Virus record (IMG/VR): IMGVR_UViG_3300042350_002797
Span: 300,555-364,554 of that record
Reading direction: 5' to 3' (one strand)
DNA: 64,000 nucleotides
In this document: piece by piece, positions 1-64,000 of the stretch
Layout of the letters: every line of letters starts with the position of its first letter
Position numbering within the stretch: the first letter of the stretch is position 1
Position numbers and translations under genes: made by a program
The notes under the pieces: model-generated
Told to the model about the DNA's origin: nothing
The model's database searches: none
The model's input: the letters and a program-made list of their open reading frames with translations, nothing else

Positions 1-1
1 A

Positions 2-214
2 ATCCGTACAGACATTTTAGCAATGGCCAAGGATCTTGTTGCTCAGGAATACACTTATAAATTCCAAGGTTGGGAAATGAGTGCTAAACGTGACGAAAAA
101 ACAGGTCAGATCGTTACTACGGTTGGTATGCCAGAAATTCCAGGTCTTGACAAAGTTCTTGAAACAGCTGAAAAGATGTATAGCTTTGTAAATCAAGGCA
201 CAGGTAAAAAATAA
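2..214 (+). CDS. Hypothetical phage protein, 5'-truncated by the window edge
   Basis: Frame is open from position 2 (IRTDILAMAKDLV...) to TAA at 214 and is followed by a terminator. Confidence 0.7.
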   Translation: MRTDILAMAKDLVAQEYTYKFQGWEMSAKRDEKTGQIVTTVGMPEIPGLDKVLETAEKMYSFVNQGTGKK

Positions 215-244
215 TCCTGTATAACAGTAAGTTGTAAAAGCAAT

Positions 245-270
245 AAAGGGCTCTTAGGAGCCCTTTTTTA
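245..270. terminator. Bidirectional intrinsic terminator
   Basis: aaagggctc-ttag-gagcccttt hairpin with an A-run before and a T-run after, between convergent genes. Confidence 0.85.
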
Positions 271-273
271 TTA

Positions 274-471
274 CTAAAAAGTTTTATTTGGAGTAATATA
301 ATCTCTAAAACTACAACTACCTGTTATTTGAGTATTTTTTAAGTACAGTGCTTGCATAGCTTTAGCTAACTCTTTTTGGCATTCAGATTCAGAAGTGTAA
401 AAGTTTTGAACACTTCCTTTATGTCTATAAGGGGGTTCTGAACTTAAGACTATAATAAGTAAAAGCCACAT
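274..471 (-). CDS. Small membrane-anchored two-Cys protein
   Basis: MWLLLIIV hydrophobic N-terminus; ..ESEC.. and ..GSC..; ends TAG-TAA-TAA. Confidence 0.7.
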   Translation of the reverse strand: MWLLLIIVLSSEPPYRHKGSVQNFYTSESECQKELAKAMQALYLKNTQITGSCSFRDYITPNKTF

Positions 472-474
472 GTT

Positions 475-1113
475 TTATTCCCATGCTACCATCTTAAATC
501 GTTCTCGGGGTATGCCAAAGTAGTTACACTTCCACTCACTCTGCGCAAAGAAATCTAAATGATGCCATTCTTCTTTACGTCGTAATACATTTACGGCTGC
601 ATCTTCCCAATCAATGTTAGACAGTATAGGTTCCACACATTGTTTCATATCTAACATTTCTTCATAATTGAATCCATCATACTCCCAATGTAGCAATTCA
701 AAACAATTGCCGTAACAGTCCACATAATCCATACTGTAATCTAATCCCCATTTAGGACGTAAGCTGATCAGTTGCCATATACGAGGAAAGTATTTGGTCC
801 ACATTTTAAGTTGACTCAGTGCTTCATCTTTGTATCCCTTACGTTCAAATAGCAAACTATGATTTAGAATAGCACCTTCTAGTTTGTCTGATTGATCAAA
901 CCAAGGTTGTTTGATTGCTGTGCGGTGATTGCGATGTGCCTGTGTTTCAGTTAGATTATACTTGGCATACATCTTTTCCAATTCAGTTAGGTCGTAGCCG
1001 TTTTGATCAAACAGTTCTAAGTGATGTATCTTAGGAGCGAAGTATTCTGTTATAGGAACGGTCCAGTGACCTTCTGCGTTCCAGGAGTTGTTGGTTAAAA
1101 TTACATCTTTCAT
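475..1113 (-). CDS. Hypothetical protein
   Basis: ORF; likely start is ATG 1113, overlapping the stop of the upstream gene (ATGA). Confidence 0.7.
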   Translation of the reverse strand: MKDVILTNNSWNAEGHWTVPITEYFAPKIHHLELFDQNGYDLTELEKMYAKYNLTETQAHRNHRTAIKQPWFDQSDKLEGAILNHSLLFERKGYKDEALSQLKMWTKYFPRIWQLISLRPKWGLDYSMDYVDCYGNCFELLHWEYDGFNYEEMLDMKQCVEPILSNIDWEDAAVNVLRRKEEWHHLDFFAQSEWKCNYFGIPRERFKMVAWE

Positions 1114-1514
1114 TTGACAATTGGTCCGCCGGTGATCCAAAGTTCACAACTACGCTCGCCTGCACATTTAAAATGTAGTAGAGTACAATAACCCAAGTCT
1201 GCTGCTTCACGAGTCTTTTCTGCTTGGTATGCTTCGGCGCCCATGCCATCGTGTATACACTTATACATAGCATCCGTGATGTTAAAGGCAGCACAGTTAG
1301 CACACTTCATAGTTTTGGCGGTCTTTTCAATAATGCCCCATTGCTTGGCACTGTCTTTCCAGTATGTGCCTGGCTCGTCTGGGTTAGCAGGACCGTAGTG
1401 ATGTTTATCTATAGCAGTCTGTCTGTTCTTGACATTGACTTCTAGATCGTATGTAGCTATGGGACAGCCTTTGTTGGCTGCTTCTACTATGTTAATATAT
1501 TTTCTGTAGATCAT
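1110..1514 (-). CDS. Cys-rich hypothetical protein (possible metal/Fe-S binding)
   Basis: CANC...GYC...FKC...SCELW; translationally coupled to neighbours. Confidence 0.7.
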   Translation of the reverse strand: MIYRKYINIVEAANKGCPIATYDLEVNVKNRQTAIDKHHYGPANPDEPGTYWKDSAKQWGIIEKTAKTMKCANCAAFNITDAMYKCIHDGMGAEAYQAEKTREAADLGYCTLLHFKCAGERSCELWITGGPIVK

Positions 1515-2830
1515 CTCTGTTCAATCCAAGTCATTGCGGCCAAGGCCGCTTTGTTAGTGTTAGGACAGGCTATGGCCAATGTCAGTGTGTCGCTGACTGT
1601 GCCTAGACTGCCACGGCCAAGTTGATACACAGTATCTCTGTCTAGTCTGATGCCCGTGCCGCCACCACCAGCAATCACAAAACCACTGTCAAGATCAATA
1701 CCATTGGTATAACTGGTAGCACTAACATCGTATTGTGTGAATGCGTTGACATCGGGCATGTTTATAAAGTTAGCACCAGTTAAAGTAGCATTACGAACCA
1801 GTTTATAAAATACTGAAGTGTTGTCTATAGTAGCCGCTTGGAAGAATGTGGGCAACACGATTCCTTTCAGTGCAGAACTTTTTAATCTAATGCTGAGTAT
1901 GGGATAGAAAGTGTTGGCTGAGGCCATAGTGCGGCCTGTAATAGGACCAGTAACGTTCTGTGCGATACCCAGTTTGGTCGCTTCACCTTCTGATATAAGA
2001 CTGTTGGATCCTTGATAGAGATAGTGTGTGCCTGCTACACCTGTGAGATTTTCTATCTCTAGTCTAATGGGCAGGAATGGCGTTGAACTCCAAGGCACAG
2101 TGGCGATATTAGCGTGGTTGAATGTGTGTATGATATGTGTGAATCCATCAATCACATAGCCTATGGCAATCTGTCCAGCACCATACCACTCATATTCAAA
2201 ACTCACCATTTGAACTTTGTCAGGGTCGGCTGTTATGCCACTGTTACCTAGGCCATCTAATCGATCGCCGTTCCATTGGCTGCGTGGCACACGATTTTCA
2301 ACCAATATGCCTGATGTACTGGTACGCACTACCACATTATATTCTGGTAGTCCATCAGCACCTATGACTCCTGCGTCTTCAAAATAAAATCCATTGGCTT
2401 CATCAAATAGGCCAATGCGTCTGCGTATACCTGTTACTGGTGTTTGAAATCTCACAGCATAGGTCAACGAACTACTGCGTCCTGGAATATATCGCATGAC
2501 ATTGCGAGTCTGACGTATGACTTTGGATCCTAGTGTGTTAGTCACTGCCATATCCACCCAGTTGGTATTAGTGTTCCAAGTGGCGAATCCACCGTTAGCT
2601 GTTGCTTCATCCCAGACATCTGTTTCTTTGCCGTATTGGAACGTGTTGAAGAAGTCAGTTTGATAGTTTGATATCTTTAGTCTATTCTTGCTGGTATAAC
2701 CTGCCTGGCTGTCGAGAGTTCTGACAGTTGGCCGACCTTCAGCATCGTAGGTCATGGCCATGGTTAGGTCATTGGTGTTCGGCTCGTATGAATGAACGTA
2801 GTTGGTGCTGTTAGGATACATGTTACCCAT
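1511..2830 (-). CDS. Putative virion structural protein (beta-rich)
   Basis: 439 aa, Thr/Gly-rich, located in the late minus-strand operon. Confidence 0.6.
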   Translation of the reverse strand: MGNMYPNSTNYVHSYEPNTNDLTMAMTYDAEGRPTVRTLDSQAGYTSKNRLKISNYQTDFFNTFQYGKETDVWDEATANGGFATWNTNTNWVDMAVTNTLGSKVIRQTRNVMRYIPGRSSSLTYAVRFQTPVTGIRRRIGLFDEANGFYFEDAGVIGADGLPEYNVVVRTSTSGILVENRVPRSQWNGDRLDGLGNSGITADPDKVQMVSFEYEWYGAGQIAIGYVIDGFTHIIHTFNHANIATVPWSSTPFLPIRLEIENLTGVAGTHYLYQGSNSLISEGEATKLGIAQNVTGPITGRTMASANTFYPILSIRLKSSALKGIVLPTFFQAATIDNTSVFYKLVRNATLTGANFINMPDVNAFTQYDVSATSYTNGIDLDSGFVIAGGGGTGIRLDRDTVYQLGRGSLGTVSDTLTLAIACPNTNKAALAAMTWIEQR

Positions 2831-2833
2831 AGA

Positions 2834-3292
2834 TTAACTCCAAGGGCGGCCTTTTTTAAGACCTCCAACATTAGCATTATCTACCACAGTGTTGCCTGAA
2901 TATTTTGTTGGTAGGTTATCTCTATCGTAAGTGTTACCTAAACGATAATAACCTACTGTTACACTGCTGTCATCGCCCGGAGTACCTCTACGCTTTAACT
3001 GTGCTATTTCTAGTTTTTGTATTTGTCTACGCTCTCTGCTACCACTTTGCTCCGGTGTACAAATAATTAAATCACCGTCGACTATACCTGCTGCTGCACA
3101 GGTAGTAGAACTATCTCCTAGAGCTATGCTATTAATACTAGGATTTCCTTCTACACTAATGTTATAGTAGTCTGTAGGAAGCCCTTCGTCTCCAGCAATA
3201 GCTGTAATCAAATCATCCAAGGTTGCTGTAACCAGATCAATAGTTACATCATCTCTTATACCAGTCAGTCCTTTATAATACAGTGTAGCCAT
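2834..3292 (-). CDS. Protein with N-terminal ubiquitin-like (beta-grasp) domain
   Basis: LYYKGLTG...TLDDLITAIAGDEGLPTD...G...D..T....GI..GD.I aligns by eye with ubiquitin IFVKTLTG...TIENVKAKIQDKEGIPPD...G...DGRTL..YNI. Confidence 0.55.
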   Translation of the reverse strand: MATLYYKGLTGIRDDVTIDLVTATLDDLITAIAGDEGLPTDYYNISVEGNPSINSIALGDSSTTCAAAGIVDGDLIICTPEQSGSRERRQIQKLEIAQLKRRGTPGDDSSVTVGYYRLGNTYDRDNLPTKYSGNTVVDNANVGGLKKGRPWS

Positions 3293-3627
3293 TATTGCTC
3301 CCTATAAGGATTATGTTGATGTGCTGGATACATACTAGAGTGAGCAGTTCTAATGTCAGCAGGATGCTTTGGTTCGTTAGGGCCACCGCCAGCGTCTGTG
3401 GTTACAGAACTTACAGGAGCGTATTGAGGATTAGGAGCGTTGCTTAAAGGACTCATTTCTCCTGGATCTTGCAAGCCTGCAATCTGCTTCATTCTACGAA
3501 CTTCATCATCATAAGGATTGCTGTCGGATTCTGGTTCAGGTTTCACAACTATAACAGGTTCCGGAGCAGGGTTTTCTGCCTGATCCAGCATCTGTAATAC
3601 TGCTTGTATAAGTTCTTGTGCTCGCAT
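3292..3627 (-). CDS. Pro-rich hypothetical late protein
   Basis: ORF with GAGG RBS and TAAATA upstream; MRAQEL N-terminus. Confidence 0.7.
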   Translation of the reverse strand: MRAQELIQAVLQMLDQAENPAPEPVIVVKPEPESDSNPYDDEVRRMKQIAGLQDPGEMSPLSNAPNPQYAPVSSVTTDAGGGPNEPKHPADIRTAHSSMYPAHQHNPYREQ

Positions 3628-3645
3628 AATATATCCTCTATTAGA

Positions 3646-3651
3646 TATTTA
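3646..3651 (-). promoter_or_regulatory. TAAATA late-promoter-like motif (representative copy)
   Basis: The same hexamer occurs ~4-35 nt upstream of starts at 12139, 22605, 33386, 33676, 35144, 38339, 39197 (-) and 49973, 52599, 53871 (+), without a -35; resembles the T4 late promoter TATAAATA. Confidence 0.6.
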
Positions 3652-3666
3652 GCAGGGCAAAAAACT

Positions 3667-4530
3667 TTAATAATATCTGTGTGCTTTTAGATATTCTAAG
3701 TATTCTTCTACGCCCTGTTTTAAAGTTCTAAACTTGCTAATATCTATTCCGGCAAATGTAAGAGCACTTGTGTCTGCTTGTGTCCAAGTTTGATACTGTT
3801 TTTGTAAATCCTCAGGCATATCAATATATTTCTTTTTACCTTTTAAATTTTTCAGCATTTGATCAGCTACAGTTTCAAAATTATGCGCCGATCCTGTGCC
3901 TACGTCATACACACCAGGTTTGTAATTATTCATAAAATGCCAAATTACCTGAGCCACATCTTCTACATAGATGAAGTCTCTATAATAAGACATACTTTCT
4001 TGGAATAATTTTAATTGTTTATCTTGTTGTAGCTGATTATACCAATGAAATAGTGTACTAGCCATACGCCCTTTATGATATTCATTTGGGCCATACACAT
4101 TAAATAATCTTAGAATTACAGCGTTGTCTAATTCTTGTTCACTTACATATTTGCTAAATGCATATTGACTAGCAGGTCTATTATCTCCTAGTCCGTAAAC
4201 TCCTGCACTGCTGGTAAAGATAAAAGGTATATTCTTATACTGGCACCAATTATACCATTCTCGTGTGCTTAGTACGTTTCTATTGTAATAATCTTTCCAA
4301 TCTTTGTCTAAGGTACTAGAATTGGCACCAATGTGTATAACACAGTCTACGTCTACACCCCAGTCATCTGATCCTAACAACATCTTATACTCTTTGCCTA
4401 CGAGATTTTTATATTGTTCTGGATGAGGCAAGTCATCAAATATGATAATATCACTAATACCCTGTTGGTTAAGATATCCTAATACTACACTGCCAATAAA
4501 TCCTCCGGCACCTGTAAGTGCTATCTTCAT
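3667..4530 (-). CDS. hldD: ADP-L-glycero-D-manno-heptose 6-epimerase-like SDR
   Basis: GAGGFIG, HIGANSST, YAFSK, FNVYGPNEYHKGRMAS, RDFIYVEDV, YQTWTQAD. Confidence 0.85.
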   Translation of the reverse strand: MKIALTGAGGFIGSVVLGYLNQQGISDIIIFDDLPHPEQYKNLVGKEYKMLLGSDDWGVDVDCVIHIGANSSTLDKDWKDYYNRNVLSTREWYNWCQYKNIPFIFTSSAGVYGLGDNRPASQYAFSKYVSEQELDNAVILRLFNVYGPNEYHKGRMASTLFHWYNQLQQDKQLKLFQESMSYYRDFIYVEDVAQVIWHFMNNYKPGVYDVGTGSAHNFETVADQMLKNLKGKKKYIDMPEDLQKQYQTWTQADTSALTFAGIDISKFRTLKQGVEEYLEYLKAHRYY

Positions 4531-5285
4531 TGTATTTCCTCTAAAGTTGGAGCATATACTCCGATGTGCTGCACAGTAATGCTACTAGCTCGAACAGCAA
4601 ATGGAATAGATTTTTTTATACTACCTTGTTCTAGATATGCGTAAGTCAATGCGGCGAGAAAAGTATCTCCGGCGCCGCATACATCTGCTACTTCTATTTC
4701 AGGAGTAGAGTATATAACATCTTTATATTTTGCACCTCGAGAACCCAGAGTAATAATTAAATCTGTACATTCGCTCTCTGCTTCTTTATATTCTTTTTCG
4801 TTTATTTTAACAAAGATGCCTTCAAAATGTTGAAGATCAGTCATTTTAGTATCCATAAAAATAGGACCATTGAATTTTTGTTTAATTTTACTTACTACTG
4901 TATAATCTACAGACCCTTTAGCATAATCACTAATTACTACAGCATCATAGTTATTGATAGTTTTACAATCTATTTTTACCGGTCTACTGGTTTGATCTTG
5001 ATCTACTCTAATCAATTGCTGTTTACTTCTAATATCTATTAATCTAGTTTTAATACAAGTTTTAGCCCCATGTATAAAATCCACATGACATCCTAAACGT
5101 TGTAAATTTGTCTGTACATTAGCTGCCATACCTGGTTTAGTTTCTGAATATTTAAAATCAAAAACAGGTACAGGTCCTTCTGGACTTATTCTTGTAACGT
5201 CCCCATATTGATATTGATCAATACCATTATCCCCGATTAATAATATCTTGTATTGTTTTTGTAGTTGAGTGTTCTGTTCTATCAT
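4527..5285 (-). CDS. hldA: Heptose-7-phosphate kinase-like PfkB enzyme (HldE kinase domain, stand-alone)
   Basis: GDVTRISPEGPVPV, PGMAANV, ISDYAKG, DVCGAGDTF. Confidence 0.85.
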   Translation of the reverse strand: MIEQNTQLQKQYKILLIGDNGIDQYQYGDVTRISPEGPVPVFDFKYSETKPGMAANVQTNLQRLGCHVDFIHGAKTCIKTRLIDIRSKQQLIRVDQDQTSRPVKIDCKTINNYDAVVISDYAKGSVDYTVVSKIKQKFNGPIFMDTKMTDLQHFEGIFVKINEKEYKEAESECTDLIITLGSRGAKYKDVIYSTPEIEVADVCGAGDTFLAALTYAYLEQGSIKKSIPFAVRASSITVQHIGVYAPTLEEIQ

Positions 5286-5625
5286 AAAATATTACCTTAG
5301 GAACATGTTGTTCTCCTACAATACTACGACCTCGATAATCACTGCCTTTTACCATTATGTCTGGTTTGTATTCTTTAATAATGTTGATTAATTCTTCCTT
5401 AGAATCAAATAACATCACAGTGTCAACTGTTCTTAAATTATACAACATAAACCTTCTATCATCTTGATTATTAATTGGTCGAGTATTGCCTTTTAGTTCT
5501 TTAACTCTACGATCTGTATCGATACAAACTAATAATTGATCTCCTTGACTTCGTGCAAATTGCAATAGTTCCAAATGTCCTCTATGCAATATGTCAAATG
5601 TACCATTAACTATTACTTTGCTCAC
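5227..5625 (-). CDS. hldC: Heptose-1-phosphate nucleotidyltransferase-like (HldE domain II, stand-alone)
   Basis: NGTFDILHRGH (HxGH), LKGNTRPIN, KPDIMVKGSDY, STT. Confidence 0.85.
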   Translation of the reverse strand: MSKVIVNGTFDILHRGHLELLQFARSQGDQLLVCIDTDRRVKELKGNTRPINNQDDRRFMLYNLRTVDTVMLFDSKEELINIIKEYKPDIMVKGSDYRGRSIVGEQHVPKVIFYDRTEHSTTKTIQDIINRG

Positions 5626-5989
5626 TTTGACTATCTCCTGGAGCGATACGATAATTGTCTTCTACTGAATCAGCAGTGCTAACTTCGAAAATTATGCTGT
5701 TAGGTTGCAGTGCTTCTAATTGATGCGGCTGTAAAGGAGGATTGTGCCATACATCTCCTTCCTTAAGCAATTTTTCATGCATAGTGGCTGTTTTGGTATC
5801 TATATATCTAAGCATAAATTGTCCTGCATTTACAAACCAAGTTTCATCTTTTTCCTTATGAAAATGCATACTGAATTTAGCTCTAGCACGTTCAAACACC
5901 ATAAGTTTTCCACAATACTTGTCGTTAGTGGCCCAAATAATTTCATAGCCCCAACCTTTCTTAACCATACCTTCTAATCGTTGTGTCAT
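5606..5989 (-). CDS. Cupin sugar isomerase-like protein
   Basis: KGWGYE, SMHFHKEKDETW, PHQLEA, EVST cupin motifs. Confidence 0.7.
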   Translation of the reverse strand: MTQRLEGMVKKGWGYEIIWATNDKYCGKLMVFERARAKFSMHFHKEKDETWFVNAGQFMLRYIDTKTATMHEKLLKEGDVWHNPPLQPHQLEALQPNSIIFEVSTADSVEDNYRIAPGDSQSEQSNS

Positions 5990-8900
5990 TGTTTTTTCCT
6001 AAAATAGTAATCACCATCAGGCCCATTAGTACAAAATTGTCCAAGATTTTCAAAACCCAAAGATTCCATATAGGTTATTACTTCATCTTTTAAAGGAGCC
6101 CCTTTATTATATTCTACACTTTGACATTCTAAAATAACATGATTACAATTGGATAGAGTTTCTTGAGCACCTTTTAATACATCTAATTCAGCACCTTGCA
6201 CATCCATTTTGATTAAATCTGGTTTAGGTAATTTTTTTAAATTCACTACAGCATCTAAGGTAACAGTAGTATACTGTCGTCTATGACTGTCATTAAAGTA
6301 TTCATGTGCTTCAGCATTGACTTCTATGTTTTCTCTATAATAACTGTTACCGCCTGGATGATAAGTGTTTTGATAGAAATCTACTTGTCGACCAGTAGTG
6401 TCACTAAGAACTCCAATATGATATTGTAAATTTTGTTCTTTATAGATAAATTCACATTCTGGCATAGCTTCAAATACAACATATTCCGAGTCAGGCCAAA
6501 TACGTCGAGCTTCGTTGGTCCAGTGTAATACACATGCACCTATATCATAGACTACTTTAGGCTCTATAGATAAAGTTTTTAAATATTCTACATGCTGGTA
6601 TGGAATTAATCTTTGACTGCCTAATTCTCTTAATCGATCTGTATAATCTGTAATTTTGGGAATCGGAGCAACTTCTGGCGTAATGTTAAAATGTGTTTGA
6701 CCTATATGGCTACATACAATACTAGTATCTGCCCAAATAGTAAATCCTTTATCTTTAGCTTTGCGACAAAAATCTATATCTTCGCTAATTGTATGGCTAT
6801 GATCTAGTGCAGGATAATACATAAATTGTGGATATCCAATTGATCTAAACACTTCCGATTTAACTAGTACACAGCCAAACCCGCAAGCTGCTATTTCCAC
6901 TACGCCTCGATTTTGTATTTTATAGTAAGGTATATGATTCACACCACCAGTATTATTGTTTTCATATACTTCTAGTATTTGCTCAGGTTTACGTTGTCTG
7001 TAAATTCCAGTGACTACATCTTTGTTATGACTTAATAGTTTTTGTAATGTATCAGGAGCGAATGCCATATCTGCATCTACTGCCCAAAGATAATCGTATC
7101 CTTTGACTGCCCAATCTGCAATAAGATTGCGAACTTGATCTACTCTATATCCATAGAAGTACTGAAATGTGGTTTGGTAATCCTCGGGTATTATCTGATC
7201 GTAGATGCTCTTGAATGTCTCCGGCTCTATATTCCTGGCTGTGGGTATGGCTATTAGTATCTTTTTTTTTAACATAGTAGGTTTACTTATAATGTTTCTT
7301 GCTGTACGATTTTGTTCTTCTGCATTAACTTTGTAATCATTTAACGGATTGGTATCATTATAATTGTACACTATATCCTGTAAACATGCAACTTTATTTG
7401 GATCAGCTTGTTCAATTAGTGCATAAAATACTGCGCCATCTCCTCCTGCCCTGTACCATTCATTGTTTTCATTTTGAAATAAACTATCATCACAATTATC
7501 TATGAGATATTTCTTAAATGTTCTTAAATGAGTGTAAGGTAAAATCCAATTAAAATGGTGCTGTCTATATGTTTTGCTTTGTTTTACTTCTTCAGGATAT
7601 GGTTGGCTGATTAGGGGTATGTTATCAACCATACTCCAACAACTGCCATATGTAAATTCTAGATTGTCACTGTACAACGTATTGTAGTATGATAAAATAG
7701 TGTTGTCATTTATTAGGCTGTCGTCGCCATCTAGAATCATTATAATGCTGTTTTGTTCTAATGTTCTAAACAATTCTACTTGATTACGTACAGCACCTAG
7801 ATTTTGTTCATTAACAATCAGTGTTATCTTATTTTGTATATGTTGTGGTAAACTATCAATAAATCTATAGGCTACATCTACAGTATCATCTGTGCTAGCA
7901 TCATCTATTAAGTAATGATGATAGTTGTCATAGTCTTGACAGATTACACTTTCTATACAACGTTCAATGTAGTTTCTATTATTATAGAAAGTGCTGACTA
8001 TATTGATCTGCTGTTCTGTATTAGATTTATAGTTTTCTAACTCTACAACATTATGATAACGTCTATTATAAACTTTATGTACTCTACGATTTATTTTACT
8101 AACTTGACGATATTCTTCTAGGCTAAGATATAGTCCACAGGTTTTATAGAAAAACTGTTTCCATTGTAATGCCACAGTGTCCCATCCTGCTATAGGCTTG
8201 ACTACATTACAATAGTATTGTTTTTGTTGATGTAGATAAGTGTTATGATACGCCTGTACAGTTTGCTCGACAAATTTTTTAATTTGAGCTTCTCGATTTA
8301 TATCTGTGAAAAGAGAATTAGGTTCTATGGCATAATCAATAAGATAGCAACTACCTTCCAAGGCAACTTCTTCCAGCGCACCAAATCTACAAGTTATTAC
8401 TGGTGTGTTATAACATATACTTTCTAGTGTACTGATACCAAATGTTTCGGGAAAAGCAGCAGGATATATCATAAAGTTAGCAGCAGCTAATCTATCTGCT
8501 ATTTCACTCTGAGGAATGATACCTGTGAATTCTATATCTAGTTGTGCATTAGCAGGGTCATTGGCCATTTGACGCCAATCTAATTCTTGTTGGTCTGGTT
8601 GGCCATTTACTGTAAATCTATAATAGCCGCCTATTACAGTAAGTTTAGCTTCAGGTAATTGTTGTTTAACTCTAGGCCATATGTCTTTAACTAAAGGAAT
8701 CATACCTTTGGTTACACTGGCATTATAAACGAATCTGTTAGGATCTTTGGCTTTTATGTCGACTTCTTGTTTGTGCAAGTGAGCACCGTTGCGTGTGATA
8801 AAAGTTTTGTTTTTAAGAACTTCAAAGTTTCGTCTACGTCCGTGATGGCAATTTAGTACATAGGTCAAGTGCCAATCGCTGAGAGTAAAGATAGTAGTAA

Positions 8901-9336
8901 TTTTATTTGAAGTTGTTAGTTCTTCAATAAAATTATCGCCAAGACAAAATGTATCGTGCATCCATAGGATACGCTGTTTGGCCTTGCTTAGAATTCTTTC
9001 ATAGATGTTCTTACTGGCAAATGGTAGTGCTCTACTATCACCTACCTGTTGGAATTGATTATTGGTTAAGAATGGAATTACAGTTCTACTGCTGATCACA
9101 ATATCAAAATCATAATCATTGGATAGTGCTGATAATGGCAAGTAATTCACACCGTCGTATTGACCAGGTGTTGCATGATCCAAATTACAGTTATTGAACA
9201 CTGTAACTTCAAAATTTAATTTGGCAAGTTCTTTACTGATGTATGTTACGGCACTTTCTGAACCGCCAAGACCTTGTTTAAAAACGGTTGAGCCGTCGTA
9301 AGGTATACCAATTATATCTATAATAGCTAATTTCAT
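5986..9336 (-). CDS. Multidomain GT4 + GT2 + GT2-like + FkbM methyltransferase
   Basis: GGSE...PETFGISTLE (GT-B); LIDDASTD...LDGDD (GT-A); IAIPT...VDADM...GFGCVL...SEDIDFC (GT-A); YDIGA...IKMDVQGAELDVLKG (FkbM). Confidence 0.85.
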   Translation of the reverse strand: MKLAIIDIIGIPYDGSTVFKQGLGGSESAVTYISKELAKLNFEVTVFNNCNLDHATPGQYDGVNYLPLSALSNDYDFDIVISSRTVIPFLTNNQFQQVGDSRALPFASKNIYERILSKAKQRILWMHDTFCLGDNFIEELTTSNKITTIFTLSDWHLTYVLNCHHGRRRNFEVLKNKTFITRNGAHLHKQEVDIKAKDPNRFVYNASVTKGMIPLVKDIWPRVKQQLPEAKLTVIGGYYRFTVNGQPDQQELDWRQMANDPANAQLDIEFTGIIPQSEIADRLAAANFMIYPAAFPETFGISTLESICYNTPVITCRFGALEEVALEGSCYLIDYAIEPNSLFTDINREAQIKKFVEQTVQAYHNTYLHQQKQYYCNVVKPIAGWDTVALQWKQFFYKTCGLYLSLEEYRQVSKINRRVHKVYNRRYHNVVELENYKSNTEQQINIVSTFYNNRNYIERCIESVICQDYDNYHHYLIDDASTDDTVDVAYRFIDSLPQHIQNKITLIVNEQNLGAVRNQVELFRTLEQNSIIMILDGDDSLINDNTILSYYNTLYSDNLEFTYGSCWSMVDNIPLISQPYPEEVKQSKTYRQHHFNWILPYTHLRTFKKYLIDNCDDSLFQNENNEWYRAGGDGAVFYALIEQADPNKVACLQDIVYNYNDTNPLNDYKVNAEEQNRTARNIISKPTMLKKKILIAIPTARNIEPETFKSIYDQIIPEDYQTTFQYFYGYRVDQVRNLIADWAVKGYDYLWAVDADMAFAPDTLQKLLSHNKDVVTGIYRQRKPEQILEVYENNNTGGVNHIPYYKIQNRGVVEIAACGFGCVLVKSEVFRSIGYPQFMYYPALDHSHTISEDIDFCRKAKDKGFTIWADTSIVCSHIGQTHFNITPEVAPIPKITDYTDRLRELGSQRLIPYQHVEYLKTLSIEPKVVYDIGACVLHWTNEARRIWPDSEYVVFEAMPECEFIYKEQNLQYHIGVLSDTTGRQVDFYQNTYHPGGNSYYRENIEVNAEAHEYFNDSHRRQYTTVTLDAVVNLKKLPKPDLIKMDVQGAELDVLKGAQETLSNCNHVILECQSVEYNKGAPLKDEVITYMESLGFENLGQFCTNGPDGDYYFRKKQ

Positions 9337-9373
9337 GCTATTATATATGCTTAGATATTTTATATTTGTGCTA

Positions 9374-9727
9374 TTATGACATATACCAAGTCTGAACAGG
9401 ATCTTCGTTGATCACAATCGGACTGGCTTTAGTGTAAATGAAGGTACTGGCTTGATACTGTAAATTCATAGAAGGCACAGTGAATCCTGATTGTGCGGCA
9501 TTACCAGCTGATGGTAATAGTACAAGATCCGCATTGCCTATCGTAAAGAATTCTGTGGTTAAATTTACACCAAGGCTAGTAGTAGGTACACGCCACAGAT
9601 ACTCGGAGATAGTAGGCTGTGTAACACTGATTATTTCATTATCATCGACCGTGGTGAATTCGGTGCTAGGATTTTCTCCTAAAGATGCACTAGGAGTAGT
9701 TAATCCAAATGGTGCTGGTATAGCCAT
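9374..9727 (-). CDS. Hypothetical virion-associated protein
   Basis: ORF in the fibre operon; internal SLGxNxxTEF duplication. Confidence 0.6.
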   Translation of the reverse strand: MAIPAPFGLTTPSASLGENPSTEFTTVDDNEIISVTQPTISEYLWRVPTTSLGVNLTTEFFTIGNADLVLLPSAGNAAQSGFTVPSMNLQYQASTFIYTKASPIVINEDPVQTWYMS

Positions 9728-9728
9728 A

Positions 9729-11000
9729 TTATGATGATCTTAAAAACCAAAGATCTTTATAGGTTGTGTTACCAGTTCTTATAGGTATATAAGTTTCTCC
9801 ACCGATAGTGTAGGAACTGCCTGTGACAAAATAATCGGTCATAGCAGTGGTACCATTCATTCCTTTGTATATACCTGGTGCTGTACCTATGGCAGTGCTC
9901 ATGTTATCCATTTGATTTAGGCAAAATACTACAGGATATACTGGCGGCACACTTAATCCTGTAGAAGTGTCTGCGACAACACCGTCAGCATAATAATAAT
10001 AACCAGAATTACTATTGTATTGACCCCAATTACTGTTTAAGGGACTATGAAACAGGGGCATTCTTAATATTCTATTTGAGTGATAGCTAGTGGATCCTAT
10101 CATTGATATCCTATTCCAACCATCCATACCAGTTATAGCACAGGTCTGGGTACTAGTTCCGGTTCTGCTACCAAAAATTCCAGTAGTAGTTCCTGGAGCA
10201 AATTGTGTGCCAGCAGAATTAATTGTGGCTCCCCAAGCTGCCGCTGATTCTGTATGATTATATTGATTACTCGATGTAGTGGTAGTAATACCATTGGTGT
10301 TCTCTCTTCTTGTATAAGAAAAGTGAACCCAAGGAGGATTATCCGTTCTGTTAATTTCCCAGCCGCCTACGGTTCTAATACCAAAATACCATAGATAATC
10401 AGGAGTCACAATGATCAAATAATTAGCAGTTATGGCTACAGTTACGGTTCTGGCTTCATCAAATCGCAGTTTATGAGTAGGGCTGGTACTACTTCCTGGG
10501 CAACTAACAGCGGTCGCTCCTGATGTATACTGAGCATTAAGTGGTTGGCTATAATAAGCAGCTTCTGCACTAGTAATCGCTACGCTAGCAGGGTTGCTAG
10601 TAGTACATCCGCACCACCATCTAAGACCTGGATAACTAGTAAAACTACTGTTATACGGATAGTCATGAGGTCCTATCACAATTCTATAATAAGGATAAGT
10701 AGACTTTCCTGAAGCTTTGTATAAATCTAAATACTGAGCAGCAGCGGACCCACTGAACGTAGATGCATTGGTATAATGATTACTAGTGCCCGCAGTCCAC
10801 CCTCCTGCTTCAGTATTAGAAATTACTGTAATACAGTTTAAGCTATTGTTTCGTGTGCCAGAACTGTTTACTGGTCCGCAGGTTGGTGTTGAACCTGCTG
10901 CTGCTGTAGCAATGGCGTGTATACTGGCTAAAACATTGTAGTTATACGAAGTTTGACTATTAGCGTGACCGCCGACTGCTGGATCTATTGTACATAACAT
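9729..11000 (-). CDS. Ser/Thr-rich putative virion protein
   Basis: 423 aa, S/T/G-rich, in the fibre operon. Confidence 0.65.
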   Translation of the reverse strand: MLCTIDPAVGGHANSQTSYNYNVLASIHAIATAAAGSTPTCGPVNSSGTRNNSLNCITVISNTEAGGWTAGTSNHYTNASTFSGSAAAQYLDLYKASGKSTYPYYRIVIGPHDYPYNSSFTSYPGLRWWCGCTTSNPASVAITSAEAAYYSQPLNAQYTSGATAVSCPGSSTSPTHKLRFDEARTVTVAITANYLIIVTPDYLWYFGIRTVGGWEINRTDNPPWVHFSYTRRENTNGITTTTSSNQYNHTESAAAWGATINSAGTQFAPGTTTGIFGSRTGTSTQTCAITGMDGWNRISMIGSTSYHSNRILRMPLFHSPLNSNWGQYNSNSGYYYYADGVVADTSTGLSVPPVYPVVFCLNQMDNMSTAIGTAPGIYKGMNGTTAMTDYFVTGSSYTIGGETYIPIRTGNTTYKDLWFLRSS

Positions 11001-11008
11001 ATTATTTT

Positions 11009-11827
11009 TTATCCTTCTGCAACTACTGCATAATCGTTAGATACACATCGCGGTGTACCATTAATATTGTATACGGTATCGTTTACAATTAAGTTATTAC
11101 CAAGTTTGAATAATCCGTAAATACCAAACGCACTAAAGCCTTGATTAGTGTGACTTAAAAATACTGGGTTTTCGATAACTACACCTTGGTTACTGGCATT
11201 ACTCTTAAATGTAGGTGCTGTTAAATTAGTTAAGCTGCCGCTTAAACTAGCATAACCAGAACTTGATCCTGCTATTGAATAGGCATAAGGTATGTTAAAT
11301 GTCGAATCACTGGTTTTAACGAAGGCCATTTTCATATTACTAGTATATGTGGCAGTAATACCATTTTGTCCCATATCAAATAGTCCAAAACCTATACCAC
11401 TAAATGGACTATTAAAGAACACACAGTTATTATTCATTATGATATTAATACCTGACGGAAACTGATCAGATCCGACATAAGGGCTGGCTTGTAAATTTAC
11501 AGTATGTGCTACACTGTTTAATAAAGTATCCGTACCTGAGGTATAATCCTGTGCTACAGTAAAAGTAGTCAATGTCGTACCACTAAATGTTAGTCTAAAA
11601 TAGTGTGTGGTTGAGACACTGCCATGAGTTTTACTAAAGGTATATGAAGTTCCATTTACTTTAAGTAATTTTACTGAGGGATAGGTTCCTGAAAATGAAC
11701 TTTGAGCTGTGTTCGCACCTGCGCTTAATCCACCAGTTCCGGTAATAGTGCCATCTAATATACCTACAATATCTGCAATAAAATTAGCACTACTAATTGT
11801 GCTTAACATTCTATATTTTACTAACAC
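11009..11827 (-). CDS. Ser/Thr-rich putative virion protein
   Basis: Likely GTG start after GGAGGAG; beta-rich composition. Confidence 0.6.
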   Translation of the reverse strand: MLVKYRMLSTISSANFIADIVGILDGTITGTGGLSAGANTAQSSFSGTYPSVKLLKVNGTSYTFSKTHGSVSTTHYFRLTFSGTTLTTFTVAQDYTSGTDTLLNSVAHTVNLQASPYVGSDQFPSGINIIMNNNCVFFNSPFSGIGFGLFDMGQNGITATYTSNMKMAFVKTSDSTFNIPYAYSIAGSSSGYASLSGSLTNLTAPTFKSNASNQGVVIENPVFLSHTNQGFSAFGIYGLFKLGNNLIVNDTVYNINGTPRCVSNDYAVVAEG

Positions 11828-11828
11828 G

Positions 11829-12122
11829 TTATTCTCCTCCTTCTGATGGTTCTGGAGCAGGTTCTTCAATTATGGGTTCAGGTAATGGAAGTTCTAAAAA
11901 TGCCGTAAAATTTTGATCTTCTACTGTAGTATTTCTTGTGTACACAATCCAAGTACCGTTGATATTAGAAACTACTGCATCTATTAAATTAGTACCAGCT
12001 GCTCGCGCGAAATCCAATGTTATGAATTCTACAGGATCTGTACCTGAATCTACTTCTCCGGAAAAAACATATATTTTTGCAGGATCTTTTCCAAATAAAT
12101 TTTCTAAATCTTCACTGTTCAT
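11829..12122 (-). CDS. Acidic hypothetical protein
   Basis: ORF with TAAATA upstream. Confidence 0.6.
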   Translation of the reverse strand: MNSEDLENLFGKDPAKIYVFSGEVDSGTDPVEFITLDFARAAGTNLIDAVVSNINGTWIVYTRNTTVEDQNFTAFLELPLPEPIIEEPAPEPSEGGE

Positions 12123-12165
12123 AATGCTCTCTTTATGTTATTTATCAACGTATATTTTTGATTTA

Positions 12166-12930
12166 TTATGTAGGAGTATATTTAATTTTTACAAATAAAT
12201 CAATTATAGAAGTGTTACTAGTAATATCAATAGTCAGGTAATCAGTGGTCAGCAAACTTACATTTATATTTACGGGTGTCATCGCATACTGATTTTGACT
12301 GATACTAAAGGTTGTGCCAATACTAGTGCCATTTTTCTTTATAATAAAAGTAAATGCGCCACTGGCTGACGGACTTGATACATTAGCATAAACTGTGCTA
12401 AGTGTTACATTCTGCGGGGAATAAAATCTAGAAATACCGCTATAGGCATTACTAATTGTGCCCGTTGTTGCCATAGTTACATAAGTAGATCCATCGAGTC
12501 CTCTACTTCCTGTATATCCATTTGGTGGTCCTTCGCTACCTGTGTATCCTACGACTCTTCCTACATCGGTAAAACTACTACCGCCCCATACCCAAAGATT
12601 ACCAGTATCGGAAGTAATATAACCGTCACCGATATCTCCAACGTATGGATCTGGAAGATTCGCACTAGATGCGACTGTGCCTACAATAGTTACACTAGTA
12701 CCATTAGTTCCATTTGTACCAGAGGAGCCAGTATATCCTTGACTACCAGTATAACCAATAGCTGCTGCTTCACCGGGTGCACCTTGACTACCAGTAAATC
12801 CAACACTACCGGTATATCCTGTGGTCACACTGGATGCTTGCCATGCTCGGCCGTTCCAAATCCATTTTTTAGTTCCAAAAGTATAGACTTGATTTAATGT
12901 AGGATTGGCAGGAAAATTTACTGTAGTCAT
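12166..12930 (-). CDS. Short collagen-like fibre protein
   Basis: FPANP...W.WNG.AW N-domain, G[YF]TGS repeats, C-terminal beta domain. Confidence 0.75.
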   Translation of the reverse strand: MTTVNFPANPTLNQVYTFGTKKWIWNGRAWQASSVTTGYTGSVGFTGSQGAPGEAAAIGYTGSQGYTGSSGTNGTNGTSVTIVGTVASSANLPDPYVGDIGDGYITSDTGNLWVWGGSSFTDVGRVVGYTGSEGPPNGYTGSRGLDGSTYVTMATTGTISNAYSGISRFYSPQNVTLSTVYANVSSPSASGAFTFIIKKNGTSIGTTFSISQNQYAMTPVNINVSLLTTDYLTIDITSNTSIIDLFVKIKYTPT

Positions 12931-12939
12931 GATCTAATT

Positions 12940-15900
12940 TTATTTAATCTGTAAAGCTGCAATAGGCGGCGTAAAGTTTGTTGTATATCGCGCATATCCT
13001 TTAGTAATCCTAATGTCGTCCATGTATCCACTAAAATCATTAGTGCTAGTACTATATTGCATACCTACGCACAAAGGTAAGGCACTAGTTAAAGATGTAC
13101 TATTTGTTGCAGATGCTACTTGTACACCGTCTATGAACATTCTATTTGTAGCACTTGCTCTAGTAACTGCCACATGGTACCATTGTCCAGTAGTGATTCG
13201 AGATGCATTAGAATCCTGCAACAACACGGTTGATGCTCCTACTAGAAATGTTAAAGATGTTCCAGTTGATCTCCAATATAATTGCCAACTATTAGCATTG
13301 CCTGTGATCCAACGATCTAATATTATCCTGTTAGAAGTCAATGCATTGAAATATACCCAAAGTTCTATAGTGAAATCGCCAGTTCCAAAATCTAAAACTA
13401 TGTTGCTTGGCATAAACGCAGCATCATCTGTACCATCAAACAATAATGAAGTATTATTATATTTTGTAATGTTGCTAACTAGTCGTGTATTATTTAAGAT
13501 TTCAATGTTATTATTAGATGTATAATCAACAATTCCACTGTGTGTACCATTTAATAATAGTACTGTATGAGAAATAGCAGTTAATGGCGCCGTTGGTGGC
13601 ACAAAATTTGATGTATATAACGCTGTGCCTTTTAATACTCTTAAATTAGAAATATAACCATTTAATAAATTAGTATTATTGTATCCAGCACCAATTTTTG
13701 GTGGACCTATCACATAATTATTGGTATCAGTATAAGTCGATCCTACTTGTACTCCATTTAAAAACAATTTTGTACTCGATCCGCTACGTGCCACTGCTAT
13801 GTGATGCCATTGTCCAGAAACTAATGTAGGTCCAGTAATTCTATTCGCTCCAGCAAAATAAGTTAATGCTCCAGAACTTAAATATATAACTGGAGATATT
13901 GTAGTTGTGCCTGTTCTTGAATCATAAAGTGTTCCTGTAGTTCCTGAAATCAGATACAGATAACCTTCTATAGTAAAATCTAATGTACTAAGTGTAAATG
14001 CTGCATTACTTGGTAGATCTAAATAATCTCCAGTACCATCAAAGGAAAAACTTCCTCCTACAGTAGAAACACTATATTCACCATTATAACTAATATTATT
14101 TCCAAATGGGTTAAATGTTCTCGGAGCTGCATCACCATTAGCTGTTATAGTAAAATTATTTGTACTATTGTCTATAAAACGACTACTTTGGCATGTTAAT
14201 AAACTTGTGCCTGCTATTGCCGTTAGTGGAGTAGTACTTGGTGTAAAGTTTCCTGTGTAAACCGCTGTGCCTTTAACAATACGAAGGTCAGAAAGATACC
14301 CACCGTAGTTAAATGCTGTACTAGTGTATCGTTGACCTATTCTAAAAGTTGTTGAGGAAACATAATCAACTGTATCGGCCCAAGGTGTTCCTTCCTCGAC
14401 ACCATTTAAATATAACCTAGTTGTTCCGTTATTTCTGACGACGGCGGCATGATACCACTGATTCGCAGTTAGTGTTGTAGTTCCTGTTATCCTAGTTACA
14501 TTGGTTGTAAAATAGTATAGTCGATTGGAAGCGTCTATCCATATTAACGGATGTGCAGAAGTATCAGAGGTTCTCGGATCTATGATTGCCTTGACTGCTG
14601 AATTGATAATAGTTGGATACATCCAAAATTCAATTGTAAAATTTGCAGATGCTCCGAACGCAGTATCTACGTTCGATATGTCAACATAATCTCCCGTACC
14701 ATCAAAATAAGCACTATAACTTTTAGGTGTTATTCTTACAGGAGCAAATGGATTAAATTTTTGAACACTTACATCAGCATTTCGTGTAATAGAAATATTA
14801 TAAGGACTACTGTCTATTATTCTAGTACTTTGACAAGTTAATAGTCTAGTATTTGTAATAACCTCAAGTGGTGTTGTAGAAGGTGTAAAGTTTGTTGTAT
14901 AAAGACTCGTGCCTACTACTAACCTTAGATTACTGATATATCCAGTATGATTTCTTTGAGTTGTTCCATCGTTTGATTTACCTATGTTTAAAGCTCCTGC
15001 TGGATAATTATTTGTATCTGAGTAATTAGATCCAACCTGTACTCCGTTTATGAACATTTTAGTAACATTGCTCGATCGAGATACAGCAACATGTTGCCAA
15101 GTACGTAGTAACACAGCAGAAGTGCCAGAAGTTATTCTGTTACCTGCTGCAACATACCAAGCATATCCATTTACGTTAGTTAATTCGATCACCGGTTGTA
15201 TTACAGATGCACCGTTTGTTCCAGCTCGTTGATCATATATAGTTGCGTTAGTAGGTAAAGATGCTAGTTCTACATAAATCCAAAACTCTAAAGTAAAATC
15301 TGATGTGCCGATAGTTAATGCAGAATTACTAAGACTTAAAAAATCTCCAGTACCATCAAAGTAATTACTCCATCCAGTTAGACTAAATGGACTGCGTGAT
15401 CCCTGTGTTGCATTTCCAAATCTAGTTACAGTATGATCTAATCCGGAATTGTCTAACACACGAGTATTAGTTTCACTTACTCTATTTTGTAGTGTAAGTA
15501 AACTAGTATTTGTTATTGCTGTCAGTGGCTGTGTGGGTGGAGTAAAGGCAGCAGTGTAAACAGCAGTGCCTTTTACTATCCTAACATTAGATATATATCC
15601 ATTGTATGTTTCAGAACTTCGACTTATAGTCCAGTTAGCAACACTTGAGGCAATAGTACCAGAATTAGTAACAGGAGTACCAACACTTACTCCATTCACA
15701 TACAAAGAAAAATTAGAACCATTTCTAACACATGCTACATGATACCAAGTCGAAGCTCCAGGTAATGTATGATTAATATTAATAGATGTTCCTGGGTTAG
15801 CAAAAAATTGCAATTGTCCACTGCTAATTCTTAATAAAAATCTAGTCGGAGCGTTATTCCAAGCATCCAGTATACATTGTGTACCTGCTGTTGTATTCGG

Positions 15901-17733
15901 ATATATCCAACATTCTAACGTGAAATTACCAGATCCAAAATCAAAAGCTGAGTTACCAGGAACTGTTATGACGTCTGCTGATCCGTCAAAATAACCGCTA
16001 CCTGTAATTAAATCAGTTTCTTCAAATTTACCAAAATTTGAAATTAGTGTGCCGTTGTACCCAGTCACAGCTAAAGCATTTACACCAGTATCTAAAAATC
16101 TATTACTTTGCAGTGCAAGAACTGTCGTATTGGCGCCAGCTGTTAACTTACTTGTAGGTACAACAAAAGATGCTCCTGTATATAAACACTCGTTTTTTGT
16201 TACTCGAAAGTTACTGATGTAACCTTTAGCACTTGTTTGTGCCACATTACCAGTTCTAACACCTATAGTAAACGTTCCAGATGCTAAACCATAAGATGAT
16301 GTAAAAAAACTTCCTGTAGTTTCTTCCCACTGACGCACTCCATCAACATACACTCTTAAGGACGTTCCATCTCTACATAGTGCATAGTGACTCCATTTGT
16401 TAGCTGGAGGAGCAGTGCCGCCGCTTTTATATAATCCGCCTGCTCCATACATCATATTATTGCCAGCAGGGTGAACCATATAACAAGTGAATTCTCCACT
16501 ACTACCTCCGTCTCCAGGAGTATTTGTAAATATCACAGGATAAGCAGGTCCTGAAGGATCTCTAAAAACAAAACATTCAATAGTAAAATGTCCTGTACCA
16601 AACTGCACAGCTGTTCCATTAGGAAACCCAATATAATCATCAACTCCATCAAGATACGCACTATATTGAGTTTCGTAAGGGCTAAATGAAGACGGTCTAG
16701 CATCAGTGTAAGTGAGCGTGAGTTTGTTTGTACTAGAATCTTGTATCCAGAAACTAGATGATTTATATCCACTCAATAACAACGAAGTAACTGTAAAAAA
16801 CGGATCTCCTGGTAGAACTACAGACCAAGAAATATTTCTTGTCGCTGATCTATTTGTGATATTTGCTGTAGCAGTTAATGTAGTTGAAATAGATTCTAAA
16901 ACAGTTGGTGTTCCTGAAATAGTATCACCACTAAGACTGATTCCGGACGGTAGCACATCAGCAGAATAGGTTATAGACTTACCGGCTGCACTGGTAGCCA
17001 ATAAAGTTATAGGATCAATAGGAATAGTTTGCTCCAACTCATAATTTGAATTATTTGCAGGAGCATTCCATGTAACTACATCAGTGTTGATAGTAAGACT
17101 ATAACTTCTAAATGAATCTTGTCCTTCTTGATCTGTAGCTTTTACTGTAAAACTGTAAGTAGTTATTCCACTATCTACGGGACTAGTTCCACTTAACACA
17201 CCAGAACTAGATAGCGTAACACCAGATGGTAAAGTTCCGGCACTTATAGTATAAGTAACCGCACTGTCGCTTGTTGCTGAAATTGTTTCGTTAATAGAAT
17301 TAGTTTCATAAAAAGATCCTATACTGCCAGCTGCTGGACTTACAAACGTCGGAACTCCACTGTACACTATACCTGGAACTAATAAAGCTGCTCTCCCGTT
17401 GCCATTATTAACTAATAATGAATATGTTCCGCTGGCTTTAGCAATACTAGTAAAAGCTAATCTTGTAGGATCTAAGAATGTAACTGTGTTTATAGTAGTA
17501 CCGTCTAGTTGAACAGTAGCATTTGGACTAAATCCTGCGCCATGGATTACTATAGTTTGACTACCGGCAAGATCAAGCGCAACATCGTCTAATGGTACAT
17601 ATGTTCCTAATTCACAAACATCGTAGCTTTGAATTGTCGGGGACGGTGTTTGTGTCTCATAGAAATGTTGAGGAAGTTTGGTTAAGCCTTCTGAATCATT
17701 AGTTCGTCGACCTATTCTTCCTTTGTTATACAT
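12940..17733 (-). CDS. Large LamG/ConA-like repeat virion protein with IPT/Ig-like N-terminus
   Basis: Six [YF]DG.gDy...FT.E.W...W.H.A..R...GY.S..R...G repeats; LPSGVTLSSSGVLSGT Ig-like motifs. Confidence 0.85.
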   Translation of the reverse strand: MYNKGRIGRRTNDSEGLTKLPQHFYETQTPSPTIQSYDVCELGTYVPLDDVALDLAGSQTIVIHGAGFSPNATVQLDGTTINTVTFLDPTRLAFTSIAKASGTYSLLVNNGNGRAALLVPGIVYSGVPTFVSPAAGSIGSFYETNSINETISATSDSAVTYTISAGTLPSGVTLSSSGVLSGTSPVDSGITTYSFTVKATDQEGQDSFRSYSLTINTDVVTWNAPANNSNYELEQTIPIDPITLLATSAAGKSITYSADVLPSGISLSGDTISGTPTVLESISTTLTATANITNRSATRNISWSVVLPGDPFFTVTSLLLSGYKSSSFWIQDSSTNKLTLTYTDARPSSFSPYETQYSAYLDGVDDYIGFPNGTAVQFGTGHFTIECFVFRDPSGPAYPVIFTNTPGDGGSSGEFTCYMVHPAGNNMMYGAGGLYKSGGTAPPANKWSHYALCRDGTSLRVYVDGVRQWEETTGSFFTSSYGLASGTFTIGVRTGNVAQTSAKGYISNFRVTKNECLYTGASFVVPTSKLTAGANTTVLALQSNRFLDTGVNALAVTGYNGTLISNFGKFEETDLITGSGYFDGSADVITVPGNSAFDFGSGNFTLECWIYPNTTAGTQCILDAWNNAPTRFLLRISSGQLQFFANPGTSININHTLPGASTWYHVACVRNGSNFSLYVNGVSVGTPVTNSGTIASSVANWTISRSSETYNGYISNVRIVKGTAVYTAAFTPPTQPLTAITNTSLLTLQNRVSETNTRVLDNSGLDHTVTRFGNATQGSRSPFSLTGWSNYFDGTGDFLSLSNSALTIGTSDFTLEFWIYVELASLPTNATIYDQRAGTNGASVIQPVIELTNVNGYAWYVAAGNRITSGTSAVLLRTWQHVAVSRSSNVTKMFINGVQVGSNYSDTNNYPAGALNIGKSNDGTTQRNHTGYISNLRLVVGTSLYTTNFTPSTTPLEVITNTRLLTCQSTRIIDSSPYNISITRNADVSVQKFNPFAPVRITPKSYSAYFDGTGDYVDISNVDTAFGASANFTIEFWMYPTIINSAVKAIIDPRTSDTSAHPLIWIDASNRLYYFTTNVTRITGTTTLTANQWYHAAVVRNNGTTRLYLNGVEEGTPWADTVDYVSSTTFRIGQRYTSTAFNYGGYLSDLRIVKGTAVYTGNFTPSTTPLTAIAGTSLLTCQSSRFIDNSTNNFTITANGDAAPRTFNPFGNNISYNGEYSVSTVGGSFSFDGTGDYLDLPSNAAFTLSTLDFTIEGYLYLISGTTGTLYDSRTGTTTISPVIYLSSGALTYFAGANRITGPTLVSGQWHHIAVARSGSSTKLFLNGVQVGSTYTDTNNYVIGPPKIGAGYNNTNLLNGYISNLRVLKGTALYTSNFVPPTAPLTAISHTVLLLNGTHSGIVDYTSNNNIEILNNTRLVSNITKYNNTSLLFDGTDDAAFMPSNIVLDFGTGDFTIELWVYFNALTSNRIILDRWITGNANSWQLYWRSTGTSLTFLVGASTVLLQDSNASRITTGQWYHVAVTRASATNRMFIDGVQVASATNSTSLTSALPLCVGMQYSTSTNDFSGYMDDIRITKGYARYTTNFTPPIAALQIK

Positions 17734-18091
17734 CGCTGATTTCCTCCCAAGTACAGATAGCTTCTAATCTGTTATTGTTACTTGCAGTTAATCTTAATGC
17801 ATCGCCCTCTAGTAAGTATAAACATAATGATTTATCTATTGGAGTAAAACTAGATTTACTTAATATACTAACTTCATTTACAATTCTGTAAGCAGTGTTG
17901 TTTCTATACAAATCTACTGTCAACGCAGCTGAATTTGATGAATCTACGTTGCTGACGATTACGGCATTAAGTTTATAAATCTTTCCGCTTGAGGAACTAT
18001 TAGTAACTATAGCAGTAGGGCTAGTTGTAACTAACTGTACTTCAGTATTGCCTGCAATATTAATAACATTTACTATGTTTGGATTACTCAT
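17726..18091 (-). CDS. Small beta-sandwich fibre-associated protein
   Basis: 121 aa; LLEGDAL motif resembles IEEGSSV of 19989..20324. Confidence 0.6.
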   Translation of the reverse strand: MSNPNIVNVINIAGNTEVQLVTTSPTAIVTNSSSSGKIYKLNAVIVSNVDSSNSAALTVDLYRNNTAYRIVNEVSILSKSSFTPIDKSLCLYLLEGDALRLTASNNNRLEAICTWEEISDV

Positions 18092-18100
18092 TTTTCTTCC

Positions 18101-19996
18101 TTATCCTCCGAATATCATGGCCATTGCTATAGACTTTCCTGAAGTGGCTGCTGATCCGGTATACCCTGTTGTACCAATAAATCCACTAGCAGCAAGTTCT
18201 ACCCATTGTAGTCCGTCACCGTCATCTGTCCAAATAAATTCTATTCCTAAAGACGAATCAAACCATCTATCTCCTATAGCTGGATTTGCAGGAGGATTAT
18301 CAGAATATGTATAAGTGCTTTCACCTTGACTACCAGTATAACCTATATTTCCAATATCTCCAGTTCTTGAAAAAGTAAGAAACATATCTTCGTTGTTTGT
18401 AAACGGACTAGTGCTTCCTGCTACATAAGTGATTGTTAAATTTACATATGTGGAACTATCTGTTACAGACCCTGATATGGAATAAAATGTAAACGTCTGA
18501 GGATTTGGTTGACTAGTAAATTTTACATAGCCTTTTACAGTTGAATTACTGTCTGCTACTGTTAATAGATACGGTTTAATGTTGTTTGTATAATAATCAA
18601 ATTGACTTATAGCCATCTCAGTGGCTAAGGACAGGTTTGAGTTGTTGACGGCAAATTTTCCAGATCCTGGACTAACATTAAGTGTTGTTGTAGTATTAAA
18701 ATTATATCCAAAAGTGGCGCCGCCAAAATTTCCTGCCAATCCTTTTGAACCAGTGTAACCTATATTTCCCTGACTTCCAGTATAACCAACATCGCCTCGA
18801 CTGCCGCCATACCCGGTATCACCTTGTGATCCGGTATATCCGATATCTCCTTGACTACCAGTGTAGCCGAAACTTCCTGTATATCCGGTATCACCTTGTG
18901 ATCCGGTATATCCGATATCTCCTTGACTACCAGTATAACCTTGACTTCCTGTATAACCAAAACTTCCTGTATATCCGATGTCGCCTTGACTACCGACAAA
19001 TCCAGTTGTTCCTTGACTTCCTGTATAACCTTGACTTCCTGTATAACCTTGAGCTCCATCTGCACCAACATATCCAGCTGCTCCGGTACTACCAGTATAT
19101 CCGATGTCGCCTTGACTACCAGTATAACCAAAACTTCCTGTATATCCGATGTCGCCTTGACTGCCGGTATAACCAAAACTTCCTGTATAGCCAATATCTC
19201 CTTGACTGCCGGTATAGCCAATATCTCCTTGACTACCTGTATAACCAAAACTTCCTGTATATCCGATATCACCTTGTGATCCGGTATATCCAATATCACC
19301 TTTATCTCCTGTACGAGCAAAAGTAATAATTATATCTTCATTATTTGAAAAAGAACTAGCAGTTCCAGAAACATAACTGACTGGTACAGTAAAATACGTA
19401 GAATTATTTGTACTATTAGCAGTGATAGTGAATATAGCGAAATCGTCACTGTTCGCTTTGTTGCTGATTCGTATATGTCCTTTAAGCTGACTAGTGCTTG
19501 CATCGATAGTAGTTAGATATGCATCTAGATTAGCATTATTATCGTCAGTGTCTTGAATATATAAAACACTAGCGGTAGATATATCATTCTGGTTTAGTTT
19601 TAATTTACCTGTTCCAGGAGCAGAATTAGTTGTATTAGTGTCAAATGTATAATCAAAAGTTACCCCGCCAAAATTTCCTTGAGGGCCTTGACTTCCAGTA
19701 TAGCCGAAACTACCAGTATAACCAAAACTTCCTGTATAGCCAATATCACCTTGACTGCCTGTATATCCAATATCACCTTGGCTACCAGTATAACCTTTAA
19801 AGTCATTAGCATAGGTAGTAATGTCGATCCAAGTCCTAGTGCCATCTGTGTCACCAATAAGTACACTAGAATCTACTTGTGGTAAGCCCAAATCAGGTTC
19901 GGCATTACTGACATCTAAATAGTCATAGCGATCTTGATCAAGACTAGCACCTGATTTCTTTTTCTGTTTGCCGCTAACAAGACGACTTTTACTCAT
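18101..19996 (-). CDS. Collagen-like fibre protein with two related globular domains
   Basis: GYTGSQGDI repeats; duplicated GNFGG.TF.Y.F...F.RTGD.G domain. Confidence 0.8.
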   Translation of the reverse strand: MSKSRLVSGKQKKKSGASLDQDRYDYLDVSNAEPDLGLPQVDSSVLIGDTDGTRTWIDITTYANDFKGYTGSQGDIGYTGSQGDIGYTGSFGYTGSFGYTGSQGPQGNFGGVTFDYTFDTNTTNSAPGTGKLKLNQNDISTASVLYIQDTDDNNANLDAYLTTIDASTSQLKGHIRISNKANSDDFAIFTITANSTNNSTYFTVPVSYVSGTASSFSNNEDIIITFARTGDKGDIGYTGSQGDIGYTGSFGYTGSQGDIGYTGSQGDIGYTGSFGYTGSQGDIGYTGSFGYTGSQGDIGYTGSTGAAGYVGADGAQGYTGSQGYTGSQGTTGFVGSQGDIGYTGSFGYTGSQGYTGSQGDIGYTGSQGDTGYTGSFGYTGSQGDIGYTGSQGDTGYGGSRGDVGYTGSQGNIGYTGSKGLAGNFGGATFGYNFNTTTTLNVSPGSGKFAVNNSNLSLATEMAISQFDYYTNNIKPYLLTVADSNSTVKGYVKFTSQPNPQTFTFYSISGSVTDSSTYVNLTITYVAGSTSPFTNNEDMFLTFSRTGDIGNIGYTGSQGESTYTYSDNPPANPAIGDRWFDSSLGIEFIWTDDGDGLQWVELAASGFIGTTGYTGSAATSGKSIAMAMIFGG

Positions 19997-20324
19997 TTGA
20001 CGTTTCCAAAATACTTAAAACTAAATTAACAGCATTGTTAGCACTGACTACAGCTTTAACGCTCGAACCTTCTTCAATAACTAATTTTCCAGTAGTAACT
20101 TCAGCAGCATCATTTGGAGGGATTTCAAATGCATTTAACATTACATAATCTGTATTATTTTTACGCAGAGTAAATGTAATTGTAGCAGCAGTGTTTCCTA
20201 TATTACTAGCTTGAGCTCCTAGAACAATAGTCGTTAGACCTGTTGGTGTTGTATAGATAGTCTGTTCAGACGTAGTTAATTCAAATGCTTTTGTTCTAAA
20301 GGTATTTAAAGGCAAAGTAGCCAT
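19989..20324 (-). CDS. Small beta-sandwich fibre-associated protein
   Basis: Coupled to fibre genes. Confidence 0.6.
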   Translation of the reverse strand: MATLPLNTFRTKAFELTTSEQTIYTTPTGLTTIVLGAQASNIGNTAATITFTLRKNNTDYVMLNAFEIPPNDAAEVTTGKLVIEEGSSVKAVVSANNAVNLVLSILETSNE

Positions 20325-20327
20325 TTA

Positions 20328-22580
20328 TCAATCTCCAATCGCTAATATATAAGGTGTCATAACGGCAAACAAACTCTTTGTAAATGTTCTACCAGTAATA
20401 GTTCCTGTGTTTCTGTTAATCACTAGATCATTACCAATTCTAAAATCGCCTCGTTGATCGGTACCAGTATAATAAACTTTTCCTTGATTAACCTGTATGA
20501 CTTGATTATCTGATACAGGTACACCTCCTAAGTAAGGAAGTGCTGTATTAACATTTGTTCCAGCACCAACCCATTCAAATGTTTGGCCTGATGCTGTAAT
20601 TAAACTAAACTGATGGAAAGTTACTGCGGCATTATCTGCTATTGACGATGCTGATTCTTCTAATGTGATAGTGCTAGAATAAGCATTTTCAATTAAATTA
20701 GTAACAATATCAAATAATCCATTACTAATTGTAACTTCTGTATTAGTAGCAGCAGGATTACTAGTGTTTTGATTAGCAGTGTTATTTAATGGAGTAACAG
20801 TAGTATTAACTAAACATTGCGCTGTTACAGTTTTTAAATAGGCAAATGTATCAATTGTAGCCTGCTTCTCTCCAGTTGGGACTTGAAGCGTTCCTGTACT
20901 ATAGTATTCATCAGCTGCATCGGCTGTTTGGCTGTTGCCGTCGTAAGTGATGTCATAAGTTATTGCATCTACAATATATCCAATGTCTCTACGACATTTT
21001 GTAGAATCATAACTTAATCCTGGATAGTTTGCTGTGATATAGGCTATACCTTCTTCTATTAAGAAACTACGATTAGCTTGTAATATTACTTTAGATCTTG
21101 ACTTATTAGTTGTTGTTGCAGTTGAATTATTAAATGTGTAAGAAGGTGCGACACCTATACCATTATTAATAATATTAGTAATAGTATTAAAATTAGTTTG
21201 AACTCTTGTGTATTCTGGACCTTGAGAACTGTCAGAACTTAGTATATCTAACACTGCATCTCTAGCAAAGTTAATTCCTGCTATGGTTTCAGTTTTTTGA
21301 TTTGTTGTGACTTCGCTAGCAGTTGCTCTATAATAACTTATACCTGCTTGTACAGATTTATAATTAGTGTTGAACACCATGTCGTCAACTACAGCATCAA
21401 TGATTAATCCAACATCCCTACTACATTTGAATTGATTAAAATCAAAACTTGGATATGTTTCATTGAGATAGTCTATAACATCAATTTGAATTTTACTTTT
21501 GGCATCTAATATGTTTTGTCTAGCATTTCTAGCATCTGCTGGTTCTGATGAAAAATTAGGATAAGTGATAGTTGTCGATCCGCTAGTAAATGCTGTGCTT
21601 GTTGCTAAAGTATAATAAGTTGTATCTCCTGCAAACTTCACAGCATCACCTACATTTGGTCTTGTAGTTAAATTATCTATAATAAATGTTCTTCCAGAAG
21701 TTGCACCATTAACTTTTCCAGAATATAAACTTGAACTTACACCATCTGCTTTTAGTCCATAATTACCAAAACTGCTATTACTGTTAGTTAAACTACAGAA
21801 GCCGCCGCTCTCACATAAAACTGCAACATCGCAGCATATAGTGAATACAGATACGAGTTGTGTATTTCCTCTATTGAGATGATGTATACCTATACCGCCT
21901 TGATTATATTGTGTGAACGCATCTACGACCATACTTCTTAACCCTTCGCAGTGTGCGCCATCTACACGCATACCTGTGCCAGTACTAGTCATACTGGTAC
22001 AATTTTGCACATAAGGGCTAGTATGAATTACACCAGCACTACCGTTAGGATTAAACGCAACAGCAGCACTAGGACTTTCGTGGTCTTTGAAAGTCATATG
22101 TGCTAGATAAATTCCGTTGTTTACATAAAATAAATCTTGAGTTTTGTTTTGTGGCCGCACAGTTACAGTTCTTAAATTGTCCCCTACGATGGCCACACCT
22201 TCAGGAACTGTTAGGGGATTAATTTCTGTATAGTCACCACTCTTTACAAAAATTGTTGTACCATTTGTAGCTACTTGCAATGCTGCCTTAATTGTTAGTT
22301 TACTAGTGTTTAGTGCTGTTCCTGAATTACTGTCATTGCCACTTTTACTTACATACAATACATTGGCTACAGCAATATTTCCTACACTGCCGGTGAATCC
22401 AGAACTTCCACTATAACCTCTTAAACCGCCATAAGGTAGCTCTGTCCAACTGTCATTACCGTTACCTATTTTAAAGAGATTTGTATCAGTTTCGATACCC
22501 ATTTCCCCTTCGGCGAGGGTAGGATCGACACTAGTCCATTCTGCTGCTGTACCTCTTCTAAACTGTATTTGTATGGCCAT
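20328..22580 (-). CDS. Tail fibre/spike: Mtd-N-like domain + beta-helix + KCxRD repeats
   Basis: IQFRRGTAAEW...LAEGEMGIETDT..FKIGNG...W..LPY; LYVSKSGNDSN...TIKAAL beta-helix entry; KCSRDVG/KCRRDIG. Confidence 0.75.
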   Translation of the reverse strand: MAIQIQFRRGTAAEWTSVDPTLAEGEMGIETDTNLFKIGNGNDSWTELPYGGLRGYSGSSGFTGSVGNIAVANVLYVSKSGNDSNSGTALNTSKLTIKAALQVATNGTTIFVKSGDYTEINPLTVPEGVAIVGDNLRTVTVRPQNKTQDLFYVNNGIYLAHMTFKDHESPSAAVAFNPNGSAGVIHTSPYVQNCTSMTSTGTGMRVDGAHCEGLRSMVVDAFTQYNQGGIGIHHLNRGNTQLVSVFTICCDVAVLCESGGFCSLTNSNSSFGNYGLKADGVSSSLYSGKVNGATSGRTFIIDNLTTRPNVGDAVKFAGDTTYYTLATSTAFTSGSTTITYPNFSSEPADARNARQNILDAKSKIQIDVIDYLNETYPSFDFNQFKCSRDVGLIIDAVVDDMVFNTNYKSVQAGISYYRATASEVTTNQKTETIAGINFARDAVLDILSSDSSQGPEYTRVQTNFNTITNIINNGIGVAPSYTFNNSTATTTNKSRSKVILQANRSFLIEEGIAYITANYPGLSYDSTKCRRDIGYIVDAITYDITYDGNSQTADAADEYYSTGTLQVPTGEKQATIDTFAYLKTVTAQCLVNTTVTPLNNTANQNTSNPAATNTEVTISNGLFDIVTNLIENAYSSTITLEESASSIADNAAVTFHQFSLITASGQTFEWVGAGTNVNTALPYLGGVPVSDNQVIQVNQGKVYYTGTDQRGDFRIGNDLVINRNTGTITGRTFTKSLFAVMTPYILAIGD

Positions 22581-22610
22581 TTTTAAAATCTGCTGTTATT
22601 TTAATATTTA

Positions 22611-25600
22611 TCAGGTTACTCCGCCGGCGTCAATACTGGATATTCCACCATAGTTACTGTCAGGTTGACCACCATCTAAGTTACCGAATGTGCCGCCGGT
22701 GCCGCCACCGGTTCCTGAACTACCAGTATAACCCCTGAGTCCTTGATCACCCTGACTACCTGTAAACCCTGTTCCTTGACTACCAGTAAAGCCGGCAGAT
22801 CCTGCAAAGCCAACTAACCCTCTGCTACCTACAAATCCTATGCTACCAGTAAATCCAGTACTACCTACAAATCCCGAACTACCAGTAAATCCAATTATAC
22901 CTTGTGGACCTGTTAATCCAGTTGCTCCTGACAGGTCGGTTATAAAATTATAAGAAGTGCCTGTCCATAGATATAATCTACTATTTTCTAAATTATCAGG
23001 ATTAGCAGTTTCAATAATAGCAAACTGTCCTGCAATTATTCCTGCAGGACTTGTATCAGAAGTTAACTCTGACACACTAGAATAGATTTTAGCAATTGTA
23101 AATCCTAAACCAGTATCACCTTTACTACCTGTAAAACCAATGTCGCCTTGACTGCCTGTATAGCCATTAGTTCCAGCACTGCCTGTAAAACCAATGTCGC
23201 CTTGACTGCCTGTAAAACCAATGTCGCCTTGACTACCGGTATAGCCATTAGTTCCAGCACTGCCTGTAAAACCAATGTCGCCTTGACTGCCTGTATAGCC
23301 AATATCTCCTTGACTACCGGTAAAACCAATGTCGCCTTGACTGCCTGTATAGCCAATATCTCCTTGACTACCGGTAAAACCAGAACTTCCAGTATATCCT
23401 TGACTACCATCTACTCCTATTATACCGTCAGTTCCTCGACTACCAGTGTAACCAATCACTGTACTAGCCGAACCAGTGTATCCTGTTATACCTTGACTAC
23501 CTGCGAAACCATTACTACCAGTAAAACCAAGATCACCTTTACTGCCTGAGAATCCAACTACGCCTCGACTACCAGTAAATCCTGTTCCTTGACTACCAGT
23601 AAAACCAATTGATCCAGTAAAACCGATGTCACCTCTACTACCGACAAATCCGGTTATGCCCTGACTACCAGTAAATCCTGCACCTTGACTACCAGTAAAT
23701 CCTAAACTACCTGTATAGCCGATCACTGTACTTGCAGATCCAGTAAAACCAATACTACCTGTGTACCCTTGATCGCCTTGACTACCAGTAAAACCAATTT
23801 CCCCTTGTAGACCTTGATCACCTTTACTACCAGTAAATCCTCTACTGCCAGAATATCCTCTTAAACCTTGATTTCCTGTAAGACCTTGACTGCCTGTAAA
23901 TCCTCTACTACCTGTAAAACCTTGATCACCTCTGTCGCCTTGATTTCCAGTGTCGCCTTTACTACCAGTAAATCCTCTGAATCCTTGTTCACCTTGAGCT
24001 CCTGTTATACCTTGACTTCCTGTATATCCTTTTCTGTCATCAATTTTGATAATACCAATCATTCCACTATGAAAAACACATTGATATACAATCTGAGTGG
24101 GTGCATCATACGGAACTCTATAACTGATTAACGTAGATGTGGAATGATTACCTGATGTTGTGTTATTATTAGTCATTCCTGGAACAGTGTCGGTGTTTCC
24201 AGAACTTAATCTAAATGCTAAAGGGTGAGAACTAGTAATATTTTGTAAGTTAAAATATACTAAGTCTCCTTTGAAAACAGTGATAGTAGGATAATTTTCA
24301 TTATAACCATCTATAGTATAAACAAAAGCGCCACCAGGATTATTAAATTTAAATAATTGTCCTCCTTGGCTACCAGTAAAACCTAGTGCAGCATATTCTC
24401 CTGGAATACCTTGACTACCTGTAAACCCAGTACTTCCTGTGAATCCAGATTGACCTCTACTACCAACATACCCAGTGTCACCTTGATCACCTTTACTGCC
24501 AGTAAATCCACGACTACCAGTAAAACCTAGGTCTCCTCGACTACCAACAAATCCAGTGTCACCTTGATCACCTTTACTGCCAGTAAATCCACGACTACCA
24601 GTAAAACCTAGGTCTCCTCGACTACCAACAAATCCAGTGTCTCCTCGACTACCAGTAAAGCCAGTTTGTCCTGTACTACCAGTATAACCAATAATACCTT
24701 GACTACCGGTGTAACCAATAGCTGCTGCTTCTCCTGGAATACCTTGACTACCTGTAAAACCTCTCGAACCGGTTACTCCAATACTGCCTGTAAATCCAGT
24801 ATTACCTTGTATTCCTTGACTACCTACAAATCCTCTGCTACCAGTATATCCTAAGTTTCCTTGCGGTCCTTGTATACCTTGTATACCTTGACTGCCTGTG
24901 AAGCCTCTTAATCCTTGTTCTCCTGTGTCGCCTTTACTACCTGTGTAACCAAAATCTCCTTGGCTACCAGTAAAACCTAGTGCAGCATATTCTCCTGGAA
25001 TACCTTGACTACCTGTAAACCCAGTTACACCTTGACTACCTGTAAACCCAGTACTACCAACAAAACCAGTATCTCCTTGACTACCTGTATATCCAATACT
25101 ACCAGTGAAACCAGTACTTCCTGTGAATCCAGCATCGCCGCGACTACCAGTAAAACCTAGTGCAGCATATTCTCCAGGAATACCTTGACTACCTGTAAAT
25201 CCTCTTGATCCTGTATATCCCAGACTTCCAGTAAAGCCAGTATCTCCTTGAATGCCTTGATCACCTTGATCGCCTTGACTGCCAGTGTAACCAAGAGGCC
25301 CTATTTCCCCTTGATCACCTTGGTTACCTCGACTGCCTGTAAAACCAATAGATCCAGTATATCCGATATCTCCTTGTAAGCCTTGACTACCTGCAAAACC
25401 TAATATTCCTTGACTACCTGTAAATCCTTGACTACCAGTAAATCCAATGCTACCAGTGAAACCAGTACTTCCACTAGATCCCTGACTACCAGTAAATCCT
25501 AAAGCAGCATACTCACCTGGGATACCTTGACTGCCTGTGAAACCAATATCTCCTTGTGAGCCGGTAAATCCAATACTACCGGTGTAGCCTTGTAGCCCAT

Positions 25601-28600
25601 CCGTACCTTGACTGCCTGTGAAACCAATATCTCCTTGTGAGCCGGTAAATCCAATACTACCGGTGTAGCCTTGTAGCCCATCCGTACCTCTACTACCAGT
25701 ATAACCAATATCTCCTTGTGAGCCGGTAAATCCAATACTACCGGTGTAACCAATAGCTGCTGCTTCTCCTGGAATACCTTGACTACCAGTGTAACCAATA
25801 CTACCTACAAATCCTCTACTACCAGTGTATCCTTGATCACCTTGTGGCCCTAGGTCGCCTTGTGGTCCTGGGTCTCCTTGTAAGCCTTGACTACCAGTAA
25901 AACCAATATCACCTTGATCGCCTTGATCACCTTTAAAACCAACACTACCTGTAAATCCTAAACTACCAGTATATCCAATAGGACCTTCTAAACCTTCTTG
26001 ACCTCTTAGTCCTTGACTGCCAGTAAAACCTGTTAGTCCTCTACTTCCTGAGAAACCTGTTATACCTTGACTGCCGATAAATCCTGAACTACCTGTGTAA
26101 CCAATACTACCTGTGTATCCTTGATCGCCTTGACTACCAACAAATCCAGTGTCTCCTCGACTGCCTGTAAAACCAATACTACCAGTATAACCTCTGTCCC
26201 CTGTGCTACCAGTGAAACCTACTGAACCTCTACTACCGGTAAATCCTACACCTTGACTACCAGTGAAACCAATCGATCCAGTGAATCCTTGGTCACCTTG
26301 ACTACCAGTAAATCCTTCTCCTTTACTTCCTGTAAAACCAACACTGCCTGTATAACCAAAGTCGCCTTGACTACCAGTGAAGCCAGTTGCGCCTTGACTG
26401 CCAGTGAAACCTCTACTACCAGTATAACCTGTGTTGCCTTGACTGCCTGTATAACCAAAGTCTCCTTGTGAACCGACAAATCCCTTACTGCCTGTATAAC
26501 CAAAGTCTCCTTGACTACCAGTGAAGCCGATGAATCCTTGTGATCCAGTGTAACCAACACTGCCGGTGAATCCTAAATCGCCGCGACTACCTGTGTAACC
26601 GAAGTCTCCTTGACTACCTGTATAACCAACACTGCCGGTGAATCCTAAATCACCACGACTACCTGTATAACCAAAATTACCTTGACTACCTGTAAATCCA
26701 ACACTACCTGTAAATCCAACACCACGACTGCCAGTGTATCCGATGTCGCCTTGTGAACCAACAAAACCTTGACTACCTGTGTATCCAACACCTGCACTGC
26801 CAGTAAAGCCTAAGTCTCCTTTGCTGCCGCTAAATCCACGACTACCAGTAAATCCTATATTCCCCTGTGATCCGGTATATCCAACAATGCCTTGACTACC
26901 TGTAAATCCAACACTACCAGTAAAGCCTAGGTCTCCTTTGCTACCTGTATATCCTATAGTACCTTGACTACCAGTAAATCCAATACTACCAGTGAATCCA
27001 ATTGATCCGGTATAACCGATATCGCCTTGACTACCTGTATAACCAATAATTCCCTGACTGCCGGTGTAACCAGTACTACCTGTGAATCCTACACCTTGAC
27101 TACCTGTATAACCAATAGGACCTTGAATTACACCTACGTCAGTCCAAGTTGTTCCTGTCCAAATGTACAAATGACCAGTATTAGAAACAATATAGGAATC
27201 ACCTATGTTTCCGGTATAGTCTGAGGGTAATTGATTAGCGTTATTAACAGATCCTATTATTATAACACTAGTACCATCTGAACCTTTGCTACCAGTATAT
27301 CCTTGTTCTCCTTGACTACCAGTATAGCCAATATCTCCACGACTTCCTACAAAACCAGTACTACCTGTATAACCAGTACTACCTGTGTAACCAATATCTC
27401 CTTTACTACCTACAAAACCTATGTCACCTTGACTGCCTGTATAACCTAACGATCCGGTATATCCAAAGTCTCCTTTACTACCTGTTAATCCAATTATACC
27501 TTGACTACCTACATAACCAATACTACCTGTGTAGCCAATATCACCTTGGCTACCTACAAAACCTATGTCACCTTGACTACCTACATAACCTACACTTCCT
27601 GTGTAGCCAATATCACCTTGACTACCTACAAAACCTATGTCACCTTGACTACCTACAAACCCCACCGACCCGGTGTAACCTGTATCGCCTTGTGATCCTG
27701 TATAACCAAAGTCACCTTGACTACCGGTGTATCCTATACTGCCTGTGTAGCCAATATCTCCTTGTGATCCTGTATATCCAAAGTCGCCTTGACTGCCAGT
27801 AAATCCTCTACTTCCTGCAAAGCCAATACCTTGACTACCTGTATATCCAACACCTTGACTACCTGTGAATCCTTGGCTACCTGTATAACCAATATCGCCT
27901 TGACTACCTGTATAACCAAAATCTCCCTGACTGCCGGTAAAGCCTCGACTGCCGGTAAAGCCTTGAACCCCTTGACTACCTACAAATCCAGTATCACCTT
28001 GTGATCCAACAAATCCTTGACTGCCAGTATATCCTGTATCTCCTAAGCTACCGGTATATCCTATACCTTGACTTCCTGTAAAACCAATTGTTCCTTGACT
28101 ACCAGTGAATCCAACTGATCCAGTAAAGCCAATTGATCCAGTAAATCCTAAATCGCCTTTACTACCAGTAAATCCTATAAATCCTCTACTACCAGTAAAT
28201 CCTAAATCGCCTTTACTACCAGTATAACCTTCTGATCCAGTGTATCCTATACCTTCTGATCCAGTATAACCTATATTTCCCTGACTACCTGTATAACCGT
28301 CAGGACCTTGAATTTGTCCTACATTCGTCCAAGTCGATCCTGTCCAAACATATAAGTCTCCAGAAATTAAGTACGAGTCTCCGGCATTACCGCTGGCTGG
28401 AAGATTTGAAATAGAATTTAATGATCCTAAAATAGTAACTGAAGTTCCTGGATCTCCCTTGCTACCCGTGTATCCAACACCTGCACTACCAGTAAATCCT
28501 TTACTTCCTGTGTAACCAAGACTACCTACAAATCCTACACTACCAGTAAATCCTCTACTCCCAGTGTATCCTTTTCCTACTTCTACAATTTCCTGTTTAA

Positions 28601-31600
28601 TTTCTAGTGTAAATGATCTTGATTCACTTTGAGGTACTATGTCTGTAACTGTTACAGTAAATGTACTAGTAGAAAAAACTTCAGTTGGAATTCCAGTTAT
28701 TGATCCTGTAGAAGAACTGAAAAATAAACCAGGAGGTAATGTGCTTGGACTAATAGAATAAGTTAAAGTTCCTTCCCCTCCAGTAGCAGTGACAGGTATT
28801 AATTCTGCTGCTTCTAGTCTAGTAAGAATTACAGGATTAACATTAGATATAGTTGTGATAGGTGTAGGCGGATCTTCATTTACTACTAAAGTAAACGTAT
28901 CAAATTCTGTTTGACTCAAACTATCTGTTACACTTATTGTAAACGTTGTCAAGCCTAAAACACTAGTAGGTGTTCCAGAAATAGATCCCGTACTAGTGTT
29001 AAATGTTAATCCTGTAGGAAGACTAGGACTGATAGAATAAGTTAAAGTTCCTGATCCTTCTGTTGCACTGATTGGAACAAAAGAAGTTATTTGACTATAT
29101 TGAGTAAAAATGTTAGTAGCAGAGTTTACAGTCAATAAAATCTGTGGTGGTAAAACTTCTATTGAAAATGTTACACTATTAGTTTGTCCTGCTTGATCAG
29201 ATACAGTAAAAGTATAGGTAGTTAAATTATTAGCACCACTTGGTGTTCCTGAGAATGTTCCTGTAATAGTATTAAATGTTAAACCACTTGGTAAATTAGG
29301 ACTTATACTAAAAGTTCTTGTACCTGCACCTCCTGACACAGCCACCGGAGTATAGGTTGCAACAACAACATCCTGAGTTAATGTAACAGTTGAAACATTG
29401 GGTGTTAAGACTAAAGCAGGAGGAGAAGTAACTGTTAAACTAAAAGTGTTAGAAGCAGTAGAATTATCAGTATCAGTTACAGTTACGGTAAATGTTGTAG
29501 TGTTTATTATACTAGTAGGTGTTCCACTAATTTGTCCCGTGCTTGTGTTAAAACTTAATCCACTTGGTAAACTTGGACTGATACTGTATGAGTAAGTTCC
29601 TGTTCCTCCAGATCCGGTTACTGGAATAAATGCAGTGGTTAAAATGTTCTGAACAATTGATCTAGATGAAATGTTTTGTACAGCTACTAGAACAGGATTA
29701 ACAACTGTTAAACTAAATGTTTTACTACTAGTTTGACCTAATGAATCCGTTGCAGTAATTGTAAAATTACCAGAACTAGTAGTCGAAGGTGTACCTCCTA
29801 TTCTACCATTACTAGAACTAAATGTTATACCATTAGGAAGACTAGGACTAATATTAAAAGTAATTGATCCATAACCACCAGCAGCACTTACAGGTGCAAC
29901 CGCAGTTGCAGCTTGTAACTTAGTAAATGTAACATTGGCATTTTCTAAAGTCGTAGTAATAGCCGGGGGTAATTCAATTGTTATTATAAACGTATTGCTT
30001 GCAGTTTGGCTGGCTGAATCGCTGACAGTAACCGTGTACGTAGTTTGTACAGATGTAACAGTAGGTGTTCCAGTTATTTGTCCAGTTGATGTAATAAAAC
30101 TTAAACCATTTGGCAAACTTGGACTAATGCTGTAAGACAAAGTTCCACTGCCGCCAGATCCTACAACCGGATTAAAAGGAGTAATAGCAACATTTCTTAT
30201 AAATGTTGATGCATTTGTTGACACAGTTGCATTTAAAGCAGGGGGCGCATTAATAGTTAATGTAAATGTTTTGCTACTAGTTTGATTTACTGTGTCTGAA
30301 ACAGTTATAGTAAAAGTTGTTTGCGATATCGCAGATGTAGGAGTTCCGCTTATTTGTCCACTAGCAGCATTTAAAGTTAAGCCGCTTGGTAAACTTGGAC
30401 TAATGCTATAGGTTAATGCTCCTACGCCACCACTGCCTGATACAGGCGTAAATGCAGCCATCACTGCACCTTGAGTAATAGTTCTTGTAGGAACATTTAC
30501 AGTTGTAGTGATTGGAGGATTAATTACAGATAAAGTAAACGTCTTGCTACTAGTTTGATTTAAAGTATCAGTGGCTGTAACTGTATAGGTTGTAGATCCA
30601 CTTAGAGCAGTAGGTGTTCCAGTAATTTGTCCAGTCGATGTATTAAAATTTAAACCAACTGGAAGTGTAGGACTAATACCGAATGTTAGATTACTATAAC
30701 CCCCACTTGCTGTTACAGGAATAAATGGAGTAATATTAGTGTTAATCACTAGAGAACTAGTAGCAACAGATTGAGTCGTTATAATTGCACTAGGCGCATT
30801 TACTAATAACTGAAAAGTCTTACTGCTAGTTTGATTAGCCTGATCACTTACTATAATAGTAAATATTGTCTGCGATAACGTTACTGTCGAAGTTCCGCTA
30901 ATCTGTCCTGTACCAGAATTGATAGTCAACCCAGAAGGTAAACTTGGGCTTACAGCGTATGCTAAAGTTCCAAATCCTCCACTAGCTGTGACAGGAGTAA
31001 ATGGAGTAACTGCTACATTTTGAGTTGCTGTAAAATTCGAAACTGATACAGTAGTCGTTATAGGTGCAGCATTTACTGTTAGAGTAAATGTACTACTACT
31101 AGTTTGACCTACTGAATCTGTTATAGTAACTGTATAAGTCGTTGTTCCGCTTACACCTGTTGGTGTTCCGGTTATTTGTCCAGTGCTTGTGTTAAAACTC
31201 AATCCAGATGGTAAGTTTGGACTAATATTGTATGATAACGGAGAAACACCACCTGACACTGTGACAGGTGTAAATGGTGTAACGATTGCACCTTGTGTAA
31301 GTGTTGGAATATTAGTGGAAGTCGCAGGAACTATTGCAGGTGGTGTATTCACCGTTAAACTAAAAGTCTTACTGCTTGTTTGATCTGCGGTGTCTGTTAC
31401 TGTAACTGTAAAGGTAGTTTGAGTTAAGGTAACAGATGGTGTTCCTGATATAGATCCATTTGTAGTATTAAATTGTAGACCACTTGGTAAAGTTGGACTA
31501 ATGCTATAGGTCAATGCTCCTACGCCGCCACTGCCTGTCACTGGAGTGAAAGTAGCTGCTGCAACAAACTGTGTAAGGATTCTTGATGCAATTGCTTGAG

Positions 31601-32183
31601 TAGAAGATAAAATAGCAAGTCCAGATTCCACAGTTAGATTAAATGTTGTACTACCAACCTGACCTGCACTGTCAGTAAATGTTACTACATAAGTTGTATT
31701 TGCAGTAGCGACTGTTGGAGTTCCGGATAAGGTTAGTTCTACACTATTAAATAAATTACTTGTACCATCAGTATTTTGAATAGTGATTACAGTTTTATTA
31801 GTAGCAGTTAAAGTTATCCCTGCCGGTAATGCTGGACTAACTGTAAAATTTAAAATCGGAGTTGTGCCAGGAGAACTTACACTTGTTCCACCTGTTGGTA
31901 TAATAGCAGCTCCTCCAACTGCCTTTACTACAGTTGTAGTAAATGAATTATTTCTAACTACTACATTATTATTTGATAAAGTATTGACAGTTATACTTGG
32001 TCTAGCTACAGGAGGTTTGATCCCCGTAGGTTGTGGCCAAACTAATTTTCCTGCACTTAGTCCTGTGCCAGCGGCAGCTCTAAATATTGCTCCGTTTTGA
32101 TTTATAAAGTAATCGCCTACAGCGTATGAAAAATTTGTACTAGCTGGAGTGCTTAATGGATAAGGATAATAAAAAATTGCCAT
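22611..32183 (-). CDS. Giant fibre (3190 aa): 12 putative-Ig repeats + long collagen-like G-X-Y region with inserted globular domains
   Basis: 12 LPxGL.F...TG.I.GTP repeats, then a very long run of G[FY]TGS units; YQCVFHSGM cupredoxin-like insert. Confidence 0.9.
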   Translation of the reverse strand: MAIFYYPYPLSTPASTNFSYAVGDYFINQNGAIFRAAAGTGLSAGKLVWPQPTGIKPPVARPSITVNTLSNNNVVVRNNSFTTTVVKAVGGAAIIPTGGTSVSSPGTTPILNFTVSPALPAGITLTATNKTVITIQNTDGTSNLFNSVELTLSGTPTVATANTTYVVTFTDSAGQVGSTTFNLTVESGLAILSSTQAIASRILTQFVAAATFTPVTGSGGVGALTYSISPTLPSGLQFNTTNGSISGTPSVTLTQTTFTVTVTDTADQTSSKTFSLTVNTPPAIVPATSTNIPTLTQGAIVTPFTPVTVSGGVSPLSYNISPNLPSGLSFNTSTGQITGTPTGVSGTTTYTVTITDSVGQTSSSTFTLTVNAAPITTTVSVSNFTATQNVAVTPFTPVTASGGFGTLAYAVSPSLPSGLTINSGTGQISGTSTVTLSQTIFTIIVSDQANQTSSKTFQLLVNAPSAIITTQSVATSSLVINTNITPFIPVTASGGYSNLTFGISPTLPVGLNFNTSTGQITGTPTALSGSTTYTVTATDTLNQTSSKTFTLSVINPPITTTVNVPTRTITQGAVMAAFTPVSGSGGVGALTYSISPSLPSGLTLNAASGQISGTPTSAISQTTFTITVSDTVNQTSSKTFTLTINAPPALNATVSTNASTFIRNVAITPFNPVVGSGGSGTLSYSISPSLPNGLSFITSTGQITGTPTVTSVQTTYTVTVSDSASQTASNTFIITIELPPAITTTLENANVTFTKLQAATAVAPVSAAGGYGSITFNISPSLPNGITFSSSNGRIGGTPSTTSSGNFTITATDSLGQTSSKTFSLTVVNPVLVAVQNISSRSIVQNILTTAFIPVTGSGGTGTYSYSISPSLPSGLSFNTSTGQISGTPTSIINTTTFTVTVTDTDNSTASNTFSLTVTSPPALVLTPNVSTVTLTQDVVVATYTPVAVSGGAGTRTFSISPNLPSGLTFNTITGTFSGTPSGANNLTTYTFTVSDQAGQTNSVTFSIEVLPPQILLTVNSATNIFTQYSQITSFVPISATEGSGTLTYSISPSLPTGLTFNTSTGSISGTPTSVLGLTTFTISVTDSLSQTEFDTFTLVVNEDPPTPITTISNVNPVILTRLEAAELIPVTATGGEGTLTYSISPSTLPPGLFFSSSTGSITGIPTEVFSTSTFTVTVTDIVPQSESRSFTLEIKQEIVEVGKGYTGSRGFTGSVGFVGSLGYTGSKGFTGSAGVGYTGSKGDPGTSVTILGSLNSISNLPASGNAGDSYLISGDLYVWTGSTWTNVGQIQGPDGYTGSQGNIGYTGSEGIGYTGSEGYTGSKGDLGFTGSRGFIGFTGSKGDLGFTGSIGFTGSVGFTGSQGTIGFTGSQGIGYTGSLGDTGYTGSQGFVGSQGDTGFVGSQGVQGFTGSRGFTGSQGDFGYTGSQGDIGYTGSQGFTGSQGVGYTGSQGIGFAGSRGFTGSQGDFGYTGSQGDIGYTGSIGYTGSQGDFGYTGSQGDTGYTGSVGFVGSQGDIGFVGSQGDIGYTGSVGYVGSQGDIGFVGSQGDIGYTGSIGYVGSQGIIGLTGSKGDFGYTGSLGYTGSQGDIGFVGSKGDIGYTGSTGYTGSTGFVGSRGDIGYTGSQGEQGYTGSKGSDGTSVIIIGSVNNANQLPSDYTGNIGDSYIVSNTGHLYIWTGTTWTDVGVIQGPIGYTGSQGVGFTGSTGYTGSQGIIGYTGSQGDIGYTGSIGFTGSIGFTGSQGTIGYTGSKGDLGFTGSVGFTGSQGIVGYTGSQGNIGFTGSRGFSGSKGDLGFTGSAGVGYTGSQGFVGSQGDIGYTGSRGVGFTGSVGFTGSQGNFGYTGSRGDLGFTGSVGYTGSQGDFGYTGSRGDLGFTGSVGYTGSQGFIGFTGSQGDFGYTGSKGFVGSQGDFGYTGSQGNTGYTGSRGFTGSQGATGFTGSQGDFGYTGSVGFTGSKGEGFTGSQGDQGFTGSIGFTGSQGVGFTGSRGSVGFTGSTGDRGYTGSIGFTGSRGDTGFVGSQGDQGYTGSIGYTGSSGFIGSQGITGFSGSRGLTGFTGSQGLRGQEGLEGPIGYTGSLGFTGSVGFKGDQGDQGDIGFTGSQGLQGDPGPQGDLGPQGDQGYTGSRGFVGSIGYTGSQGIPGEAAAIGYTGSIGFTGSQGDIGYTGSRGTDGLQGYTGSIGFTGSQGDIGFTGSQGTDGLQGYTGSIGFTGSQGDIGFTGSQGIPGEYAALGFTGSQGSSGSTGFTGSIGFTGSQGFTGSQGILGFAGSQGLQGDIGYTGSIGFTGSRGNQGDQGEIGPLGYTGSQGDQGDQGIQGDTGFTGSLGYTGSRGFTGSQGIPGEYAALGFTGSRGDAGFTGSTGFTGSIGYTGSQGDTGFVGSTGFTGSQGVTGFTGSQGIPGEYAALGFTGSQGDFGYTGSKGDTGEQGLRGFTGSQGIQGIQGPQGNLGYTGSRGFVGSQGIQGNTGFTGSIGVTGSRGFTGSQGIPGEAAAIGYTGSQGIIGYTGSTGQTGFTGSRGDTGFVGSRGDLGFTGSRGFTGSKGDQGDTGFVGSRGDLGFTGSRGFTGSKGDQGDTGYVGSRGQSGFTGSTGFTGSQGIPGEYAALGFTGSQGGQLFKFNNPGGAFVYTIDGYNENYPTITVFKGDLVYFNLQNITSSHPLAFRLSSGNTDTVPGMTNNNTTSGNHSTSTLISYRVPYDAPTQIVYQCVFHSGMIGIIKIDDRKGYTGSQGITGAQGEQGFRGFTGSKGDTGNQGDRGDQGFTGSRGFTGSQGLTGNQGLRGYSGSRGFTGSKGDQGLQGEIGFTGSQGDQGYTGSIGFTGSASTVIGYTGSLGFTGSQGAGFTGSQGITGFVGSRGDIGFTGSIGFTGSQGTGFTGSRGVVGFSGSKGDLGFTGSNGFAGSQGITGYTGSASTVIGYTGSRGTDGIIGVDGSQGYTGSSGFTGSQGDIGYTGSQGDIGFTGSQGDIGYTGSQGDIGFTGSAGTNGYTGSQGDIGFTGSQGDIGFTGSAGTNGYTGSQGDIGFTGSKGDTGLGFTIAKIYSSVSELTSDTSPAGIIAGQFAIIETANPDNLENSRLYLWTGTSYNFITDLSGATGLTGPQGIIGFTGSSGFVGSTGFTGSIGFVGSRGLVGFAGSAGFTGSQGTGFTGSQGDQGLRGYTGSSGTGGGTGGTFGNLDGGQPDSNYGGISSIDAGGVT
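22720..28575 (-). repeat. Collagen-like G[FY]TGSxG coding repeats
   Basis: Degenerate 9/18/27-nt periodic repeats (e.g. ccttgactaccagtaaa). Confidence 0.9.
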
Positions 32184-32185
32184 AG

Positions 32186-33364
32186 TTAACCTTGTGCTCT
32201 AACTGTTAAATCTAATAAAGAATTATATCCTAATCCTGTATCTACCATAATAAAAATACTCTCTGTACCATCGTCATAATAAAAGTCTCCAGGTATCAGA
32301 TCTTCAATAGTTAATCCGGCAGCAGCATCTGTATTTGTATACATCCTAGGAGCTTTAGTTGTTTGAATTGTTCCGTTAGGAAATACTAACCCTTCAGCTT
32401 TAATATATTGTAAGTTGCCTGAAGGAAGTGTAACTTTTAGAGCACCATCTATTGGATCAATACTAAGTACCGTGCCGCCAATATCTATAGAGTTACTTCC
32501 AACATAAATGGTTCCAAATCTATTTGTAGGGGATCCTAAATTTTGTAAACCATCAGTTGCCGGAATAATACTATATCCTGCATCTACAGTAATTGTATCT
32601 ATTCCATTACTGCTCATGCCGTCTACTATGCCAGCGCTACCTGTGTATCCAATATTGCCTTGGCTACCAGTATATCCTATGTCACCTTGACTACCAGTAA
32701 ATCCATTAGTTCCAGCACTGCCAGTAAATCCATTAGTTCCAGCACTACCTGTATATCCATTAGTTCCAGCACTACCAGTAAATCCATTAGTTCCAGCACT
32801 GCCAGTAAATCCATTAGTTCCAGCACTGCCAGTAAATCCATTAGTTCCAGCACTACCTGTAAATCCATTAGTTCCAGCACTGCCAGTAAATCCATTAGTT
32901 CCAGCACTGCCAGTAAATCCATTAGTTCCAGCACTACCTGTATATCCTGGAATTGTACTAGCAGATCCTGTGTATCCACTATTACCTTGACTACCAGTAA
33001 ACCCATTAGTTCCAGCACTACCTGTATATCCAAGACTACCTTGACTACCAGTAAATCCTCGTGGACCAGTTCCGTCGCCACCTGCAACAGAAAACCAATC
33101 AGGAGATGCTCCATCATCGTAATAAATGCTTAATTCATTATTATCAGGATTGTACCATATAGTGCCATTTGTTGGTTCAACTGGTTCTATGTTACTAATA
33201 GTAGTAACAGAATTACCTCCTATAGGATTTCCACCGGGTGTAGACCCGTCGCTGAGACGTAACTCTCCGGTTTCAATGTTGAAAAATAGATTACCTTCCT
33301 CACCAATAAATGATTCTATATCATTCTTGACAAGACCGGCTTTAATTTTACGGAAAAATGCCAC
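32186..33364 (-). CDS. Collagen-like fibre/structural protein
   Basis: GTG start; GELRLSDGSTPGG N-domain; GFTGSAGTN repeats. Confidence 0.8.
   Translation of the reverse strand: MAFFRKIKAGLVKNDIESFIGEEGNLFFNIETGELRLSDGSTPGGNPIGGNSVTTISNIEPVEPTNGTIWYNPDNNELSIYYDDGASPDWFSVAGGDGTGPRGFTGSQGSLGYTGSAGTNGFTGSQGNSGYTGSASTIPGYTGSAGTNGFTGSAGTNGFTGSAGTNGFTGSAGTNGFTGSAGTNGFTGSAGTNGFTGSAGTNGYTGSAGTNGFTGSAGTNGFTGSQGDIGYTGSQGNIGYTGSAGIVDGMSSNGIDTITVDAGYSIIPATDGLQNLGSPTNRFGTIYVGSNSIDIGGTVLSIDPIDGALKVTLPSGNLQYIKAEGLVFPNGTIQTTKAPRMYTNTDAAAGLTIEDLIPGDFYYDDGTESIFIMVDTGLGYNSLLDLTVRAQG
32703..32945 (-). repeat. 27-bp tandem repeat x9 (G[FY]TGSAGTN)
   Basis: Near-identical ccattagttccagcactgccagtaaat units. Confidence 0.9.
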
Positions 33365-33399
33365 ACTAAATTCCTTGATTTAGTGTATTTATTGGTTTA

Positions 33400-33657
33400 T
33401 TACTTTTGGAAGATTGGGTTATCAGGATCGTGTTCCTCTTCGTCTTGTGTTAGATCTTGAATAATAGGACTGACTTTCCCTTGTTCAGCTTTTTTCATTT
33501 CAATATCTTGTTGCAACGGAGGAACCATTACAGGATTATCTTTGAGCTCAGTTGGATCTTTGGCATCATCTGTACCGGGCATATCAATTTCTGGTTCTGC
33601 ATCACCATTTATTTTGATCGTTATTGGCACATTGATAGTGAATTCTCTAGCTCTCAT
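33400..33657 (-). CDS. Hypothetical late protein
   Basis: MRAREF start; GGAG RBS and TAAATA upstream. Confidence 0.7.
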   Translation of the reverse strand: MRAREFTINVPITIKINGDAEPEIDMPGTDDAKDPTELKDNPVMVPPLQQDIEMKKAEQGKVSPIIQDLTQDEEEHDPDNPIFQK

Positions 33658-33690
33658 TCAGATTCTCCGTGCTTTTATTTATCGTTACTG

Positions 33691-33719
33691 TTGACTTCAG
33701 GAATAAGAGATAATATACT
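33691..33719 (+). promoter_or_regulatory. Sigma70 promoter predicting a leaderless mRNA
   Basis: TTGACT-N17-TATACT; ATG starts 7 nt after the -10; no SD. Confidence 0.7.
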
Positions 33720-33725
33720 TTAGCT

Positions 33726-34025
33726 ATGAAATATAATCCAAAAGAACCTATTGAACAATGGGCTGAACGAGTTAGCTTGCATGAATATGGCGAAGCTGTA
33801 AAACAAATTGCTGCTGGCCAAGATGTTGATCAAGTAATGGAAGCAATGAGTGCTAGAATTGTTCAAAAATTAAAACACCCAATGCTTGTTCAAATCAAAG
33901 AATGGGGTAAATCTACGTATGATGCTACTTTATCTAAGACACGATATAAAAAGAATTACTTAGATAAGACTAAACCAGTTGCGGATCACATGAATGATGT
34001 AGATGATCCTAATTATACTATTTGA
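33726..34025 (+). CDS. Stand-alone glutamyl-tRNA reductase (HemA) dimerisation-domain-like protein
   Basis: AVKQIAAGQDVDQVMEAMSARIVQKLKHP resembles the HemA C-terminal AL..L..G.D...VL..LA..LTNKL.H.P; only + strand gene inside the late arm. Confidence 0.55.
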   Translation: MKYNPKEPIEQWAERVSLHEYGEAVKQIAAGQDVDQVMEAMSARIVQKLKHPMLVQIKEWGKSTYDATLSKTRYKKNYLDKTKPVADHMNDVDDPNYTI

Positions 34026-34243
34026 GCTAGACCGTATACAGCATACACTAGCATAGTTTTGGTATGCATGTCGTCTGCCTCCGAATCTAATACATCTGTT
34101 CTAACTAAATCTTCCAGTAATTCTTTATATTCATCTGGACTAATTTGTCCGCTACTATACTGAGCCTGCAATTCTAATGCCATTTGCGCTCGTTGCGCTA
34201 CCCAAGGTTTATCGCTTTGTGCTAATTGATATAAATCGCTCAT
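34013..34243 (-). CDS. Hypothetical protein
   Basis: ORF coupled to the upstream lipoprotein gene. Confidence 0.65.
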   Translation of the reverse strand: MSDLYQLAQSDKPWVAQRAQMALELQAQYSSGQISPDEYKELLEDLVRTDVLDSEADDMHTKTMLVYAVYGLAQIV

Positions 34244-34627
34244 TTAAAATCTCCCAATAACTGCTTTGGCTACCGTACCACTTTGTGTATCTAATATTTT
34301 CTTTTTCATATTACAGTAGGCTTCACTGCCTTGTTTAACCATACTACGATCATAAAAGTCATTTACAGTTTCATTCATCGGCTTCACTAGACGTAGTACA
34401 TCTCTAGTGTCTTTAACTTGACTATAAATGATTAACCAATCCATGTGTTTCTTAATTACGGCTACTTGAGGTGCATGTGGTTGTTTACAATCTAAATCTA
34501 AAACACTTTGTCTAATATCTATTACTGAACGACTTTGATTATCATCCCAGAAGCTAGGAATCTTATCTTTAATTGTACTACAGCCTACAAGTAATACAAC
34601 AAGTAAGCTGGCTGCTATTTTACGCAT
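34244..34627 (-). CDS. Putative lipoprotein
   Basis: MRKIAASLLVVLLVGC lipobox. Confidence 0.7.
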   Translation of the reverse strand: MRKIAASLLVVLLVGCSTIKDKIPSFWDDNQSRSVIDIRQSVLDLDCKQPHAPQVAVIKKHMDWLIIYSQVKDTRDVLRLVKPMNETVNDFYDRSMVKQGSEAYCNMKKKILDTQSGTVAKAVIGRF

Positions 34628-34682
34628 CAATGTTCTCCGTATGGAATAATAGGACGATCATCGTCTGGATTATCTGGGCCAA

Positions 34683-35117
34683 TCAGTTGCACCATGATTG
34701 TTTAGCTTCTCCATAATACTCTCGAGCAAACCCATTAGCGATTAATTGAGCACGTAAACTTTGACCATCTAGAATAATGTCGCCTAGCACACGGCCGCCG
34801 AACTTATCCCAACCGTAAAGTACTACAAATCGCTGTGTGCTTCGTGCTACTAACTGTGTTGTAAATTTTGTAGCCATAGCACCACGTTCTGCTTCACTTG
34901 GGCATTGCGCTCTGTGTCCTTTTTCAGGTGTATCTACACCGTATACACGAACTGCTAATTGAGGTTTGATTGGCGCTGGCAAATAAGGAGCAGCAATAAC
35001 AACTGTATCGCCATCTGTGACTTTTAAAATCTGTGCTTCGTAGGTAACGCCCTGTGGTTGCTTTTGAGCGAAGGCAAACAACGGCAATACTGCTAGTAAT
35101 AATAATAGTTTTTTCAT
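34683..35117 (-). CDS. Secreted thermonuclease (SNase) family protein
   Basis: Signal peptide; DGDT, VRVYGVDTPE, DKFGGRVLG, LIANGFA. Confidence 0.85.
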   Translation of the reverse strand: MKKLLLLLAVLPLFAFAQKQPQGVTYEAQILKVTDGDTVVIAAPYLPAPIKPQLAVRVYGVDTPEKGHRAQCPSEAERGAMATKFTTQLVARSTQRFVVLYGWDKFGGRVLGDIILDGQSLRAQLIANGFAREYYGEAKQSWCN

Positions 35118-35146
35118 AACTGAACACCTTAATAATGTACAGTTAT

Positions 35147-35554
35147 TTACTTAAACCATCCTATTTTTTCTCCGTTGTCTTTACGACGTTGCCATTCTTC
35201 TACACTGTTAGGAAAGCGCCATGCCCAAATAGCTACTAGAGCCATAGTGACAGCAGTATAGATTACGCCTTTAATAGGCACAGTGAACCACATAAACAGT
35301 AAACTACTGCTCATTACTGCTAACATGGCATACTTACCCTTTTGGGGGAATACTCGTTTTTCTCCCCAATTAGTAAGGAAAGGACCAAAACGTGGATGAT
35401 TGTATAACCACCGATGCATACGGTCGCTGCTCTTACTAAAACAATAAGCAGCACCTACTAAAAAGATACTGAATGGTATGCCAGGTGTTACTAGACCAAT
35501 ATAGGCCATTACCAAGCATAACCATCCAAGTACGAAAAAGAAAAGTTTTTTCAT
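35147..35554 (-). CDS. ybaN: YbaN/DUF454 inner-membrane protein
   Basis: IGLVTPGIP...F.KSS.R.H.WL..HP.FGP...W. Confidence 0.75.
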   Translation of the reverse strand: MKKLFFFVLGWLCLVMAYIGLVTPGIPFSIFLVGAAYCFSKSSDRMHRWLYNHPRFGPFLTNWGEKRVFPQKGKYAMLAVMSSSLLFMWFTVPIKGVIYTAVTMALVAIWAWRFPNSVEEWQRRKDNGEKIGWFK

Positions 35555-36063
35555 TGTAAGTATTCTAACCAAGCCGGATCTCTAACTTGAAAAGGAAGAG
35601 TTTTCCTTTTGTTTACAAGTTCGTAGTAACTAGGCTTGTAGGGCTTAATACGCGGCTTAGTTTTAGTACTATTACTTTTACGAGCGTTACATGGACCACA
35701 GGCTGTTACACTGTTGTCCCAAACACTTTTACCACCTAAACTGATAGGATGAACATGATCCAAGGTACAGTCTTTTTTGGTTAGAGTAACATTACAGTAT
35801 TGACACTTGTACAAGTCTCGTAGAAATACATTGCCCTTGCTAAATCTAACAGCAGCTTTTGGTTTCATGTAGTCTTTGAGCATGATAATACTAGGTACTT
35901 GTGTTTCCCAAGTAGCACTATGAACGATCCAATTTTCATGCCATGCTAATACATGGGCCTTATCCAGGACCATATATCTAATTGACTCTTGCCAATCGCA
36001 TACACTCAAAGGAATGATGCTAACCGGCGCTCCGTCAGCGTTAAGAACAAGTGTGTCTGCCAT
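35551..36063 (-). CDS. HNH endonuclease
   Basis: NVFLRDLYKCQYC...TLDHVHP...GG...WDNSVTACGPCNARK. Confidence 0.9.
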   Translation of the reverse strand: MADTLVLNADGAPVSIIPLSVCDWQESIRYMVLDKAHVLAWHENWIVHSATWETQVPSIIMLKDYMKPKAAVRFSKGNVFLRDLYKCQYCNVTLTKKDCTLDHVHPISLGGKSVWDNSVTACGPCNARKSNSTKTKPRIKPYKPSYYELVNKRKTLPFQVRDPAWLEYLQ

Positions 36064-36113
36064 TTTTTATTTGAAACGTTGAGTAAAACTACATTATATA
36101 GTCAAATGAATAA

Positions 36114-36662
36114 TTAAGCAAGTACCGTTTGGACGAATTCAAAGCTGGATCTTTCTACTGCGGCTGTCCATTGTTCAGTTGAATCTAAATCAAAAACCAA
36201 ATGTTTAGAAGCAGAAGATATCAACCAGCTTTTATCATGATTATAACCGTTTACACCTTGAATTTCAGAATGTAGTTGTGTTGGTGCCCATGCACATAAG
36301 CCTGCAAATATTCTCCAATGTTTTGGTTTATCGCCAATAGAAAATCGATACAACAAATCCGAAGAACTACTTAGACTAAAGCGATTATTAATTCTTAGTG
36401 TATTACCACATTCCCATTCTGAACTGTGTAATACTGTAAGAGCATTAACATTTACGGGACCGCCTACATAGATAGATCCTTCAACATCACTTTCTACTCC
36501 ATGTTGTTCTGAAAACTCTTTGATAGACATTTTACTAGTCTTGTTTAACACTAGACCTACACTGCCTCTATCATGATCTTCTGTTACAAATATTACTGTT
36601 CTTTGCCAAAAGTTTCCTCTAACATTAGGAGGTGCTATTAATAATTTTCCTGTAGTTGACAT
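36114..36662 (-). CDS. yqgE: YqgE/AlgH (DUF179) family protein
   Basis: GKLLIAPP, GSVGLVLNK, GGPV, GLCAWAPTQL..EI...SWL. Confidence 0.8.
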   Translation of the reverse strand: MSTTGKLLIAPPNVRGNFWQRTVIFVTEDHDRGSVGLVLNKTSKMSIKEFSEQHGVESDVEGSIYVGGPVNVNALTVLHSSEWECGNTLRINNRFSLSSSSDLLYRFSIGDKPKHWRIFAGLCAWAPTQLHSEIQGVNGYNHDKSWLISSASKHLVFDLDSTEQWTAAVERSSFEFVQTVLA

Positions 36663-38059
36663 TAGGCCACTGTTCCGAATACTGTTCCGCCAATCTTAGT
36701 TCCGCCAGATGCATACATTTTATCCAAGAACTTTCTGCCTGAGGCAGTTTTATATGCTGCCGGGTTAGCACTAGTAAAATTCAAGAATGACTTATCTGCA
36801 TTAGGTAAGTTAGTTAGTAAAGAATCAACTATCTTAGCTAATCTAGCCTTGCTTACTGGAGTTGTGAAGTTAGGATGTGGTCCAGTCCAGCCGCCACCTT
36901 TTATAGGATGTCCGGTTACGGGTTCAAATTGACCAGGTGCCCATACTACTCCGACTACAGTGCTTTTTCCGCCATATCTTTCTCTTGTTCTATTAAGAAT
37001 AACCGCAGCGATTTGTGCCATTTCTACAGAATTGGGACTAGATTCTGCACTAGTAGTTTGAATCAAATGTTTCCATTCATCATCATTCATGGTGCGACCT
37101 AGGAATGTTTCTGCAACCTTTCTAGCCTTGTCTACATTTTCCACTGAAGTTAAAGCAGGTATATCTAAATCTGCACCTTTCTCTGTATTCACACTTGTTG
37201 GAATTTTAACTTTAGCTACTTGTCCAGCATTAATTTTACTCAGCATGTCAAATGATTCTTTTCCAAAAGCTGATCCATTACCTTTTAAGTCATAATCTTT
37301 CTTAAAGGCTGCAACTGCTGCCGCTGTAAAAGGTCCATACTTACCATCAACTCCTGTTCTTCCTACACTATATCCTAAATCTTGTAAAGATTGTTGCATG
37401 GTCGTTACTTCATCTTTTTGACTAGAAGGATATGGAGGACCTTGCTCTAATTCTGCCGAAGTAGCAATACGATCTTTAACGCTAGGTGCTCCAGGTTTTT
37501 GATCAGGTGTACCTAATTTAGTTTTGTTGCTAAGTGTATGTTCTGAAGCTATTCGATTGGCAATGCCTCCATAAACGCCCATGGGTTGATGAAGACCATC
37601 GCCACCTTTGACTGTGCCTAAATCATATGTAGGAACATTAATACCGGCGTTTAATGCTTTTCTTAATTCATCTCTTTTATCTTTCTTTTTAAGATCAGTG
37701 GTAGCTGTAGGCAACAAGTAAACAACTTCTAATCCTCTTTCTTTAGCATCGCCAATAATTTTATTAACTTGACTAACAATTTGTGGAATGGGTTTAGATC
37801 CTAAATCATTGGCTCCTAAGCTTATAGCCACAACACTACCTGAAGGAATCTTAGCGATAGCTGCTGGATGCATAGGATCAAATGCGCTAGCACCGTCCAT
37901 GCCTAACGCTTTCCAAGTTTTGCCTCTTCCATAATTACCTACACCATTACTATGACTATCTCCCACAGTAAAATAACCTGGCTCATTAAATTGTGCCACA
38001 GAGGCCTGAGCGCCTTTTTGTGCTTCTGTAATTAGATTTTTAAATTCATTAAATCTCAT
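36662..38059 (-). CDS. SGNH-like + peptidoglycan-binding + cell-wall hydrolase (SleB-like) protein
   Basis: GDS...SLGAND...DGLH; MQQSLQDLGY...DGKYGPFTAAAVAAFK; AES...VILNR...VVWAPGQFEP. Confidence 0.75.
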   Translation of the reverse strand: MRFNEFKNLITEAQKGAQASVAQFNEPGYFTVGDSHSNGVGNYGRGKTWKALGMDGASAFDPMHPAAIAKIPSGSVVAISLGANDLGSKPIPQIVSQVNKIIGDAKERGLEVVYLLPTATTDLKKKDKRDELRKALNAGINVPTYDLGTVKGGDGLHQPMGVYGGIANRIASEHTLSNKTKLGTPDQKPGAPSVKDRIATSAELEQGPPYPSSQKDEVTTMQQSLQDLGYSVGRTGVDGKYGPFTAAAVAAFKKDYDLKGNGSAFGKESFDMLSKINAGQVAKVKIPTSVNTEKGADLDIPALTSVENVDKARKVAETFLGRTMNDDEWKHLIQTTSAESSPNSVEMAQIAAVILNRTRERYGGKSTVVGVVWAPGQFEPVTGHPIKGGGWTGPHPNFTTPVSKARLAKIVDSLLTNLPNADKSFLNFTSANPAAYKTASGRKFLDKMYASGGTKIGGTVFGTVA

Positions 38060-38331
38060 TGACCTTTCCTTGTTCCGTAATCAGGTAAAGGACCTCCATA
38101 TTTTTTACCTTTTATCTTTTTGCCACCAACAGAAATTCTTACTTTGCTGCCGCCGTGACCAACTAAATGACTTTTTCCACCTTCTCTAGCACGTAACCCT
38201 TGACTCTTACAGCTAGCAAGATTGCTGGCACCTAAATCTTGATTAGGTGTAGTACTTAAACAGAGTTTTCTACTAGCACGTTCGTCTAGATCAGAAAGCT
38301 CTTCTTGATTAATAAACTCATTAGTTTTCAT
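38056..38331 (-). CDS. Basic small late protein
   Basis: MKTNEF start; TAAATA 7 nt upstream. Confidence 0.65.
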   Translation of the reverse strand: MKTNEFINQEELSDLDERASRKLCLSTTPNQDLGASNLASCKSQGLRAREGGKSHLVGHGGSKVRISVGGKKIKGKKYGGPLPDYGTRKGQ

Positions 38332-38347
38332 AGTACAGTATTTAACC

Positions 38348-39178
38348 TTAAACTTCTAAGTCTAACCACTCGTAAACATTTAACCATTTACGTCTGCCCA
38401 CGGTTTCTTTAAGATGTGTTAGATCTGCACAGGTCTTAGCTCTAAATCTTGATTTTTCTGCGTCTGGCATAGGAATTAATCTAAGTTCTACGCCTTCTTG
38501 TTCTGCAATATGCTCTGCTATATCTAAGAAACTATGTGCTAAGCCGCTGCCTACATTCCAAATTCCACTGCCTTTAACTGTAAGTATGAAATCTAAGTGT
38601 ATTTTACAAACATCACCTACCCATGTCCAATCTCTTTTGATATGTTCTGCATTTTCCCAAACTTCTATGTAGCCCTGTTTACGTGCCTGTTGTCGCCATT
38701 TATAGATAGCATTAGCCCTACGGCCACGCAAATGCATCCATTTTCCATATACATTAAAATATCTAAATCCTTGAACGAAAGCGGTATGTGTTTGGCTAAA
38801 AATATACCTGTCGCTAAGATACTTACTCCAAGCATAAGCAGTTTGAGGAGTACAAGGTGCAAATTCACTGAAATTTTTAGTGTCACCGTAGACACTGCTA
38901 GAACTAGCATATTGTAGATTTACACCATGCTTTTGGCATTCATGATAGAGCCAAATAGTGAAATCATAATTTTGATACATGACTTTTTCTACATCAGTTT
39001 CAGTCATGTCAGCTATGGCACCGAGATGAATGACCCAATCATATTCAAGTACAACAGGCCATTCATCTCGATTAGGACTCCAGTTCCAGCCTTGAACTAC
39101 CCATTCAGGCTGAAGATGAAGATAAGACATCATATTCCGGCCGATAAATCCTTCACAACCGGTCACTAATACTCTCAT
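38348..39178 (-). CDS. hldD: Second HldD-like NAD-dependent epimerase
   Basis: GCEGFIG, HLGAI, YASSSSVYG, YAWSK, GFRYFNVYG. Confidence 0.75.
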   Translation of the reverse strand: MRVLVTGCEGFIGRNMMSYLHLQPEWVVQGWNWSPNRDEWPVVLEYDWVIHLGAIADMTETDVEKVMYQNYDFTIWLYHECQKHGVNLQYASSSSVYGDTKNFSEFAPCTPQTAYAWSKYLSDRYIFSQTHTAFVQGFRYFNVYGKWMHLRGRRANAIYKWRQQARKQGYIEVWENAEHIKRDWTWVGDVCKIHLDFILTVKGSGIWNVGSGLAHSFLDIAEHIAEQEGVELRLIPMPDAEKSRFRAKTCADLTHLKETVGRRKWLNVYEWLDLEV

Positions 39179-39199
39179 ATATACCTCACTTAGAGATAT

Positions 39200-39685
39200 T
39201 TATGAGTCTAAATCCTCCGTCTCGGTTTTTTCACCCCTACGCCAATCCTCGTTTATAATTGTTTTATCTGAATTACAATTCAAACATAAAGATCTTATAT
39301 TATCTTCTGAATCGTCACCTCCGTCAGCTTGACGAACTTGATGATCTCCAATGATACGATTGCGACACAGTCTGTTAAACAGCACAGGATCTTTTTCTTC
39401 CATGCCTGGATATTTCATTCTTACTTGTTCTGAAACATCTACACCGCAATCGTCACACACCCATTTGCGATGCAGTGTGTGTAATCTGTCTAACCTACCT
39501 GGACCACCATACTCCACAAGTTTAAGTTGATGATCTCTGCACAACACATCACTACCTGGACCGTCAAACATGGTCAAAGAATTCTTGCAATCATCCATAC
39601 GACATGTAAGATTCTTTTTGATCTGTTCTTTTAGAACACTTTGACCTTTCAACTTGTCCCTATTAGGATCTCGTAGTGTATACAT
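39200..39685 (-). CDS. Zn-finger HNH endonuclease
   Basis: CDDC...GDHQVRQADGG.DS.DNIRSLCLNCNSDKT; ATG 39685 abuts the upstream stop. Confidence 0.75.
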   Translation of the reverse strand: MYTLRDPNRDKLKGQSVLKEQIKKNLTCRMDDCKNSLTMFDGPGSDVLCRDHQLKLVEYGGPGRLDRLHTLHRKWVCDDCGVDVSEQVRMKYPGMEEKDPVLFNRLCRNRIIGDHQVRQADGGDDSEDNIRSLCLNCNSDKTIINEDWRRGEKTETEDLDS

Positions 39686-39686
39686 G

Positions 39687-40847
39687 TTACCACAGGTCCT
39701 TTTTGTCAACAGTAAAACCGTTATTAGCATTATATAAAGGCACAGTCAACTTGGTACTCTTCTTAAGTTGTGCGGTCAAGAAAGGAATACCTGTGCGCAT
39801 CTCTGTAGTGAACCCACGTACAATAACATTACCATTGGAGTCGACGTCTGTGCTATGCTGATTAGCATTACGATACCAAGACTCATATGCTATACGAACT
39901 TTGTCCCAGAACCTGCCATTAGGACCAAAGTCTGCATCAAAGTATTTTTTAGTAAATGCTACGAACTCGAGCAAGTATACATCGTCGACGGTGATGTTTT
40001 GTTCATAGCACAGATTGAAATATTCGTACAACTGTCTAGCCTCCTTAGCTTCTACAGGACGTTGTTCATTCAAGAAGCTCCAATATTGAGCAAACATACG
40101 TGTAACTTCGGGATGCTTACGTGTCTTAAGACTCTTGCTCATTAATGTGTCAGCAAGCAAAGTAAATGCTCCCGGTTGATCTTCGTCACCAAACTTGGAG
40201 TGTGTAACAAACAGACCTGCGGCAGCAAGATAATCATTCTTAAGTGCAGTGTCTACCCACTCTGGGTCGTCTGCATGATCAACTTTGACACCAAATACCA
40301 TCTGAATGTATTTGTCAATAAAGTCTAATTCTTCTTTAGCATCGCCGTTAAGCAAAATAAAGTTACGACGAATTTCTAATTTGTGTTTTACATTATAACG
40401 AACAACTGGCACAAGTGTTTCAGCAACCTGTTCGCCAAATATTTTAGTTAAGATAATATAAAGTGTAATGGCAGTGTGCTGCCCATCCCATGCAATATAG
40501 TATCCTGGCTTGTTTTCGTCTTCGTAGACTTGGATAGCCATAATCATTGTACTGCGGAAATTTTGTAGAATGTTTAATATATGACGCAAATTAAGATTAC
40601 GCTGCATCGTAGTATCAATTAGGATCTTATCCATAGGAACCATAATTGCTTCACACAATTTAAGATCCGAAAATTTACCGCAATTGGCGTTGCGACGTTT
40701 AAATTCGTCCAACATTCCGGTCAGCATGTTTACAAATACTGGTGCTGCTTTAAGCGCATCTGAAAGACGTTGTTGTAACGTGACAAAATGGCTAGTTGAT
40801 TTAAGATAACGATTGTTAATCTTTTGAGCGTGAGATACTGCTGTCAT
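39687..40847 (-). CDS. ParB-like/DGQHR-superfamily protein
   Basis: IDTTMQRNL...YYIAWDGQHT motif; AGGAG RBS; own sigma70 promoter. Confidence 0.65.
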   Translation of the reverse strand: MTAVSHAQKINNRYLKSTSHFVTLQQRLSDALKAAPVFVNMLTGMLDEFKRRNANCGKFSDLKLCEAIMVPMDKILIDTTMQRNLNLRHILNILQNFRSTMIMAIQVYEDENKPGYYIAWDGQHTAITLYIILTKIFGEQVAETLVPVVRYNVKHKLEIRRNFILLNGDAKEELDFIDKYIQMVFGVKVDHADDPEWVDTALKNDYLAAAGLFVTHSKFGDEDQPGAFTLLADTLMSKSLKTRKHPEVTRMFAQYWSFLNEQRPVEAKEARQLYEYFNLCYEQNITVDDVYLLEFVAFTKKYFDADFGPNGRFWDKVRIAYESWYRNANQHSTDVDSNGNVIVRGFTTEMRTGIPFLTAQLKKSTKLTVPLYNANNGFTVDKKDLW

Positions 40848-40926
40848 TTGATTTCTCCTAAAAATGGGGCTTCACTTGCCCACTGGTTGCGGTCTTCACT
40901 TGACCAAATTTATTTACTACAGGCTC

Positions 40927-41007
40927 AGTATATAATAGTTAATTTTGAATGTCAACTGTAAATTTACCGAAATAACTGTTGACTTTAATGCAGAACTATA
41001 TTATAAT
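40927..41007. promoter_or_regulatory. Divergent sigma70 promoter pair at the strand switch
   Basis: Minus: TTGACA(40955-50)-N17-TATACT; plus: TTGACT(40979)-N17-TATAAT(41002). Confidence 0.75.
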
Positions 41008-41039
41008 AGCGTCATGTTCAACTAATGCAGGAGCGTTCC

Positions 41040-41225
41040 GTGCGTTACATTTTTGCAACAATAGCACTTTTGTTAACAGGTTGCTCGACCATTGAGCAAA
41101 TTGCTACTACCTGTCCAGGATTACGTCCTTATGATCCGCAAATGTGCAGGGGAGAGTTCTTCCAGCAACTACCCAACTTTGAAAATGAAGCTATAATTCG
41201 TAGACAGCGTGGAGAGATTTGGTAA
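41040..41225 (+). CDS. Small putative lipoprotein
   Basis: AGGAG then GTG start; LLTGC lipobox. Confidence 0.6.
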   Translation: MRYIFATIALLLTGCSTIEQIATTCPGLRPYDPQMCRGEFFQQLPNFENEAIIRRQRGEIW

Positions 41226-41539
41226 TGAAAGCATATAAAGAAATAACTGATTGGACAACTCCGAATCATACTTACCTTTTGGATGGTAATACTTTGATTG
41301 CTTATATTATGGATGGCAATACCGATCCATTTTACTTTAAAAATCCTATCAAAGGATTTGACAAACGAGGACGCAAATTTATCGAACTGGATGACAATCC
41401 GTTTGAAGTGAAAGTACAATCCTCGTTACGCGAAGTCAAAGGTAGCAAAGGTAATAGTTATTTTGTTAATGATATCGAACACACTTGTACTTGTCCTGGC
41501 TTTACTTTTAGAGGCAAGTGTAAACATGTGGAGGACTAA
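41225..41539 (+). CDS. SWIM zinc-finger protein
   Basis: CTCPGFTFRGKCKH. Confidence 0.75.
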   Translation: MKAYKEITDWTTPNHTYLLDGNTLIAYIMDGNTDPFYFKNPIKGFDKRGRKFIELDDNPFEVKVQSSLREVKGSKGNSYFVNDIEHTCTCPGFTFRGKCKHVED

Positions 41540-41733
41540 TGGATCCTAAATTACGCAAAAAAATAAAACTGTTTGCTGATCAAATGGTTGAAGATTATTT
41601 GTATTTTGGTTACTATGAATTCGACGAAGATGATGTATTGCGTATTGTTCGTGTATTTAAAACTGATGTAAAGACAGTGTGTAAAACTTTACGTATTGAT
41701 ATACCAGATAGGTTAGTAAAAAATGAACTCTAG
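41539..41733 (+). CDS. Hypothetical protein
   Basis: GGAGG RBS; coupled; ends in TAG. Confidence 0.6.
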   Translation: MDPKLRKKIKLFADQMVEDYLYFGYYEFDEDDVLRIVRVFKTDVKTVCKTLRIDIPDRLVKNEL

Positions 41734-41938
41734 AATTGATGATCTTATGTATCAAGCAGGATTAACAGCACAAGGCTGCTGGGATGAAATGGATGAGTAC
41801 AACCGTGAAGCTATCATACGTTTCGCAGAATTGATTATAAAAGATTGTGCGGGTGCTTTGGATCCTATGCTTCGTGATATGATCAGTCGCGGTCAAGGTG
41901 TCCATTTAATATACAAACATTTTGGATTTGAAGAATGA
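41723..41938 (+). CDS. Small protein, MNxRI...F..LI..[DE]CA family
   Basis: Similar to 41935 and 48449. Confidence 0.65.
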   Translation: MNSRIDDLMYQAGLTAQGCWDEMDEYNREAIIRFAELIIKDCAGALDPMLRDMISRGQGVHLIYKHFGFEE

Positions 41939-42198
41939 ACAGCAAACTTAAAAAACTAATGGAAGAATCTGGCACACACAAATACATCAGTGAAGAATGT
42001 CAAAATCGTATTGAGTTCGTGGTCGCTCTGGTAGTAGAAGAGTGTGCTCAAATTTGTATGAGTCAAGCAGATCGTAGAAACATTCGTAACGCCTTTGGAT
42101 TACCTGTTGAGAGTAATGTAAAGTATCCAGGTCCAGAAGCTAGAAATAGTATAGAAAGTCAATACAACAGAGAAATTAATATTCCTAAACATGACTAA
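41935..42198 (+). CDS. Small protein, MNxRI...ECA family
   Basis: VVEECAQIC. Confidence 0.65.
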   Translation: MNSKLKKLMEESGTHKYISEECQNRIEFVVALVVEECAQICMSQADRRNIRNAFGLPVESNVKYPGPEARNSIESQYNREINIPKHD

Positions 42199-42646
42199 AA
42201 AGATCTACTACGAAAAACGTGGACGTAGATATGTACCTGTGGCCGAATACGACAATGATCTAATGAATAGTTTTCCAAAAGGTAATCATCTTGTAATGTG
42301 CTATCCTGGTGGTAGTAGTCGTCGTTATAATATTGAACCTAATTATGCTGCTATGATTGCTGCTGGGCGGGTGGCTGAAGATGCTATTTGCGAAAAACTA
42401 TCCAAAGCATCTGAGATACGTCCTAATCGTAGAGCACTGACGCAAGAAGAACTCGATGCTTGGAACAACTTAATCGCAGTGTGGGGCGACGAAGCTAGAG
42501 GATTACAACATCCTAGCATTAGGGAAGTTGCCGAAGCTGGAGTTCGGGTCATGATAGAAGAAGCAGAAAAACTTATGACCAATCCAAGTGTACGTCTAGC
42601 TTATGAAAAGTTTTTAATGGTAGCAGAATTGTCTAAGGAAAGATAA
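42191..42646 (+). CDS. Hypothetical phage protein
   Basis: Coupled ORF; YYEKRGRRYVPV. Confidence 0.7.
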   Translation: MTKKIYYEKRGRRYVPVAEYDNDLMNSFPKGNHLVMCYPGGSSRRYNIEPNYAAMIAAGRVAEDAICEKLSKASEIRPNRRALTQEELDAWNNLIAVWGDEARGLQHPSIREVAEAGVRVMIEEAEKLMTNPSVRLAYEKFLMVAELSKER

Positions 42647-42810
42647 TGTGGATATTTTTAATAGTTACTACACTTAATATCAATCCTCCTGAATATAACT
42701 TTGAAGCAAGAGCAACTACTAATACAATGACAGAATGTATTAGGTTGTTAGAACAATATAAAAAAGATTCTGTTAAACAAGACGCTTATTGCATAAAGGC
42801 TAAAACATGA
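42646..42810 (+). CDS. Small membrane-anchored two-Cys protein (not in ORF track)
   Basis: MWIFLIV...TECI...AYCIKAKT fills the gap with overlapping start and stop. Confidence 0.6.
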   Translation: MWIFLIVTTLNINPPEYNFEARATTNTMTECIRLLEQYKKDSVKQDAYCIKAKT

Positions 42811-43028
42811 AAATTTTTGAAACATTTGAACAAGTAGAAGGCATGCGTGGTTGTATGAAACGACCTATTGTTATACATGCTCAGCAAATTGGCACAGAGT
42901 TCAGAGTAAACACATTAGAAGGCAATTATAAACAAGGTAAGCCTGGTGATTACCTTATGAAAGGCATTGATGGTGAACTGTATATCTGTGATCGAGAGAT
43001 ATTTGAGAAAACTTATGATTGGGTATAA
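42807..43028 (+). CDS. PGDYG-like small protein
   Basis: TLEG...GKPGDYLMKG.DGELY.C..EIFEKTY. Confidence 0.7.
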   Translation: MKIFETFEQVEGMRGCMKRPIVIHAQQIGTEFRVNTLEGNYKQGKPGDYLMKGIDGELYICDREIFEKTYDWV

Positions 43029-43170
43029 ATCAATTTTTGTTATTATTGCGTTGTCTTTAACAGCATGTAGCACTGTGCAGGAAGCTCATGATGAGTTTCG
43101 AAAAGAGATTGATGGATTCAATCGTGAATGGGCTAGAGTTATATTAAAGAAAGAAATAGATGAAAACTGA
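43015..43170 (+). CDS. Small putative lipoprotein
   Basis: LSLTAC lipobox. Confidence 0.55.
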   Translation: MIGYKSIFVIIALSLTACSTVQEAHDEFRKEIDGFNREWARVILKKEIDEN

Positions 43171-43546
43171 GAACATTGATCCAGTTCTAATATTCAATAG
43201 TCTTAATTTTGTACAAAGCATCACTAAAAACTATGGTGCTGAACAAGGTATGGCTATGTGGGATACAATTGCTAATACCATCGACCGTCGTCTTAAACTA
43301 GAAGTGTTTAGAGCCATGATGGATGGAGATCGAGCCGAGGGTCATGTTAAAATCATCGGTGCTTATCCTAGTTCAGATAAGATTCATCTGATAAAAACTT
43401 TACGACAGTTCACGAAAATGAGTCTAGCTGAAGCTAAAAAGATGATAGAAGATTTGCAAACCGGAAACTGGTTATATGTAACTGTACCATATCATGAGCA
43501 TCCAACAGCTATTGTGGAGTTTAGGAAAGCGGGATTCATATTATGA
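43160..43546 (+). CDS. Protein with ribosomal bL12 C-terminal-domain-like motif
   Basis: KIHLIKTLRQFTKMSLAEAKKMIE vs bL12 KIxVIKxVRxITGLGLKEAKxLVE. Confidence 0.6.
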   Translation: MKTENIDPVLIFNSLNFVQSITKNYGAEQGMAMWDTIANTIDRRLKLEVFRAMMDGDRAEGHVKIIGAYPSSDKIHLIKTLRQFTKMSLAEAKKMIEDLQTGNWLYVTVPYHEHPTAIVEFRKAGFIL

Positions 43547-43839
43547 ACTACGATGAACTATTAAAACAATTAGACGATATTGTATTGCCTGAACGTAATA
43601 CCACTTTGTATATGAAACTTAAAACCTGTGAAGTTGGTATGTTTAAACTGCCAGGTATTATCGTTGAACGCCCGGAAGACTGGAGCGACGAACACTGGCA
43701 ACAAACACAAGAAGAAATGGATGCTTGGGCAGACAGTGAACAAGGCACAGGCAAGCGCATGACAGATGTACTTTGGAGCTTTCGTAAAGAAAGTCAACGT
43801 GATTGGTTTATTTTGAAATGGAGTGGTAATGAGAGTTAA
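43543..43839 (+). CDS. WFxL[KR]W-family small protein
   Basis: QRDWFILKWS. Confidence 0.7.
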   Translation: MNYDELLKQLDDIVLPERNTTLYMKLKTCEVGMFKLPGIIVERPEDWSDEHWQQTQEEMDAWADSEQGTGKRMTDVLWSFRKESQRDWFILKWSGNES

Positions 43840-44116
43840 GAAGACAGATAAACGTTTTAAAGGACATCCTACATTTAAATATTGCTTGGACTTAAAACGC
43901 TACGGCGACAAAAACTTTTTTCAAATTCGTGAATGGTGCTGGAAAACTTTTGGTGCTAGTAAGGAAATCGAAGCACTACAGGATGATTGGCGTCATAGGG
44001 AGTTTGAAAATAATAGTCACAATCCAGAATGGTGTTGGCATTTTGATGCGTATACAAGACGTATATACTTTGCCACAGACAAAGAAGCAAACTGGTTTAC
44101 TCTTAAGTGGAGCTAA
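43829..44116 (+). CDS. WFxL[KR]W-family small protein
   Basis: IREWCWKTFG...EANWFTLKWS. Confidence 0.7.
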   Translation: MRVKKTDKRFKGHPTFKYCLDLKRYGDKNFFQIREWCWKTFGASKEIEALQDDWRHREFENNSHNPEWCWHFDAYTRRIYFATDKEANWFTLKWS

Positions 44117-44424
44117 TGCGTAAGCGACAACTTATGAACGCAACTGCTGTTGAGCGTCTTATAGACGACTTAGGTCCTTATAAATTAAAATTAAGCCAAA
44201 TAGAATTTAACGGCGAATCCTATTATGAAGTGAAGCCTGTGGGCTGGATGCATAAACACGAACTACAGTGGAATGACATGATTGCTTGGGTCGTGGACTC
44301 ATTTGGCCCTACTGCCAAGGATGGTGTATGGACACCTGGACAGCGTTGGTATTGTAACAATGCCAGATTCTATTTCAAAGATATTAAAGACAGAGATTGG
44401 TTTGTATTGCGATGGAGTGCGTAA
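44116..44424 (+). CDS. WFxL[KR]W-family small protein
   Basis: MIAWVVDSFG...DRDWFVLRWS. Confidence 0.7.
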   Translation: MRKRQLMNATAVERLIDDLGPYKLKLSQIEFNGESYYEVKPVGWMHKHELQWNDMIAWVVDSFGPTAKDGVWTPGQRWYCNNARFYFKDIKDRDWFVLRWSA

Positions 44425-44648
44425 AAGTAAATTTGTTGAAACAAACTGGCTGGGTCCTGTTTAGCAGATTCAGCGATCAAAATCCTGGACTAAGCAAAGA
44501 TCAGTTTGCTCGAGAATTCGAACGGCAATATCGTTGTAAAATATACAAAGACATAAATCTAGACACTTATTACATGGAGTTTAAACCCGAACATTGGACT
44601 TGGATTTGTCTACAATACCCTGTAGACGAGTTCGATATCATAGAATGA
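44412..44648 (+). CDS. Divergent WFxL-family small protein
   Basis: HWTWICLQY. Confidence 0.55.
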   Translation: MECVKVNLLKQTGWVLFSRFSDQNPGLSKDQFAREFERQYRCKIYKDINLDTYYMEFKPEHWTWICLQYPVDEFDIIE

Positions 44649-44923
44649 TTATTGATATAACAGAAATAATCATTAATAGAAGGCAAACTATAGTAGCATT
44701 ACGAGAATGGTTAGATGCAAATGTAGGTCCGTACTTAGGTCCAGGACAAGGATTAAAAAGAATAGATGAACAAATACCTGCTCGTTATACTACATTAGAG
44801 ATAGGCGAAGGTTGGCAAATTGAAATGAAAGAGATAGTCGACGGCTATGGCAGAACAGTATACTATCAATTAGATATAGATAATGAACAACTGGCAACAT
44901 TTTTTATACTTAAATTTCTATGA
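44645..44923 (+). CDS. WFxL-family small protein
   Basis: LREWLDANVG...LATFFILKF. Confidence 0.65.
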   Translation: MIIDITEIIINRRQTIVALREWLDANVGPYLGPGQGLKRIDEQIPARYTTLEIGEGWQIEMKEIVDGYGRTVYYQLDIDNEQLATFFILKFL

Positions 44924-45156
44924 ATGAGTATCCGCATCCTGCTGATCTAATGGCTTTACCTTGTGGAGGTATTGCTTATTATGATTATGAAAATGAAATT
45001 AGTTATCGTTGTGGCCAATGTGATGCTGTAGTAGGTAGTATTGGTATGCCTAAACATTGCAAAGACGAAATAACTAAATGGGATAACTGGGAAGAGTTAG
45101 GCGGTAAGCCTTGGAACTACCAAGTTCCTGATGACTACATGGATGACTGGTCATGA
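44920..45156 (+). CDS. Small Cys-containing protein
   Basis: LPCGG...YRCGQC..VVGSIGMP..C. Confidence 0.65.
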   Translation: MNEYPHPADLMALPCGGIAYYDYENEISYRCGQCDAVVGSIGMPKHCKDEITKWDNWEELGGKPWNYQVPDDYMDDWS

Positions 45157-45374
45157 TATACGAAGTTGAAAAATCTCGTCCGAAGAAGAAACCCGACACA
45201 GAATTTATTATTGTGAGAACGACTGGTATAGGTCCTGAAGTAGTGGATTGGCTTAATAAAAATTTTGGTCCTAGTGAACCTGGTGATATCAATGCCCGTT
45301 GGTTTATAGTTGTTCGAAGTATTTTCTTTAGGCACGAAAAAGATTATACTTGGTTCAGACTGCGTTGGCAATAA
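45153..45374 (+). CDS. WFxL[KR]W-family small protein
   Basis: VVDWLNKNFG...DYTWFRLRW. Confidence 0.7.
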   Translation: MIYEVEKSRPKKKPDTEFIIVRTTGIGPEVVDWLNKNFGPSEPGDINARWFIVVRSIFFRHEKDYTWFRLRWQ

Positions 45375-45386
45375 AATTTCTTTACA

Positions 45387-45593
45387 ATGGAATTAACTAA
45401 GTTTAAAATAGACATACCAGATAAAAAAGGTCATTGGGTGGAACTACACAGTTCTAGTCTAATGAACGAGTCTATGATGATTCAAGTAGACAATTGGGTT
45501 CGTAATAATAATTTAGGCAAACGCATGGCATTCAATATGTGGAAACTAAAAAATGAACGAAGTCGGAATTGGTTTATACTAAGATGGAGTTGA
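45387..45593 (+). CDS. WFxL[KR]W-family small protein
   Basis: SRNWFILRWS. Confidence 0.7.
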   Translation: MELTKFKIDIPDKKGHWVELHSSSLMNESMMIQVDNWVRNNNLGKRMAFNMWKLKNERSRNWFILRWS

Positions 45594-45594
45594 C

Positions 45595-45816
45595 ATGGAA
45601 TTACTACCTTGGATCTTGATTGTACAACTGTGGACTGATCCTCCACCAAAGATGAAATTTGTTTATAGCAAAGTATATCCAAATTACGCTGAATGTATGG
45701 AAGCACGTAAAGAATGGGATAACAAAGGGTTAGTGGCTATTTGTGGATTAAAAAATGAAACCAATAAAGATGCACAAAAGAACTTGGACAAAGATAAATC
45801 AAAAACTCCGAACTGA
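45595..45816 (+). CDS. Small membrane-anchored two-Cys protein
   Basis: PWILIVQLW...YAECMEA...AICG. Confidence 0.6.
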   Translation: MELLPWILIVQLWTDPPPKMKFVYSKVYPNYAECMEARKEWDNKGLVAICGLKNETNKDAQKNLDKDKSKTPN

Positions 45817-46099
45817 GTATCCTCCTAGTTATTTCATTAGAGAAAAGATGAAAGCCAAATTAGGATTCACAGTGCGTGAGCATACAGCTTGGAATGTGAA
45901 CAAAAACTACGATAAAGAATATGCGGCCTATGAAGAAGCTAAAATGAGTCAGGACGAGATGAACTATCTTCTGTCATTGCCGCCCGAACGTGGACGTACT
46001 AGAACAGAAATACATTTAGATTTTTACAGCGAAAACAAACGGACAATGTTCTTGCTCAAATACGCAGAGGAGTTAGCAGACGATGATAAAAGGAATTAA
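45755..46099 (+). CDS. WFxL-family related protein
   Basis: LDFYSENKRTMFLLKY. Confidence 0.65.
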   Translation: MKPIKMHKRTWTKINQKLRTEYPPSYFIREKMKAKLGFTVREHTAWNVNKNYDKEYAAYEEAKMSQDEMNYLLSLPPERGRTRTEIHLDFYSENKRTMFLLKYAEELADDDKRN

Positions 46100-46469
46100 C
46101 GGATCAAATTATGTAAGCGTAAGTGGCGGGCAAATGAACTTACCTTACATTAACGGCAGTGCTCTCAGTGCTGGACAGATGAGATTTAATCCTGGTACAC
46201 AGAATTTTGAAGTATATGATGGTATAACTTGGCAAAGTATTACGCCTTCATATGCCAATGTAGACTTACCGGACTGGGTAAAGGCCACACTTGATTGGGC
46301 ACATCAACATATGATGGATCAACAAAAATTAGATTATCTCTGTGAAAAATATCCCGGCCTAGAAAAAGCACGTGACAATTTCGAACTGTTCAAGAAGTTT
46401 GTTCTGGCACAGGAACAAGCTGATAATGGTCATCCGGTGGCCAATAGTGGTGTAAGTGCGGCTCCATAA
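46083..46469 (+). CDS. Hypothetical phage protein
   Basis: GQMRFNP...FEVYDG..W; KYPGLEKARDNF. Confidence 0.7.
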   Translation: MIKGINGSNYVSVSGGQMNLPYINGSALSAGQMRFNPGTQNFEVYDGITWQSITPSYANVDLPDWVKATLDWAHQHMMDQQKLDYLCEKYPGLEKARDNFELFKKFVLAQEQADNGHPVANSGVSAAP

Positions 46470-46514
46470 AAAGTATAGTTTTTTCTAGTTTTTTGGTAAG
46501 ATAAGTATTCTACT

Positions 46515-47351
46515 ATGAAAAAAATACTACTAGCTACTCTATTGGCATTTGCTTTTGCTGGTGCAGCAGACGCAAAGCCCAATAAAAAACATAAAAAGGC
46601 AAAGAGTCGTAAGGCTAAAACACATTTAGTTAAGAAGACTCCTAACTATAGCTACTATGCCACGGGCAGTTATGTGCTATTTGATTATGATAACGGTGAA
46701 TTCAGTGATGAGTTCAATCGTAATCAAGTACGCAGTATAGCCAGTATTACCAAGATGTTTACAGCTATTACCGTGATTAACAGTAGTGCTAACCTGTACG
46801 AAAAGCTATATGTCTCTGGTCATAACGGTGGTAAAGTGCCCAGAGGTACCTATGTTAGCCGTATGGACTTGCTCAAGGCCATGGTCATGAATTCCGATAA
46901 TCTAGCTGCTGAAGTACTGGCCAATAATCATCCTGGTGGATTTAATCAGTTTATCATAGATGCTAATACTTACAATCACAATATTGGTTTGATACACACA
47001 CAGATTGTGGACAGTTCAGGCTTGTTACCAGGTAATGTTAGCACAGCCAGCGAGCTAGTCCTGTTCTTGAACAGTATTAAAAACAATCCTGTGATACAGG
47101 ACATTGGAGCATTGCGTAATTTTGATCTGAGTGTGCCTAAAGGCAAAAAGAATGTACATATTAAATTTCACAACACTAATCCTGAACTGTATAAGTATGA
47201 TAACATCTTAATCAGCAAGACAGGATTTACCAATAGTGCTGGTCGTTGTGTTATGATGCTGGTAGAGAAAGGAAGCAAGGTCTACGGTTTGATTGTACTT
47301 GGACAACCAAATGTTCAACGTCGTAGTCAAATTGTAGCTCAACTAATGTAA
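46515..47351 (+). CDS. Peptidase S11 D-Ala-D-Ala endo/carboxypeptidase (PBP7/PbpG-like)
   Basis: Signal peptide; SIASITK (SxxK), SDN (SxN), KTG; AGRC. Confidence 0.85.
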   Translation: MKKILLATLLAFAFAGAADAKPNKKHKKAKSRKAKTHLVKKTPNYSYYATGSYVLFDYDNGEFSDEFNRNQVRSIASITKMFTAITVINSSANLYEKLYVSGHNGGKVPRGTYVSRMDLLKAMVMNSDNLAAEVLANNHPGGFNQFIIDANTYNHNIGLIHTQIVDSSGLLPGNVSTASELVLFLNSIKNNPVIQDIGALRNFDLSVPKGKKNVHIKFHNTNPELYKYDNILISKTGFTNSAGRCVMMLVEKGSKVYGLIVLGQPNVQRRSQIVAQLM

Positions 47352-47695
47352 TGAGTGTAACAGGATATACAAATACATACTACACAGGATACCTAGGTGA
47401 GCCACCACTGAAACACACACGCGAGCACATGGTCATCGAAGATCGAGTACACAAAATACACGATGTAACTGTGCATCGTTTTACCATGGGTGATGTAGAA
47501 GATCCAGACTTATATGCTGCTGAACCAATTATAAAATGGCAAAACAGTGAACAAGGTTCCTGGGTCATGGAACATGCCATAGAATCACCAATTTGGCACA
47601 GAATGGTAGACCATGCTAGTTTTGGTTATACATATGTTATCCGTGCCAAACTCAAAGATGTAGATTATACGTTTTATCAACTCAAATGGTCTTGA
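47351..47695 (+). CDS. WFxL-family related protein
   Basis: DVEDPDLYAA...DYTFYQLKWS. Confidence 0.7.
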   Translation: MSVTGYTNTYYTGYLGEPPLKHTREHMVIEDRVHKIHDVTVHRFTMGDVEDPDLYAAEPIIKWQNSEQGSWVMEHAIESPIWHRMVDHASFGYTYVIRAKLKDVDYTFYQLKWS

Positions 47696-47750
47696 CTTAA
47701 ACTCTAATCTGCTGTACAATACAACTATTAACAACTAATTTGGAGCCGTA

Positions 47751-48119
47751 ATGGCTAATATTGCTATGGTTGCTGGTTGGCAGCTTTTAAAAAGTTTTCG
47801 AGATGTAGAAGAACGGGCTAACAAGATTGGCCTAAAATTTGCTCCTTCTAAATATTCTGGCATGGAGTTCGATACTATTGCTCTTATGCCTTTAGACGAA
47901 CACTTACCTGTTTATAATAGAGAAGCAGAAATATTCGCAGGTACACTACAAGACATAGATAAATGGCTACGAGGTGTAGAGTGGGCTCGTAACTATGATG
48001 ACATAATGAAAGTGAGTACTCATGACAAACGACAAACCGCAGAGAGCAAGTATCAGCAAAGAGAGCTTCTTAAAGTTATCCGAGAAGGTGAAAAATCAAA
48101 AGGCATCGAGCGAGTCTGA
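47751..48119 (+). CDS. Hypothetical protein with own sigma70 promoter
   Basis: TTGACT(47692)-N17-TACAAT; GGAG RBS. Confidence 0.7.
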   Translation: MANIAMVAGWQLLKSFRDVEERANKIGLKFAPSKYSGMEFDTIALMPLDEHLPVYNREAEIFAGTLQDIDKWLRGVEWARNYDDIMKVSTHDKRQTAESKYQQRELLKVIREGEKSKGIERV

Positions 48120-48254
48120 CCTTGATGTGCCTATGAGCACCTATGTGTGTACAGGTTGCGGTCGTAAACTGTTTGATATGAACCTTTACTTTTATGGTAA
48201 AGAGAGTACCAAATGTCTTTGGTGTACTAAGTTTCCTAAACAGAAAGAACGCAG

Positions 48255-48452
48255 ATGAAAATAAACTTAACCTGTACTAATTGCGGTGTCGAAGTAAGAA
48301 ATGGTAATGGCTGGTTCCTTAGCGGCTACTACAGCATATCAGGATACTTCTGTAGTCAGTGTTACGACAAGGTATCACACGATAGTTATGGTCAACCCGA
48401 ACGACCAAAGGATTATATGTTGATGTTACTCAAACACGGAGAAAAGATTTGA
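48255..48452 (+). CDS. Small Zn-finger protein
   Basis: CTNC...CSQC. Confidence 0.6.
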   Translation: MKINLTCTNCGVEVRNGNGWFLSGYYSISGYFCSQCYDKVSHDSYGQPERPKDYMLMLLKHGEKI

Positions 48453-48655
48453 ACGAACGAATTAGAGAACTTGCTAGAGAGTCTGGATTCTATGCTAATC
48501 CAGATGTTGAAAAATTTGAAAAGTTCGCTCGGTTGATTGTGCGAGAGTGTGCCCAAGTTAGTGAAGATGATATCACCGATGGAGATGCTTGTTGTACTAA
48601 TACCGCAGTTAGAATTGCTAAACAGATTAAGAAACATTTCGGAGTTGAAGAATGA
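48449..48655 (+). CDS. MNERIRELA-family small protein
   Basis: EKFARLIVRECA...IKKHFGVEE. Confidence 0.7.
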   Translation: MNERIRELARESGFYANPDVEKFEKFARLIVRECAQVSEDDITDGDACCTNTAVRIAKQIKKHFGVEE

Positions 48656-48897
48656 TCTCACTGAGTTTTAACATACGCAACCCATACAGTGATAGATTCG
48701 AAACTTTGGCTAATCCTAGTTGGGAACTTAGCCAATATAAAATGCTAGAGTTGCAATTTGATAAAACCACAGATATCGTAGGATTTGATTTTAGATTGAC
48801 TACTAGACAGAGTCATAGTGGTCTATTCCTTAGCCTAGCGTTACTGGGATTTGAAGCTATCATACACTTCTACGACACAAGACATTGGGTGAACTAA
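48652..48897 (+). CDS. Hypothetical protein
   Basis: Coupled ORF; FYDTRHW. Confidence 0.65.
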   Translation: MISLSFNIRNPYSDRFETLANPSWELSQYKMLELQFDKTTDIVGFDFRLTTRQSHSGLFLSLALLGFEAIIHFYDTRHWVN

Positions 48898-49183
48898 ATG
48901 ATATTAGAAATGATAGTGTGGGGATTCTTTTCAGCCTGGGGCTGGATTGGTGCCAACTATATCAAAGATAAGATATGGCCCGAACAGCCTCCTGCTATCG
49001 TACAACCTGAAAAGAAAGATGAAAAACAATGACAACTTATATTTTAGTTTTTTGGTTAGCTACGCCTAGTAACTTTGCTGAACATAACAGATATCAATCC
49101 GAAAACGAATGTCGTCAAGCTGCAATCGTGTGGAATCAAAGACTTCAACAGGTTAAATCTAAAATGATAGCAGAGTGTAGACT

Positions 49184-49414
49184 ATGACCAAATATAAAAT
49201 TGTAGAAGAAAAAGACGGCAATGGTGATGTCCATTACGAAATATGGACTGAACAGAAATTTCTTTGGTGGGCTTTCTGGAGTCCAATCAAACATAATGAT
49301 TCAGATACTTACAGAATAACTAGAAAGTTTAGCACCTTAGAAAGTGCTAAAAAGTTTATCAATGTTCACTATCGGGAACGTCGTGTAGTAGAGGAAGGCC
49401 AAATTGAAAACTAA
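49184..49414 (+). CDS. Hypothetical protein
   Basis: Coupled ORF. Confidence 0.6.
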   Translation: MTKYKIVEEKDGNGDVHYEIWTEQKFLWWAFWSPIKHNDSDTYRITRKFSTLESAKKFINVHYRERRVVEEGQIEN

Positions 49415-49613
49415 AGAAGAAATTATAACTGGTATGTGCTACACTTGGCGTCATGACTACGGTTTGAACAAACAATCCGATGACACAGTCATCAGTTCGA
49501 TTACTGCCGGCATGTCAGATTCGGAAAGACAGAGTCTTTACAAACAGATGGAACAATTGTATACTCATCACATACAACCGTTAGTTGAAGAAATTAATCA
49601 GCTAAAGAATTGA
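49404..49613 (+). CDS. Hypothetical protein
   Basis: MCYTWRHDYGL. Confidence 0.6.
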   Translation: MKTKEEIITGMCYTWRHDYGLNKQSDDTVISSITAGMSDSERQSLYKQMEQLYTHHIQPLVEEINQLKN

Positions 49614-49641
49614 CCGTGGGGAAAGACCCATACAGATTAAA

Positions 49642-49717
49642 GCACTGGTAGCTCAACGGTTAGAGCCGGAGTCTCTAAAGCTCAAGGTTATGGGTTCGAA
49701 TCCCATTCGGTGCACCA
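49642..49717 (+). tRNA. Amber suppressor tRNA, anticodon CTA
   Basis: 76-nt cloverleaf: GCACTGG/TCGGTGC acceptor, GCTC/GAGC D-stem, anticodon loop CT-CTA-AA (CTA at 49675-77 = positions 34-36), ATGGG-TTCGAAT-CCCAT T-arm, A73, encoded CCA. Confidence 0.85.
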
Positions 49718-49732
49718 AACAAAGGAAATATT

Positions 49733-49975
49733 ATGACTTATCAATTTGAACTGGATGTCAGCACTAACATCGATGCTCAAACTGTTGAACAAATTGTTGC
49801 TAACATTGTACAAGAACGTACAGGTAAACAAGTAGATAAAATACTAACCAAAATGACCGACGGTAAGTTCGACGGTTTTGAAATACATTTTGTCAGCGAA
49901 ATAGCAGATACTACACCTAGTAAAAAAGAACATATAATTGATAAAACATTTAAGGTGTTTAAATGGGATCAATAA
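49733..49975 (+). CDS. Hypothetical protein
   Basis: AAGGA RBS; lies between the suppressor tRNA and the amber-containing gene. Confidence 0.7.
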   Translation: MTYQFELDVSTNIDAQTVEQIVANIVQERTGKQVDKILTKMTDGKFDGFEIHFVSEIADTTPSKKEHIIDKTFKVFKWDQ

Positions 49976-50005
49976 ATACATTGCTAATTTTTTAAGGAGA
50001 TTAAA

Positions 50006-50569
50006 ATGGCATAGATTGAATTTGCATGTGATGATATAGTTTTCCACTTTAACAAGAAACATTTGGAAGACTCGACTATTCCTATGTGGGTCGTTAAATT
50101 TCATGGGGAAACTTATTATGTAGAACACGTTGACTGCGATGTTCCGTGGAGCACAAAAGAAACGCCAACAAACAGTCATACCAAGGGCAGTATTAAGGTC
50201 AAGAATGTATTACTTACAATCGACGACAACAACTGTGCCCACATTACTAATTTAACACTAATTGATAAAGTAAGACTGCGTAACCAACGGTTAGGCATTA
50301 CTCGTATCATCTTTGCGTATGGCAATAAAATGCATAACGCCTTAATGGCTAACGAGTATAAACACAGTCCATTTAAGAACGTTAGTGGGGGATGCGGAAC
50401 TGCTTGGGTAGTTTGTGATTTACTCAAAAAGACAGAGTACACTTTGGCCAGTTTAAAATATAGCAACGATTTCAGAGTGCTCAAACCAAACGAAGCTTAT
50501 TACAAAGCCTATGATGATCCAAATCAAAAATGGATTGAAGAAGATGAACTTGACTACGAAGAGGAATGA
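50006..50569 (+). CDS. Hypothetical protein with in-frame TAG at codon 3 (amber read-through candidate)
   Basis: AAGGAGA-N5-ATG GCA TAG ATT GAA TTT GCA TGT...; in frame with the 50063..50569 ORF, whose TTG start has no SD. Confidence 0.7.
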
Positions 50570-50584
50570 TAGTATACTATGAAC

Positions 50585-50773
50585 ATGGTAATACAATTAC
50601 AAAGAGATATTAATTTTAATCAATTGGAAGCAGACTTAGAAGCGTTAAGACTCACACCAAAAAAAGATTATAAATTAACGTTTCATTACGAAGATAATGA
50701 AATATCCATAGAGTTTATGAACCCTATGAAAGCCAGTTTATGGAGAATTGCGGTTGGCTATAAGTATATCTGA
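50585..50773 (+). CDS. Small protein, probably leaderless
   Basis: TTGACT(50550)-N17-TATACT; ATG 50585 is 7 nt after the -10. Confidence 0.55.
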   Translation: MVIQLQRDINFNQLEADLEALRLTPKKDYKLTFHYEDNEISIEFMNPMKASLWRIAVGYKYI

Positions 50774-51095
50774 TTGTGCAAAAGTTGTACGTTTTGGTCG
50801 AGTGGCTGTGATCCACAGTCCTCAGCATGGTGCTGGCTGGTATAGCTGGCATCGTATTGAAGAATTACTGTTTGATCCACAACTGGTTGACATGATCGAA
50901 CGCGGAGCCGAGGCTGAAGAAGTAGAAGCCTACTGCGAAGAACACTATCAAAACGAACACAAATCCGCTTATTGGGGCGGTGTAGATGATCTTGTGATTA
51001 CTTGGATTCCCGAAGGCAGCTTATTTCGTATAGACGAATACGACGGTGCCGAAACTATTGTACTACAAGACGATGACCTCTGGATCGTTGCCTGA
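50748..51095 (+). CDS. Hypothetical phage protein
   Basis: SP.HGAGWYSW...FRIDEYDGAE. Confidence 0.7.
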   Translation: MRLAISISDCAKVVRFGRVAVIHSPQHGAGWYSWHRIEELLFDPQLVDMIERGAEAEEVEAYCEEHYQNEHKSAYWGGVDDLVITWIPEGSLFRIDEYDGAETIVLQDDDLWIVA

Positions 51096-51321
51096 CTCTA
51101 TCAGAGTCTATCTAACAGACGAACATCATCCGGATCTTGACTATAATCGTATGAGATTGTATTTTATAGATGCTGCTATCTGGGCTACTAAACATTGTCC
51201 AAGTTATAAACGATTTGACATACAAGATGTGGCTGACCATAGCCTAACCTGTGATCAAATTGCTGAATATGAATTCACCGACGAAAAGGATGTGATGTGG
51301 TTTAAATTGAGGTGGCGATGA
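51073..51321 (+). CDS. WFxL[KR]W-family small protein
   Basis: AAIWATKHC...DVMWFKLRW. Confidence 0.7.
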   Translation: MTSGSLPDSIRVYLTDEHHPDLDYNRMRLYFIDAAIWATKHCPSYKRFDIQDVADHSLTCDQIAEYEFTDEKDVMWFKLRWR

Positions 51322-51530
51322 ACGAAATCTTAAAAGACATTTATTATTTGATCCTTGTATTTGCGGTTACTTGGGTAGCTTTTTATCTGGGTACTAGGCA
51401 TGACACTGTGGAACGACGTACTAATAGATATGATTGTGCTCTTACTGAATTTGTAGCTGACATTCCACAGGATGTTAGAAACGAGTGTAGACGTCGTAGA
51501 ATTGACTCAATAAATAAACAAAAGGACTAA
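51318..51530 (+). CDS. Small membrane protein
   Basis: N-terminal TM; YDC...ECR. Confidence 0.6.
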   Translation: MNEILKDIYYLILVFAVTWVAFYLGTRHDTVERRTNRYDCALTEFVADIPQDVRNECRRRRIDSINKQKD

Positions 51531-51531
51531 C

Positions 51532-51897
51532 ATGGATTTCTTAATGGGAATATTAGTGGGCATTGGTATTGGCTTCCTTTGGGGAGTATGGCGTGCTACA
51601 CAAAGTTTTATAGAACGTATTGTTGAGAAGCCCGAGGAGATACGTGAAATCATGGCCAGGGTAGAACGTGCAACACGAGAAGACGCTGCGGAATCCTCTA
51701 GTCAAGAATCTAAATCCAAATCAAAAGAGGAATACCGTACAGAATGGCATCAAGGCGTGTGTTATCTATACGACCATAATGATAACTTTATGGCACAAGG
51801 TGCTGATGTTGTCGAAGCCATGAATAACGCTGAACGACGATTCCCAGGATTGAAGCTGAACTTTCGAGTAAATGATCCTGACAAATCCCACCAATAA
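51532..51897 (+). CDS. Membrane-anchored hypothetical protein
   Basis: AAGGA RBS; N-terminal TM; FMAQG. Confidence 0.7.
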   Translation: MDFLMGILVGIGIGFLWGVWRATQSFIERIVEKPEEIREIMARVERATREDAAESSSQESKSKSKEEYRTEWHQGVCYLYDHNDNFMAQGADVVEAMNNAERRFPGLKLNFRVNDPDKSHQ

Positions 51898-51987
51898 GTT
51901 TGCTCTTGTACAAACTATAACATATAATAGCGATTAACTGCACAAGCAGTCTTTAAAGCCTGTTTATTAACTTAAAGGAGATTAGGC

Positions 51988-52257
51988 ATGTTTCAAAAAC
52001 TTAACAAAGGCACCAAGGCCTTCAAACTTTTCACTGCACTATACAACGGTGAGACCCTTACCCCAGCACAGATTCAAAAGCGTTTTGGTATCAAAAACGT
52101 GACTGCTGAAGTTAGCCGTGTACGTCAAGGTGGATACGCTGTCTATGCTAAGACAGAACGAGCTACTAATGGTCAACGTGTTACCCGTTACGAAATGGGT
52201 CAGCCAAGCCGTAACATTGTAGCTGCCGGTTATCGTGCTCTTGCACTAGGTCTATAA
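51988..52257 (+). CDS. Putative winged-HTH DNA-binding protein
   Basis: LTPAQIQKRFGIKNVTAEVSRVRQGGY; own promoter, AAGGAG RBS and terminator. Confidence 0.6.
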   Translation: MFQKLNKGTKAFKLFTALYNGETLTPAQIQKRFGIKNVTAEVSRVRQGGYAVYAKTERATNGQRVTRYEMGQPSRNIVAAGYRALALGL

Positions 52258-52287
52258 ACCGTAGCCAAGTAGTTACTGGCGGTTTAG

Positions 52288-52312
52288 AAGCACTGTTCGC
52301 AGTGCTTTTTTT
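52288..52312 (+). terminator. Intrinsic terminator
   Basis: aagcactg-ttcg-cagtgctt followed by a T-run. Confidence 0.85.
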
Positions 52313-52338
52313 ATGGGTAAATATTCGTGGAGCGAGCA

Positions 52339-52560
52339 ATGTTATTCATAGATCAAGACCCTGACACGGGCATCAACACCTATATGGTGTGCAATGACGC
52401 AGGACTGTGTCTTATACGTACTACCAGTAGTCGTATAGCTAATTTTGTCGAACGTCACAGTCGAGGTGTAGCTCCAAGCCTGAGGCTCACTGTGGGAGGA
52501 GATCCAGGTACTCGAACTAATCAACATCTTTGGCAACATGTTAGACGTTGGTCAAAATAA
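52339..52560 (+). CDS. Hypothetical protein
   Basis: GGAG RBS before ATG. Confidence 0.6.
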   Translation: MLFIDQDPDTGINTYMVCNDAGLCLIRTTSSRIANFVERHSRGVAPSLRLTVGGDPGTRTNQHLWQHVRRWSK

Positions 52561-52638
52561 ACTGCTCACATTTGCCCTACCCCTATTAGCCTAGGTAGTA
52601 AATATTCTCTGTAGTAAGCCAACCCTTAAGGAGAATAT

Positions 52639-53577
52639 ATGGCAACTAAGAAGCCAGCAGCTAAACCTGCAACCAAAAAAGCCCCAGTGAAGAAACCTGT
52701 GGCTAAAATCAAAGCATCTACCAAAAAACCTACGGCCGTAAAAAAGCCCGCACCAAAGAAAACTAAACCAGCAGCACAACCAGTAGAACAAGAATTAGAC
52801 TTTAAACCCATGAGCAGCTTCTTATCCATGCATGCCGGTATGGATCCAGAACAGCAAGCAGCTCTAATCGCTGAACAAACTCGTCGTGCTTTTGATGTAG
52901 AAGCTTATGTACAGTTTAACGTAGCACAAACACAGGTAGCACGTAGTATCGTAGAAGAAAACGTCACTGATGCCATGCAGTCATGGGCTATTAATGCTGG
53001 CGGTAATCGTGAAATGATCATGCGTACTACAGATGATGTTTATCGTAATCGTCTTATGATGTTGAACTTGCTTAAACCTGCTAACCCAGTGGAAGCAGCA
53101 TTTCAAGAGTCAATGATCAACAAGACTAAATTGGAATACCTACAGCATCGTAATGTAATGAATCGTCGTATGGTGGATATCGCTCATGATATGGCCAACG
53201 CTATTAAGGCTATTGGTCAAGCATCAGAGAAGTTCTATCTAGCCAACGAAGAAATGGCAGCATTTATCAACGATACCGCAGACGAAAATGCAGTATGGTT
53301 CGATGGCGAACTACGTACTATGATGCGTGAAGCTACTGGCGTGACTAATGATCAGCGTATCAGTCATAGTATGGAAATCAGTCAACTATTGGCTCAGGAC
53401 GCTCAAACTGGTCGTGCCCGTATTAGAGAAGTAGCTGAGTTCGCTCAAACCCTAGGCGATAGCTTACAAGAACTACAGGAAAACGGTAACGAACTGCGCG
53501 AAGAAGTTATAAGTATTCGTGAAAAAATTGACGCTAGTCAACGTAGAATCGCAGACACAATCAGTAAACGTGTCTAA
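52639..53577 (+). CDS. Histone-H1-like K/A/P-rich N-terminus + long helical/coiled-coil domain
   Basis: MATKKPAAKPATKKAPVKK...; AAGGAG RBS; TAAATA upstream. Confidence 0.75.
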   Translation: MATKKPAAKPATKKAPVKKPVAKIKASTKKPTAVKKPAPKKTKPAAQPVEQELDFKPMSSFLSMHAGMDPEQQAALIAEQTRRAFDVEAYVQFNVAQTQVARSIVEENVTDAMQSWAINAGGNREMIMRTTDDVYRNRLMMLNLLKPANPVEAAFQESMINKTKLEYLQHRNVMNRRMVDIAHDMANAIKAIGQASEKFYLANEEMAAFINDTADENAVWFDGELRTMMREATGVTNDQRISHSMEISQLLAQDAQTGRARIREVAEFAQTLGDSLQELQENGNELREEVISIREKIDASQRRIADTISKRV

Positions 53578-53836
53578 TATAATCATACGCTCAAGGGCAC
53601 CTAGTGTAGTAGAAATGGCTGTACCTTGGCGTAGACGCAGCAGAATACGACGTATACTAAATGAACTTAGACGTATACGTCGTAGTCAACCTCATATCCG
53701 ATTAGAATACTGTAGACAACAACACATGATCTATGTTAGATTTGATCAGGATAGAGACTATACCCTATTCCAATTAATGTGGCCCATAGATTGTACTCCA
53801 TTTGAACTGACCTCACATTGGCCTACAACTGCGTAG
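53570..53836 (+). CDS. Arg-rich protein with WFxL-like C-terminus
   Basis: RDYTLFQLMW; start uncertain; ends in TAG. Confidence 0.5.
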   Translation: MSNIIIRSRAPSVVEMAVPWRRRSRIRRILNELRRIRRSQPHIRLEYCRQQHMIYVRFDQDRDYTLFQLMWPIDCTPFELTSHWPTTA

Positions 53837-53880
53837 CAGCCGCGACGCACCCGCAACAATAAAAAATCCTTAAATACAGT

Positions 53881-54114
53881 ATGTGGATACTGAACCTATA
53901 CTTCTTTGTGGTAATCTTCGCTGCTATACGCACAGGCGACTTATGGATGATCATCCCTATTACAATAATATTCATGCTACTACACTACTGGCTAGCAGAA
54001 ACGGAAGATAATGGAACTGATAACTATACTCAAAGGCCCGGCAGCTATGATAACAACTATTATAATAGGCTGGCTGATGATACGCACAGTGATTTGGATA
54101 ACTCAAAGACATGA
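53881..54114 (+). CDS. Small membrane protein
   Basis: Two hydrophobic segments; TAAATA just upstream. Confidence 0.55.
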   Translation: MWILNLYFFVVIFAAIRTGDLWMIIPITIIFMLLHYWLAETEDNGTDNYTQRPGSYDNNYYNRLADDTHSDLDNSKT

Positions 54115-54192
54115 TGAGTAACATATACTTGTTTGCACTGATTATAGCACTGACAGCTACATGGATTAGTCTACTTATGGGCGGAGAATAAC

Positions 54193-54414
54193 ATGTGGGT
54201 ATTATTAATCAGCTTATATTTGGGACAACCTTTGGGTCAGACTGAAAGCAAAGGTATGATACATGCACCACACACTAGCTACGAAGCTTGCCTAAAAGCT
54301 AGAGATCAAGTTCGAGCAACTTGGCAATTAGATGGATATAGAACTACAGCACGATGCATATGGGTCAAACACTATAGCACAAACAACGGAGCATACAATG
54401 AGCGATTTAAATAA
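54193..54414 (+). CDS. Small membrane-anchored two-Cys protein
   Basis: MWVLLISL...YEACLKA...ARCI. Confidence 0.6.
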   Translation: MWVLLISLYLGQPLGQTESKGMIHAPHTSYEACLKARDQVRATWQLDGYRTTARCIWVKHYSTNNGAYNERFK

Positions 54415-54595
54415 ACACTTGGATGAAAACCCCACACCAGCACCCTGTGAAGATAACACAGATAAAGAACGATTAGAACTAAAGAGCAAGTGGTTTAGTG
54501 TAAAGCTGGAAGAAATTAACGGATACACATTAGCTGCTATGGCCATGATCTTGACAGCTTTGGTTATAATTGTGGCTCTACTTGTGCCAGCATGA
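54398..54595 (+). CDS. Small membrane protein
   Basis: GGAG RBS before ATG 54398; C-terminal TM. Confidence 0.55.
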   Translation: MSDLNKHLDENPTPAPCEDNTDKERLELKSKWFSVKLEEINGYTLAAMAMILTALVIIVALLVPA

Positions 54596-54668
54596 AAACT
54601 ATACATGTACAGGCTCTGGTGACAGGGCTAATCTTGGCAACAGTTGCACTATACAGCTGGATCACATA

Positions 54669-54870
54669 AGGCCCCGCTGCGCACAATTAAGGACGAATTA
54701 TGATATTCCCAGATTTACCTAAACATTATCAATGGATGCAAACAGCACCGGAACTTGTACAGAATAGAACAGCTGAGGTTCACACAGTACAGGCCCCGCT
54801 GCGCACATCTAGTGGTCTTACTATAGATGAATGGTTTGAAGAACATGGATTCAGCACAGGCCCCGCTGCG
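54669..54870 (+). repeat. GC-rich direct repeat AGGCCCCGCTGCG(CACA) x3
   Basis: 54669-85 and 54791-807 are identical 17-mers; 54858-70 is a 13-mer; a further 12-mer is at 60916. Confidence 0.85.
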
Positions 54871-54999
54871 GGATCTGCGAGAAACAGTGAAGAACCTATA
54901 GATTGGTTAGCTCGTGATGCTTGGGAATTCTATGCATTGTGTACAGCTATGGTTTTATGGATTGTGTACTGGTATGGCGTACACCTAGGAGCATGGTAA
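54700..54999 (+). CDS. Hypothetical membrane protein
   Basis: AAGGA RBS; C-terminal TM. Confidence 0.55.
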   Translation: MIFPDLPKHYQWMQTAPELVQNRTAEVHTVQAPLRTSSGLTIDEWFEEHGFSTGPAAGSARNSEEPIDWLARDAWEFYALCTAMVLWIVYWYGVHLGAW

Positions 55000-55503
55000 T
55001 GAAATGGTTATGGGGTTGGATTGCCGTGGCGGCACATGTAATGATGGAAGTCCTGGCGGCTATTGGATCGGCACATTTGTGGTAGAAAGTATTATACTAT
55101 AGCCTGTCGTGACCTTAACCAAACTAATTCTTCACACCGTTGCCGCCCTATGGTAGACTAAAGTATGAGCCACAACCCCAAGGTTCGTCACACAATTCTA
55201 CACTTTTTCACACCTTTTGACACTTTTCTGCCGCTTTTCTACATCTAGATTACAGAATCGTTGTGATTCTGTACACAATTTCACACTTTGTTAGTAGAAT
55301 CATAATGGCGCCCCAACCGTTGCGGATTCTGCAACTGTATTCTAGGTTAGTGTGCGCTTACTTACACAGTTGTGAATTTATTAAGTTAGTTAGTGCTTAC
55401 TATACACAGAACCGTTGCCCACCCTCCACGTCCATCCCCAGACACGCTGTTCGAACCGTTGGACCTAGGAGTTGTTGGTTTTGTTCGCTCTCTTAGTGTG
55501 TAT

Positions 55504-55532
55504 ATTATAGCACCTCTAGCCAAAAAGTCAAC
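55504..55532 (-). promoter_or_regulatory. Leftward sigma70 promoter with no evident ORF
   Basis: (GG)TTGACT-ttttggctagaggtgc-TATAAT on the minus strand, same family as the rightward cassette promoters. Confidence 0.7.
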
Positions 55533-55635
55533 CAAAATCGTGCAGATTCGCAAAAATACAACACTTTCTTTTTTGGTTGACATTTGATGTAGATAGTGTA
55601 TAATAGTGGCTTAGTTAGTTAATTAAGGAGCTGAG

Positions 55636-55875
55636 ATGGAGCTTGCAGAGATTATAACAGTCAACTATAGTGTAGACTACGATATGCTATACGACGAGGG
55701 CAAGAGCCCAGCAGAATGCGCTGAACTGTTTACTGACTTGTTTGAGCGTACTATGAGCAATCTACTACGCGATACTGAGCGTGATAACGTGGGTGGTGTC
55801 TATATATACTATCGCGCAGGCGAACGTGTAGCATGGTTTGATTACGAGAACATGTGGGGCGGGCGTTACGAATAA
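55636..55875 (+). CDS. Early hypothetical protein
   Basis: Promoter + AAGGAG. Confidence 0.75.
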   Translation: MELAEIITVNYSVDYDMLYDEGKSPAECAELFTDLFERTMSNLLRDTERDNVGGVYIYYRAGERVAWFDYENMWGGRYE

Positions 55876-55938
55876 AACGGTTGACAAATTGGGCAGAAGA
55901 CTGTATTATACACGAACACTAACGAAAAGGAGCTAAAG

Positions 55939-56295
55939 ATGGAGCTAACTCAAAACTTTGTTAATCATGCCGTCCTTGAAGCTAAGGAAGCGGCTTATGC
56001 GGCTGCGGATGACTTCTTCCGTCAGCGTCTGAATGGTGTGGATCAGTATGCCTGTGGCTTTGCTTGGGTTAACATCTGGGAGCACAATGGCGTCAAGATT
56101 AAGGGTAACACCAAGTTGGGCAAGATGCTTAAGGCAGCTGGTGTGCGTCAGGACTATACTAAGGCGTTTCAGATCTGGAATCCCAGTGGTTTGAGCGTAC
56201 AGAACGTGGACTGCAAGGAAGTGGGTGCGCAGGCTGCGGCTGATGTATTGAAGAAGTATGGATTCACAGCCTATGCAGGATCGCGTCTGGATTGA
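55939..56295 (+). CDS. Early hypothetical protein
   Basis: Promoter + AAGGAG; ACGFAWV...SRLD. Confidence 0.8.
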   Translation: MELTQNFVNHAVLEAKEAAYAAADDFFRQRLNGVDQYACGFAWVNIWEHNGVKIKGNTKLGKMLKAAGVRQDYTKAFQIWNPSGLSVQNVDCKEVGAQAAADVLKKYGFTAYAGSRLD

Positions 56296-56386
56296 TGTTG
56301 TTTTTACGCAACAGGGTGGATTTTGGTTGACAAGTTCACCCTGTGGTGCTATACTATTGAAACTGTGTAATTAACTAGGAGCTGAT

Positions 56387-56617
56387 ATGCGTGAAGCAAC
56401 TAATCGTATTTTGGAGCTGGTGGAAGAGGGCATGTTGGACCGTGATACTGTTATCATGGCCTGCTTGAAGTACATGAGCGAGGACGATGTAGCAGACATG
56501 GCTCACGCCAACGAGTTCTTCTTGGATGAGGACGAGGAGGACGAAGAGGAAGACGAGGAGTGGGATGGACAGCCTGATGAGGCACAGGAGTGGTATGACT
56601 TTGATCCGGAATGCTAA
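56387..56617 (+). CDS. Acidic early protein
   Basis: CLKYMSEDDV; D/E-rich tail with DGQPDEAQEWYDFDP. Confidence 0.8.
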   Translation: MREATNRILELVEEGMLDRDTVIMACLKYMSEDDVADMAHANEFFLDEDEEDEEEDEEWDGQPDEAQEWYDFDPEC

Positions 56618-56681
56618 TTTCGGTTGACAGGGTGTAGAGTTGGTGTTATACTAGCTCTACACTAACAGAACAGGAGCAGAC

Positions 56682-57059
56682 ATGCGATACTATGACGAAC
56701 TGGCCCGTTACGAGCGTGAGGGCTTTGAAATCATTGTGGATAAGACCTATGAAGACATACATCCCCAAGACTGTTTTGACGACTCCTGTTACGATATCCC
56801 ACAGATCTGCCGTGACATCGACATGGGCAAATACGAATGGTTCATGCTCCGAGTCCGGGCTTTGGTTGAAGGGCACGAGTTGGGATCGGCCTACCTCGGG
56901 GGATGCTTATACGAAGACGCCCGCGAAGTCCTTAGTGACGGGACAGCCGAGGACCAAATCTACTTGGCTCTAGAAGAAGCCAAGCGGGCAGTATGGCCCT
57001 TGATGCGTCGATTGCAGGGCATTAATGAGACTATGGAACTGGAGGCTGTTCGTGGATAA
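56682..57059 (+). CDS. Early hypothetical protein
   Basis: Cassette promoter + AGGAG; GSAYLGGCLY. Confidence 0.8.
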   Translation: MRYYDELARYEREGFEIIVDKTYEDIHPQDCFDDSCYDIPQICRDIDMGKYEWFMLRVRALVEGHELGSAYLGGCLYEDAREVLSDGTAEDQIYLALEEAKRAVWPLMRRLQGINETMELEAVRG

Positions 57060-57210
57060 TTTTTTGGTTGACATTGAGTACGATCCTGTGTATAATACTT
57101 ACATGGCTTGCTACTCCAATGGTGTGGTAATCCAGCTAGGAGCCACTACGTATCAGGATGCAGTACTAGAGGCTGATTCAATTGAACCTTATGACTATGA
57201 AGGAGCGTGA
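57052..57210 (+). CDS. Small acidic protein containing an embedded promoter
   Basis: GGAGG + GTG; VDNFLVDIEYDPVYNTY...AVLEAD. Confidence 0.55.
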   Translation: MDNFLVDIEYDPVYNTYMACYSNGVVIQLGATTYQDAVLEADSIEPYDYEGA

Positions 57211-57211
57211 A

Positions 57212-57502
57212 ATGAATATTCAAACTATTAATACCGCTATCATCAACGGTGGTTGGACCAATGCGGAACTCATGAGCATGACTGATGCTATTCGCTTTGC
57301 TCGTAAACGTTTAACAGAGCGTAGTAAGGCTGAACTGGCTGTGGGTGATGCAGTGACCTTTGACAGTACTAAACAGGGTCGGGTGGTTCGTGGCACTGTG
57401 CTTAAGATTGCTATCAAATATGTCACTGTACGGGAAACTTCAGGCGGCCTGTGGAAAGTGCCTGCTAACATGTTGAGCAAGGTTGAGGATGTTTACGCTT
57501 AA
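57212..57502 (+). CDS. Early protein with SH3/KOW-like C-terminus
   Basis: AAGGAG; VGDAVTF...GTVLKI..KYVTV...WKVPANML. Confidence 0.7.
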   Translation: MNIQTINTAIINGGWTNAELMSMTDAIRFARKRLTERSKAELAVGDAVTFDSTKQGRVVRGTVLKIAIKYVTVRETSGGLWKVPANMLSKVEDVYA

Positions 57503-57710
57503 TAGAGTATTAGAGTGGGGAGCCTGCATTGTTACCCTTATAGGTGCAGGTTTTACTGCTTACAATGTATACCCCTTGAACATTATGTTCTTGGAGTTTG
57601 GTGCATTAATTTATATCTTTTGGAGCATACGTATACGCAAGCTCAGTTTGATTATAATTAATGTGACGCTGTTTGCAATCTACTTACCAGGAGTTTTAAG
57701 ACACTTATGA
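57489..57710 (+). CDS. Small multi-pass membrane protein
   Basis: Three hydrophobic segments; YPLN. Confidence 0.65.
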   Translation: MFTLNRVLEWGACIVTLIGAGFTAYNVYPLNIMFLEFGALIYIFWSIRIRKLSLIIINVTLFAIYLPGVLRHL

Positions 57711-57865
57711 TTCAACAATACGAAGCGTGGTACAAAGACCCTAGAACTGGTGCTATGATCAAGGTCTACACCCAAGCAGATAATGTATCAGCAGCCAAAA
57801 GCTTGCTAGAAGGACAATATGGTGCTGCCAACATCTGGGGCGTAGGCGCAGTTTAACAATTTAAC

Positions 57866-57895
57866 AACCGTTGTAGAAATACAACGGTTTTTTTT
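57866..57895 (+). terminator. Intrinsic terminator overlapping an upstream promoter element
   Basis: aaccgttgta-gaaa-tacaacggtt followed by a T-run. Confidence 0.75.
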
Positions 57896-57959
57896 CGGTT
57901 GACTTTTGGCTAGGGCGGTGCTATACTATTGAAACTGTCAAAAACAACTAGGAGCTGAG

Positions 57960-58205
57960 ATGTCAAACTATCCAAATATGAGTTACTGCATGTTCCAAAA
58001 CACCCAAATGGCCATGGACCAGCTGATTACTTTTATGCAAGAAGCTGACCAGGATGACATGCTGGACATGAGCAAGGACGAGCTAAGGGCCATGCGTGAG
58101 CTGTTTGGTTATTGCGAACAGTTCATGAAGTTGGCAGAAGAGTTTGATGACCGTAGACAGCAGCTCCTGGATGCCTGCGAAGATGACGAAATGGAGGAGT
58201 TCTAA
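57960..58205 (+). CDS. Early hypothetical protein
   Basis: Cassette; NMSYCMFQNT. Confidence 0.75.
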   Translation: MSNYPNMSYCMFQNTQMAMDQLITFMQEADQDDMLDMSKDELRAMRELFGYCEQFMKLAEEFDDRRQQLLDACEDDEMEEF

Positions 58206-58468
58206 TGTATACCGTTGAAATCTACAAGAAGGATGCTCGTACCAAATCAGGCGAGCGTAGGGTACACAAGGAAGACTACAAGACAGACAATCGGTCCATG
58301 CTGGAGCATACTGTGCAGACCACATGGTTAGCACGGGATGGCTACCGCTACGAGATACACGAGACCTATGTTGTGCGTAAGAACGCCTTGAATGGGCAGG
58401 AGTTTGAAGAACGTTACGACGTGCCTTACTACTGCTCACCACGTAGCGAAACTTATTGGAGTGCTTAA
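58205..58468 (+). CDS. Early hypothetical protein
   Basis: GGAGGAG; PYYCSPRSETYWS. Confidence 0.75.
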   Translation: MYTVEIYKKDARTKSGERRVHKEDYKTDNRSMLEHTVQTTWLARDGYRYEIHETYVVRKNALNGQEFEERYDVPYYCSPRSETYWSA

Positions 58469-58668
58469 TGTTAACAGCTAAACAACAATGGTTATTTGAG
58501 CAACTGGGTGAGAGCCCAGCAGACGAGCATGAGGTTAGATTGCGTCATCGTCTATGCGTGGAGCAGTACGGAGCTGTTAAAGATTTCACAAGATGGCTGA
58601 CCAAGCGTCTGTATCGCAAGTGGGAGCTAGATCGTAGCAGAACAACAACACCTTATCTAGGAGACTAA
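58468..58668 (+). CDS. Hypothetical protein
   Basis: Coupled ORF. Confidence 0.55.
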   Translation: MLTAKQQWLFEQLGESPADEHEVRLRHRLCVEQYGAVKDFTRWLTKRLYRKWELDRSRTTTPYLGD

Positions 58669-58850
58669 TATGTTAAAAATAGCAATAGGTATGGGCAGCA
58701 TTGTTATGATGATTGCAACACTAATTACTGCTTTAGTAATAACCCGAATGTGCCTTAGTGCTGCTCATCACTTCCTGCTGAAATAGGTTGACATTTGGGC
58801 ACAGAGGTGCTATTATATACACACTTAGACAACAACAGAAGGAGAGCGAA

Positions 58851-59294
58851 ATGGGTACAAGATCATTGACGTTTGTTTACAGCGAAAACGATAAGCCTAT
58901 TGTCAACTTGTATAGACAGTATGATGGCTATCCCACAGGCCATGGTGCTGAGCTTGCAGAGTTCCTCAGTGAGTTTGCTGCTATTACTAATGGCATTGCT
59001 GTGGGTGAGACACGTCGTACTGCCAATGGCATGGGCTGCTTGGCTGCTCAATTAGTAGCACACTTCAAAAACAGCGTGGGCGGGTTTTACATCCACAGCG
59101 TTGACTCCAAGGAGTGTGGACAGGACTATGAGTACCACGTGTATCAGGGTGGTGCTAATGGCGAGCTGTGGGTACGTGTTAAGGATCGTGGCTGCAATAT
59201 GTTCGGCCTGACACTGAGCGACATGGACAAAAGTATTTTTGATGGTCCTGTTAGCCATTTTGTAACATTCTGTAGCGAAAAAACAACAGCATAA
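58851..59294 (+). CDS. Early hypothetical protein
   Basis: AAGGAG; MGTRS...YRQYDGYP.GHG...NGMGCLAAQ. Confidence 0.8.
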   Translation: MGTRSLTFVYSENDKPIVNLYRQYDGYPTGHGAELAEFLSEFAAITNGIAVGETRRTANGMGCLAAQLVAHFKNSVGGFYIHSVDSKECGQDYEYHVYQGGANGELWVRVKDRGCNMFGLTLSDMDKSIFDGPVSHFVTFCSEKTTA

Positions 59295-59358
59295 ATTGGT
59301 TGACAAAGTGTAGGGCTGGTGTTATACTAGCTCTACACTAACAAAACAGGAGCAGACA

Positions 59359-59619
59359 ATGTCTAGATTTGCAATTGAACAGTTTGTAGAGCGTGAGAAC
59401 AAGTTTGGTGCCATCTTTGGTTCCAAGCCCTTGAGCTTACTGAACAAGGCGGATCGTCAGCGTATTGCAGACAAGATTGATGCGGCACTGAGCCCAGAGA
59501 ACTTGACCTGCGATGGTGAACTGCCTAGAGCAGAGGTGCAGAAGCGTTACAACTTCCTCACTAAGGCTGCAAAAGAACTGAAGAGTATTGACCCTGCTGT
59601 TGAAATGTACGGATTCTAA
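59359..59619 (+). CDS. Early hypothetical protein
   Basis: Cassette; LSPENLTCDGE. Confidence 0.8.
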   Translation: MSRFAIEQFVERENKFGAIFGSKPLSLLNKADRQRIADKIDAALSPENLTCDGELPRAEVQKRYNFLTKAAKELKSIDPAVEMYGF

Positions 59620-59629
59620 GGAGACTGAT

Positions 59630-60196
59630 ATGCCTAACTGGTGCTCAAATAGTGTTGTGCTCAAGCACAAAGACCCTACATTCGTTGCTCGTGCTCGTGA
59701 GGCATTTAACGAAGGTACCCTACTAAATGAATTCATTCCTGTCCCTAAAGACCTCAAGGAGACTGTCAGTGGGTTCATGGGTGATACAGAAGAGCAGAAG
59801 CAACTAGAGATTCAGACTGCATACAATATCAAGAACTATGGATATGGCAACTGGTATGACTTCTGCGTAAACGAGTGGGGTACCAAATGGGATGTAGGTG
59901 CCGATGGTCAGCCGGCACAGGACATTGAAGGCGGCCTAATGTTGAACTTTGATTCAGCGTGGGCACCACCGATCAGAGCCTATGAGAAGATGGTAAGTAT
60001 GGGCTTCGAAGTAGAAGCATTATATTACGAATCTGGCATGGGTTTTGTAGGCGAATGGATCGATGGCGAAGACTATTGCTATCAGATCGAAGGCAACAGT
60101 GAGTGGGTGCGTGAGAACATACCTGAGCACTTAGACGAAGCCTTCGCTATCAGTGAAGGTATGGAACAATGGGAAGAGGAAAATGAAGAAAGTTAA
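59630..60196 (+). CDS. DUF1281/YubB-like ferredoxin-fold protein
   Basis: MPNWCSN...WYDFCVNEWGTKWD...FDSAWAPP...YYESGMGFVG. Confidence 0.7.
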   Translation: MPNWCSNSVVLKHKDPTFVARAREAFNEGTLLNEFIPVPKDLKETVSGFMGDTEEQKQLEIQTAYNIKNYGYGNWYDFCVNEWGTKWDVGADGQPAQDIEGGLMLNFDSAWAPPIRAYEKMVSMGFEVEALYYESGMGFVGEWIDGEDYCYQIEGNSEWVRENIPEHLDEAFAISEGMEQWEEENEES

Positions 60197-60280
60197 ACCA
60201 GTAGTACCAAAGATACGTCCTAAGGAACCTAATTGGGACTTTTCAGGAATCGAAGCAGTGATTAGACTATGGGCAAAGGG

Positions 60281-60550
60281 ATGAGCAAACTACAACTACT
60301 TCACAGACAGTGGGTAGTGTTTGATGCCCACAATGAGAACCATCGTAGATATTATGCAGACTTTTGCAAATATGCTACTTGGGGACGCTGCCCAGTCCGT
60401 TTCATAATGGACGATGACAGTAACGATTTAATAACAATGATTCAACGAAAGTTAGTAGAATATTATGTTACGGAGGAGTTTCCTGTAGTATCAAAGCCTA
60501 AAATCAAAACGGATAGATATATGGTTGACTCAGCACCAAAAACCGCTTGA
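60281..60550 (+). CDS. Hypothetical protein
   Basis: FDAHNENHR...WGRCPVRF. Confidence 0.65.
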   Translation: MSKLQLLHRQWVVFDAHNENHRRYYADFCKYATWGRCPVRFIMDDDSNDLITMIQRKLVEYYVTEEFPVVSKPKIKTDRYMVDSAPKTA

Positions 60551-60634
60551 CAAAGTATTCGAACTAGCGTATAATTCGAATTGTAGTAGCAATATTACTT
60601 TGTATTTTTATTAACACACACATGGAGATTTTGA

Positions 60635-60985
60635 ATGACTAACCAAACTTTTACTGTAGCTGGTACTTCTAAACACAAAGGCGAATTCAAAGTTCGTTTC
60701 GCTAATGATTTGATGCGTACCAAGAATCTTACCAAGTCAGGACACACTGACATTACACTAGTTGAGCTGCCACAAGCTATGTTGAAGCTGGATGCTATCA
60801 AGTACATCGCAACTCTGGATGAGTTTGATAATGTTGGTGCAAAGACTGCGATCATGGACTACTTGGATCGCAAGGACGAAGCACCTAAAGCTAAGGGTCC
60901 GGCTGTCAAAGCATCAGGCCCCGCTGCTAAGAAGGTTACCAAGGCTAAGGCAGCAGTGACCGCCGACGAAGACGCACCATTTTAA
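60635..60985 (+). CDS. Hypothetical protein with K/A-rich tail
   Basis: Promoter at 60547; GGAG; VAGTS...KVRFAND. Confidence 0.75.
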   Translation: MTNQTFTVAGTSKHKGEFKVRFANDLMRTKNLTKSGHTDITLVELPQAMLKLDAIKYIATLDEFDNVGAKTAIMDYLDRKDEAPKAKGPAVKASGPAAKKVTKAKAAVTADEDAPF

Positions 60986-61024
60986 TCGCGTGTGAGGCCT
61001 CCGTATCGTATAAATAAAATCACT

Positions 61025-61201
61025 ATGCGATACGGAGTTTCTTTTTCAAATGACTACTTTGAGGGTTCAGTGGTAATACGTGACTTTCAAAGTGAACCCA
61101 AGGGCCGCGTGTTGGCCATCATACCTAGAGATAATAGACACGAAGCAGAACAAGAAGCACAGAGGATCTGCGACTTACTTAATAAATCCTTAGCACAATG
61201 A
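61025..61201 (+). CDS. Hypothetical protein
   Basis: TATAAATA upstream; AQRICDLLN. Confidence 0.55.
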   Translation: MRYGVSFSNDYFEGSVVIRDFQSEPKGRVLAIIPRDNRHEAEQEAQRICDLLNKSLAQ

Positions 61202-61383
61202 TTTTCGAACTATATGAGGTCTGGACCGAAGACTCTCTCGGACATCAAGAACTAGTAGATACCACCAGCAGTATCGTCGAAGCTAGAATTATTGCAGAAC
61301 AAGCACTTGACGATGGTGCAGAATATGTTATAATATATAGAGAAACAGAAGACGGCGAATTAGAAGTAGTAGAAGAAATGTAA
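61198..61383 (+). CDS. Acidic hypothetical protein
   Basis: Coupled ORF. Confidence 0.6.
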   Translation: MIFELYEVWTEDSLGHQELVDTTSSIVEARIIAEQALDDGAEYVIIYRETEDGELEVVEEM

Positions 61384-61384
61384 T

Positions 61385-61469
61385 GCCCGGGTGGTGGAAT
61401 GGTAGACACAAGGGACTTAAAATCCCTCGCCCATAAGGCGTGCCGGTTCGAGTCCGGCTCCGGGTACCA
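61385..61469 (+). tRNA. tRNA-Leu (TAA)
   Basis: Cloverleaf with long variable arm, loop CT-TAA-AA, CCA end. Confidence 0.92.
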
Positions 61470-61473
61470 ATAT

Positions 61474-61550
61474 CTGACCATAGCTCAATCGGATAGAGCA
61501 ACAGCCTTCTAAGCTGTAGGTTGGGGGTTCGATTCCCTCTGGTCAGGCCA
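61474..61550 (+). tRNA. tRNA-Arg (TCT)
   Basis: CTGACCA/TGGTCAG acceptor, loop CT-TCT-AA, CCA end. Confidence 0.92.
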
Positions 61551-61554
61551 AGTA

Positions 61555-61632
<78 letters not shown>

Positions 61633-61737
61633 CTCATCTAGGTTAGTAAGCACTTACTTACACACTAAAATTTTGGTTGACTTTTTTGCGCAAACCTGTA
61701 TAATACAAACACTTAAACAAAACAGCAGGAGCGTAAA

Positions 61738-62037
61738 ATGCGTATTAAAAAAGCAACTAAAGCAGACGTAGCAACTATTGTACAAATTATGCAAGCAGAC
61801 CTTGCAAAATATGTAAAACTAACTAAAACAGCGTATGCAGACAAAATTGCAGACAGCACTTACATAGCAGAATTGCACTACGACGATATTGTACACAATT
61901 ACAATGCACTAGTGCAATTTATGCAAGACAAAGACACTGTAAAATTGTGCGACACAATTATGCGACAGGACACTGCACCACGGGAGTACTTTTACAAAAC
62001 TATACATTTTTGCACAGACAATTATATGTACTATTAA
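61738..62037 (+). CDS. Early protein in the TC-free island
   Basis: Cassette promoter + AGGAG; QDTAPRE. Confidence 0.8.
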   Translation: MRIKKATKADVATIVQIMQADLAKYVKLTKTAYADKIADSTYIAELHYDDIVHNYNALVQFMQDKDTVKLCDTIMRQDTAPREYFYKTIHFCTDNYMYY

Positions 62038-62109
62038 TTTTTTGGTTGACAAAGTGTGTGTGCTATGCTATAGTACACACACTTAAACAGTAATTGTAAG
62101 GAGCGTAAA

Positions 62110-62292
62110 ATGCAAACAGTTATTAAACAGCAACTTTTTAATAAATTAGCAGAAGTACAAGACCTGCTGAAACAAGCTACCTGCGACAGCGAAAGTTACG
62201 CACAAAGTTTACAGGATAACATTGGGTGGGCAGCTGAGCTAGATATTGCGCTGCGTACACTTACAGACAATGTAGATTATTACGTGGATTAA
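62110..62292 (+). CDS. Early protein in the TC-free island
   Basis: Cassette promoter + AAGGAG. Confidence 0.75.
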   Translation: MQTVIKQQLFNKLAEVQDLLKQATCDSESYAQSLQDNIGWAAELDIALRTLTDNVDYYVD

Positions 62293-62359
62293 TTTTGGTT
62301 GACAATGTAGTGTATGTGTGCTATAATGTACACATACACTAACAAAACAGGAGCACACA

Positions 62360-62524
62360 ATGACCGAAGCTAAAATTGAGCGGCTAGAGCGTACACTGTG
62401 GGAGCTGGAGCAGCTGGCTAGTGAGCTGTTTGACATGGGCTACATTACACAGGGCAATGCGATTTATGGCGTGGTAGAAACTGTAGACGCTGAGCTTGCG
62501 GACATTGTAGAAGGGAGAGAGTAA
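62360..62524 (+). CDS. Early acidic protein in the TC-free island (not in ORF track)
   Basis: AGGAG + ATG; MTEAKIERLERTLWELEQL... Confidence 0.7.
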   Translation: MTEAKIERLERTLWELEQLASELFDMGYITQGNAIYGVVETVDAELADIVEGRE

Positions 62525-62757
62525 TGTTATTGAAACAACACGTTAACGAACTAGTAAACATGGATGCTGCTGGCCTTAGCAAAATTACAAGGCATACAGG
62601 CTACAAGGATGCTAATTTCGCAACCTGCGAGTTTGTGGGCATTACTAACGGCGGTGAGTTTGCGTACAGGGCCAGCTACTACGAGGATGGCAGAGAACAG
62701 TTTACAAAATTGTATGTGTGGCGAGACACTGCTGGGAACTTTGTAGCAGACTACTAA
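62524..62757 (+). CDS. Early hypothetical protein
   Basis: Coupled; FVGITNGGEF.Y. Confidence 0.75.
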   Translation: MLLKQHVNELVNMDAAGLSKITRHTGYKDANFATCEFVGITNGGEFAYRASYYEDGREQFTKLYVWRDTAGNFVADY

Positions 62758-62822
62758 AAACGGTTGACATTTTGGACAGTTAGTGTATAATAGCTGCATA
62801 CGTTAACAAAACAGGAGCTAAA

Positions 62823-63065
62823 ATGTTTGCACAAGCTAAAAACAACACTGCTTACGCTAAATTGTCCTTTTGCAAAAAGCTAAAACTGTTTAAAATGATC
62901 GTTGCTTTTAACGTAACACAGCGTAACGCTAAGGGCAAATTGTTGTTTCCTGTACAACAAAAGTGCAACTATGTTAGTGGTCACTTTGCTTTAGAGGAGC
63001 TTGCTAAACAGTTAACAGTCGCGGAGCAGCACCTGCGTACAAATAAAATTGTAATTGCAGAATAA
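62823..63065 (+). CDS. Basic early protein
   Basis: Cassette; contains no Asp. Confidence 0.7.
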   Translation: MFAQAKNNTAYAKLSFCKKLKLFKMIVAFNVTQRNAKGKLLFPVQQKCNYVSGHFALEELAKQLTVAEQHLRTNKIVIAE

Positions 63066-63132
63066 AATTGGTTGACAAGCTAGTGTATGTGTGCTATAAT
63101 GTACACATACACTAACAAAACAGGAGCGAAAA

Positions 63133-63384
63133 ATGTTTAAATTAGATGAGCGTAGTGAAGTGTACTTCCAGGGCAAGACCTACACCACATGGCACGGTAG
63201 TCCATTTGATCGTGGTAGCGCAGACAGCTACTATGGTCGTGGTGCTAAGGCACACTGGTATCCCGAGGGTACTGGACGTGGTGAAGCAATTACTGAAGAG
63301 CGTATGAGCTTGACAGAGATTGAAGCATACTACGCAGGCTATGATCACAATGAGCGGTTTGGTGACAAGAAGAATTGGTATTAA
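63133..63384 (+). CDS. Early hypothetical protein
   Basis: Cassette; HGSPFDRGSADSYYGR. Confidence 0.8.
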   Translation: MFKLDERSEVYFQGKTYTTWHGSPFDRGSADSYYGRGAKAHWYPEGTGRGEAITEERMSLTEIEAYYAGYDHNERFGDKKNWY

Positions 63385-63387
63385 GAT

Positions 63388-63789
63388 TATGGTGAGGAAG
63401 CAAGGTTGGGGTTTGGTCACTGTATAGTGGCTGTGCGCTGAAACAACCCGTAATGCGAATATCCTTGTGGTAAGCAGAGAGTTGGCGTGGCGACCAACCA
63501 CCATACAAGTTCCGGTTACTACTTTCCTGAAAGTAGCGGGTGGCACCGAGATTGGCCCGGTGAGCTAGGACACCGTTAGAGCAATGCAGAGCTGGGCCCT
63601 AGATATGCGGACACAACCGCTAGCGAATATGCTCAAACAAATGTGGACAGGGCAACAACTCCAGCATAGGGGCGATCCGTGGAAAGACGTGGCCTAAGCA
63701 ATTATACTAAAACACATTTCGAGCGGTGTCCCGGTATCGGCCAGCCCGCCCCAAAGTAGCTGTCTAGGGTAGTGTGTTTTGATATAATT
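63388..63789 (+). ncRNA. Candidate cluster of structured ncRNAs
   Basis: ~400-nt GC-richer block with no + strand gene and nested stems (tatggtg/caccata, caagg/ccttg, ggtcact/agtggct, gttgg/ccaac, ctacttt/aaagtag, caccg/cggtg, aattata..aaaacaca/tgtgtttt..tataatt). Confidence 0.55.
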
Positions 63790-63851
63790 CGGTTGACAAC
63801 TCAGACTCTTGGTGCTATAATATACACATACTGAAACAACAGGAGCGTGAT

Positions 63852-64000
63852 ATGGGATACAAGGTACTGAACACTGTGGACAATATGCGTGACAACTATG
63901 GTCCACGCCCTGGGCTAGAAGGTCCGTACAATTTCAACGGTAGGGTTCTGTACTACGATCCAAAGGAAGGCCAGTACTATGACCCACGCACAGACTTCTA
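63852..64000 (+). CDS. Early hypothetical protein, 3'-truncated
   Basis: Cassette promoter + AGGAG; GLEGPY...GRVLYYDPKEG.YYDP.TDF. Confidence 0.75.
   Translation, partial: MGYKVLNTVDNMRDNYGPRPGLEGPYNFNGRVLYYDPKEGQYYDPRTDF

What the first reader, a model, noticed from the sequence alone, without database searches (positions are those of the whole stretch)
2834..3292. Ubiquitin-like domain in a phage late protein
Seen: residues 1-80 follow the ubiquitin pattern (KxLTG, T.dd....I...EG.P.D, G, D..T....gI). They are fused to a C-terminal segment ending LPTKYSGNTVVDNANVGGLKKGRPWS; the GG is internal, not terminal. Established: bacterial Bil (ISG15-like) systems conjugate Ubl proteins to phage tail proteins, and type II CBASS uses E1/E2 chemistry. 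Inference: a virion beta-grasp module, or a decoy for Ubl-conjugation defences.
Basis: partly seen in the sequence, partly recalled or inferred. Interest (0 to 1): 0.65.

Follow-up and report, generated by a model that had tools for sequence, protein, structure and literature searches.

The report
Ubiquitin-fold handle on phage lectin proteins
A 152-residue protein of a 364-kb lake-water phage starts with a real ubiquitin-type domain, joined to a conserved "handle" that relatives use to carry sugar-binding heads; it looks like a built-in part of a virion appendage protein, not a tag that gets attached to other proteins.

Summary
The ORF lies on the minus strand (window 2834-3292). Residues 1-84 model as a ubiquitin fold (pLDDT 80-92), and every top structural match is ubiquitin, SUMO, NEDD8 or ISG15 (Z 11.8, rmsd 1.4 A over 73 residues).

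The domain links by sequence to the ubiquitin family. Some relatives carry an N-domain that passes Pfam PF00240, one about half identical to ubiquitin.

It is not a conjugatable modifier. The internal GG is replaceable and lies about 60 residues after the fold. No glycine at the fold's end is conserved across the wider family. The genome shows no E1 or JAB.

The invariant element is residues 85-152: a helix plus LPTKY...GRPW. Among 150 cluster representatives, this module, with or without the Ubl, forms the N-terminus of proteins ending in ConA-like lectin (LamG), PA14/GLEYA or other adhesin domains.

Here the gene sits in a four-gene cassette found in all 7 Ubl-bearing contexts. The next gene encodes a ConA-like lectin-fold protein whose cyanophage homologues are annotated as virion structural.

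Best reading: an integral ubiquitin-domain adaptor of a lectin-type virion appendage (confidence about 0.45). A cleavable assembly timer like lambda gpI is the main rival. The defence-decoy idea has no support.

The parts
2834..3292 (-). Gene B: 152-aa Ubl + handle protein (stop TAA at 2834-2836)
   Evidence: ORF list and translation; 212 full-length homologues by word search and 418 by profile search; single copy in the 364-kb genome.
3041..3292 (-). Residues 1-84: ubiquitin-family beta-grasp domain
   Evidence: AF2 pLDDT 80-92; Foldseek and VIA-align top hits are ubiquitin/SUMO/NEDD8/ISG15; hhalign to PF00240-positive N-domains of relatives gives prob 91%, E 9.5e-7.
2987..3037 (-). Residues 86-102: conserved basic amphipathic helix (RRQIQKLEIAQLKRR)
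   Evidence: Helix in the model at pLDDT about 76-80; Q90, K93, L94, A97 and R101 invariant or nearly so across close and distant relatives.
2939..2986 (-). Residues 103-118: variable, partly deletable linker
   Evidence: Absent or shortened in many homologues; pLDDT below 50.
2837..2938 (-). Residues 119-152: conserved tail YYR..NTYD...LPTKY.GN..DN.N.GGL..GRPW(S)
   Evidence: R149-P150-W151 present in 120/120 close and 135/135 distant aligned members; GG143-144 in 94% of close members and about 75-80% of distant ones. Predicted disordered as a monomer. No relative among solved structures.
3292..3627 (-). Gene A: 111-aa protein, translationally coupled to B
   Evidence: One-base overlap with B in every Ubl-bearing locus read. 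34-50% identical to the upstream gene in L005, L006, L008, L009, L010 and L014. No family hit.
1511..2830 (-). Gene C: 439-aa phrog_1645 protein (cyanophage homologues annotated virion structural), two-lobed ConA-like lectin/GH16-like fold; residues 1-45 (2696-2830) form a disordered N-terminal peptide conserved across relatives
   Evidence: phrog_1645 E 1e-137. 57% identical to proteins annotated as virion structural in cyanomyoviruses. AF2 model pLDDT 78. Foldseek hits: TM4 gp23 receptor-binding domain, SraP lectin module, legume lectins. The N-terminal peptide is kept even where the body is swapped.
1110..1514 (-). Gene D: 134-aa Cys-rich protein, last conserved member of the cassette
   Evidence: 64-90% identical in L005, L006, L009, L010 and L014. 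Homologues are annotated 'high potential iron-sulfur protein' in other phages.
245..266 (.). Bidirectional terminator-like hairpin closing the minus-strand gene string
   Evidence: Consensus scan only.

Best explanation
Gene B encodes an integral (non-conjugated) ubiquitin-domain protein that acts as the adaptor or 'handle' of a lectin-type virion appendage of a freshwater jumbo tailed phage.

Inferred mechanism:
- Residues 85-152 (helix plus the RPW-ended tail) are disordered alone. They are the universally conserved docking element and would become ordered on binding a conserved site on the particle or on a partner.
- In roughly half of the related protein clusters this element is the N-terminal stalk of ConA-like lectin (LamG), PA14/GLEYA, ILEI or LRR heads.
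- In this phage the head is missing from B. A ConA-like lectin-fold protein (gene C; its cyanophage homologues are annotated virion structural) is encoded immediately downstream.
- The N-terminal ubiquitin domain is an accessory protein-protein interaction or folding cap. By the sequence register with ubiquitin (not checked on coordinates), its most conserved exposed positions (L9, S46, I/V76, C78) correspond to ubiquitin's L8/I44/H68/V70 patch.
- The Ubl probably engages the cassette partners that co-occur with it (gene A and/or the conserved N-terminal peptide of gene C).

Shown: the fold, the architecture, the conservation, the synteny, and the absence of detectable conjugation enzymes.
Inferred: virion location, what the handle docks to, and what the Ubl binds.
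For: Fold:
- AF2 model and two independent structure searches.

Family link:
- Six of 76 long relatives hit PF00240. P0211 scores 49.9 bits, with E about 3e-14 to single ubiquitin chains and half or more of the aligned residues identical in the printed alignment.
- hhalign of window-type N-domains against those N-domains gives 91%.

Not a modifier:
- The GG is internal and replaceable, while RPW is invariant.
- G84 at the fold's end is kept in 115/121 close members but only about 40% of distant ones, and is absent from PF00240-type members.
- No ThiF, Prok-JAB or JAB in the genome.

Architecture of the 150 best cluster representatives:
- 44 are Ubl+handle+cargo, 33 are Ubl+handle alone, and 32 are handle+cargo without the Ubl.
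- Among 76 long members, cargo is Laminin_G_3 in 36, GLEYA in 18, PA14 in 17, ILEI in 4 and DUF285 in 1.
- ESM Atlas structural neighbours are Uroviricota clusters, including a PA14/GLEYA one.

Context:
- The A-B-C-D cassette occurs in 7 of 7 Ubl-bearing loci.
- Gene C is phrog_1645 with a ConA-like lectin fold.
- The same strand carries tail-fibre and baseplate-like genes at 12-33 kb.

Selection:
- Variants fall at third codon positions.
Against: - No direct evidence that B is in the virion; no proteomics, and no isolate in the phage collection carries it.
- The handle has no solved or annotated relative, so 'docking element' is inferred from conservation and domain position only.
- L014 carries B with its own LamG head and still has gene C downstream, so B is not simply the split-off N-terminus of C.
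- The link between the Ubl and genes A/C rests on few loci: 7 with the Ubl, and 2 independent Ubl-less contexts with DNA. One Ubl-less context, P0272, has an unread 137-aa overlapping upstream gene.
- The patch correspondence to ubiquitin was read from the sequence register, not measured on coordinates.
Confidence: 0.45

Rival explanations
1. Assembly timer of the lambda gpI type. The N-terminal Ubl is a removable cap on a structural module. A protease cuts after the fold (here after Q82-x-G84) once the handle is correctly docked, enforcing the order of assembly. Only residues 85-152 would stay in the particle.
For: - Lambda gpI is an N-terminal Ubl plus a structural domain, and gpK is reported to cleave the Ubl off to order tail-tip assembly (PMC1779556; PMC12908700).
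- G84 lies four residues after strand 5, where ubiquitin has G75/G76, and is kept in 115/121 close homologues; Q82 is kept in 119/121.
- Ubl-less relatives start about 10 residues before the helix, at the same boundary.
- A small HExxH protein follows the Ubl-less genes and has a homologue about 5 kb from B in this genome.
Against: - No JAB/MPN peptidase in the genome.
- The glycine is not conserved in distant members (about 40%) and is absent in the PF00240-type members (LILVSKQARQ).
- No sequence relation to lambda gpI (hhalign prob 0.5%).
- The HExxH protein sits next to the Ubl-LESS genes, the opposite of what a Ubl-removing protease would predict.
Confidence: 0.2
2. Not a virion part. B is an intracellular or released adaptor that carries lectin-type heads for another purpose, such as binding host envelope glycans during infection or lysis, or regulating the neighbouring glycosylation enzymes.
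For: - No virion proteomics exist for B.
- ADP-heptose-like genes and a 1116-aa glycosyltransferase/methyltransferase lie directly upstream on the same strand.
- The cassette sits away from the T4-like neck, sheath and terminase genes, which lie at 33-47 kb of the genome.
Against: - Homologues of gene C, immediately downstream, are annotated as virion structural in cyanophage records.
- The closest solved structure to C is a phage receptor-binding domain.
- LamG and PA14 heads on conserved N-terminal handles are a typical layout for phage fibres and decorations (my knowledge, not tested here).
Confidence: 0.15
3. Counter-defence decoy or inhibitor. The phage Ubl mimics the host Ubl of Bil-type or CBASS-type conjugation systems and titrates their E1/E2 or deubiquitinase.
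For: - Bil systems conjugate a Ubl to the phage central tail fibre (bioRxiv 10.1101/2023.09.04.556158).
- The fold is ubiquitin-like.
Against: - No exposed C-terminal glycine adjacent to the fold for E1 adenylation.
- The Ubl is always tied in cis to the handle, and often to lectin heads, which a soluble decoy does not need.
- The conserved position in a structural-type cassette is unlike the variable early-gene islands where anti-defence genes usually sit (my knowledge, not tested here).
- Top structural matches are eukaryotic-type ubiquitin/SUMO; the model was not compared directly with bacterial Bil or CBASS Ubls.
Confidence: 0.05
4. A true conjugatable modifier precursor, processed after V142-G143-G144 and attached to targets through G144.
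For: GG is present in 94% of close homologues and is followed by an 8-residue extension, superficially like Ubl precursors.
Against: - The GG lies about 60 residues beyond strand 5, behind a helix and a disordered linker.
- It is replaced by GA, ST or TT in members that keep RPW.
- In about half of the clusters the chain continues past RPW into large lectin domains.
- No E1 was detected; the E2 search is uninformative because its control found nothing anywhere.
Confidence: 0.03

Closest known systems
Ubiquitin-domain proteins with an integral N-terminal UBL (type II Ubls such as Rad23, Dsk2 and Ddi1)
   Same: An N-terminal ubiquitin-family fold with no free GG, permanently joined to the rest of the protein and used as an interaction module. 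UBL domains of Dsk2 and Ddi2 are among the best structural matches (Z 10.6-11.2).
   Different: Those are eukaryotic proteasome shuttle factors with UBA or other partner domains. Here the partner is an uncharacterised RPW-ended handle and lectin-type heads in a tailed phage.
Phage lambda tail assembly protein I (gpI/TAPI) with gpK
   Same: A phage protein with an N-terminal Ubl joined by a low-complexity linker to a structural module, encoded among appendage genes (PMC1779556; PMC12908700).
   Different: - gpI's Ubl was described as related to ThiS/MoaD, has a conserved C-terminal glycine, and is paired with a JAB+NlpC/P60 peptidase that removes it.
- Here there is no JAB, no family-wide glycine and no sequence relation (hhalign 0.5%).
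- The best structural and sequence neighbours here are ubiquitin/SUMO/NEDD8.
Bacterial Bil (ISG15-like) and type II CBASS Ubl conjugation systems
   Same: Ubiquitin-like folds acting at the phage-bacterium interface; Bil targets a tail fibre (10.1101/2023.09.04.556158).
   Different: Those are host-encoded operons with E1, E2 and a deubiquitinase, and a Ubl (or cyclase) with a reactive C-terminal glycine. None of these features is present here.
Viral ubiquitins of eukaryotic viruses (baculovirus v-ubi, giant-virus ubiquitin fusions)
   Same: Virus-encoded PF00240-type domains, sometimes associated with particles. A Nucleocytoviricota ubiquitin cluster is among the Atlas structural neighbours.
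   Different: Those viruses infect hosts that have a ubiquitin system. This is a Uroviricota phage, with T4-like terminase, neck and sheath homologues and Uroviricota neighbour clusters.

Membership tests
Ubiquitin-like beta-grasp fold (ubiquitin superfamily) | b-b-a-b-b-3(10)-b topology that superposes on ubiquitin | tested here: met
   AF2 elements E2-7, E13-18, H25-36, E43-47, E50-54, H55-58, E75-80. Z 11.8, rmsd 1.4 A over 73 residues; TM by target about 0.8.
Pfam PF00240 'ubiquitin' family (sequence membership) | Score above the gathering threshold (25.4 bits), or a demonstrable homology link to members | tested here: inconclusive
   The window protein has no Pfam hit at E <= 0.1 (genome search). 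Relatives with the same architecture pass: P0211 49.9 bits, P0206 30.8 bits. hhalign between the two N-domain groups gives 91%, E 9.5e-7. The N-domain profile finds only ubiquitin/ISG15 in PDB, but single-domain E is 0.04-0.15.
Conjugatable Ubl modifiers (ubiquitin, SUMO, NEDD8, ISG15, BilA, SAMPs) | C-terminal Gly(-Gly) directly after strand 5, free or exposed by trimming a short extension | tested here: not met
   Strand 5 ends at residue 80 and the chain continues for 72 residues. The GG is at 143-144 and is replaceable. G84 is not conserved family-wide.
Conjugatable Ubl modifiers | Cognate E1 (ThiF-type), E2 and deubiquitinase encoded with it | tested here: not met
   No ThiF, Prok-JAB or JAB in the 364-kb genome, with positive controls working. 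The E2 (UQ_con) search was negative, but its control rang nowhere, so it is uninformative. Host-encoded enzymes cannot be excluded.
Lambda tail assembly protein I (TAPI/gpI) | Sequence relation to gpI | tested here: not met
   hhalign of the N-domain or whole-protein alignment against lambda gpI gives prob 0.5% and 0.2%. No Pfam hit of any kind.
Lambda tail assembly protein I (TAPI/gpI) | Adjacent JAB (+NlpC/P60) peptidase gene (gpK) and host-specificity protein gene (gpJ) | tested here: not met
   The neighbours are gene A (unknown), lectin-fold gene C and Cys-rich gene D. No JAB in the genome. NlpC/P60 was not searched.
Integral ubiquitin-domain proteins (UBL fused in cis, not cleaved) | A UBL joined to other modules without a processing glycine | tested here: met
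   The architecture is kept in 77 of 150 representatives (Ubl+handle, with or without cargo). PF00240-type members lack any glycine at the junction. Whether the junction is cleaved in vivo cannot be tested here.
Virion structural proteins | Physical presence in purified particles | not testable with these tools
   Indirect only: adjacency to phrog_1645, whose homologues are annotated virion structural in cyanophage records, and lectin-head fusions.

The most novel reading that the evidence does not exclude
Tailed phages of lakes carry a previously undescribed family of eukaryotic-type ubiquitin domains. Some members are about half identical to ubiquitin, suggesting capture from a eukaryote or a giant virus. 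The domains are built permanently into virion appendages as the cap of a new RPW-ended attachment module for lectin heads. This would be a use of the ubiquitin fold in particle architecture without any conjugation chemistry, distinct from the ThiS/MoaD-related, JAB-cleaved Ubl of lambda gpI.
Probability: 0.35. Interest if true: 0.65.

Novelty: new variant of a known kind. Interest (0 to 1): 0.55.

Why it matters
Ubiquitin-like domains in phages are known so far mainly from lambda gpI, where the Ubl is clipped off by a JAB peptidase to order tail-tip assembly. On the bacterial side they are known from defence systems that tag phage tails.

This family is large (418 profile hits among 50%-identity cluster representatives), and the window's own stretch recurs in lake-water metagenomes from at least 19 studies. 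It has three notable features:
- It links by sequence to ubiquitin itself.
- It has no detectable conjugation or deubiquitination partner.
- It is wired to a new, invariant attachment module that carries carbohydrate-binding heads.

If the virion location holds, it gives a handle for finding receptor-binding or decoration proteins in uncultured jumbo phages: look for the RPW module. It would also be a natural example of ubiquitin used as a structural or assembly cap, and a case study of the ubiquitin family moving between domains of life.

Tried and rejected
- Pfam, PHROGs and NCBIfam scans of B, A and D: nothing.
- megablast and tblastn of the region and of B against 50,697 phage records: no match, so no cultured carrier. 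The handle alone also found no match.
- Comparisons of B with the cyanophage neighbour P0003 and of gene A with P0002: unrelated.
- Paralogue search in the genome by phmmer, profile search and an RPW motif scan: none.
- Profile of the handle against PDB: only chance-level hits.
- ESM Atlas search by features: no usable hit.
- Complex prediction of gene C with B: no verdict (ipSAE 0.00 in two runs, controls not run). This is neither for nor against binding.
- T4-type late promoter TATAAATA: depleted (1 against 7.9 expected). CTAAATA has one site upstream of gene A but is also below expectation overall, so no promoter claim is made.
- Read-through fusion of B and C: the TAA stop, then TCT, then C's ATG are in the same frame. 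Rejected as chance, because L005 is out of frame and in L014 the two genes overlap by one base. The window's suppressor-like tRNA reads TAG, not TAA.
- RNA evidence: one metatranscriptome contig covers only 180 nt of gene C, none covers B, and DNA carry-over cannot be excluded.
It was rerun using stored files only.

Full report
WHAT IS THERE

The finding's coordinates hold a 152-codon ORF on the minus strand (window 2834-3292). The plus strand is closed by many stops. The ATG has an AGGGAG ribosome-binding site seven bases upstream and shares one base with the TAA stop of the preceding 111-codon gene.

The window is the last 64 kb of a 364,554-bp virus record rated complete. The stretch occurs in lake-water metagenomes from at least 19 runs and studies. 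Co-occurring strain variants across the helix/linker region differ almost only at third codon positions: 14 of the 15 listed sites by my count. The ORF is therefore a real gene under purifying selection.

THE FOLD

With a 40-sequence alignment of homologues (A1), AlphaFold2 gives strands 2-7 and 13-18, helix 25-36, strands 43-47 and 50-54, a short helix 55-58 and strand 75-80, all at pLDDT 80-92. A helix follows at 86-102, and a low-confidence tail at 103-152.

- Foldseek against PDB returns ubiquitin, SUMO, NEDD8 and ISG15 as the best matches (E about 3e-5, TM by target about 0.8).
- A search that does not depend on Foldseek gives Z 11.8 and rmsd 1.4 A over 73 residues to ubiquitin. Dsk2, Ddi2, Hub1 and UBX domains follow.
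- The stated refutation criterion ("the predicted fold is not beta-grasp") is not met.

IS IT RELATED TO UBIQUITIN BY SEQUENCE?

The window protein itself has no Pfam hit. A profile of its N-domain alone (A3) retrieves only ubiquitin and ISG15 chains from PDB, through the KxLTG...EG(L/I)P stretch. Single-domain E-values are weak, 0.04-0.15.

The wider family closes the gap:
- Six of 76 long relatives hit PF00240.
- P0211 scores 49.9 bits and matches single ubiquitin chains at about E 3e-14, with half or more of the aligned residues identical in the printed alignment. It has the same downstream modules.
- P0206 also passes the Pfam threshold.
- A profile-profile comparison of the window-type N-domains with these PF00240-type N-domains gives 91% probability, E 9.5e-7.

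I conclude that the domain is a diverged member of the ubiquitin family, not merely a beta-grasp look-alike.

NOT A CONJUGATABLE MODIFIER

- It is present in 94% of close homologues and about 75-80% of distant ones, and is replaced by GA, ST or TT in members that keep everything else.
- R149-P150-W151 is present in every aligned member: 120/120 close and 135/135 distant.
- A glycine at the true end of the fold (G84, after Q82) is kept in 115/121 close homologues. It drops to about 40% among distant representatives and is missing from the PF00240-type members.
- The genome has no ThiF-type E1, no Prok-JAB and no JAB/MPN, with positive controls working.
- The E2 search is uninformative because its control found nothing anywhere.

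THE INFORMATIVE RESULT: DOMAIN ARCHITECTURE

A profile search of 1.84 billion cluster representatives found 418 relatives. The best 150 break down as follows:
- 33 look like the window protein (Ubl + helix + tail).
- 44 continue after RPW into a C-terminal extension.
- 32 have only the helix + tail at their N-terminus, followed by an extension, with no Ubl.
- A few carry other N-terminal parts.
- The rest include short proteins, probably fragments.

Among 76 long members, the extensions are Laminin_G_3 (ConA-like lectin) in 36, GLEYA in 18, PA14 in 17, ILEI in 4 and DUF285 in 1.

The conserved unit is therefore the 65-70-residue "handle" (A6). It acts as the N-terminal stalk of carbohydrate-binding or adhesin-type heads. 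The Ubl is an optional cap on it.

The handle has no relative among solved structures or curated families. It is single-copy in this genome. Structural neighbours in the ESM Atlas are Uroviricota clusters, including a PA14/GLEYA one of 140 members.

CONTEXT

In all seven Ubl-bearing loci read (window, L005, L006, L008, L009, L010, L014) the gene sits in the same cassette:
- Gene A (94-135 aa) always overlaps B by one base. Its C-terminal half is conserved.
- B follows.
- Gene C (289-540 aa) comes next.
- In six of the seven loci a Cys-rich gene D (134-140 aa, 64-90% identical) follows C. In L008 an unrelated 97-aa gene follows instead.

Gene C here is phrog_1645. It is 57% identical to proteins annotated as virion structural in Synechococcus myoviruses. 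The terminase, by contrast, is only 32% identical to its cyanophage counterpart.

The gene C model (pLDDT 78) is a two-lobed ConA-like lectin/GH16-like fold. Its best PDB matches are the receptor-binding domain of mycobacteriophage TM4 gp23, the SraP lectin module and legume lectins.

The first 40-45 residues of C are disordered. They are conserved even where the body of C is replaced by an unrelated one.

In two independent Ubl-less contexts (L012/L013 and L018/L019), genes A and C are absent, and a small HExxH protein follows. Genes A and C thus travel with the Ubl, and the handle does not need them. The sample is small. One further Ubl-less context, P0272, has an unread overlapping upstream gene.

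Upstream on the same strand lie ADP-heptose-like enzymes, a 1116-aa glycosyltransferase/methyltransferase, and tail-fibre and baseplate-like genes.

MECHANISM

My best reading (about 0.45) is an integral ubiquitin-domain adaptor of a lectin-type virion appendage.
- The handle docks to a conserved site.
- The Ubl offers a second interface. Its most conserved exposed positions (L9, S46, I/V76, C78) correspond, by the sequence register with ubiquitin, to the L8/I44/H68/V70 patch.
- That interface may bind gene A or the N-terminal peptide of C.
- This last step is inference.

A co-folding test of B with C gave no verdict and counts neither way.

The main rival (about 0.2) is a lambda gpI-like removable cap. 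There, the Ubl is cut off by gpK to order assembly (PMC1779556; PMC12908700).
- The Q82-x-G84 motif in the close family and the domain boundary of Ubl-less relatives fit this reading.
- The lack of a JAB, the loss of the glycine in distant members and the absence of any sequence relation to gpI (hhalign 0.5%) speak against it.

A non-virion role (about 0.15), a defence decoy (about 0.05) and a true modifier (about 0.03) are less likely, for the reasons given under the rival explanations.

NOVELTY

Ubl domains on phage structural proteins are known from lambda gpI. This is a different lineage: ubiquitin-type rather than ThiS/MoaD-related. It has a different partner module and no peptidase partner.

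My six full-text literature searches turned up no description of phage ubiquitin domains joined to lectin heads. A jumbo-phage survey they returned mentions ubiquitin only in another context. I rate it a new variant of a known kind, with interest 0.55.

LIMITS
- There is no proteomic or expression evidence for B. The only RNA-library contig lies in gene C.
- The host is unknown.

Noticed in passing
window 49642-49717 (+); 61385-61632 (+): ARAGORN calls a tRNA with anticodon CTA ('tRNA-Pyl', so amber-suppressor-like), plus a cluster of tRNA-Leu(TAA), tRNA-Arg(TCT) and tRNA-Met. A TAG-reading tRNA in a jumbo phage could point to stop-codon recoding of some genes. Gene B ends in TAA, so it is not affected.
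   Followed up: no
window 3667-9336 (-): Directly upstream of the cassette lie an HldD-like ADP-heptose 6-epimerase, HldE-like kinase and adenylyltransferase halves, a cupin, and a 1116-aa protein with glycosyltransferase and FkbM methyltransferase parts. All score below the curated cut-offs. This looks like a phage-encoded nucleotide-heptose pathway next to lectin-fold virion genes.
   Followed up: partly
window 1511-2830 (-): Gene C is 57% identical to a protein annotated as virion structural in cyanomyoviruses (S-CREM1, S-RIM2), while this phage's large terminase is only 32% identical to the cyanophage one. That suggests exchange of this gene between phage groups, or unusually strong constraint. 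The fold is ConA-like lectin/GH16-like.
   Followed up: partly
window 1110-1514 (-): Gene D is a 134-aa Cys-rich protein, 90% identical in a 384-kb relative. Its homologues are annotated 'high potential iron-sulfur protein' in other phages. In Actinomycetia phage DSL-LC01 it sits next to genes annotated as capsid maturation protease.
   Followed up: partly
L001 3046-3570 and L002 1652-2188 (cyanophages S-CREM1, S-RIM2): Two genes upstream of the gene C homologue, cyanomyoviruses encode a ~175-aa phrog_682 protein that ends ...VGG at its very C-terminus. The S-CREM1 record names it 'ubiquitin-like modifier-activating enzyme'. It shows no similarity to gene B, and its fold could not be tested.
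   Followed up: partly
own genome G000:C1:298077-298484 (-), about 2.1 kb before the window start; L012 4808-5218; L018 1697-2107: A 135-aa protein with an HExxH motif is homologous (30-32% identity) to the gene immediately downstream of the Ubl-less handle+lectin genes in other contigs. It may be a small metallopeptidase linked to this system.
   Followed up: partly
window 2828-2836 (-): The TAA stop of gene B is followed by TCT and then the ATG of gene C in the same reading frame. A read-through product would resemble the fused relatives. The frame relation is not kept in L005 or L014, so it is probably chance.
   Followed up: yes
window 22611-32183 (-) and 12940-17733 (-): There is a 3190-codon ORF and a 1597-codon ORF. 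The 1597-codon one carries six repeats matching baseplate-wedge/virion-structural PHROGs. Collagen-like tail-fibre genes lie at 18101-19996 and 32186-33364.
   Followed up: no

Follow-up and report, generated by a model that had tools for sequence, protein, structure and literature searches.

The window analyzed here is a 64,000-nt stretch of the IMG/VR virus record IMGVR_UViG_3300042350_002797 (positions 300,555 to 364,554 of that record), the 364-kb genome of a jumbo phage. Near its middle, between genes of the late arm on the minus strand, lies a small plus-strand gene with its own promoter. The gene, its product (dd below) and the surrounding features are as follows (window coordinates).

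33400..33657 (-): divergent neighbor, a conserved 85-aa gene of unknown function with a GGAGA Shine-Dalgarno sequence, the first gene of the next late unit, which leads into the tail-fibre genes
33676..33683 (-): GATAAATA, a T4-type late-promoter-like motif 18 nt before the ATG of the 85-aa gene
33691..33696 (+): -35 hexamer TTGACT of a sigma-70-type (early-class) promoter
33714..33719 (+): -10 hexamer TATACT, 17 nt after the -35 hexamer and 6 nt before the ATG
33726..34025 (+): dd gene, 99 codons with an ATG start plus a TGA stop, a stand-alone protein resembling the dimerization domain of glutamyl-tRNA reductase (GluTR, also HemA or GtrR); probable leaderless mRNA with +1 at or next to the A of the ATG
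33753..33908 (+): residues 10-61 of dd, a helical hairpin homologous to E. coli HemA 349-400 and the predicted interface with HemA
33909..34022 (+): residues 62-99 of dd, a third helix and acidic tail with the family-specific invariants Y74, D87 and H88 (P-x-A-D-H), not covered by the GluTR profile match
34013..34243 (-): convergent neighbor, a 76-aa gene whose 3' end overlaps the 3' end of the dd gene by 13 nt

The observation made in the sequence-only reading, a leaderless-type plus-strand gene for a HemA dimerization-domain-like protein, is confirmed. The dd gene is the only plus-strand ORF of 90 aa or more between about 475 and 41419 that is not nested inside a larger minus-strand ORF. However, the claim that it is inserted against the late operon needs a qualification, because the late arm is not a single operon but consists of several units, each with its own late-type promoter. 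In the whole genome, the motif [ACG]ATAAATA has 53 sites, of which 44 have an ORF ATG within 60 nt, against 18 of 166 for a control motif; the site upstream of the 85-aa gene is conserved in 5 of 6 relatives. The dd gene therefore sits between two late units, and the 68-nt gap that separates it from the 85-aa gene is a divergent promoter region. No terminator lies between the dd gene and the 76-aa gene (the fold z-score is about 0), and the next terminator-like site on the plus strand is at about 34900. Neither dd nor its two small neighbors matched a PHROG family.

The dd promoter is the best promoter-like site in 33000-35000, with 10 of 12 matches, and no GGAG-like core is present upstream of the gene. 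In six diverged relatives TTGAC is invariant, and TATAnT, the spacing and the 6-7-nt distance to the ATG are conserved, while the spacer and discriminator vary. Promoters of the same type, with a 16-18-nt spacer, are dense in the plus arm at 55.5-64 kb. Genome-wide, 10 of 73 such promoters have an ORF ATG 6-7 nt after the -10 hexamer, and the distance from the -10 to the ATG is bimodal, at 6-7 nt and at about 30 nt. About ten other genes of this phage, including those for DnaJ and a primase, have the same layout, and these sister genes start their Pfam domains at residues 2-6. This marks dd as one of a class of sigma-70-type, probably early, genes. The dd gene itself is probably transcribed as a leaderless mRNA from its own promoter, although this is inferred from promoter geometry. 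Three metatranscriptome runs hold only scraps; one 230-nt contig without direction covers 33670-33899, begins upstream of the -35 hexamer, and neither supports nor refutes a leaderless start. A comparable arrangement is that of leaderless phage and bacterial mRNAs such as lambda cI from PRM, which likewise lack a Shine-Dalgarno sequence and have the start codon at the distance from the -10 hexamer where transcription normally starts. Here, about ten genes of one jumbo phage share one fixed layout, TTGACA-N17-TATAAT-N6/7-ATG.

A Pfam profile search, which had been proposed as a test of the HemA resemblance, matched residues 10-61 of dd to positions 30-81 of GlutR_dimer (PF00745) with 28.4 bits against a gathering score of 22.9 (E 2.1e-6). 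Of 93 diverse family members, 90 hit the same profile at E <= 0.01 (best E 8.5e-10), and they hit only PF00745 among 24,736 Pfam models. The family profile has its best PDB hits in GluTR, namely 1gpj (residues 338-391) and the A. thaliana GluTR dimerization domain 4yvq, and hhalign places residues 10-61 on E. coli HemA 349-400; these E-values against individual GluTRs are modest, 0.05 and 1.8e-4, respectively. A PDB sequence search with the single protein gave only noise. The match covers two helices, with E, A, G, K/R and H-P at GluTR-conserved positions, and an AF2 model (pLDDT 89.7) has helices at residues 9-29, 34-60 and 67-79, in line with the three-helix architecture of the GluTR domain. 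Fold comparison agreed only in part. All 30 best Foldseek hits in AlphaFold-DB Swiss-Prot are the C-terminal ~80 residues of β- and γ-proteobacterial GluTRs (probability 0.91-1.0), but with E 0.05-0.4, TM by query 0.47-0.55 and high rmsd, whereas Foldseek against PDB and VIA-align against 48,161 chains returned only generic helical hairpins, no GluTR, and were uninformative.

The protein is not a glutamyl-tRNA reductase, as it lacks the catalytic and NADPH-binding domains, and no GlutR_N match was found in the 364-kb genome. The JGI label "glutamyl-tRNA reductase" carried by relatives is therefore wrong as an enzyme name. A split or complemented pathway was also looked for in the genome, but neither an AlaS-type aminotransferase nor pmoC was found. 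The dN/dS ratio of 0.03-0.13 and conserved synteny show that dd is a real protein under purifying selection. It has 59 close homologs, and the family comprises 158 clusters at 50% identity, nearly all stand-alone proteins of about 85-105 aa; one 654-aa protein with 7 matched stretches is repetitive and unrelated and was treated as a spurious hit. The family is seen only in viral and metagenomic sequence. The nearest ESM Atlas clusters are 92-100% viral. No match was found in 50,697 GenBank phage records, either by DNA or by tblastn with three different family members, and none in the genomes of about 185,000 cellular species, searched with patterns from one family alignment (A1), a second one (A2) being too diverse to make patterns. 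In A2, Y74 is conserved in 100%, D87 in 97% and H88 in 88% of sequences; together with W12, these most invariant family-specific residues are not GluTR features.

The gene neighborhoods of diverged relatives provide a strong link to tetrapyrrole metabolism, which could not be seen in the sequence-only reading. In 37 of 77 IMG/VR loci, and on 4 separate metagenome contigs, the gene heads a same-strand cluster dd-[DnaK]-HSP20-ClpS-heme oxygenase-bilin reductase, in which the dd proteins are only 30-42% identical to each other. Besides the 37 loci, the adjacency is seen in loci that we label L027, L029-31, L040 and L042. The immediate downstream neighbor of dd is DnaK or HSP20, followed by ClpS, and the cluster always ends in heme oxygenase and bilin reductase. 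In this phage, DnaK-HSP20-ClpS-HemO-desaturases-bilin reductase, with a sigma-70-type promoter before ClpS, lies 60 kb from dd, and 0 of 80 loci of this phage and its clade show linkage; the association is by family and not by position here. In this clade the gene has left the cluster without being lost. The leaderless promoter is absent from the cluster-type relatives and is a feature of this clade only. A 409-421-aa protein that follows the bilin reductase in L027 and L042 has no counterpart next to the bilin reductase of this phage. Some other relatives lie in a tRNA array on contigs where no heme oxygenase was found.

Attempts to infer the host failed. The phage is present in lake samples. 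The DUF179 protein found nothing in cellular genomes. The phage DnaK is about 72% identical to E. coli and Pseudomonas DnaK, which is only a weak hint of a proteobacterial host, and a virion protein is 57% identical to T4-like cyanophage proteins, but the phage has no psbA.

A predicted complex of dd with E. coli HemA 300-418 (HEM1_ECOLI) scored 0.71, against 0.00 for the best of 3 controls, but this is a model only, it may reflect memory of solved GluTR homodimers, and it used E. coli HemA rather than the enzyme of the real host. The mark was reached by 58 of 80 solved complexes and 2 of 110 mismatched pairs. The runs agree in at least 62% of contacts, and the partner pLDDT is at least 67. 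The interface uses residues 9-62, with equivalent residues facing each other as in a two-fold dimer, whereas the third helix and tail make no contacts with HemA.

The explanation that we favor, tentatively and with less than even confidence, is that dd is a subunit mimic of host GluTR. Its first two helices would pair with the equivalent helices of a host subunit, giving a mixed dimer in place of the V-shaped homodimer and resetting the first committed step of tetrapyrrole synthesis, alongside the phage ClpS, HSP20/DnaK, heme oxygenase and bilin reductase. We favor an inhibitory or destabilizing effect: when the phage heme oxygenase lowers heme, the host would otherwise stabilize GluTR and divert Glu-tRNA(Glu) and NADPH into new heme. 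GluTR is a Clp substrate, through ClpS1/ClpF/ClpC in plants and through Clp and Lon in Salmonella (PMC6597238), and phage ALA synthase has been proposed to free Glu-tRNA for translation (PMC11480375). Our data establish the homology, the purifying selection, the promoter architecture and the gene linkage, whereas the early timing, the leaderless start, the binding to GluTR, the direction of the effect and the benefit to the phage are inferences. The interpretation offered in the sequence-only reading, a dominant-negative mimic that poisons HemA dimers and keeps Glu-tRNA for phage translation or alters heme supply, is thus supported only in part: a stand-alone domain homolog and a probable leaderless mRNA are supported, but binding to HemA, inhibition rather than stabilization or a decoy action, and use of the C5 pathway by the host are not shown. 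If the host were an alphaproteobacterium using ALA synthase, there would be no GluTR target. The position of Y74, D87 and H88 outside the predicted interface suggests an additional or different partner, and in the clusters dd sits next to the chaperone genes and not directly next to heme oxygenase.

An opposite effect is possible but less likely. The mimic could bind GluTR and shield it from heme-triggered Clp/Lon proteolysis, or act as a decoy for a negative regulator that recognizes the dimerization domain, as FLU does in plants, so that ALA and heme keep flowing to the phage heme oxygenase and bilin reductase. The homology and the predicted complex are equally compatible with this scenario. 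In it, dd would be a functional analog of phage ALA synthase, whose gene valaS occupies a comparable place in published three-gene cassettes, where the proposed role is to maintain or raise ALA (PMC11480375); the addition of ALA synthase to the same hemO-bilin reductase cassette argues for boosting ALA supply rather than blocking it. The ClpS gene is adjacent in the clusters, and the phage has no AlaS of its own, so any heme substrate must come from the host pathway. On the other hand, no dimerization-domain fragment is known to activate GluTR, no FLU-like regulator is known in bacteria, and the known degron of bacterial and plant GluTR is N-terminal, not in the dimerization domain (PMC6597238). 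Equally unlikely, in our view, is that dd descends from a GluTR dimerization domain but now serves as a homodimeric adaptor or regulator with the phage proteostasis proteins (DnaK, DnaJ, HSP20, ClpS), or on another target, with no action on GluTR. The chaperone neighbors, the family-specific residues and the third helix and tail (absent from GluTR and, apart from W12, outside the predicted interface), the relatives in a tRNA array and the departure from the cluster in this clade agree with this scenario. However, the GluTR hallmark pattern in helices 1-2 is retained across 158 clusters, the clusters always end in heme oxygenase and bilin reductase, and no similarity to known co-chaperones or adaptors was found in Pfam.

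Two further possibilities have little or no support. An early, outward-firing promoter with no terminator after the gene could produce an antisense RNA across the late genes for the 76-aa protein, a lipoprotein and a nuclease and delay their expression, but the protein is under strong purifying selection, and its family persists in quite different contexts without this promoter; this could be an added effect, not the main function. A chance ORF or a false homology caused by generic coiled-coil composition, suggested by the unspecific fold matches of helical hairpins and the modest single-protein E-values, is effectively refuted by the dN/dS of about 0.1, the conserved synteny, the specificity of the Pfam matches and the Swiss-Prot fold hits.

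Comparison with described systems shows where dd differs. From the C-terminal domain of GluTR itself it differs in being a stand-alone protein, in its conserved third helix and tail and W12, and in its viral and metagenomic distribution. The hemO-pcyA/pcyX(-valaS) cassettes of freshwater phages contain the same heme oxygenase plus ferredoxin-dependent bilin reductase pair and a third gene aimed at the ALA-forming step, and the idea of sparing Glu-tRNA for translation has been voiced there (PMC11480375). Here, the third gene encodes not an enzyme but a fragment of the oligomerization domain of the host enzyme, DnaK/HSP20 and ClpS lie between it and hemO, and in this phage it is unlinked from the cluster; that paper does not mention it, and searches of the accessible literature found no description of phage GluTR-domain proteins. 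Post-translational control of GluTR in plants involves FLU, which binds the dimerization domain (PMC4726326), GBP, and ClpS1/ClpF-ClpC proteolysis, with ClpAP/Lon proteolysis as a further route (PMC6597238). Control through the C-terminal domain and Clp adaptors resembles the situation proposed here, with ClpS as a conserved neighbor, but FLU is a TPR protein, GBP is unrelated, neither mimics GluTR, and no such regulator is known from phages or bacteria. Small single-domain proteins homologous to the oligomerization domain of a larger multi-domain protein, such as Id proteins and LITTLE ZIPPER, typically form non-productive heteromers; these microProteins are eukaryotic and target transcription factors, whereas the putative target of dd would be a host metabolic enzyme and its source is a virus.

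The large dd family, currently mislabeled by automatic annotation, may represent a regulatory auxiliary gene of a new type in freshwater jumbo phages, a microprotein copied from the oligomerization domain of a host enzyme, although this reading remains doubtful. Together with a phage ClpS it would set the activity or Clp-dependent turnover of host GluTR while phage heme oxygenase and bilin reductase consume heme. If so, it is the first viral regulator of the C5 pathway and a direct viral grip on the partition of Glu-tRNA(Glu) between translation and tetrapyrrole synthesis. As a side result, the class of about ten genes with a fixed promoter-to-ATG geometry makes this phage a useful natural set for studying leaderless translation. 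Known phage genes for tetrapyrrole metabolism encode enzymes, i.e., heme oxygenase, bilin reductases and ALA synthase, whereas dd would be a regulator made from a piece of the host's own rate-limiting enzyme. It would extend the idea of auxiliary metabolic genes to subunit mimicry, make the proposed competition between translation and heme synthesis for Glu-tRNA(Glu) directly testable with a 99-residue protein, and give a handle on the question why phages of non-photosynthetic hosts carry heme-degrading genes.

The dimerisation-domain-like gene is an ATG-to-TGA ORF of 99 codons on the + strand of the window. From about 475 to 41419 every non-nested ORF of 90 aa or more lies on the - strand, with this single exception. 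That arm encodes virion proteins, several collagen-like tail fibres and an endolysin-like protein. The features of the locus and of its surroundings in the late arm are as follows.
33691-33696 (+), hexamer TTGACT, separated by a 17-nt spacer from the next hexamer
33714-33719 (+), hexamer TATACT, followed by 6 nt and the ATG
33726-34025 (+), the 99-codon ORF
33676-33683 (-), GATAAATA, 18 nt before the divergent 85-aa gene
34244-35117 (-), a 128-aa predicted lipoprotein (cysteine after the signal peptide) and a 144-aa staphylococcal-nuclease-like protein with a signal peptide, inside the late arm and close to the endolysin-like gene
22611-32183 (-), a 3190-aa protein with an N-terminal series of roughly 90-residue repeats followed by very long G-x-T-G-S collagen-like repeats, presumably a tail fibre
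32186-33364 (-), a 392-aa collagen-like protein, presumably also a tail fibre

The two hexamers form the best sigma-70-like site in 33000-35000, with 10 of 12 matches. No Shine-Dalgarno core precedes the gene, whereas the divergent 85-aa gene has GGAGA; about half of the phage ORFs have such a core, compared with 13% at control positions. The sequence-only reading, which described a lone + strand gene in the late arm with its own promoter and no Shine-Dalgarno sequence, was correct in its observation.

The gene is real. We found 59 proteins of 68-97% identity in lake metagenomes, almost all of them 94-105 aa long. They retain the same place and orientation: the 85-aa gene (-), a 68-nt gap, the gene considered here (+), and then small genes, a nuclease, DUF454, HNH, DUF179 and an endolysin-like gene (-). 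Pairwise dN/dS among five lineages is 0.03-0.13, with dS above 0.85.

Homology to HemA (glutamyl-tRNA reductase, GluTR) was examined at the level of sequence and predicted structure. The Pfam GlutR_dimer profile scores 28.4 bits (cut-off 22.9, E 2.1e-6), with residues 10-61 on profile positions 30-81. An exhaustive phmmer search of 1.84 billion representatives yielded 158 clusters at E <= 1e-3, nearly all of them stand-alone proteins of 85-105 aa and none a full-length GluTR. Of 93 diverse family members (alignment A2), 90 hit PF00745 and essentially nothing else. The best PDB hits of the A2 profile are GluTR from M. kandleri (1gpj, residues 338-391) and the A. thaliana GluTR dimerisation domain (4yvq), although with weak E-values of 0.05 and 0.28, respectively. 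In a profile alignment with hhalign, residues 10-61 are placed on E. coli HemA 349-400, with E 1.8e-4. The AlphaFold2 model (pLDDT 89.7) contains helices at 9-29, 34-60 and 67-79 and a less confident tail. Fold searches of the PDB with this model returned only generic hairpins. However, against AlphaFold-DB Swiss-Prot all 30 best hits are glutamyl-tRNA reductases of gamma- and beta-proteobacteria, in which model residues 9-86/93 align to the last ~80 residues, for example P. aeruginosa 346-422 at 29% identity. The genome has no GlutR_N domain. Thus, the protein is a stand-alone homologue of the dimerisation domain, not an enzyme, and the JGI name 'glutamyl-tRNA reductase' assigned to relatives is misleading.

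The invariants of the family are W12, E20, A24, G31, K48, H51-P52, Y74 and D87-H88. Of these, E20, A24, G31, K48 and H51-P52 occupy positions conserved in GluTR, as read from the alignments with the PDB structures and with E. coli HemA, whereas W12, Y74 and D87-H88 are the family's own.

In six diverged relatives, TTGAC, TATAnT and the ATG are invariant. The hexamer spacing stays at 17 nt (17 or 18 nt in one relative locus, L001), and the ATG follows the -10 hexamer by 6-7 nt, whereas the spacer and the stretch before the ATG differ. In another relative locus, L038, the family-consensus start is the second ATG, 7 nt after the -10. Genome-wide, we observed 73 TTGACN-N17-TANNNT sites, for which the distance from the -10 to an ORF-opening ATG is bimodal, with 6-7 nt at 10 sites and about 30-32 nt at 15 sites, the latter corresponding to a second class with leaders of about 30 nt. 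The first class comprises about ten genes with the layout TTGACA-N17-TATAAT followed 6-7 nt later by the ATG, for example the ATG at 50585 (+) in the window. The other genes of this class encode DnaJ, a phosphopantetheinyl transferase, UvdE, a Toprim primase, a PD-(D/E)XK nuclease and a Pol III alpha fragment. The J domain of DnaJ begins at residue 2 and the domain of the transferase begins at residue 6; therefore, these ATGs are true starts. Leaderless translation, as inferred from this geometry, is thus a class feature of this phage. Sigma-70-type promoters are dense in the small-gene + arm at 55.5-64 kb.

On the - strand, GATAAATA resembles the T4 late promoter TATAAATA. Genome-wide, the motif [ACG]ATAAATA has 53 sites, of which 44 have an ORF ATG within 60 nt, compared with 18 of 166 for a control motif. 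In the window it lies 15-30 nt before ORF starts on the - strand, preceding the genes that start at 39178, 33657, 22580 and 12122. The 68-nt gap is therefore a divergent region with an early-type and a late-type promoter, and the late arm consists of several transcription units rather than the single late operon assumed in the sequence-only reading. Early timing is inferred by analogy with T4. No terminator follows the gene, which overlaps the convergent 76-aa gene by 13 nt. The only RNA-library evidence is one contig covering 33670-33899, which carries no direction and neither supports nor refutes the leaderless start.

The window is the last 64 kb of a 364,554-bp IMG/VR record. The ends of the record (1-175 and 364,380-364,554) overlap directly over at least about 125 nt, indicating a circular, complete assembly, although IMG/VR lists the record as linear; the first 45 nt are an inverted copy of the following sequence, probably an assembly artefact. 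GC content is about 36%, and near-identical DNA occurs in 17 lake-water runs. The genome carries 28 tRNAs. One of them, at 249332-249407 (-) outside the window, is the phage's own tRNA-Glu(UUC), which host GluTR may or may not be able to use but which bears on any model of the partition of Glu-tRNA. Another, at 49642-49717 (+) in the window, is called by ARAGORN as a tRNA with anticodon CTA ('tRNA-Pyl'), that is, an amber-suppressor-type tRNA; coding density under code 11 is already about 88%, so no recoding is evident. The host could not be identified, and the sigma-70-type promoters, the use of Shine-Dalgarno sequences, a DnaK about 72% identical to gammaproteobacterial DnaK and the beta/gamma-proteobacterial GluTR fold hits point only weakly to a proteobacterial host.

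The main new evidence comes from the gene context in relatives. Four family members that are only 34-37% identical to this protein (P0065, P0072, P0084 and P0128) each head the same cluster on one strand, which consists of the dimerisation-domain gene (hereinafter dd), HSP20, ClpS, heme oxygenase and ferredoxin-dependent bilin reductase. In a further relative locus (L018/G004), the order is dd, a 313-aa gene and DnaK, with heme oxygenase 3.8 kb downstream. In cluster-type phages the bilin reductase is followed by a conserved protein of 409-421 aa with no Pfam family (L027 6038-7303 and L042 8395-9624 in two such loci, 50% identity between the two), which has no counterpart next to the bilin reductase of this phage.

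A census of IMG/VR loci around heme oxygenase gave two contrasting results. Among 77 loci of the cluster type, 39 carry a dd gene within 6 kb, and 37 of these have the order dd-[DnaK]-HSP20-ClpS-HemO-bilin reductase, 24 with DnaK and 13 without. In contrast, among the 80 loci closest to the heme oxygenase of this phage, none carries dd, whereas all 80 carry HSP20 and ClpS, 78 carry DnaK and 75 carry the bilin reductase. The loci in this census are related phages, and hence the counts are not independent events. Even so, the dd proteins in them are only 30-42% identical to each other, which means that the linkage has been kept over long divergence.

The phage itself has DnaK-HSP20-ClpS-HemO-two fatty-acid desaturases-bilin reductase at about 268.7-274.2 kb (268,700-274,200, - strand, outside the window), with a sigma-70-type promoter, TTGACA-N17-TATAAT, 45 nt before ClpS. 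The simplest history is that in this clade, which includes P0061 at 48% identity, the gene left the head of the cluster, moved into the late arm and acquired a leaderless early-type promoter. Cluster-type relatives have no such promoter. Another arrangement is provided by relatives of 49-54% identity (loci L014-L017, 2923-3001), in which the ATG of dd lies 4 nt after the CCA end of tRNA-Gly(UCC) inside a tRNA array (Trp, Thr, Gly, dd, Leu, Met). Here, tRNA processing would leave an almost leaderless mRNA.

GluTR is the controlled step of the C5 pathway. Plant GluTR1 is selected for Clp proteolysis by ClpS1/ClpF/ClpC binding to its N-terminus, and bacterial GluTR turnover is by Clp and Lon (PMC6597238). 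FLU inhibits plant GluTR by binding its dimerisation domain (PMC4726326). Phage hemO-pcyA/X cassettes, sometimes with ALA synthase, have been described, and sparing Glu-tRNA for translation has been proposed for them (PMC11480375); that paper mentions no GluTR fragment, and no ClpS or HSP20 neighbours of phage hemO. No GenBank phage record and no cellular reference genome in our searches, and no paper found, covers the family described here, and the nearest ESM Atlas clusters are 92-100% viral. The family falls among both phage tetrapyrrole auxiliary genes and interaction-domain mimics.

We modelled a complex of this protein (with the A2 alignment) and E. coli HemA 300-418, and the prediction supports binding. 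The model scored 0.71, whereas the best of three controls scored 0.00; that mark was reached by 58 of 80 solved complexes and by 2 of 110 mismatched pairs. The runs share at least 62% of contacts, and partner pLDDT is at least 67. In the model, residues 9-62 touch HemA 340-400, and equivalent residues face each other (HemA 377, 381, 384 and 388 with phage 38, 42, 45 and 49), as in a two-fold dimer. However, solved GluTR dimers may explain this score, and E. coli is not the host.

Several alternatives compete with the reading of the protein as an inhibitory or destabilising subunit mimic of host GluTR. The protein could be a stabiliser or decoy that raises ALA supply, by analogy with phage ALA synthase, or it could be a module exapted to work with the chaperones or with another target. 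The latter possibility is favoured by the family-specific Y74 and D87-H88, which lie outside the modelled interface, and by the chaperone neighbours. We consider both of these unlikely, and about equally so. An antisense or promoter role is very unlikely, and an artefact is all but excluded.

The sequence-only reading suggested a dominant-negative mimic that poisons HemA dimers and retains Glu-tRNA for phage translation, or alters heme supply; our data support this interpretation in part. The existence of the gene, its homology, the selection acting on it, its promoter architecture and its gene linkage follow directly from the analysis, whereas binding to GluTR, the direction of the effect and the nature of the host are matters of inference. 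With this in mind, we tentatively read the protein as a subunit mimic of host GluTR that would work with the ClpS, chaperone and heme-catabolic genes of the phage. We favour inhibition or destabilisation, because a heme drop caused by the phage oxygenase would otherwise stabilise GluTR, as in the Salmonella model (PMC6597238), and drain Glu-tRNA(Glu) and NADPH.

What the first reader, a model, noticed from the sequence alone, without database searches (positions are those of the whole stretch)
61639..62864. ~1-kb early-gene island with no 5'-TC-3' dinucleotide on the + strand
Seen, reading line by line: there is no TC on the + strand from 61639 to 62617 (979 nt), and only one (62618) up to 62864. 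CT is plentiful in the same stretch and TC is common elsewhere. My rough estimate from base composition is about 40 expected. Within the TC-free stretch Ser is AGY, Phe is TTT and Ile is ATT/ATA. The complement GA is also largely confined to obligatory Asp/Glu codons in 61738..62292, and the 62823 protein has no Asp, suggesting pressure on both strands. The island covers four strongly promoted early genes and their promoters. Established TC/GA-context chemistry includes DarT2 ADP-ribosylation (TNTC/TCTC), TC-preferring deaminases (DddA), phosphorothioation at GAAC/GTTC or GATC, and preQ0 modification at GA in phage CAjan. Inference: these genes must work before, or in spite of, a TC/GA-directed DNA modification or a UC-directed RNase. 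That makes them prime candidates for the matching counter-defence, or genes kept free of the phage's own base modification so host RNAP can read them.
Basis: partly seen in the sequence, partly recalled or inferred. Interest (0 to 1): 0.85.

Follow-up and report, generated by a model that had tools for sequence, protein, structure and literature searches.

The report
Early phage genes lacking TC dinucleotides
In a lake jumbo phage and its relatives, the early genes just after a tRNA cluster are written so that C almost never follows T or C on the coding strand, which looks like evasion of an unidentified enzyme or factor that reads that two-letter motif on single-stranded RNA or DNA.

Summary
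No TC occurs from 61638 to 62617. This is the longest gap of any dinucleotide in the 364.5-kb genome (next TC gaps: 247 nt, adjacent, then 185 nt). CC is also about 4-fold depleted, so the rule is "no C after a pyrimidine" on the sense strand.

The depletion holds under amino-acid-preserving resampling (expected 17-24 TC, observed 1), across codon boundaries, and in promoters and UTRs. It overrides a local preference for C-ending codons and removes proline and TCN-serine.

Nine diverged relatives carry the same island (about 0.9-4.3 kb). It starts just after the tRNA cluster, apart from two lineages noted in the report, and gene content varies, so the property is positional and selected. In one relative it follows the sense strand of minus-strand genes. 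T4 and the nearest cultured relative lack it.

Pressure on the opposite strand is weak in this window.

Best reading: target-site avoidance against a 5'-YC-3'-specific, single-strand-directed activity. A UC-cutting RNase is my first guess. Attack on non-template ssDNA and Rho are rivals. The agent is unidentified.

The parts
61385..61632 (+). tRNA cluster (Leu-UAA, Arg-UCU, Met-CAU) that forms the 5' boundary of the island
   Evidence: ARAGORN and Rfam. In the window and 6 of the 8 relatives held with the tRNA cluster, the TC-free stretch begins within about 45 nt after the last tRNA. Exceptions are L045 and L044.
61638..62617 (+). Core island: 980 nt with no TC and only 7 CC on the + (sense) strand
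   Evidence: TC 0 against 43.6 expected; CC 7 against 30.6; AC o/e 1.59; GC o/e 1.84.
62618..62947 (+). Tapering 3' edge of the island. There are 3 TC in 61638-62947, against 47 expected.
   Evidence: The first TC (62618) is a Phe TTC codon of gene D, shared by several lineages at the same codon.
61677..61704 (+). Promoter P_A (TTGACT, 16-nt spacer, TATAAT)
   Evidence: 11 of 12 consensus matches; conserved in L012.
61738..62037 (+). Gene A, 99 aa, no family match; 0 TC
   Evidence: Homologs occur only in this phage clade (63-99% identity).
62046..62074 (+). Promoter P_B
   Evidence: 11 of 12.
62110..62292 (+). Gene B, 60 aa, acidic and probably helical (my reading of the sequence); 0 TC
62299..62327 (+). 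Promoter P_C
   Evidence: 12 of 12.
62360..62524 (+). Gene C, 54 aa, acidic; 0 TC
62524..62757 (+). Gene D, 77 aa; 1 TC. Confident predicted fold (2 helices plus a 4-stranded sheet) with no PDB match.
62764..62791 (+). Promoter P_E
   Evidence: 12 of 12.
62823..63065 (+). Gene E, 80 aa, at the island edge. It has 5 TC here, 3 in L045, and 1 in L046, where it lies inside the island. No Asp.

Best explanation
Shown. The island is a selection-maintained zone with no target sites. A variable array of small early genes, each preceded by a promoter, lies directly downstream of the phage tRNA cluster. Its sense strand is written without 5'-YC-3'. TC is essentially forbidden. CC is tolerated about 5 times less than normal, and in the larger islands mostly where proline is needed.

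Inferred. This makes the sense-strand nucleic acid invisible to an activity that needs a pyrimidine followed by C (U/T preferred over C at the first position). That nucleic acid is either the mRNA or the non-template DNA strand displaced during transcription. The activity acts with one-hit kinetics on single strands.

My committed guess is a UC-directed endoribonuclease that is active at the onset of infection. It could be a host abortive-infection, toxin or CRISPR-ancillary RNase, or less likely a phage shut-off RNase. Island mRNAs would stay translatable while other transcripts are cut. Those other transcripts can be made again once an island product has neutralised the RNase.

The confidence given for this entry is for the RNase.
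For: 1. Not chance. The gap is unique in the genome. It is significant under amino-acid-preserving resampling.

2. Acts on nucleic acid, not on codons or tRNAs.
- Cross-codon T|C is 3, against about 83 flank-scaled; C|C is 12, against about 63.
- Intergenic TC is 0/239 nt here and 0/939 nt in L046, against 6.3 and 18.4 expected.

3. Selection is strong.
- NTC codons are 2 of 212, while flanks use them 27-47% of the time.
- C-ending codons after a purine are used more than in flanks (GAC 77% against 47%; GGC 80% against 50%).
- Pro is 0.27x and TCN-Ser is 1 of 56.

4. Positional and conserved.
- Island lengths with observed and expected TC: L012, 3 TC against 48 expected; L023, 3/66; L046, 4343 nt, 5/175; L047, 4/72; L048, 3/95; L049, 7/56.
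- L045 has TC-free runs of 1758 and 717 nt. L011 has no TC from the contig start to 1084.
- Gene sets differ. Extra genes in L011 and L023 are also TC-free or TC-poor.
- Gene E's TC count depends on whether it lies inside the island.

5. Follows the sense strand. In L084, minus-strand genes are YC-free on their own sense strand. The avoidable-site ratio is 0.01-0.18 on the sense strand and 0.63-0.81 on the antisense strand.

6. One-hit character. TCA, TCG and TCT are 0 of 269 expected over five islands.

7. Not a C-to-T conversion footprint. Base composition is unchanged. The lost NYC codons are redistributed over T/A/G-ending codons as flank usage predicts (0.384 observed, 0.412 predicted, p=0.18). 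A C>T model predicts 0.531 and is rejected (p=3e-13).

8. Locality argues for reversible damage. Flanking early genes have equally strong promoters but normal TC. Avoidance limited to a few genes therefore only makes sense if damage elsewhere can be made good later. That holds for RNA.
Against: - No YC-specific bacterial RNase is known to me, and none was identified here. The host is unknown.
- The island proteins have no recognisable function.
- In relatives, a widespread ~200-aa gene family and its non-coding flanks are YC-free on both strands. Family-wide Asp, Glu, Gly, Pro and Trp are each under 1%. An RNA-level reader explains this only if the antisense strand is also transcribed. A DNA-level reader explains it more simply.
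- Antisense depletion is weak but significant in L045 and L046.
- Transcripts from island promoters should read into TC-containing genes downstream, because there are no terminators.
- Metatranscriptome contigs barely cover the island, so its expression is not shown.
Confidence: 0.4

Rival explanations
1. Attack on the non-template DNA strand. A host single-strand-DNA-specific enzyme reaches the strand displaced in transcription bubbles or R-loops of the earliest genes. Candidates are a DarT-like ADP-ribosyltransferase with a relaxed N-T-C motif, a TC/CC-preferring ssDNA cytosine deaminase, or a T4 EndoIV-like dC-specific nuclease. The island removes its sites from that strand.
For: - The strand rule is the same as for RNA: the sense strand is the non-template strand.
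- The both-strand YC-free 200-aa gene family and its non-coding flanks in relatives are more naturally a DNA-level effect.
- The weak antisense depletion in L045 and L046 also fits.
- Non-template-strand ADP-ribosylation near a promoter almost abolishes transcription in vitro (PMC12170906).
- From my own knowledge, T4 endonuclease IV cuts ssDNA 5' of dC and prefers T before it, and APOBEC3-type enzymes prefer TC or CC.
- T4-like phages are known targets of DarTG and carry erasers for it (PMC11825919).
Against: - Irreversible DNA damage in the equally transcribed flanking early genes would still kill the genome. Only a reversible modification fits the locality.
- Known DarT2 motifs do not fit: VNTC is purged and TNT/TTT are not depleted.
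- A T-modifying enzyme does not explain the CC and proline loss.
- There is no C>T footprint.
- No denB homolog was found in the phage.
Confidence: 0.27
2. Rho evasion. The primary RNA-binding clefts of the termination factor Rho bind 5'-YC dinucleotides. A transcript without YC cannot load Rho, so RNA polymerase crosses the first kilobases after the untranslated tRNA genes whether or not ribosomes follow.
For: - Both UC and CC are depleted, C after a purine is kept, and the effect is on the RNA-sense strand.
- The YC specificity of Rho's clefts is established (PMC12360218).
- The island starts right after an untranslated tRNA operon.
- Rho is nearly universal and silences foreign DNA (cited in PMC12360218).
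Against: - Rho binds cooperatively over about 80 nt, so a few YC should be harmless. Yet TCA, TCG and TCT are 0 of 269 expected.
- CC, which should be at least as good a ligand as UC, is tolerated more than TC.
- C content and the C/G ratio are not lowered.
- Flanking early genes manage with normal YC.
- The genes have strong Shine-Dalgarno sites and should be translated.
- Purging the antisense strand of the 200-aa gene would favour antisense read-through.
Confidence: 0.15
3. Self-modification-free zone. The phage modifies its own DNA in a TC/GA or YC context, and the earliest genes are kept free of modifiable sites so that host RNA polymerase can read them.
For: GCC is depleted (1 against 9.2 expected).
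Against: - The complete genome has no TGT/DpdA, QueC or thymidylate-synthase-family homolog.
- ACC and CCC are depleted about as much as GCC.
- Flanking early genes with normal TC use the same promoters.
- Other modified phages are transcribed by host polymerase without such islands (my own knowledge).
Confidence: 0.05
4. Purely mutational footprint. Examples are UV-type or deaminase-type YC>YT changes on the non-transcribed strand of very highly transcribed genes, without selection for avoidance.
For: TT is mildly enriched (o/e 1.23-1.37). Known YC>YT processes are strand-asymmetric in transcribed genes (my own knowledge).
Against: - C content is unchanged.
- Ser is recoded to AGY, which C>T changes cannot reach.
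- Lost codons are not converted to T-ending ones.
- Island edges are sharp beside equally promoted genes.
- Open reading frames are intact in all lineages.
Confidence: 0.04

Closest known systems
Restriction-site avoidance in phage genomes, including early-entering regions and the one-orientation EcoP15I sites of T7 (my own knowledge)
   Same: Sequence motifs recognised by a hostile enzyme are purged by selection. The purge can be regional and, for Type III sites, strand-biased.
   Different: Here the motif is a dinucleotide, not a 4-8 bp site. The purge is confined to the sense strand of 1-4 kb, includes UTRs, and reshapes amino-acid composition. No double-strand or palindromic logic fits.
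mRNAs without toxin cleavage sites, such as ACA-less mRNAs that stay translatable when MazF is active (my own knowledge; reviews PMC7781912 and PMC5408214 appeared in the search but were not read)
   Same: An mRNA lacking the cleavage motif is selectively expressed while an RNase cuts the rest. This is the logic proposed here.
   Different: No natural kilobase-scale, multi-gene, conserved example is known to me. The motif here is UC/CC. ACA is the most enriched trinucleotide in the island, so MazF(ACA) itself is not the agent.
Rho utilisation sites (YC-rich, C>G RNA bound by Rho's primary binding clefts; PMC12360218)
   Same: The dinucleotide alphabet (5'-YC) and the strand (RNA sense) are exactly those that are depleted.
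   Different: The island would be an anti-rut. Known Rho evasion uses antitermination factors or inhibitors such as Psu, not sequence purging. The all-or-none TC purge exceeds what cooperative binding should require.
APOBEC3 TC-depletion footprints in papilloma- and polyomaviruses; T4 endonuclease IV (5'-T^C on ssDNA) (my own knowledge)
   Same: TC (and CC) is the target context of single-strand-DNA-specific enzymes. Viral genomes can carry a depletion footprint.
   Different: Those footprints are mild (roughly 20-30%) and genome-wide. Here depletion is about 50-fold, local and without a C>T signature. No denB homolog was found.
DarTG defence and phage anti-DarT factors (PMC12170906, PMC11825919)
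   Same: It is a single-strand-DNA-specific, short-motif modification that blocks transcription and replication. T4-like phages counter it with early proteins.
   Different: The TNT core is not avoided, VNTC is avoided as completely as TNTC, and CC depletion is unexplained.

Membership tests
DarT2 (TNTC / TTT-TCT / TTTW) target avoidance | Depletion restricted to the DarT motif, with T required at positions 1 and 3 | tested here: not met
   VNTC is 0/27.5, 0/48.8 and 2/122 observed/expected. TNT is 68/61.7, 128/111.7 and 287/256.7. TTT is enriched. Motif rule from PMC12170906.
Dnd/Ssp phosphorothioation motif avoidance (GAAC/GTTC, GATC, CCA) | The double-strand motif is absent in either orientation | tested here: not met
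   GAAC is present 1, 5 and 14 times in three islands. One CCA remains in the window island.
DpdA 7-deazaguanine (preQ0/dG+) self-modification at GA/GGC | The phage encodes DpdA (TGT family) and preQ0 synthesis genes | tested here: not met
   PF01702 and PF06508 gave no match in the genome, which CheckV rates 100% complete. Controls matched in 14/14 and 13/14 genomes.
DpdA 7-deazaguanine (preQ0/dG+) self-modification at GA/GGC | On this strand only TC and GCC should be avoided | tested here: not met
   Ratios to flank expectation are ACC 0.22, CCC 0.33 and GCC 0.15.
DddA-type dsDNA TC deaminase or any double-strand/palindromic target | Symmetric depletion on both strands where coding allows | tested here: not met
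   Avoidable sense-strand YC ratio is 0.18, 0.01 and 0.05. Avoidable antisense ratio is 0.81, 0.63 and 0.79.
Deaminase/UV mutational footprint (YC>YT) | Loss of C, gain of T, and lost NYC codons replaced by NYT | tested here: not met
   C is 17.7% against 18.4% in flanks. The fraction of T-ending codons is 0.384, against 0.531 predicted; p=3e-13.
Rho-binding-site (rut) avoidance | Depletion of 5'-YC on the RNA-sense strand | tested here: met
   TC o/e is 0-0.08 and CC o/e 0.12-0.35 in four island segments from three lineages (window, L045, L046). The effect follows the sense strand.
Rho-binding-site (rut) avoidance | Rho-dependent termination is restored when YC is restored; threshold-type tolerance of isolated YC | not testable with these tools
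Cleavage-site-free mRNA (MazF/ACA-less type logic) | Motif absent from coding and untranslated parts of the sense strand only | tested here: met
Cleavage-site-free mRNA (MazF/ACA-less type logic) | A cognate RNase with that specificity exists in the host or phage | not testable with these tools
   The host is unknown. Literature searches found no UC-specific bacterial RNase.
T4 endonuclease IV (denB)-type self weapon | The phage encodes a denB homolog and a cytosine replacement pathway | tested here: not met
   No match to T4 DenB at E<=1 (no positive control, and small proteins diverge quickly). No ThyA/dCMP-hydroxymethylase family member.

The most novel reading that the evidence does not exclude
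The island is the genomic shadow of an undescribed 5'-YC-3'-specific, single-strand-directed immune enzyme (an RNase or an ssDNA modifier/nuclease) of freshwater bacteria, or of a phage shut-off weapon with that specificity. The variable cassette genes inside it, and the both-strand YC-free 200-aa family in relatives, would be the matching first-wave counter-defence genes. Scanning for sense-strand dinucleotide-free runs would then be a general way to find both.
Probability: 0.5. Interest if true: 0.92.

Novelty: new variant of a known kind. Interest (0 to 1): 0.86.

Why it matters
If the reading is right, a sequence statistic alone marks the genes a jumbo phage needs before anything else works. 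It also gives the exact specificity (pyrimidine followed by C, on a single strand) of the activity they must survive. That makes the unknown defence, or the role of Rho, directly testable with synonymous TC-restored alleles.

It also shows that a nucleotide-level constraint can strip proline from the encoded proteins. In a related family of more than 500 homologs, Asp, Glu, Gly, Pro and Trp are nearly absent, yet the protein still has a confidently predicted fold (pLDDT 92). This is an unusual natural experiment in reduced amino-acid alphabets.

Finally, the same scan could be run over all viral metagenomes to find similar islands and the genes inside them.

Tried and rejected
- DNA similarity to deposited phages: only tRNA hits.
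- Family searches for proteins A-F and their neighbours: Pfam and PHROGs gave nothing above noise.
- Protein D: the AlphaFold model is confident but has no PDB neighbour. It is not Rof-like.
- ESM atlas for A and C: all hits scored below 0.9.
- Stop-codon recoding, prompted by the amber-suppressor-like tRNA: the standard code already gives long ORFs over about 85% of the genome.
- Phage-encoded agents: no TGT/DpdA, QueC, ThyA-family or T4 DenB homolog.
- Rfam: nothing but tRNAs.
- Metatranscriptome contigs: too sparse over the island to show timing or cleavage.
- Exact-peptide scans for the extra genes of L023 and L011: no further loci.
- Other low-YC stretches in this genome: these are collagen-like GxTGSAGTN repeats of a fibre-like protein and an ordinary protein, and are unrelated.
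- Symmetric DNA-level pressure plus unequal coding cost as the cause of strand bias: rejected by the avoidable-site test.
- PAM avoidance, primase sites, UV lesions on the template strand and codon/tRNA effects: rejected by reasoning. They predict the wrong strand, symmetry, or no cross-codon effect.
- The L045 flank intergenic figure was mis-specified and is not used.
Full report
CONTEXT. The window is the last 64 kb of a single 364,554-bp IMG/VR virus contig, rated 100% complete by CheckV. The contig ends overlap, so the assembly closes on itself. Its DNA polymerase is 45-49% identical to those of Sinorhizobium phage Phosso, Agrobacterium phage Atu_ph07 and the Rak2-like coliphages. It is therefore a distant T4-superfamily jumbo phage. 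Near-identical DNA occurs in at least 14 lake-water metagenome runs. Most genes lie on the minus strand. A block of small plus-strand genes runs from about window 41,000 across the contig junction to about genome position 3,000. Within it, near-consensus sigma-70 promoters (11-12 of 12 matches) occur from 55577 to 63793.

THE OBSERVATION.
- TC occurs at 61637, 62618 and 62865. The 981-nt gap is the longest gap of any dinucleotide in the genome. The next TC gaps are 247 nt (adjacent) and 185 nt.
- In 1-kb windows, TC observed/expected is 0.02 against a genome mean of 0.93 (sd 0.15).
- The same scan of phage T4 and of Phosso finds no TC- or GA-free stretch of this kind.
C content is unchanged (17.7% against 18.4%), because AC (o/e 1.59) and GC (1.84) are raised. 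In the island C follows A 99 times, G 67 times, C 7 times and T never.
- The rule is therefore "no C after a pyrimidine" on the plus strand. GA is only mildly low (o/e 0.70; genome mean 0.91, sd 0.16).

- Resampling synonymous codons for proteins A-D gives 17 expected TC with genome-wide usage and 24 with local early-gene usage. One is observed. The Poisson P is about 5e-7 to 1e-9 (my calculation from those expectations).
- I used a dynamic-programming minimum to separate unavoidable from avoidable sites. Avoidable YC is 8 against 43.5 expected in the window, 1 against 72.7 in L045, and 9 against 165.5 in L046.
- The non-coding parts of the island are purged too: 0 TC in 239 nt (6.3 expected), and 0 in 939 nt in L046 (18.4 expected).
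- Cross-codon T|C is 3 against about 83 flank-scaled, and C|C is 12 against about 63. This excludes a codon or tRNA explanation.
- The purge overrides translational preference. NTC codons are 2 of 212, although flanks use them 27-47% of the time. Meanwhile C-ending codons after a purine are used more than in the flanks (GAC 77% against 47%, GGC 80% against 50%, AGC 80% against 54%).
- Serine is AGY in 55 of 56 cases. Proline is 0.27x and histidine 0.49x the flank frequency. Asp is 1.25x and Glu 0.94x.

HOMOLOGS.
- Loci were found through proteins A, D and F. They span about 56-92% identity in protein D. Nine diverged lineages were examined at the DNA level (L011, L012, L023, L044-L049).
- All show the island on the sense strand. 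In most it begins within about 45 nt after the last tRNA of the same Leu/Arg/Met cluster, whatever the tRNA order.
- Observed and expected TC are: L012 3/48, L023 3/66, L046 5/175 (4343 nt), L047 4/72, L048 3/95, L049 7/56.
- In L011 no TC occurs from the contig start to 1084.
- L045 has one TC-normal gene between the tRNAs and the island. It then has TC-free runs of 1758 and 717 nt and a 1600-nt run without CC. L044 has only a weak island of about 0.9 kb.
- Gene content varies. L023 has an extra 107-aa gene with a single TC. L011 has a different 80-aa gene with none. L046 carries about 13 island genes, of which only some are shared with the window.
- Gene E has 5 TC in the window, 3 in L045, and 1 in L046, where it lies inside the island.
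- A 39%-identical homolog of D in an unrelated high-GC phage has normal TC.
- The property therefore belongs to the position, not to particular genes, and is continually re-imposed.
- Over five islands, TCA, TCG and TCT are 0 against 269 expected. TCC is 4 against 57, sitting at X-Pro junctions or in a serine codon. CCN is 0.12-0.33 of expectation with no strong dependence on the preceding base.

STRAND RULE.
- In L084, a 198-kb contig of a related phage, plus-strand genes at 4632-6507 lack TC and CC. Adjacent minus-strand genes (6953-7586) lack GA and GG on the plus strand, so they are YC-free on their own sense strand.
- Asymmetric coding cost could in principle create such a bias under a symmetric DNA-level pressure. 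The avoidable-site test rejects this. Synonymously avoidable antisense sites remain at 0.63-0.81 of expectation, against 0.01-0.18 for sense sites.
- The antisense depletion is not significant in the window (-1.4 SD). It is about -3 SD in L045 and L046.

SELECTION RATHER THAN EDITING.
- Base composition is essentially that of the flanks.
- In codon families that lost their C-ending member, the remaining T/A/G-ending codons keep flank proportions (0.384 T-ending against 0.412 predicted, p=0.18). A C>T conversion model predicts 0.531 and is rejected (p=3e-13).
- Ser TCN cannot reach AGY by C>T changes.
- This excludes a recent hypermutation footprint. It does not exclude a very old equilibrium.

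- DarT2 needs T at positions 1 and 3 (PMC12170906). TC outside TNTC is purged just as completely, and TNT/TTT are not depleted.
- Dnd motifs: GAAC persists.
- preQ0/dG+: the genome has no TGT/DpdA, QueC or ThyA-family gene, and GCC is not singled out among CC contexts.
- DddA-like dsDNA deamination predicts symmetry, which is not seen.
- SsdA-type ssDNA deamination is context-independent (PMC12494967).
- No T4 DenB homolog was found.

WHAT THE PATTERN IMPLIES (inference).
- A reader of 5'-YC-3', with T/U preferred over C at the first position, acts on the sense-strand nucleic acid. That is either the mRNA or the non-template DNA strand.
- The all-or-none loss of TC suggests that a single site is harmful, as with cleavage or a blocking adduct. 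Cooperative binding would tolerate isolated sites.
- Flanking early genes carry equally strong promoters but normal TC. Local avoidance only helps if damage elsewhere is reversible, as with mRNAs that can be re-made or DNA adducts that a phage enzyme can later erase.
- This favours a UC-directed endoribonuclease (my first choice, about 0.4) or a reversible ssDNA modification.
- It disfavours irreversible DNA cleavage or deamination.
- It disfavours Rho, although the YC specificity of Rho's primary binding clefts (PMC12360218) matches the alphabet exactly.

A COMPLICATION FROM RELATIVES.
- L048 (10830-12136) and L084 (about 7600-8680) carry a compact promoter-gene-terminator unit that lacks YC on both strands. 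In L048, TC is 0/66, CC 0/55, GA 3/79 and GG 1/30 (observed/expected).
- Its promoters use TTGCNT instead of TTGACA. One of its two genes has no Shine-Dalgarno sequence.
- Its ~200-aa protein has more than 500 homologs at 60-96% identity on contigs up to 343 kb. Family-wide composition is Asp 0.8%, Glu 0.46%, Gly 0.24%, Pro 0.24% and Trp 0%.
- It folds confidently (pLDDT 91.8) with no PDB neighbour and has no Pfam or PHROG match.
- It was not found in the window's genome.
- A both-strand purge is easier to explain at the DNA level, or by overlapping antisense transcription. This is why I keep the ssDNA rival at 0.27.

LIMITS. The host, the agent and the functions of A-E are unknown. Metatranscriptome contigs are too sparse to show island expression. 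The lineages are related, so pooled counts are not independent.

VERDICT. The specific named chemistries are not supported, and the both-strand claim is weak in this window. I know of no described case of a strand-specific, dinucleotide-free, positionally defined gene island, and the literature searches found none. I class it as a new variant of target-site avoidance, of high interest.

Noticed in passing
window 63508-63705 (ORF-free, GC-rich stretch 63385-63790 between gene F and the next promoter): A conserved, structured non-coding RNA of about 200 nt. Eight base pairs show compensatory changes among 7 lineages. A 148-nt piece (63522-63669) flanked by adapters reaches depth 85 with no mismatch in one lake metatranscriptome. 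There is no Rfam match. Its position recalls the stable small RNAs of the T4 tRNA region.
   Followed up: partly
L048 10830-12136; L084 about 7600-8680; proteins P0083-P0202: In relatives only, a compact gene unit is YC-free on both strands. Its ~200-aa protein family (more than 500 homologs) almost entirely lacks Asp, Glu, Gly, Pro and Trp, yet it has a confidently predicted fold with no PDB neighbour.
   Followed up: partly
L084 6953-7586 (minus-strand genes): Minus-strand genes next to that unit are free of GA and GG on the plus strand. They are therefore YC-free on their own sense strand, which shows that the rule follows gene orientation.
   Followed up: yes
window 49642-49717: A tRNA with anticodon CTA (amber-reading; ARAGORN labels it Pyl). 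Yet the standard genetic code already gives long ORFs over about 85% of the genome, so there is no sign of genome-wide recoding.
   Followed up: partly
genome positions 1-131 and window 63870-64000: The contig start repeats the window's end, so the assembly closes on itself. It begins with a short inverted copy of the following sequence, probably an assembly artefact. IMG/VR nevertheless classes the record as linear.
   Followed up: partly
window 32186-33364 (minus strand): A 392-aa protein with about 15 collagen-like GxTGSAGTN repeats. It causes long GA-, GG- and CG-free runs on the plus strand. This is a repeat effect, unrelated to the island.
   Followed up: yes
genome 134119-134724 (outside the window): A 605-nt stretch without CC inside a plus-strand 367-aa gene. 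It is the second most surprising dinucleotide gap in the genome, with an approximate score of 5.8.
   Followed up: no
L044 5024-5236: In one relative, the first gene after the tRNA cluster has a weak precomputed hit to the RNA-polymerase-binding domain of SutA (PF20661).
   Followed up: no
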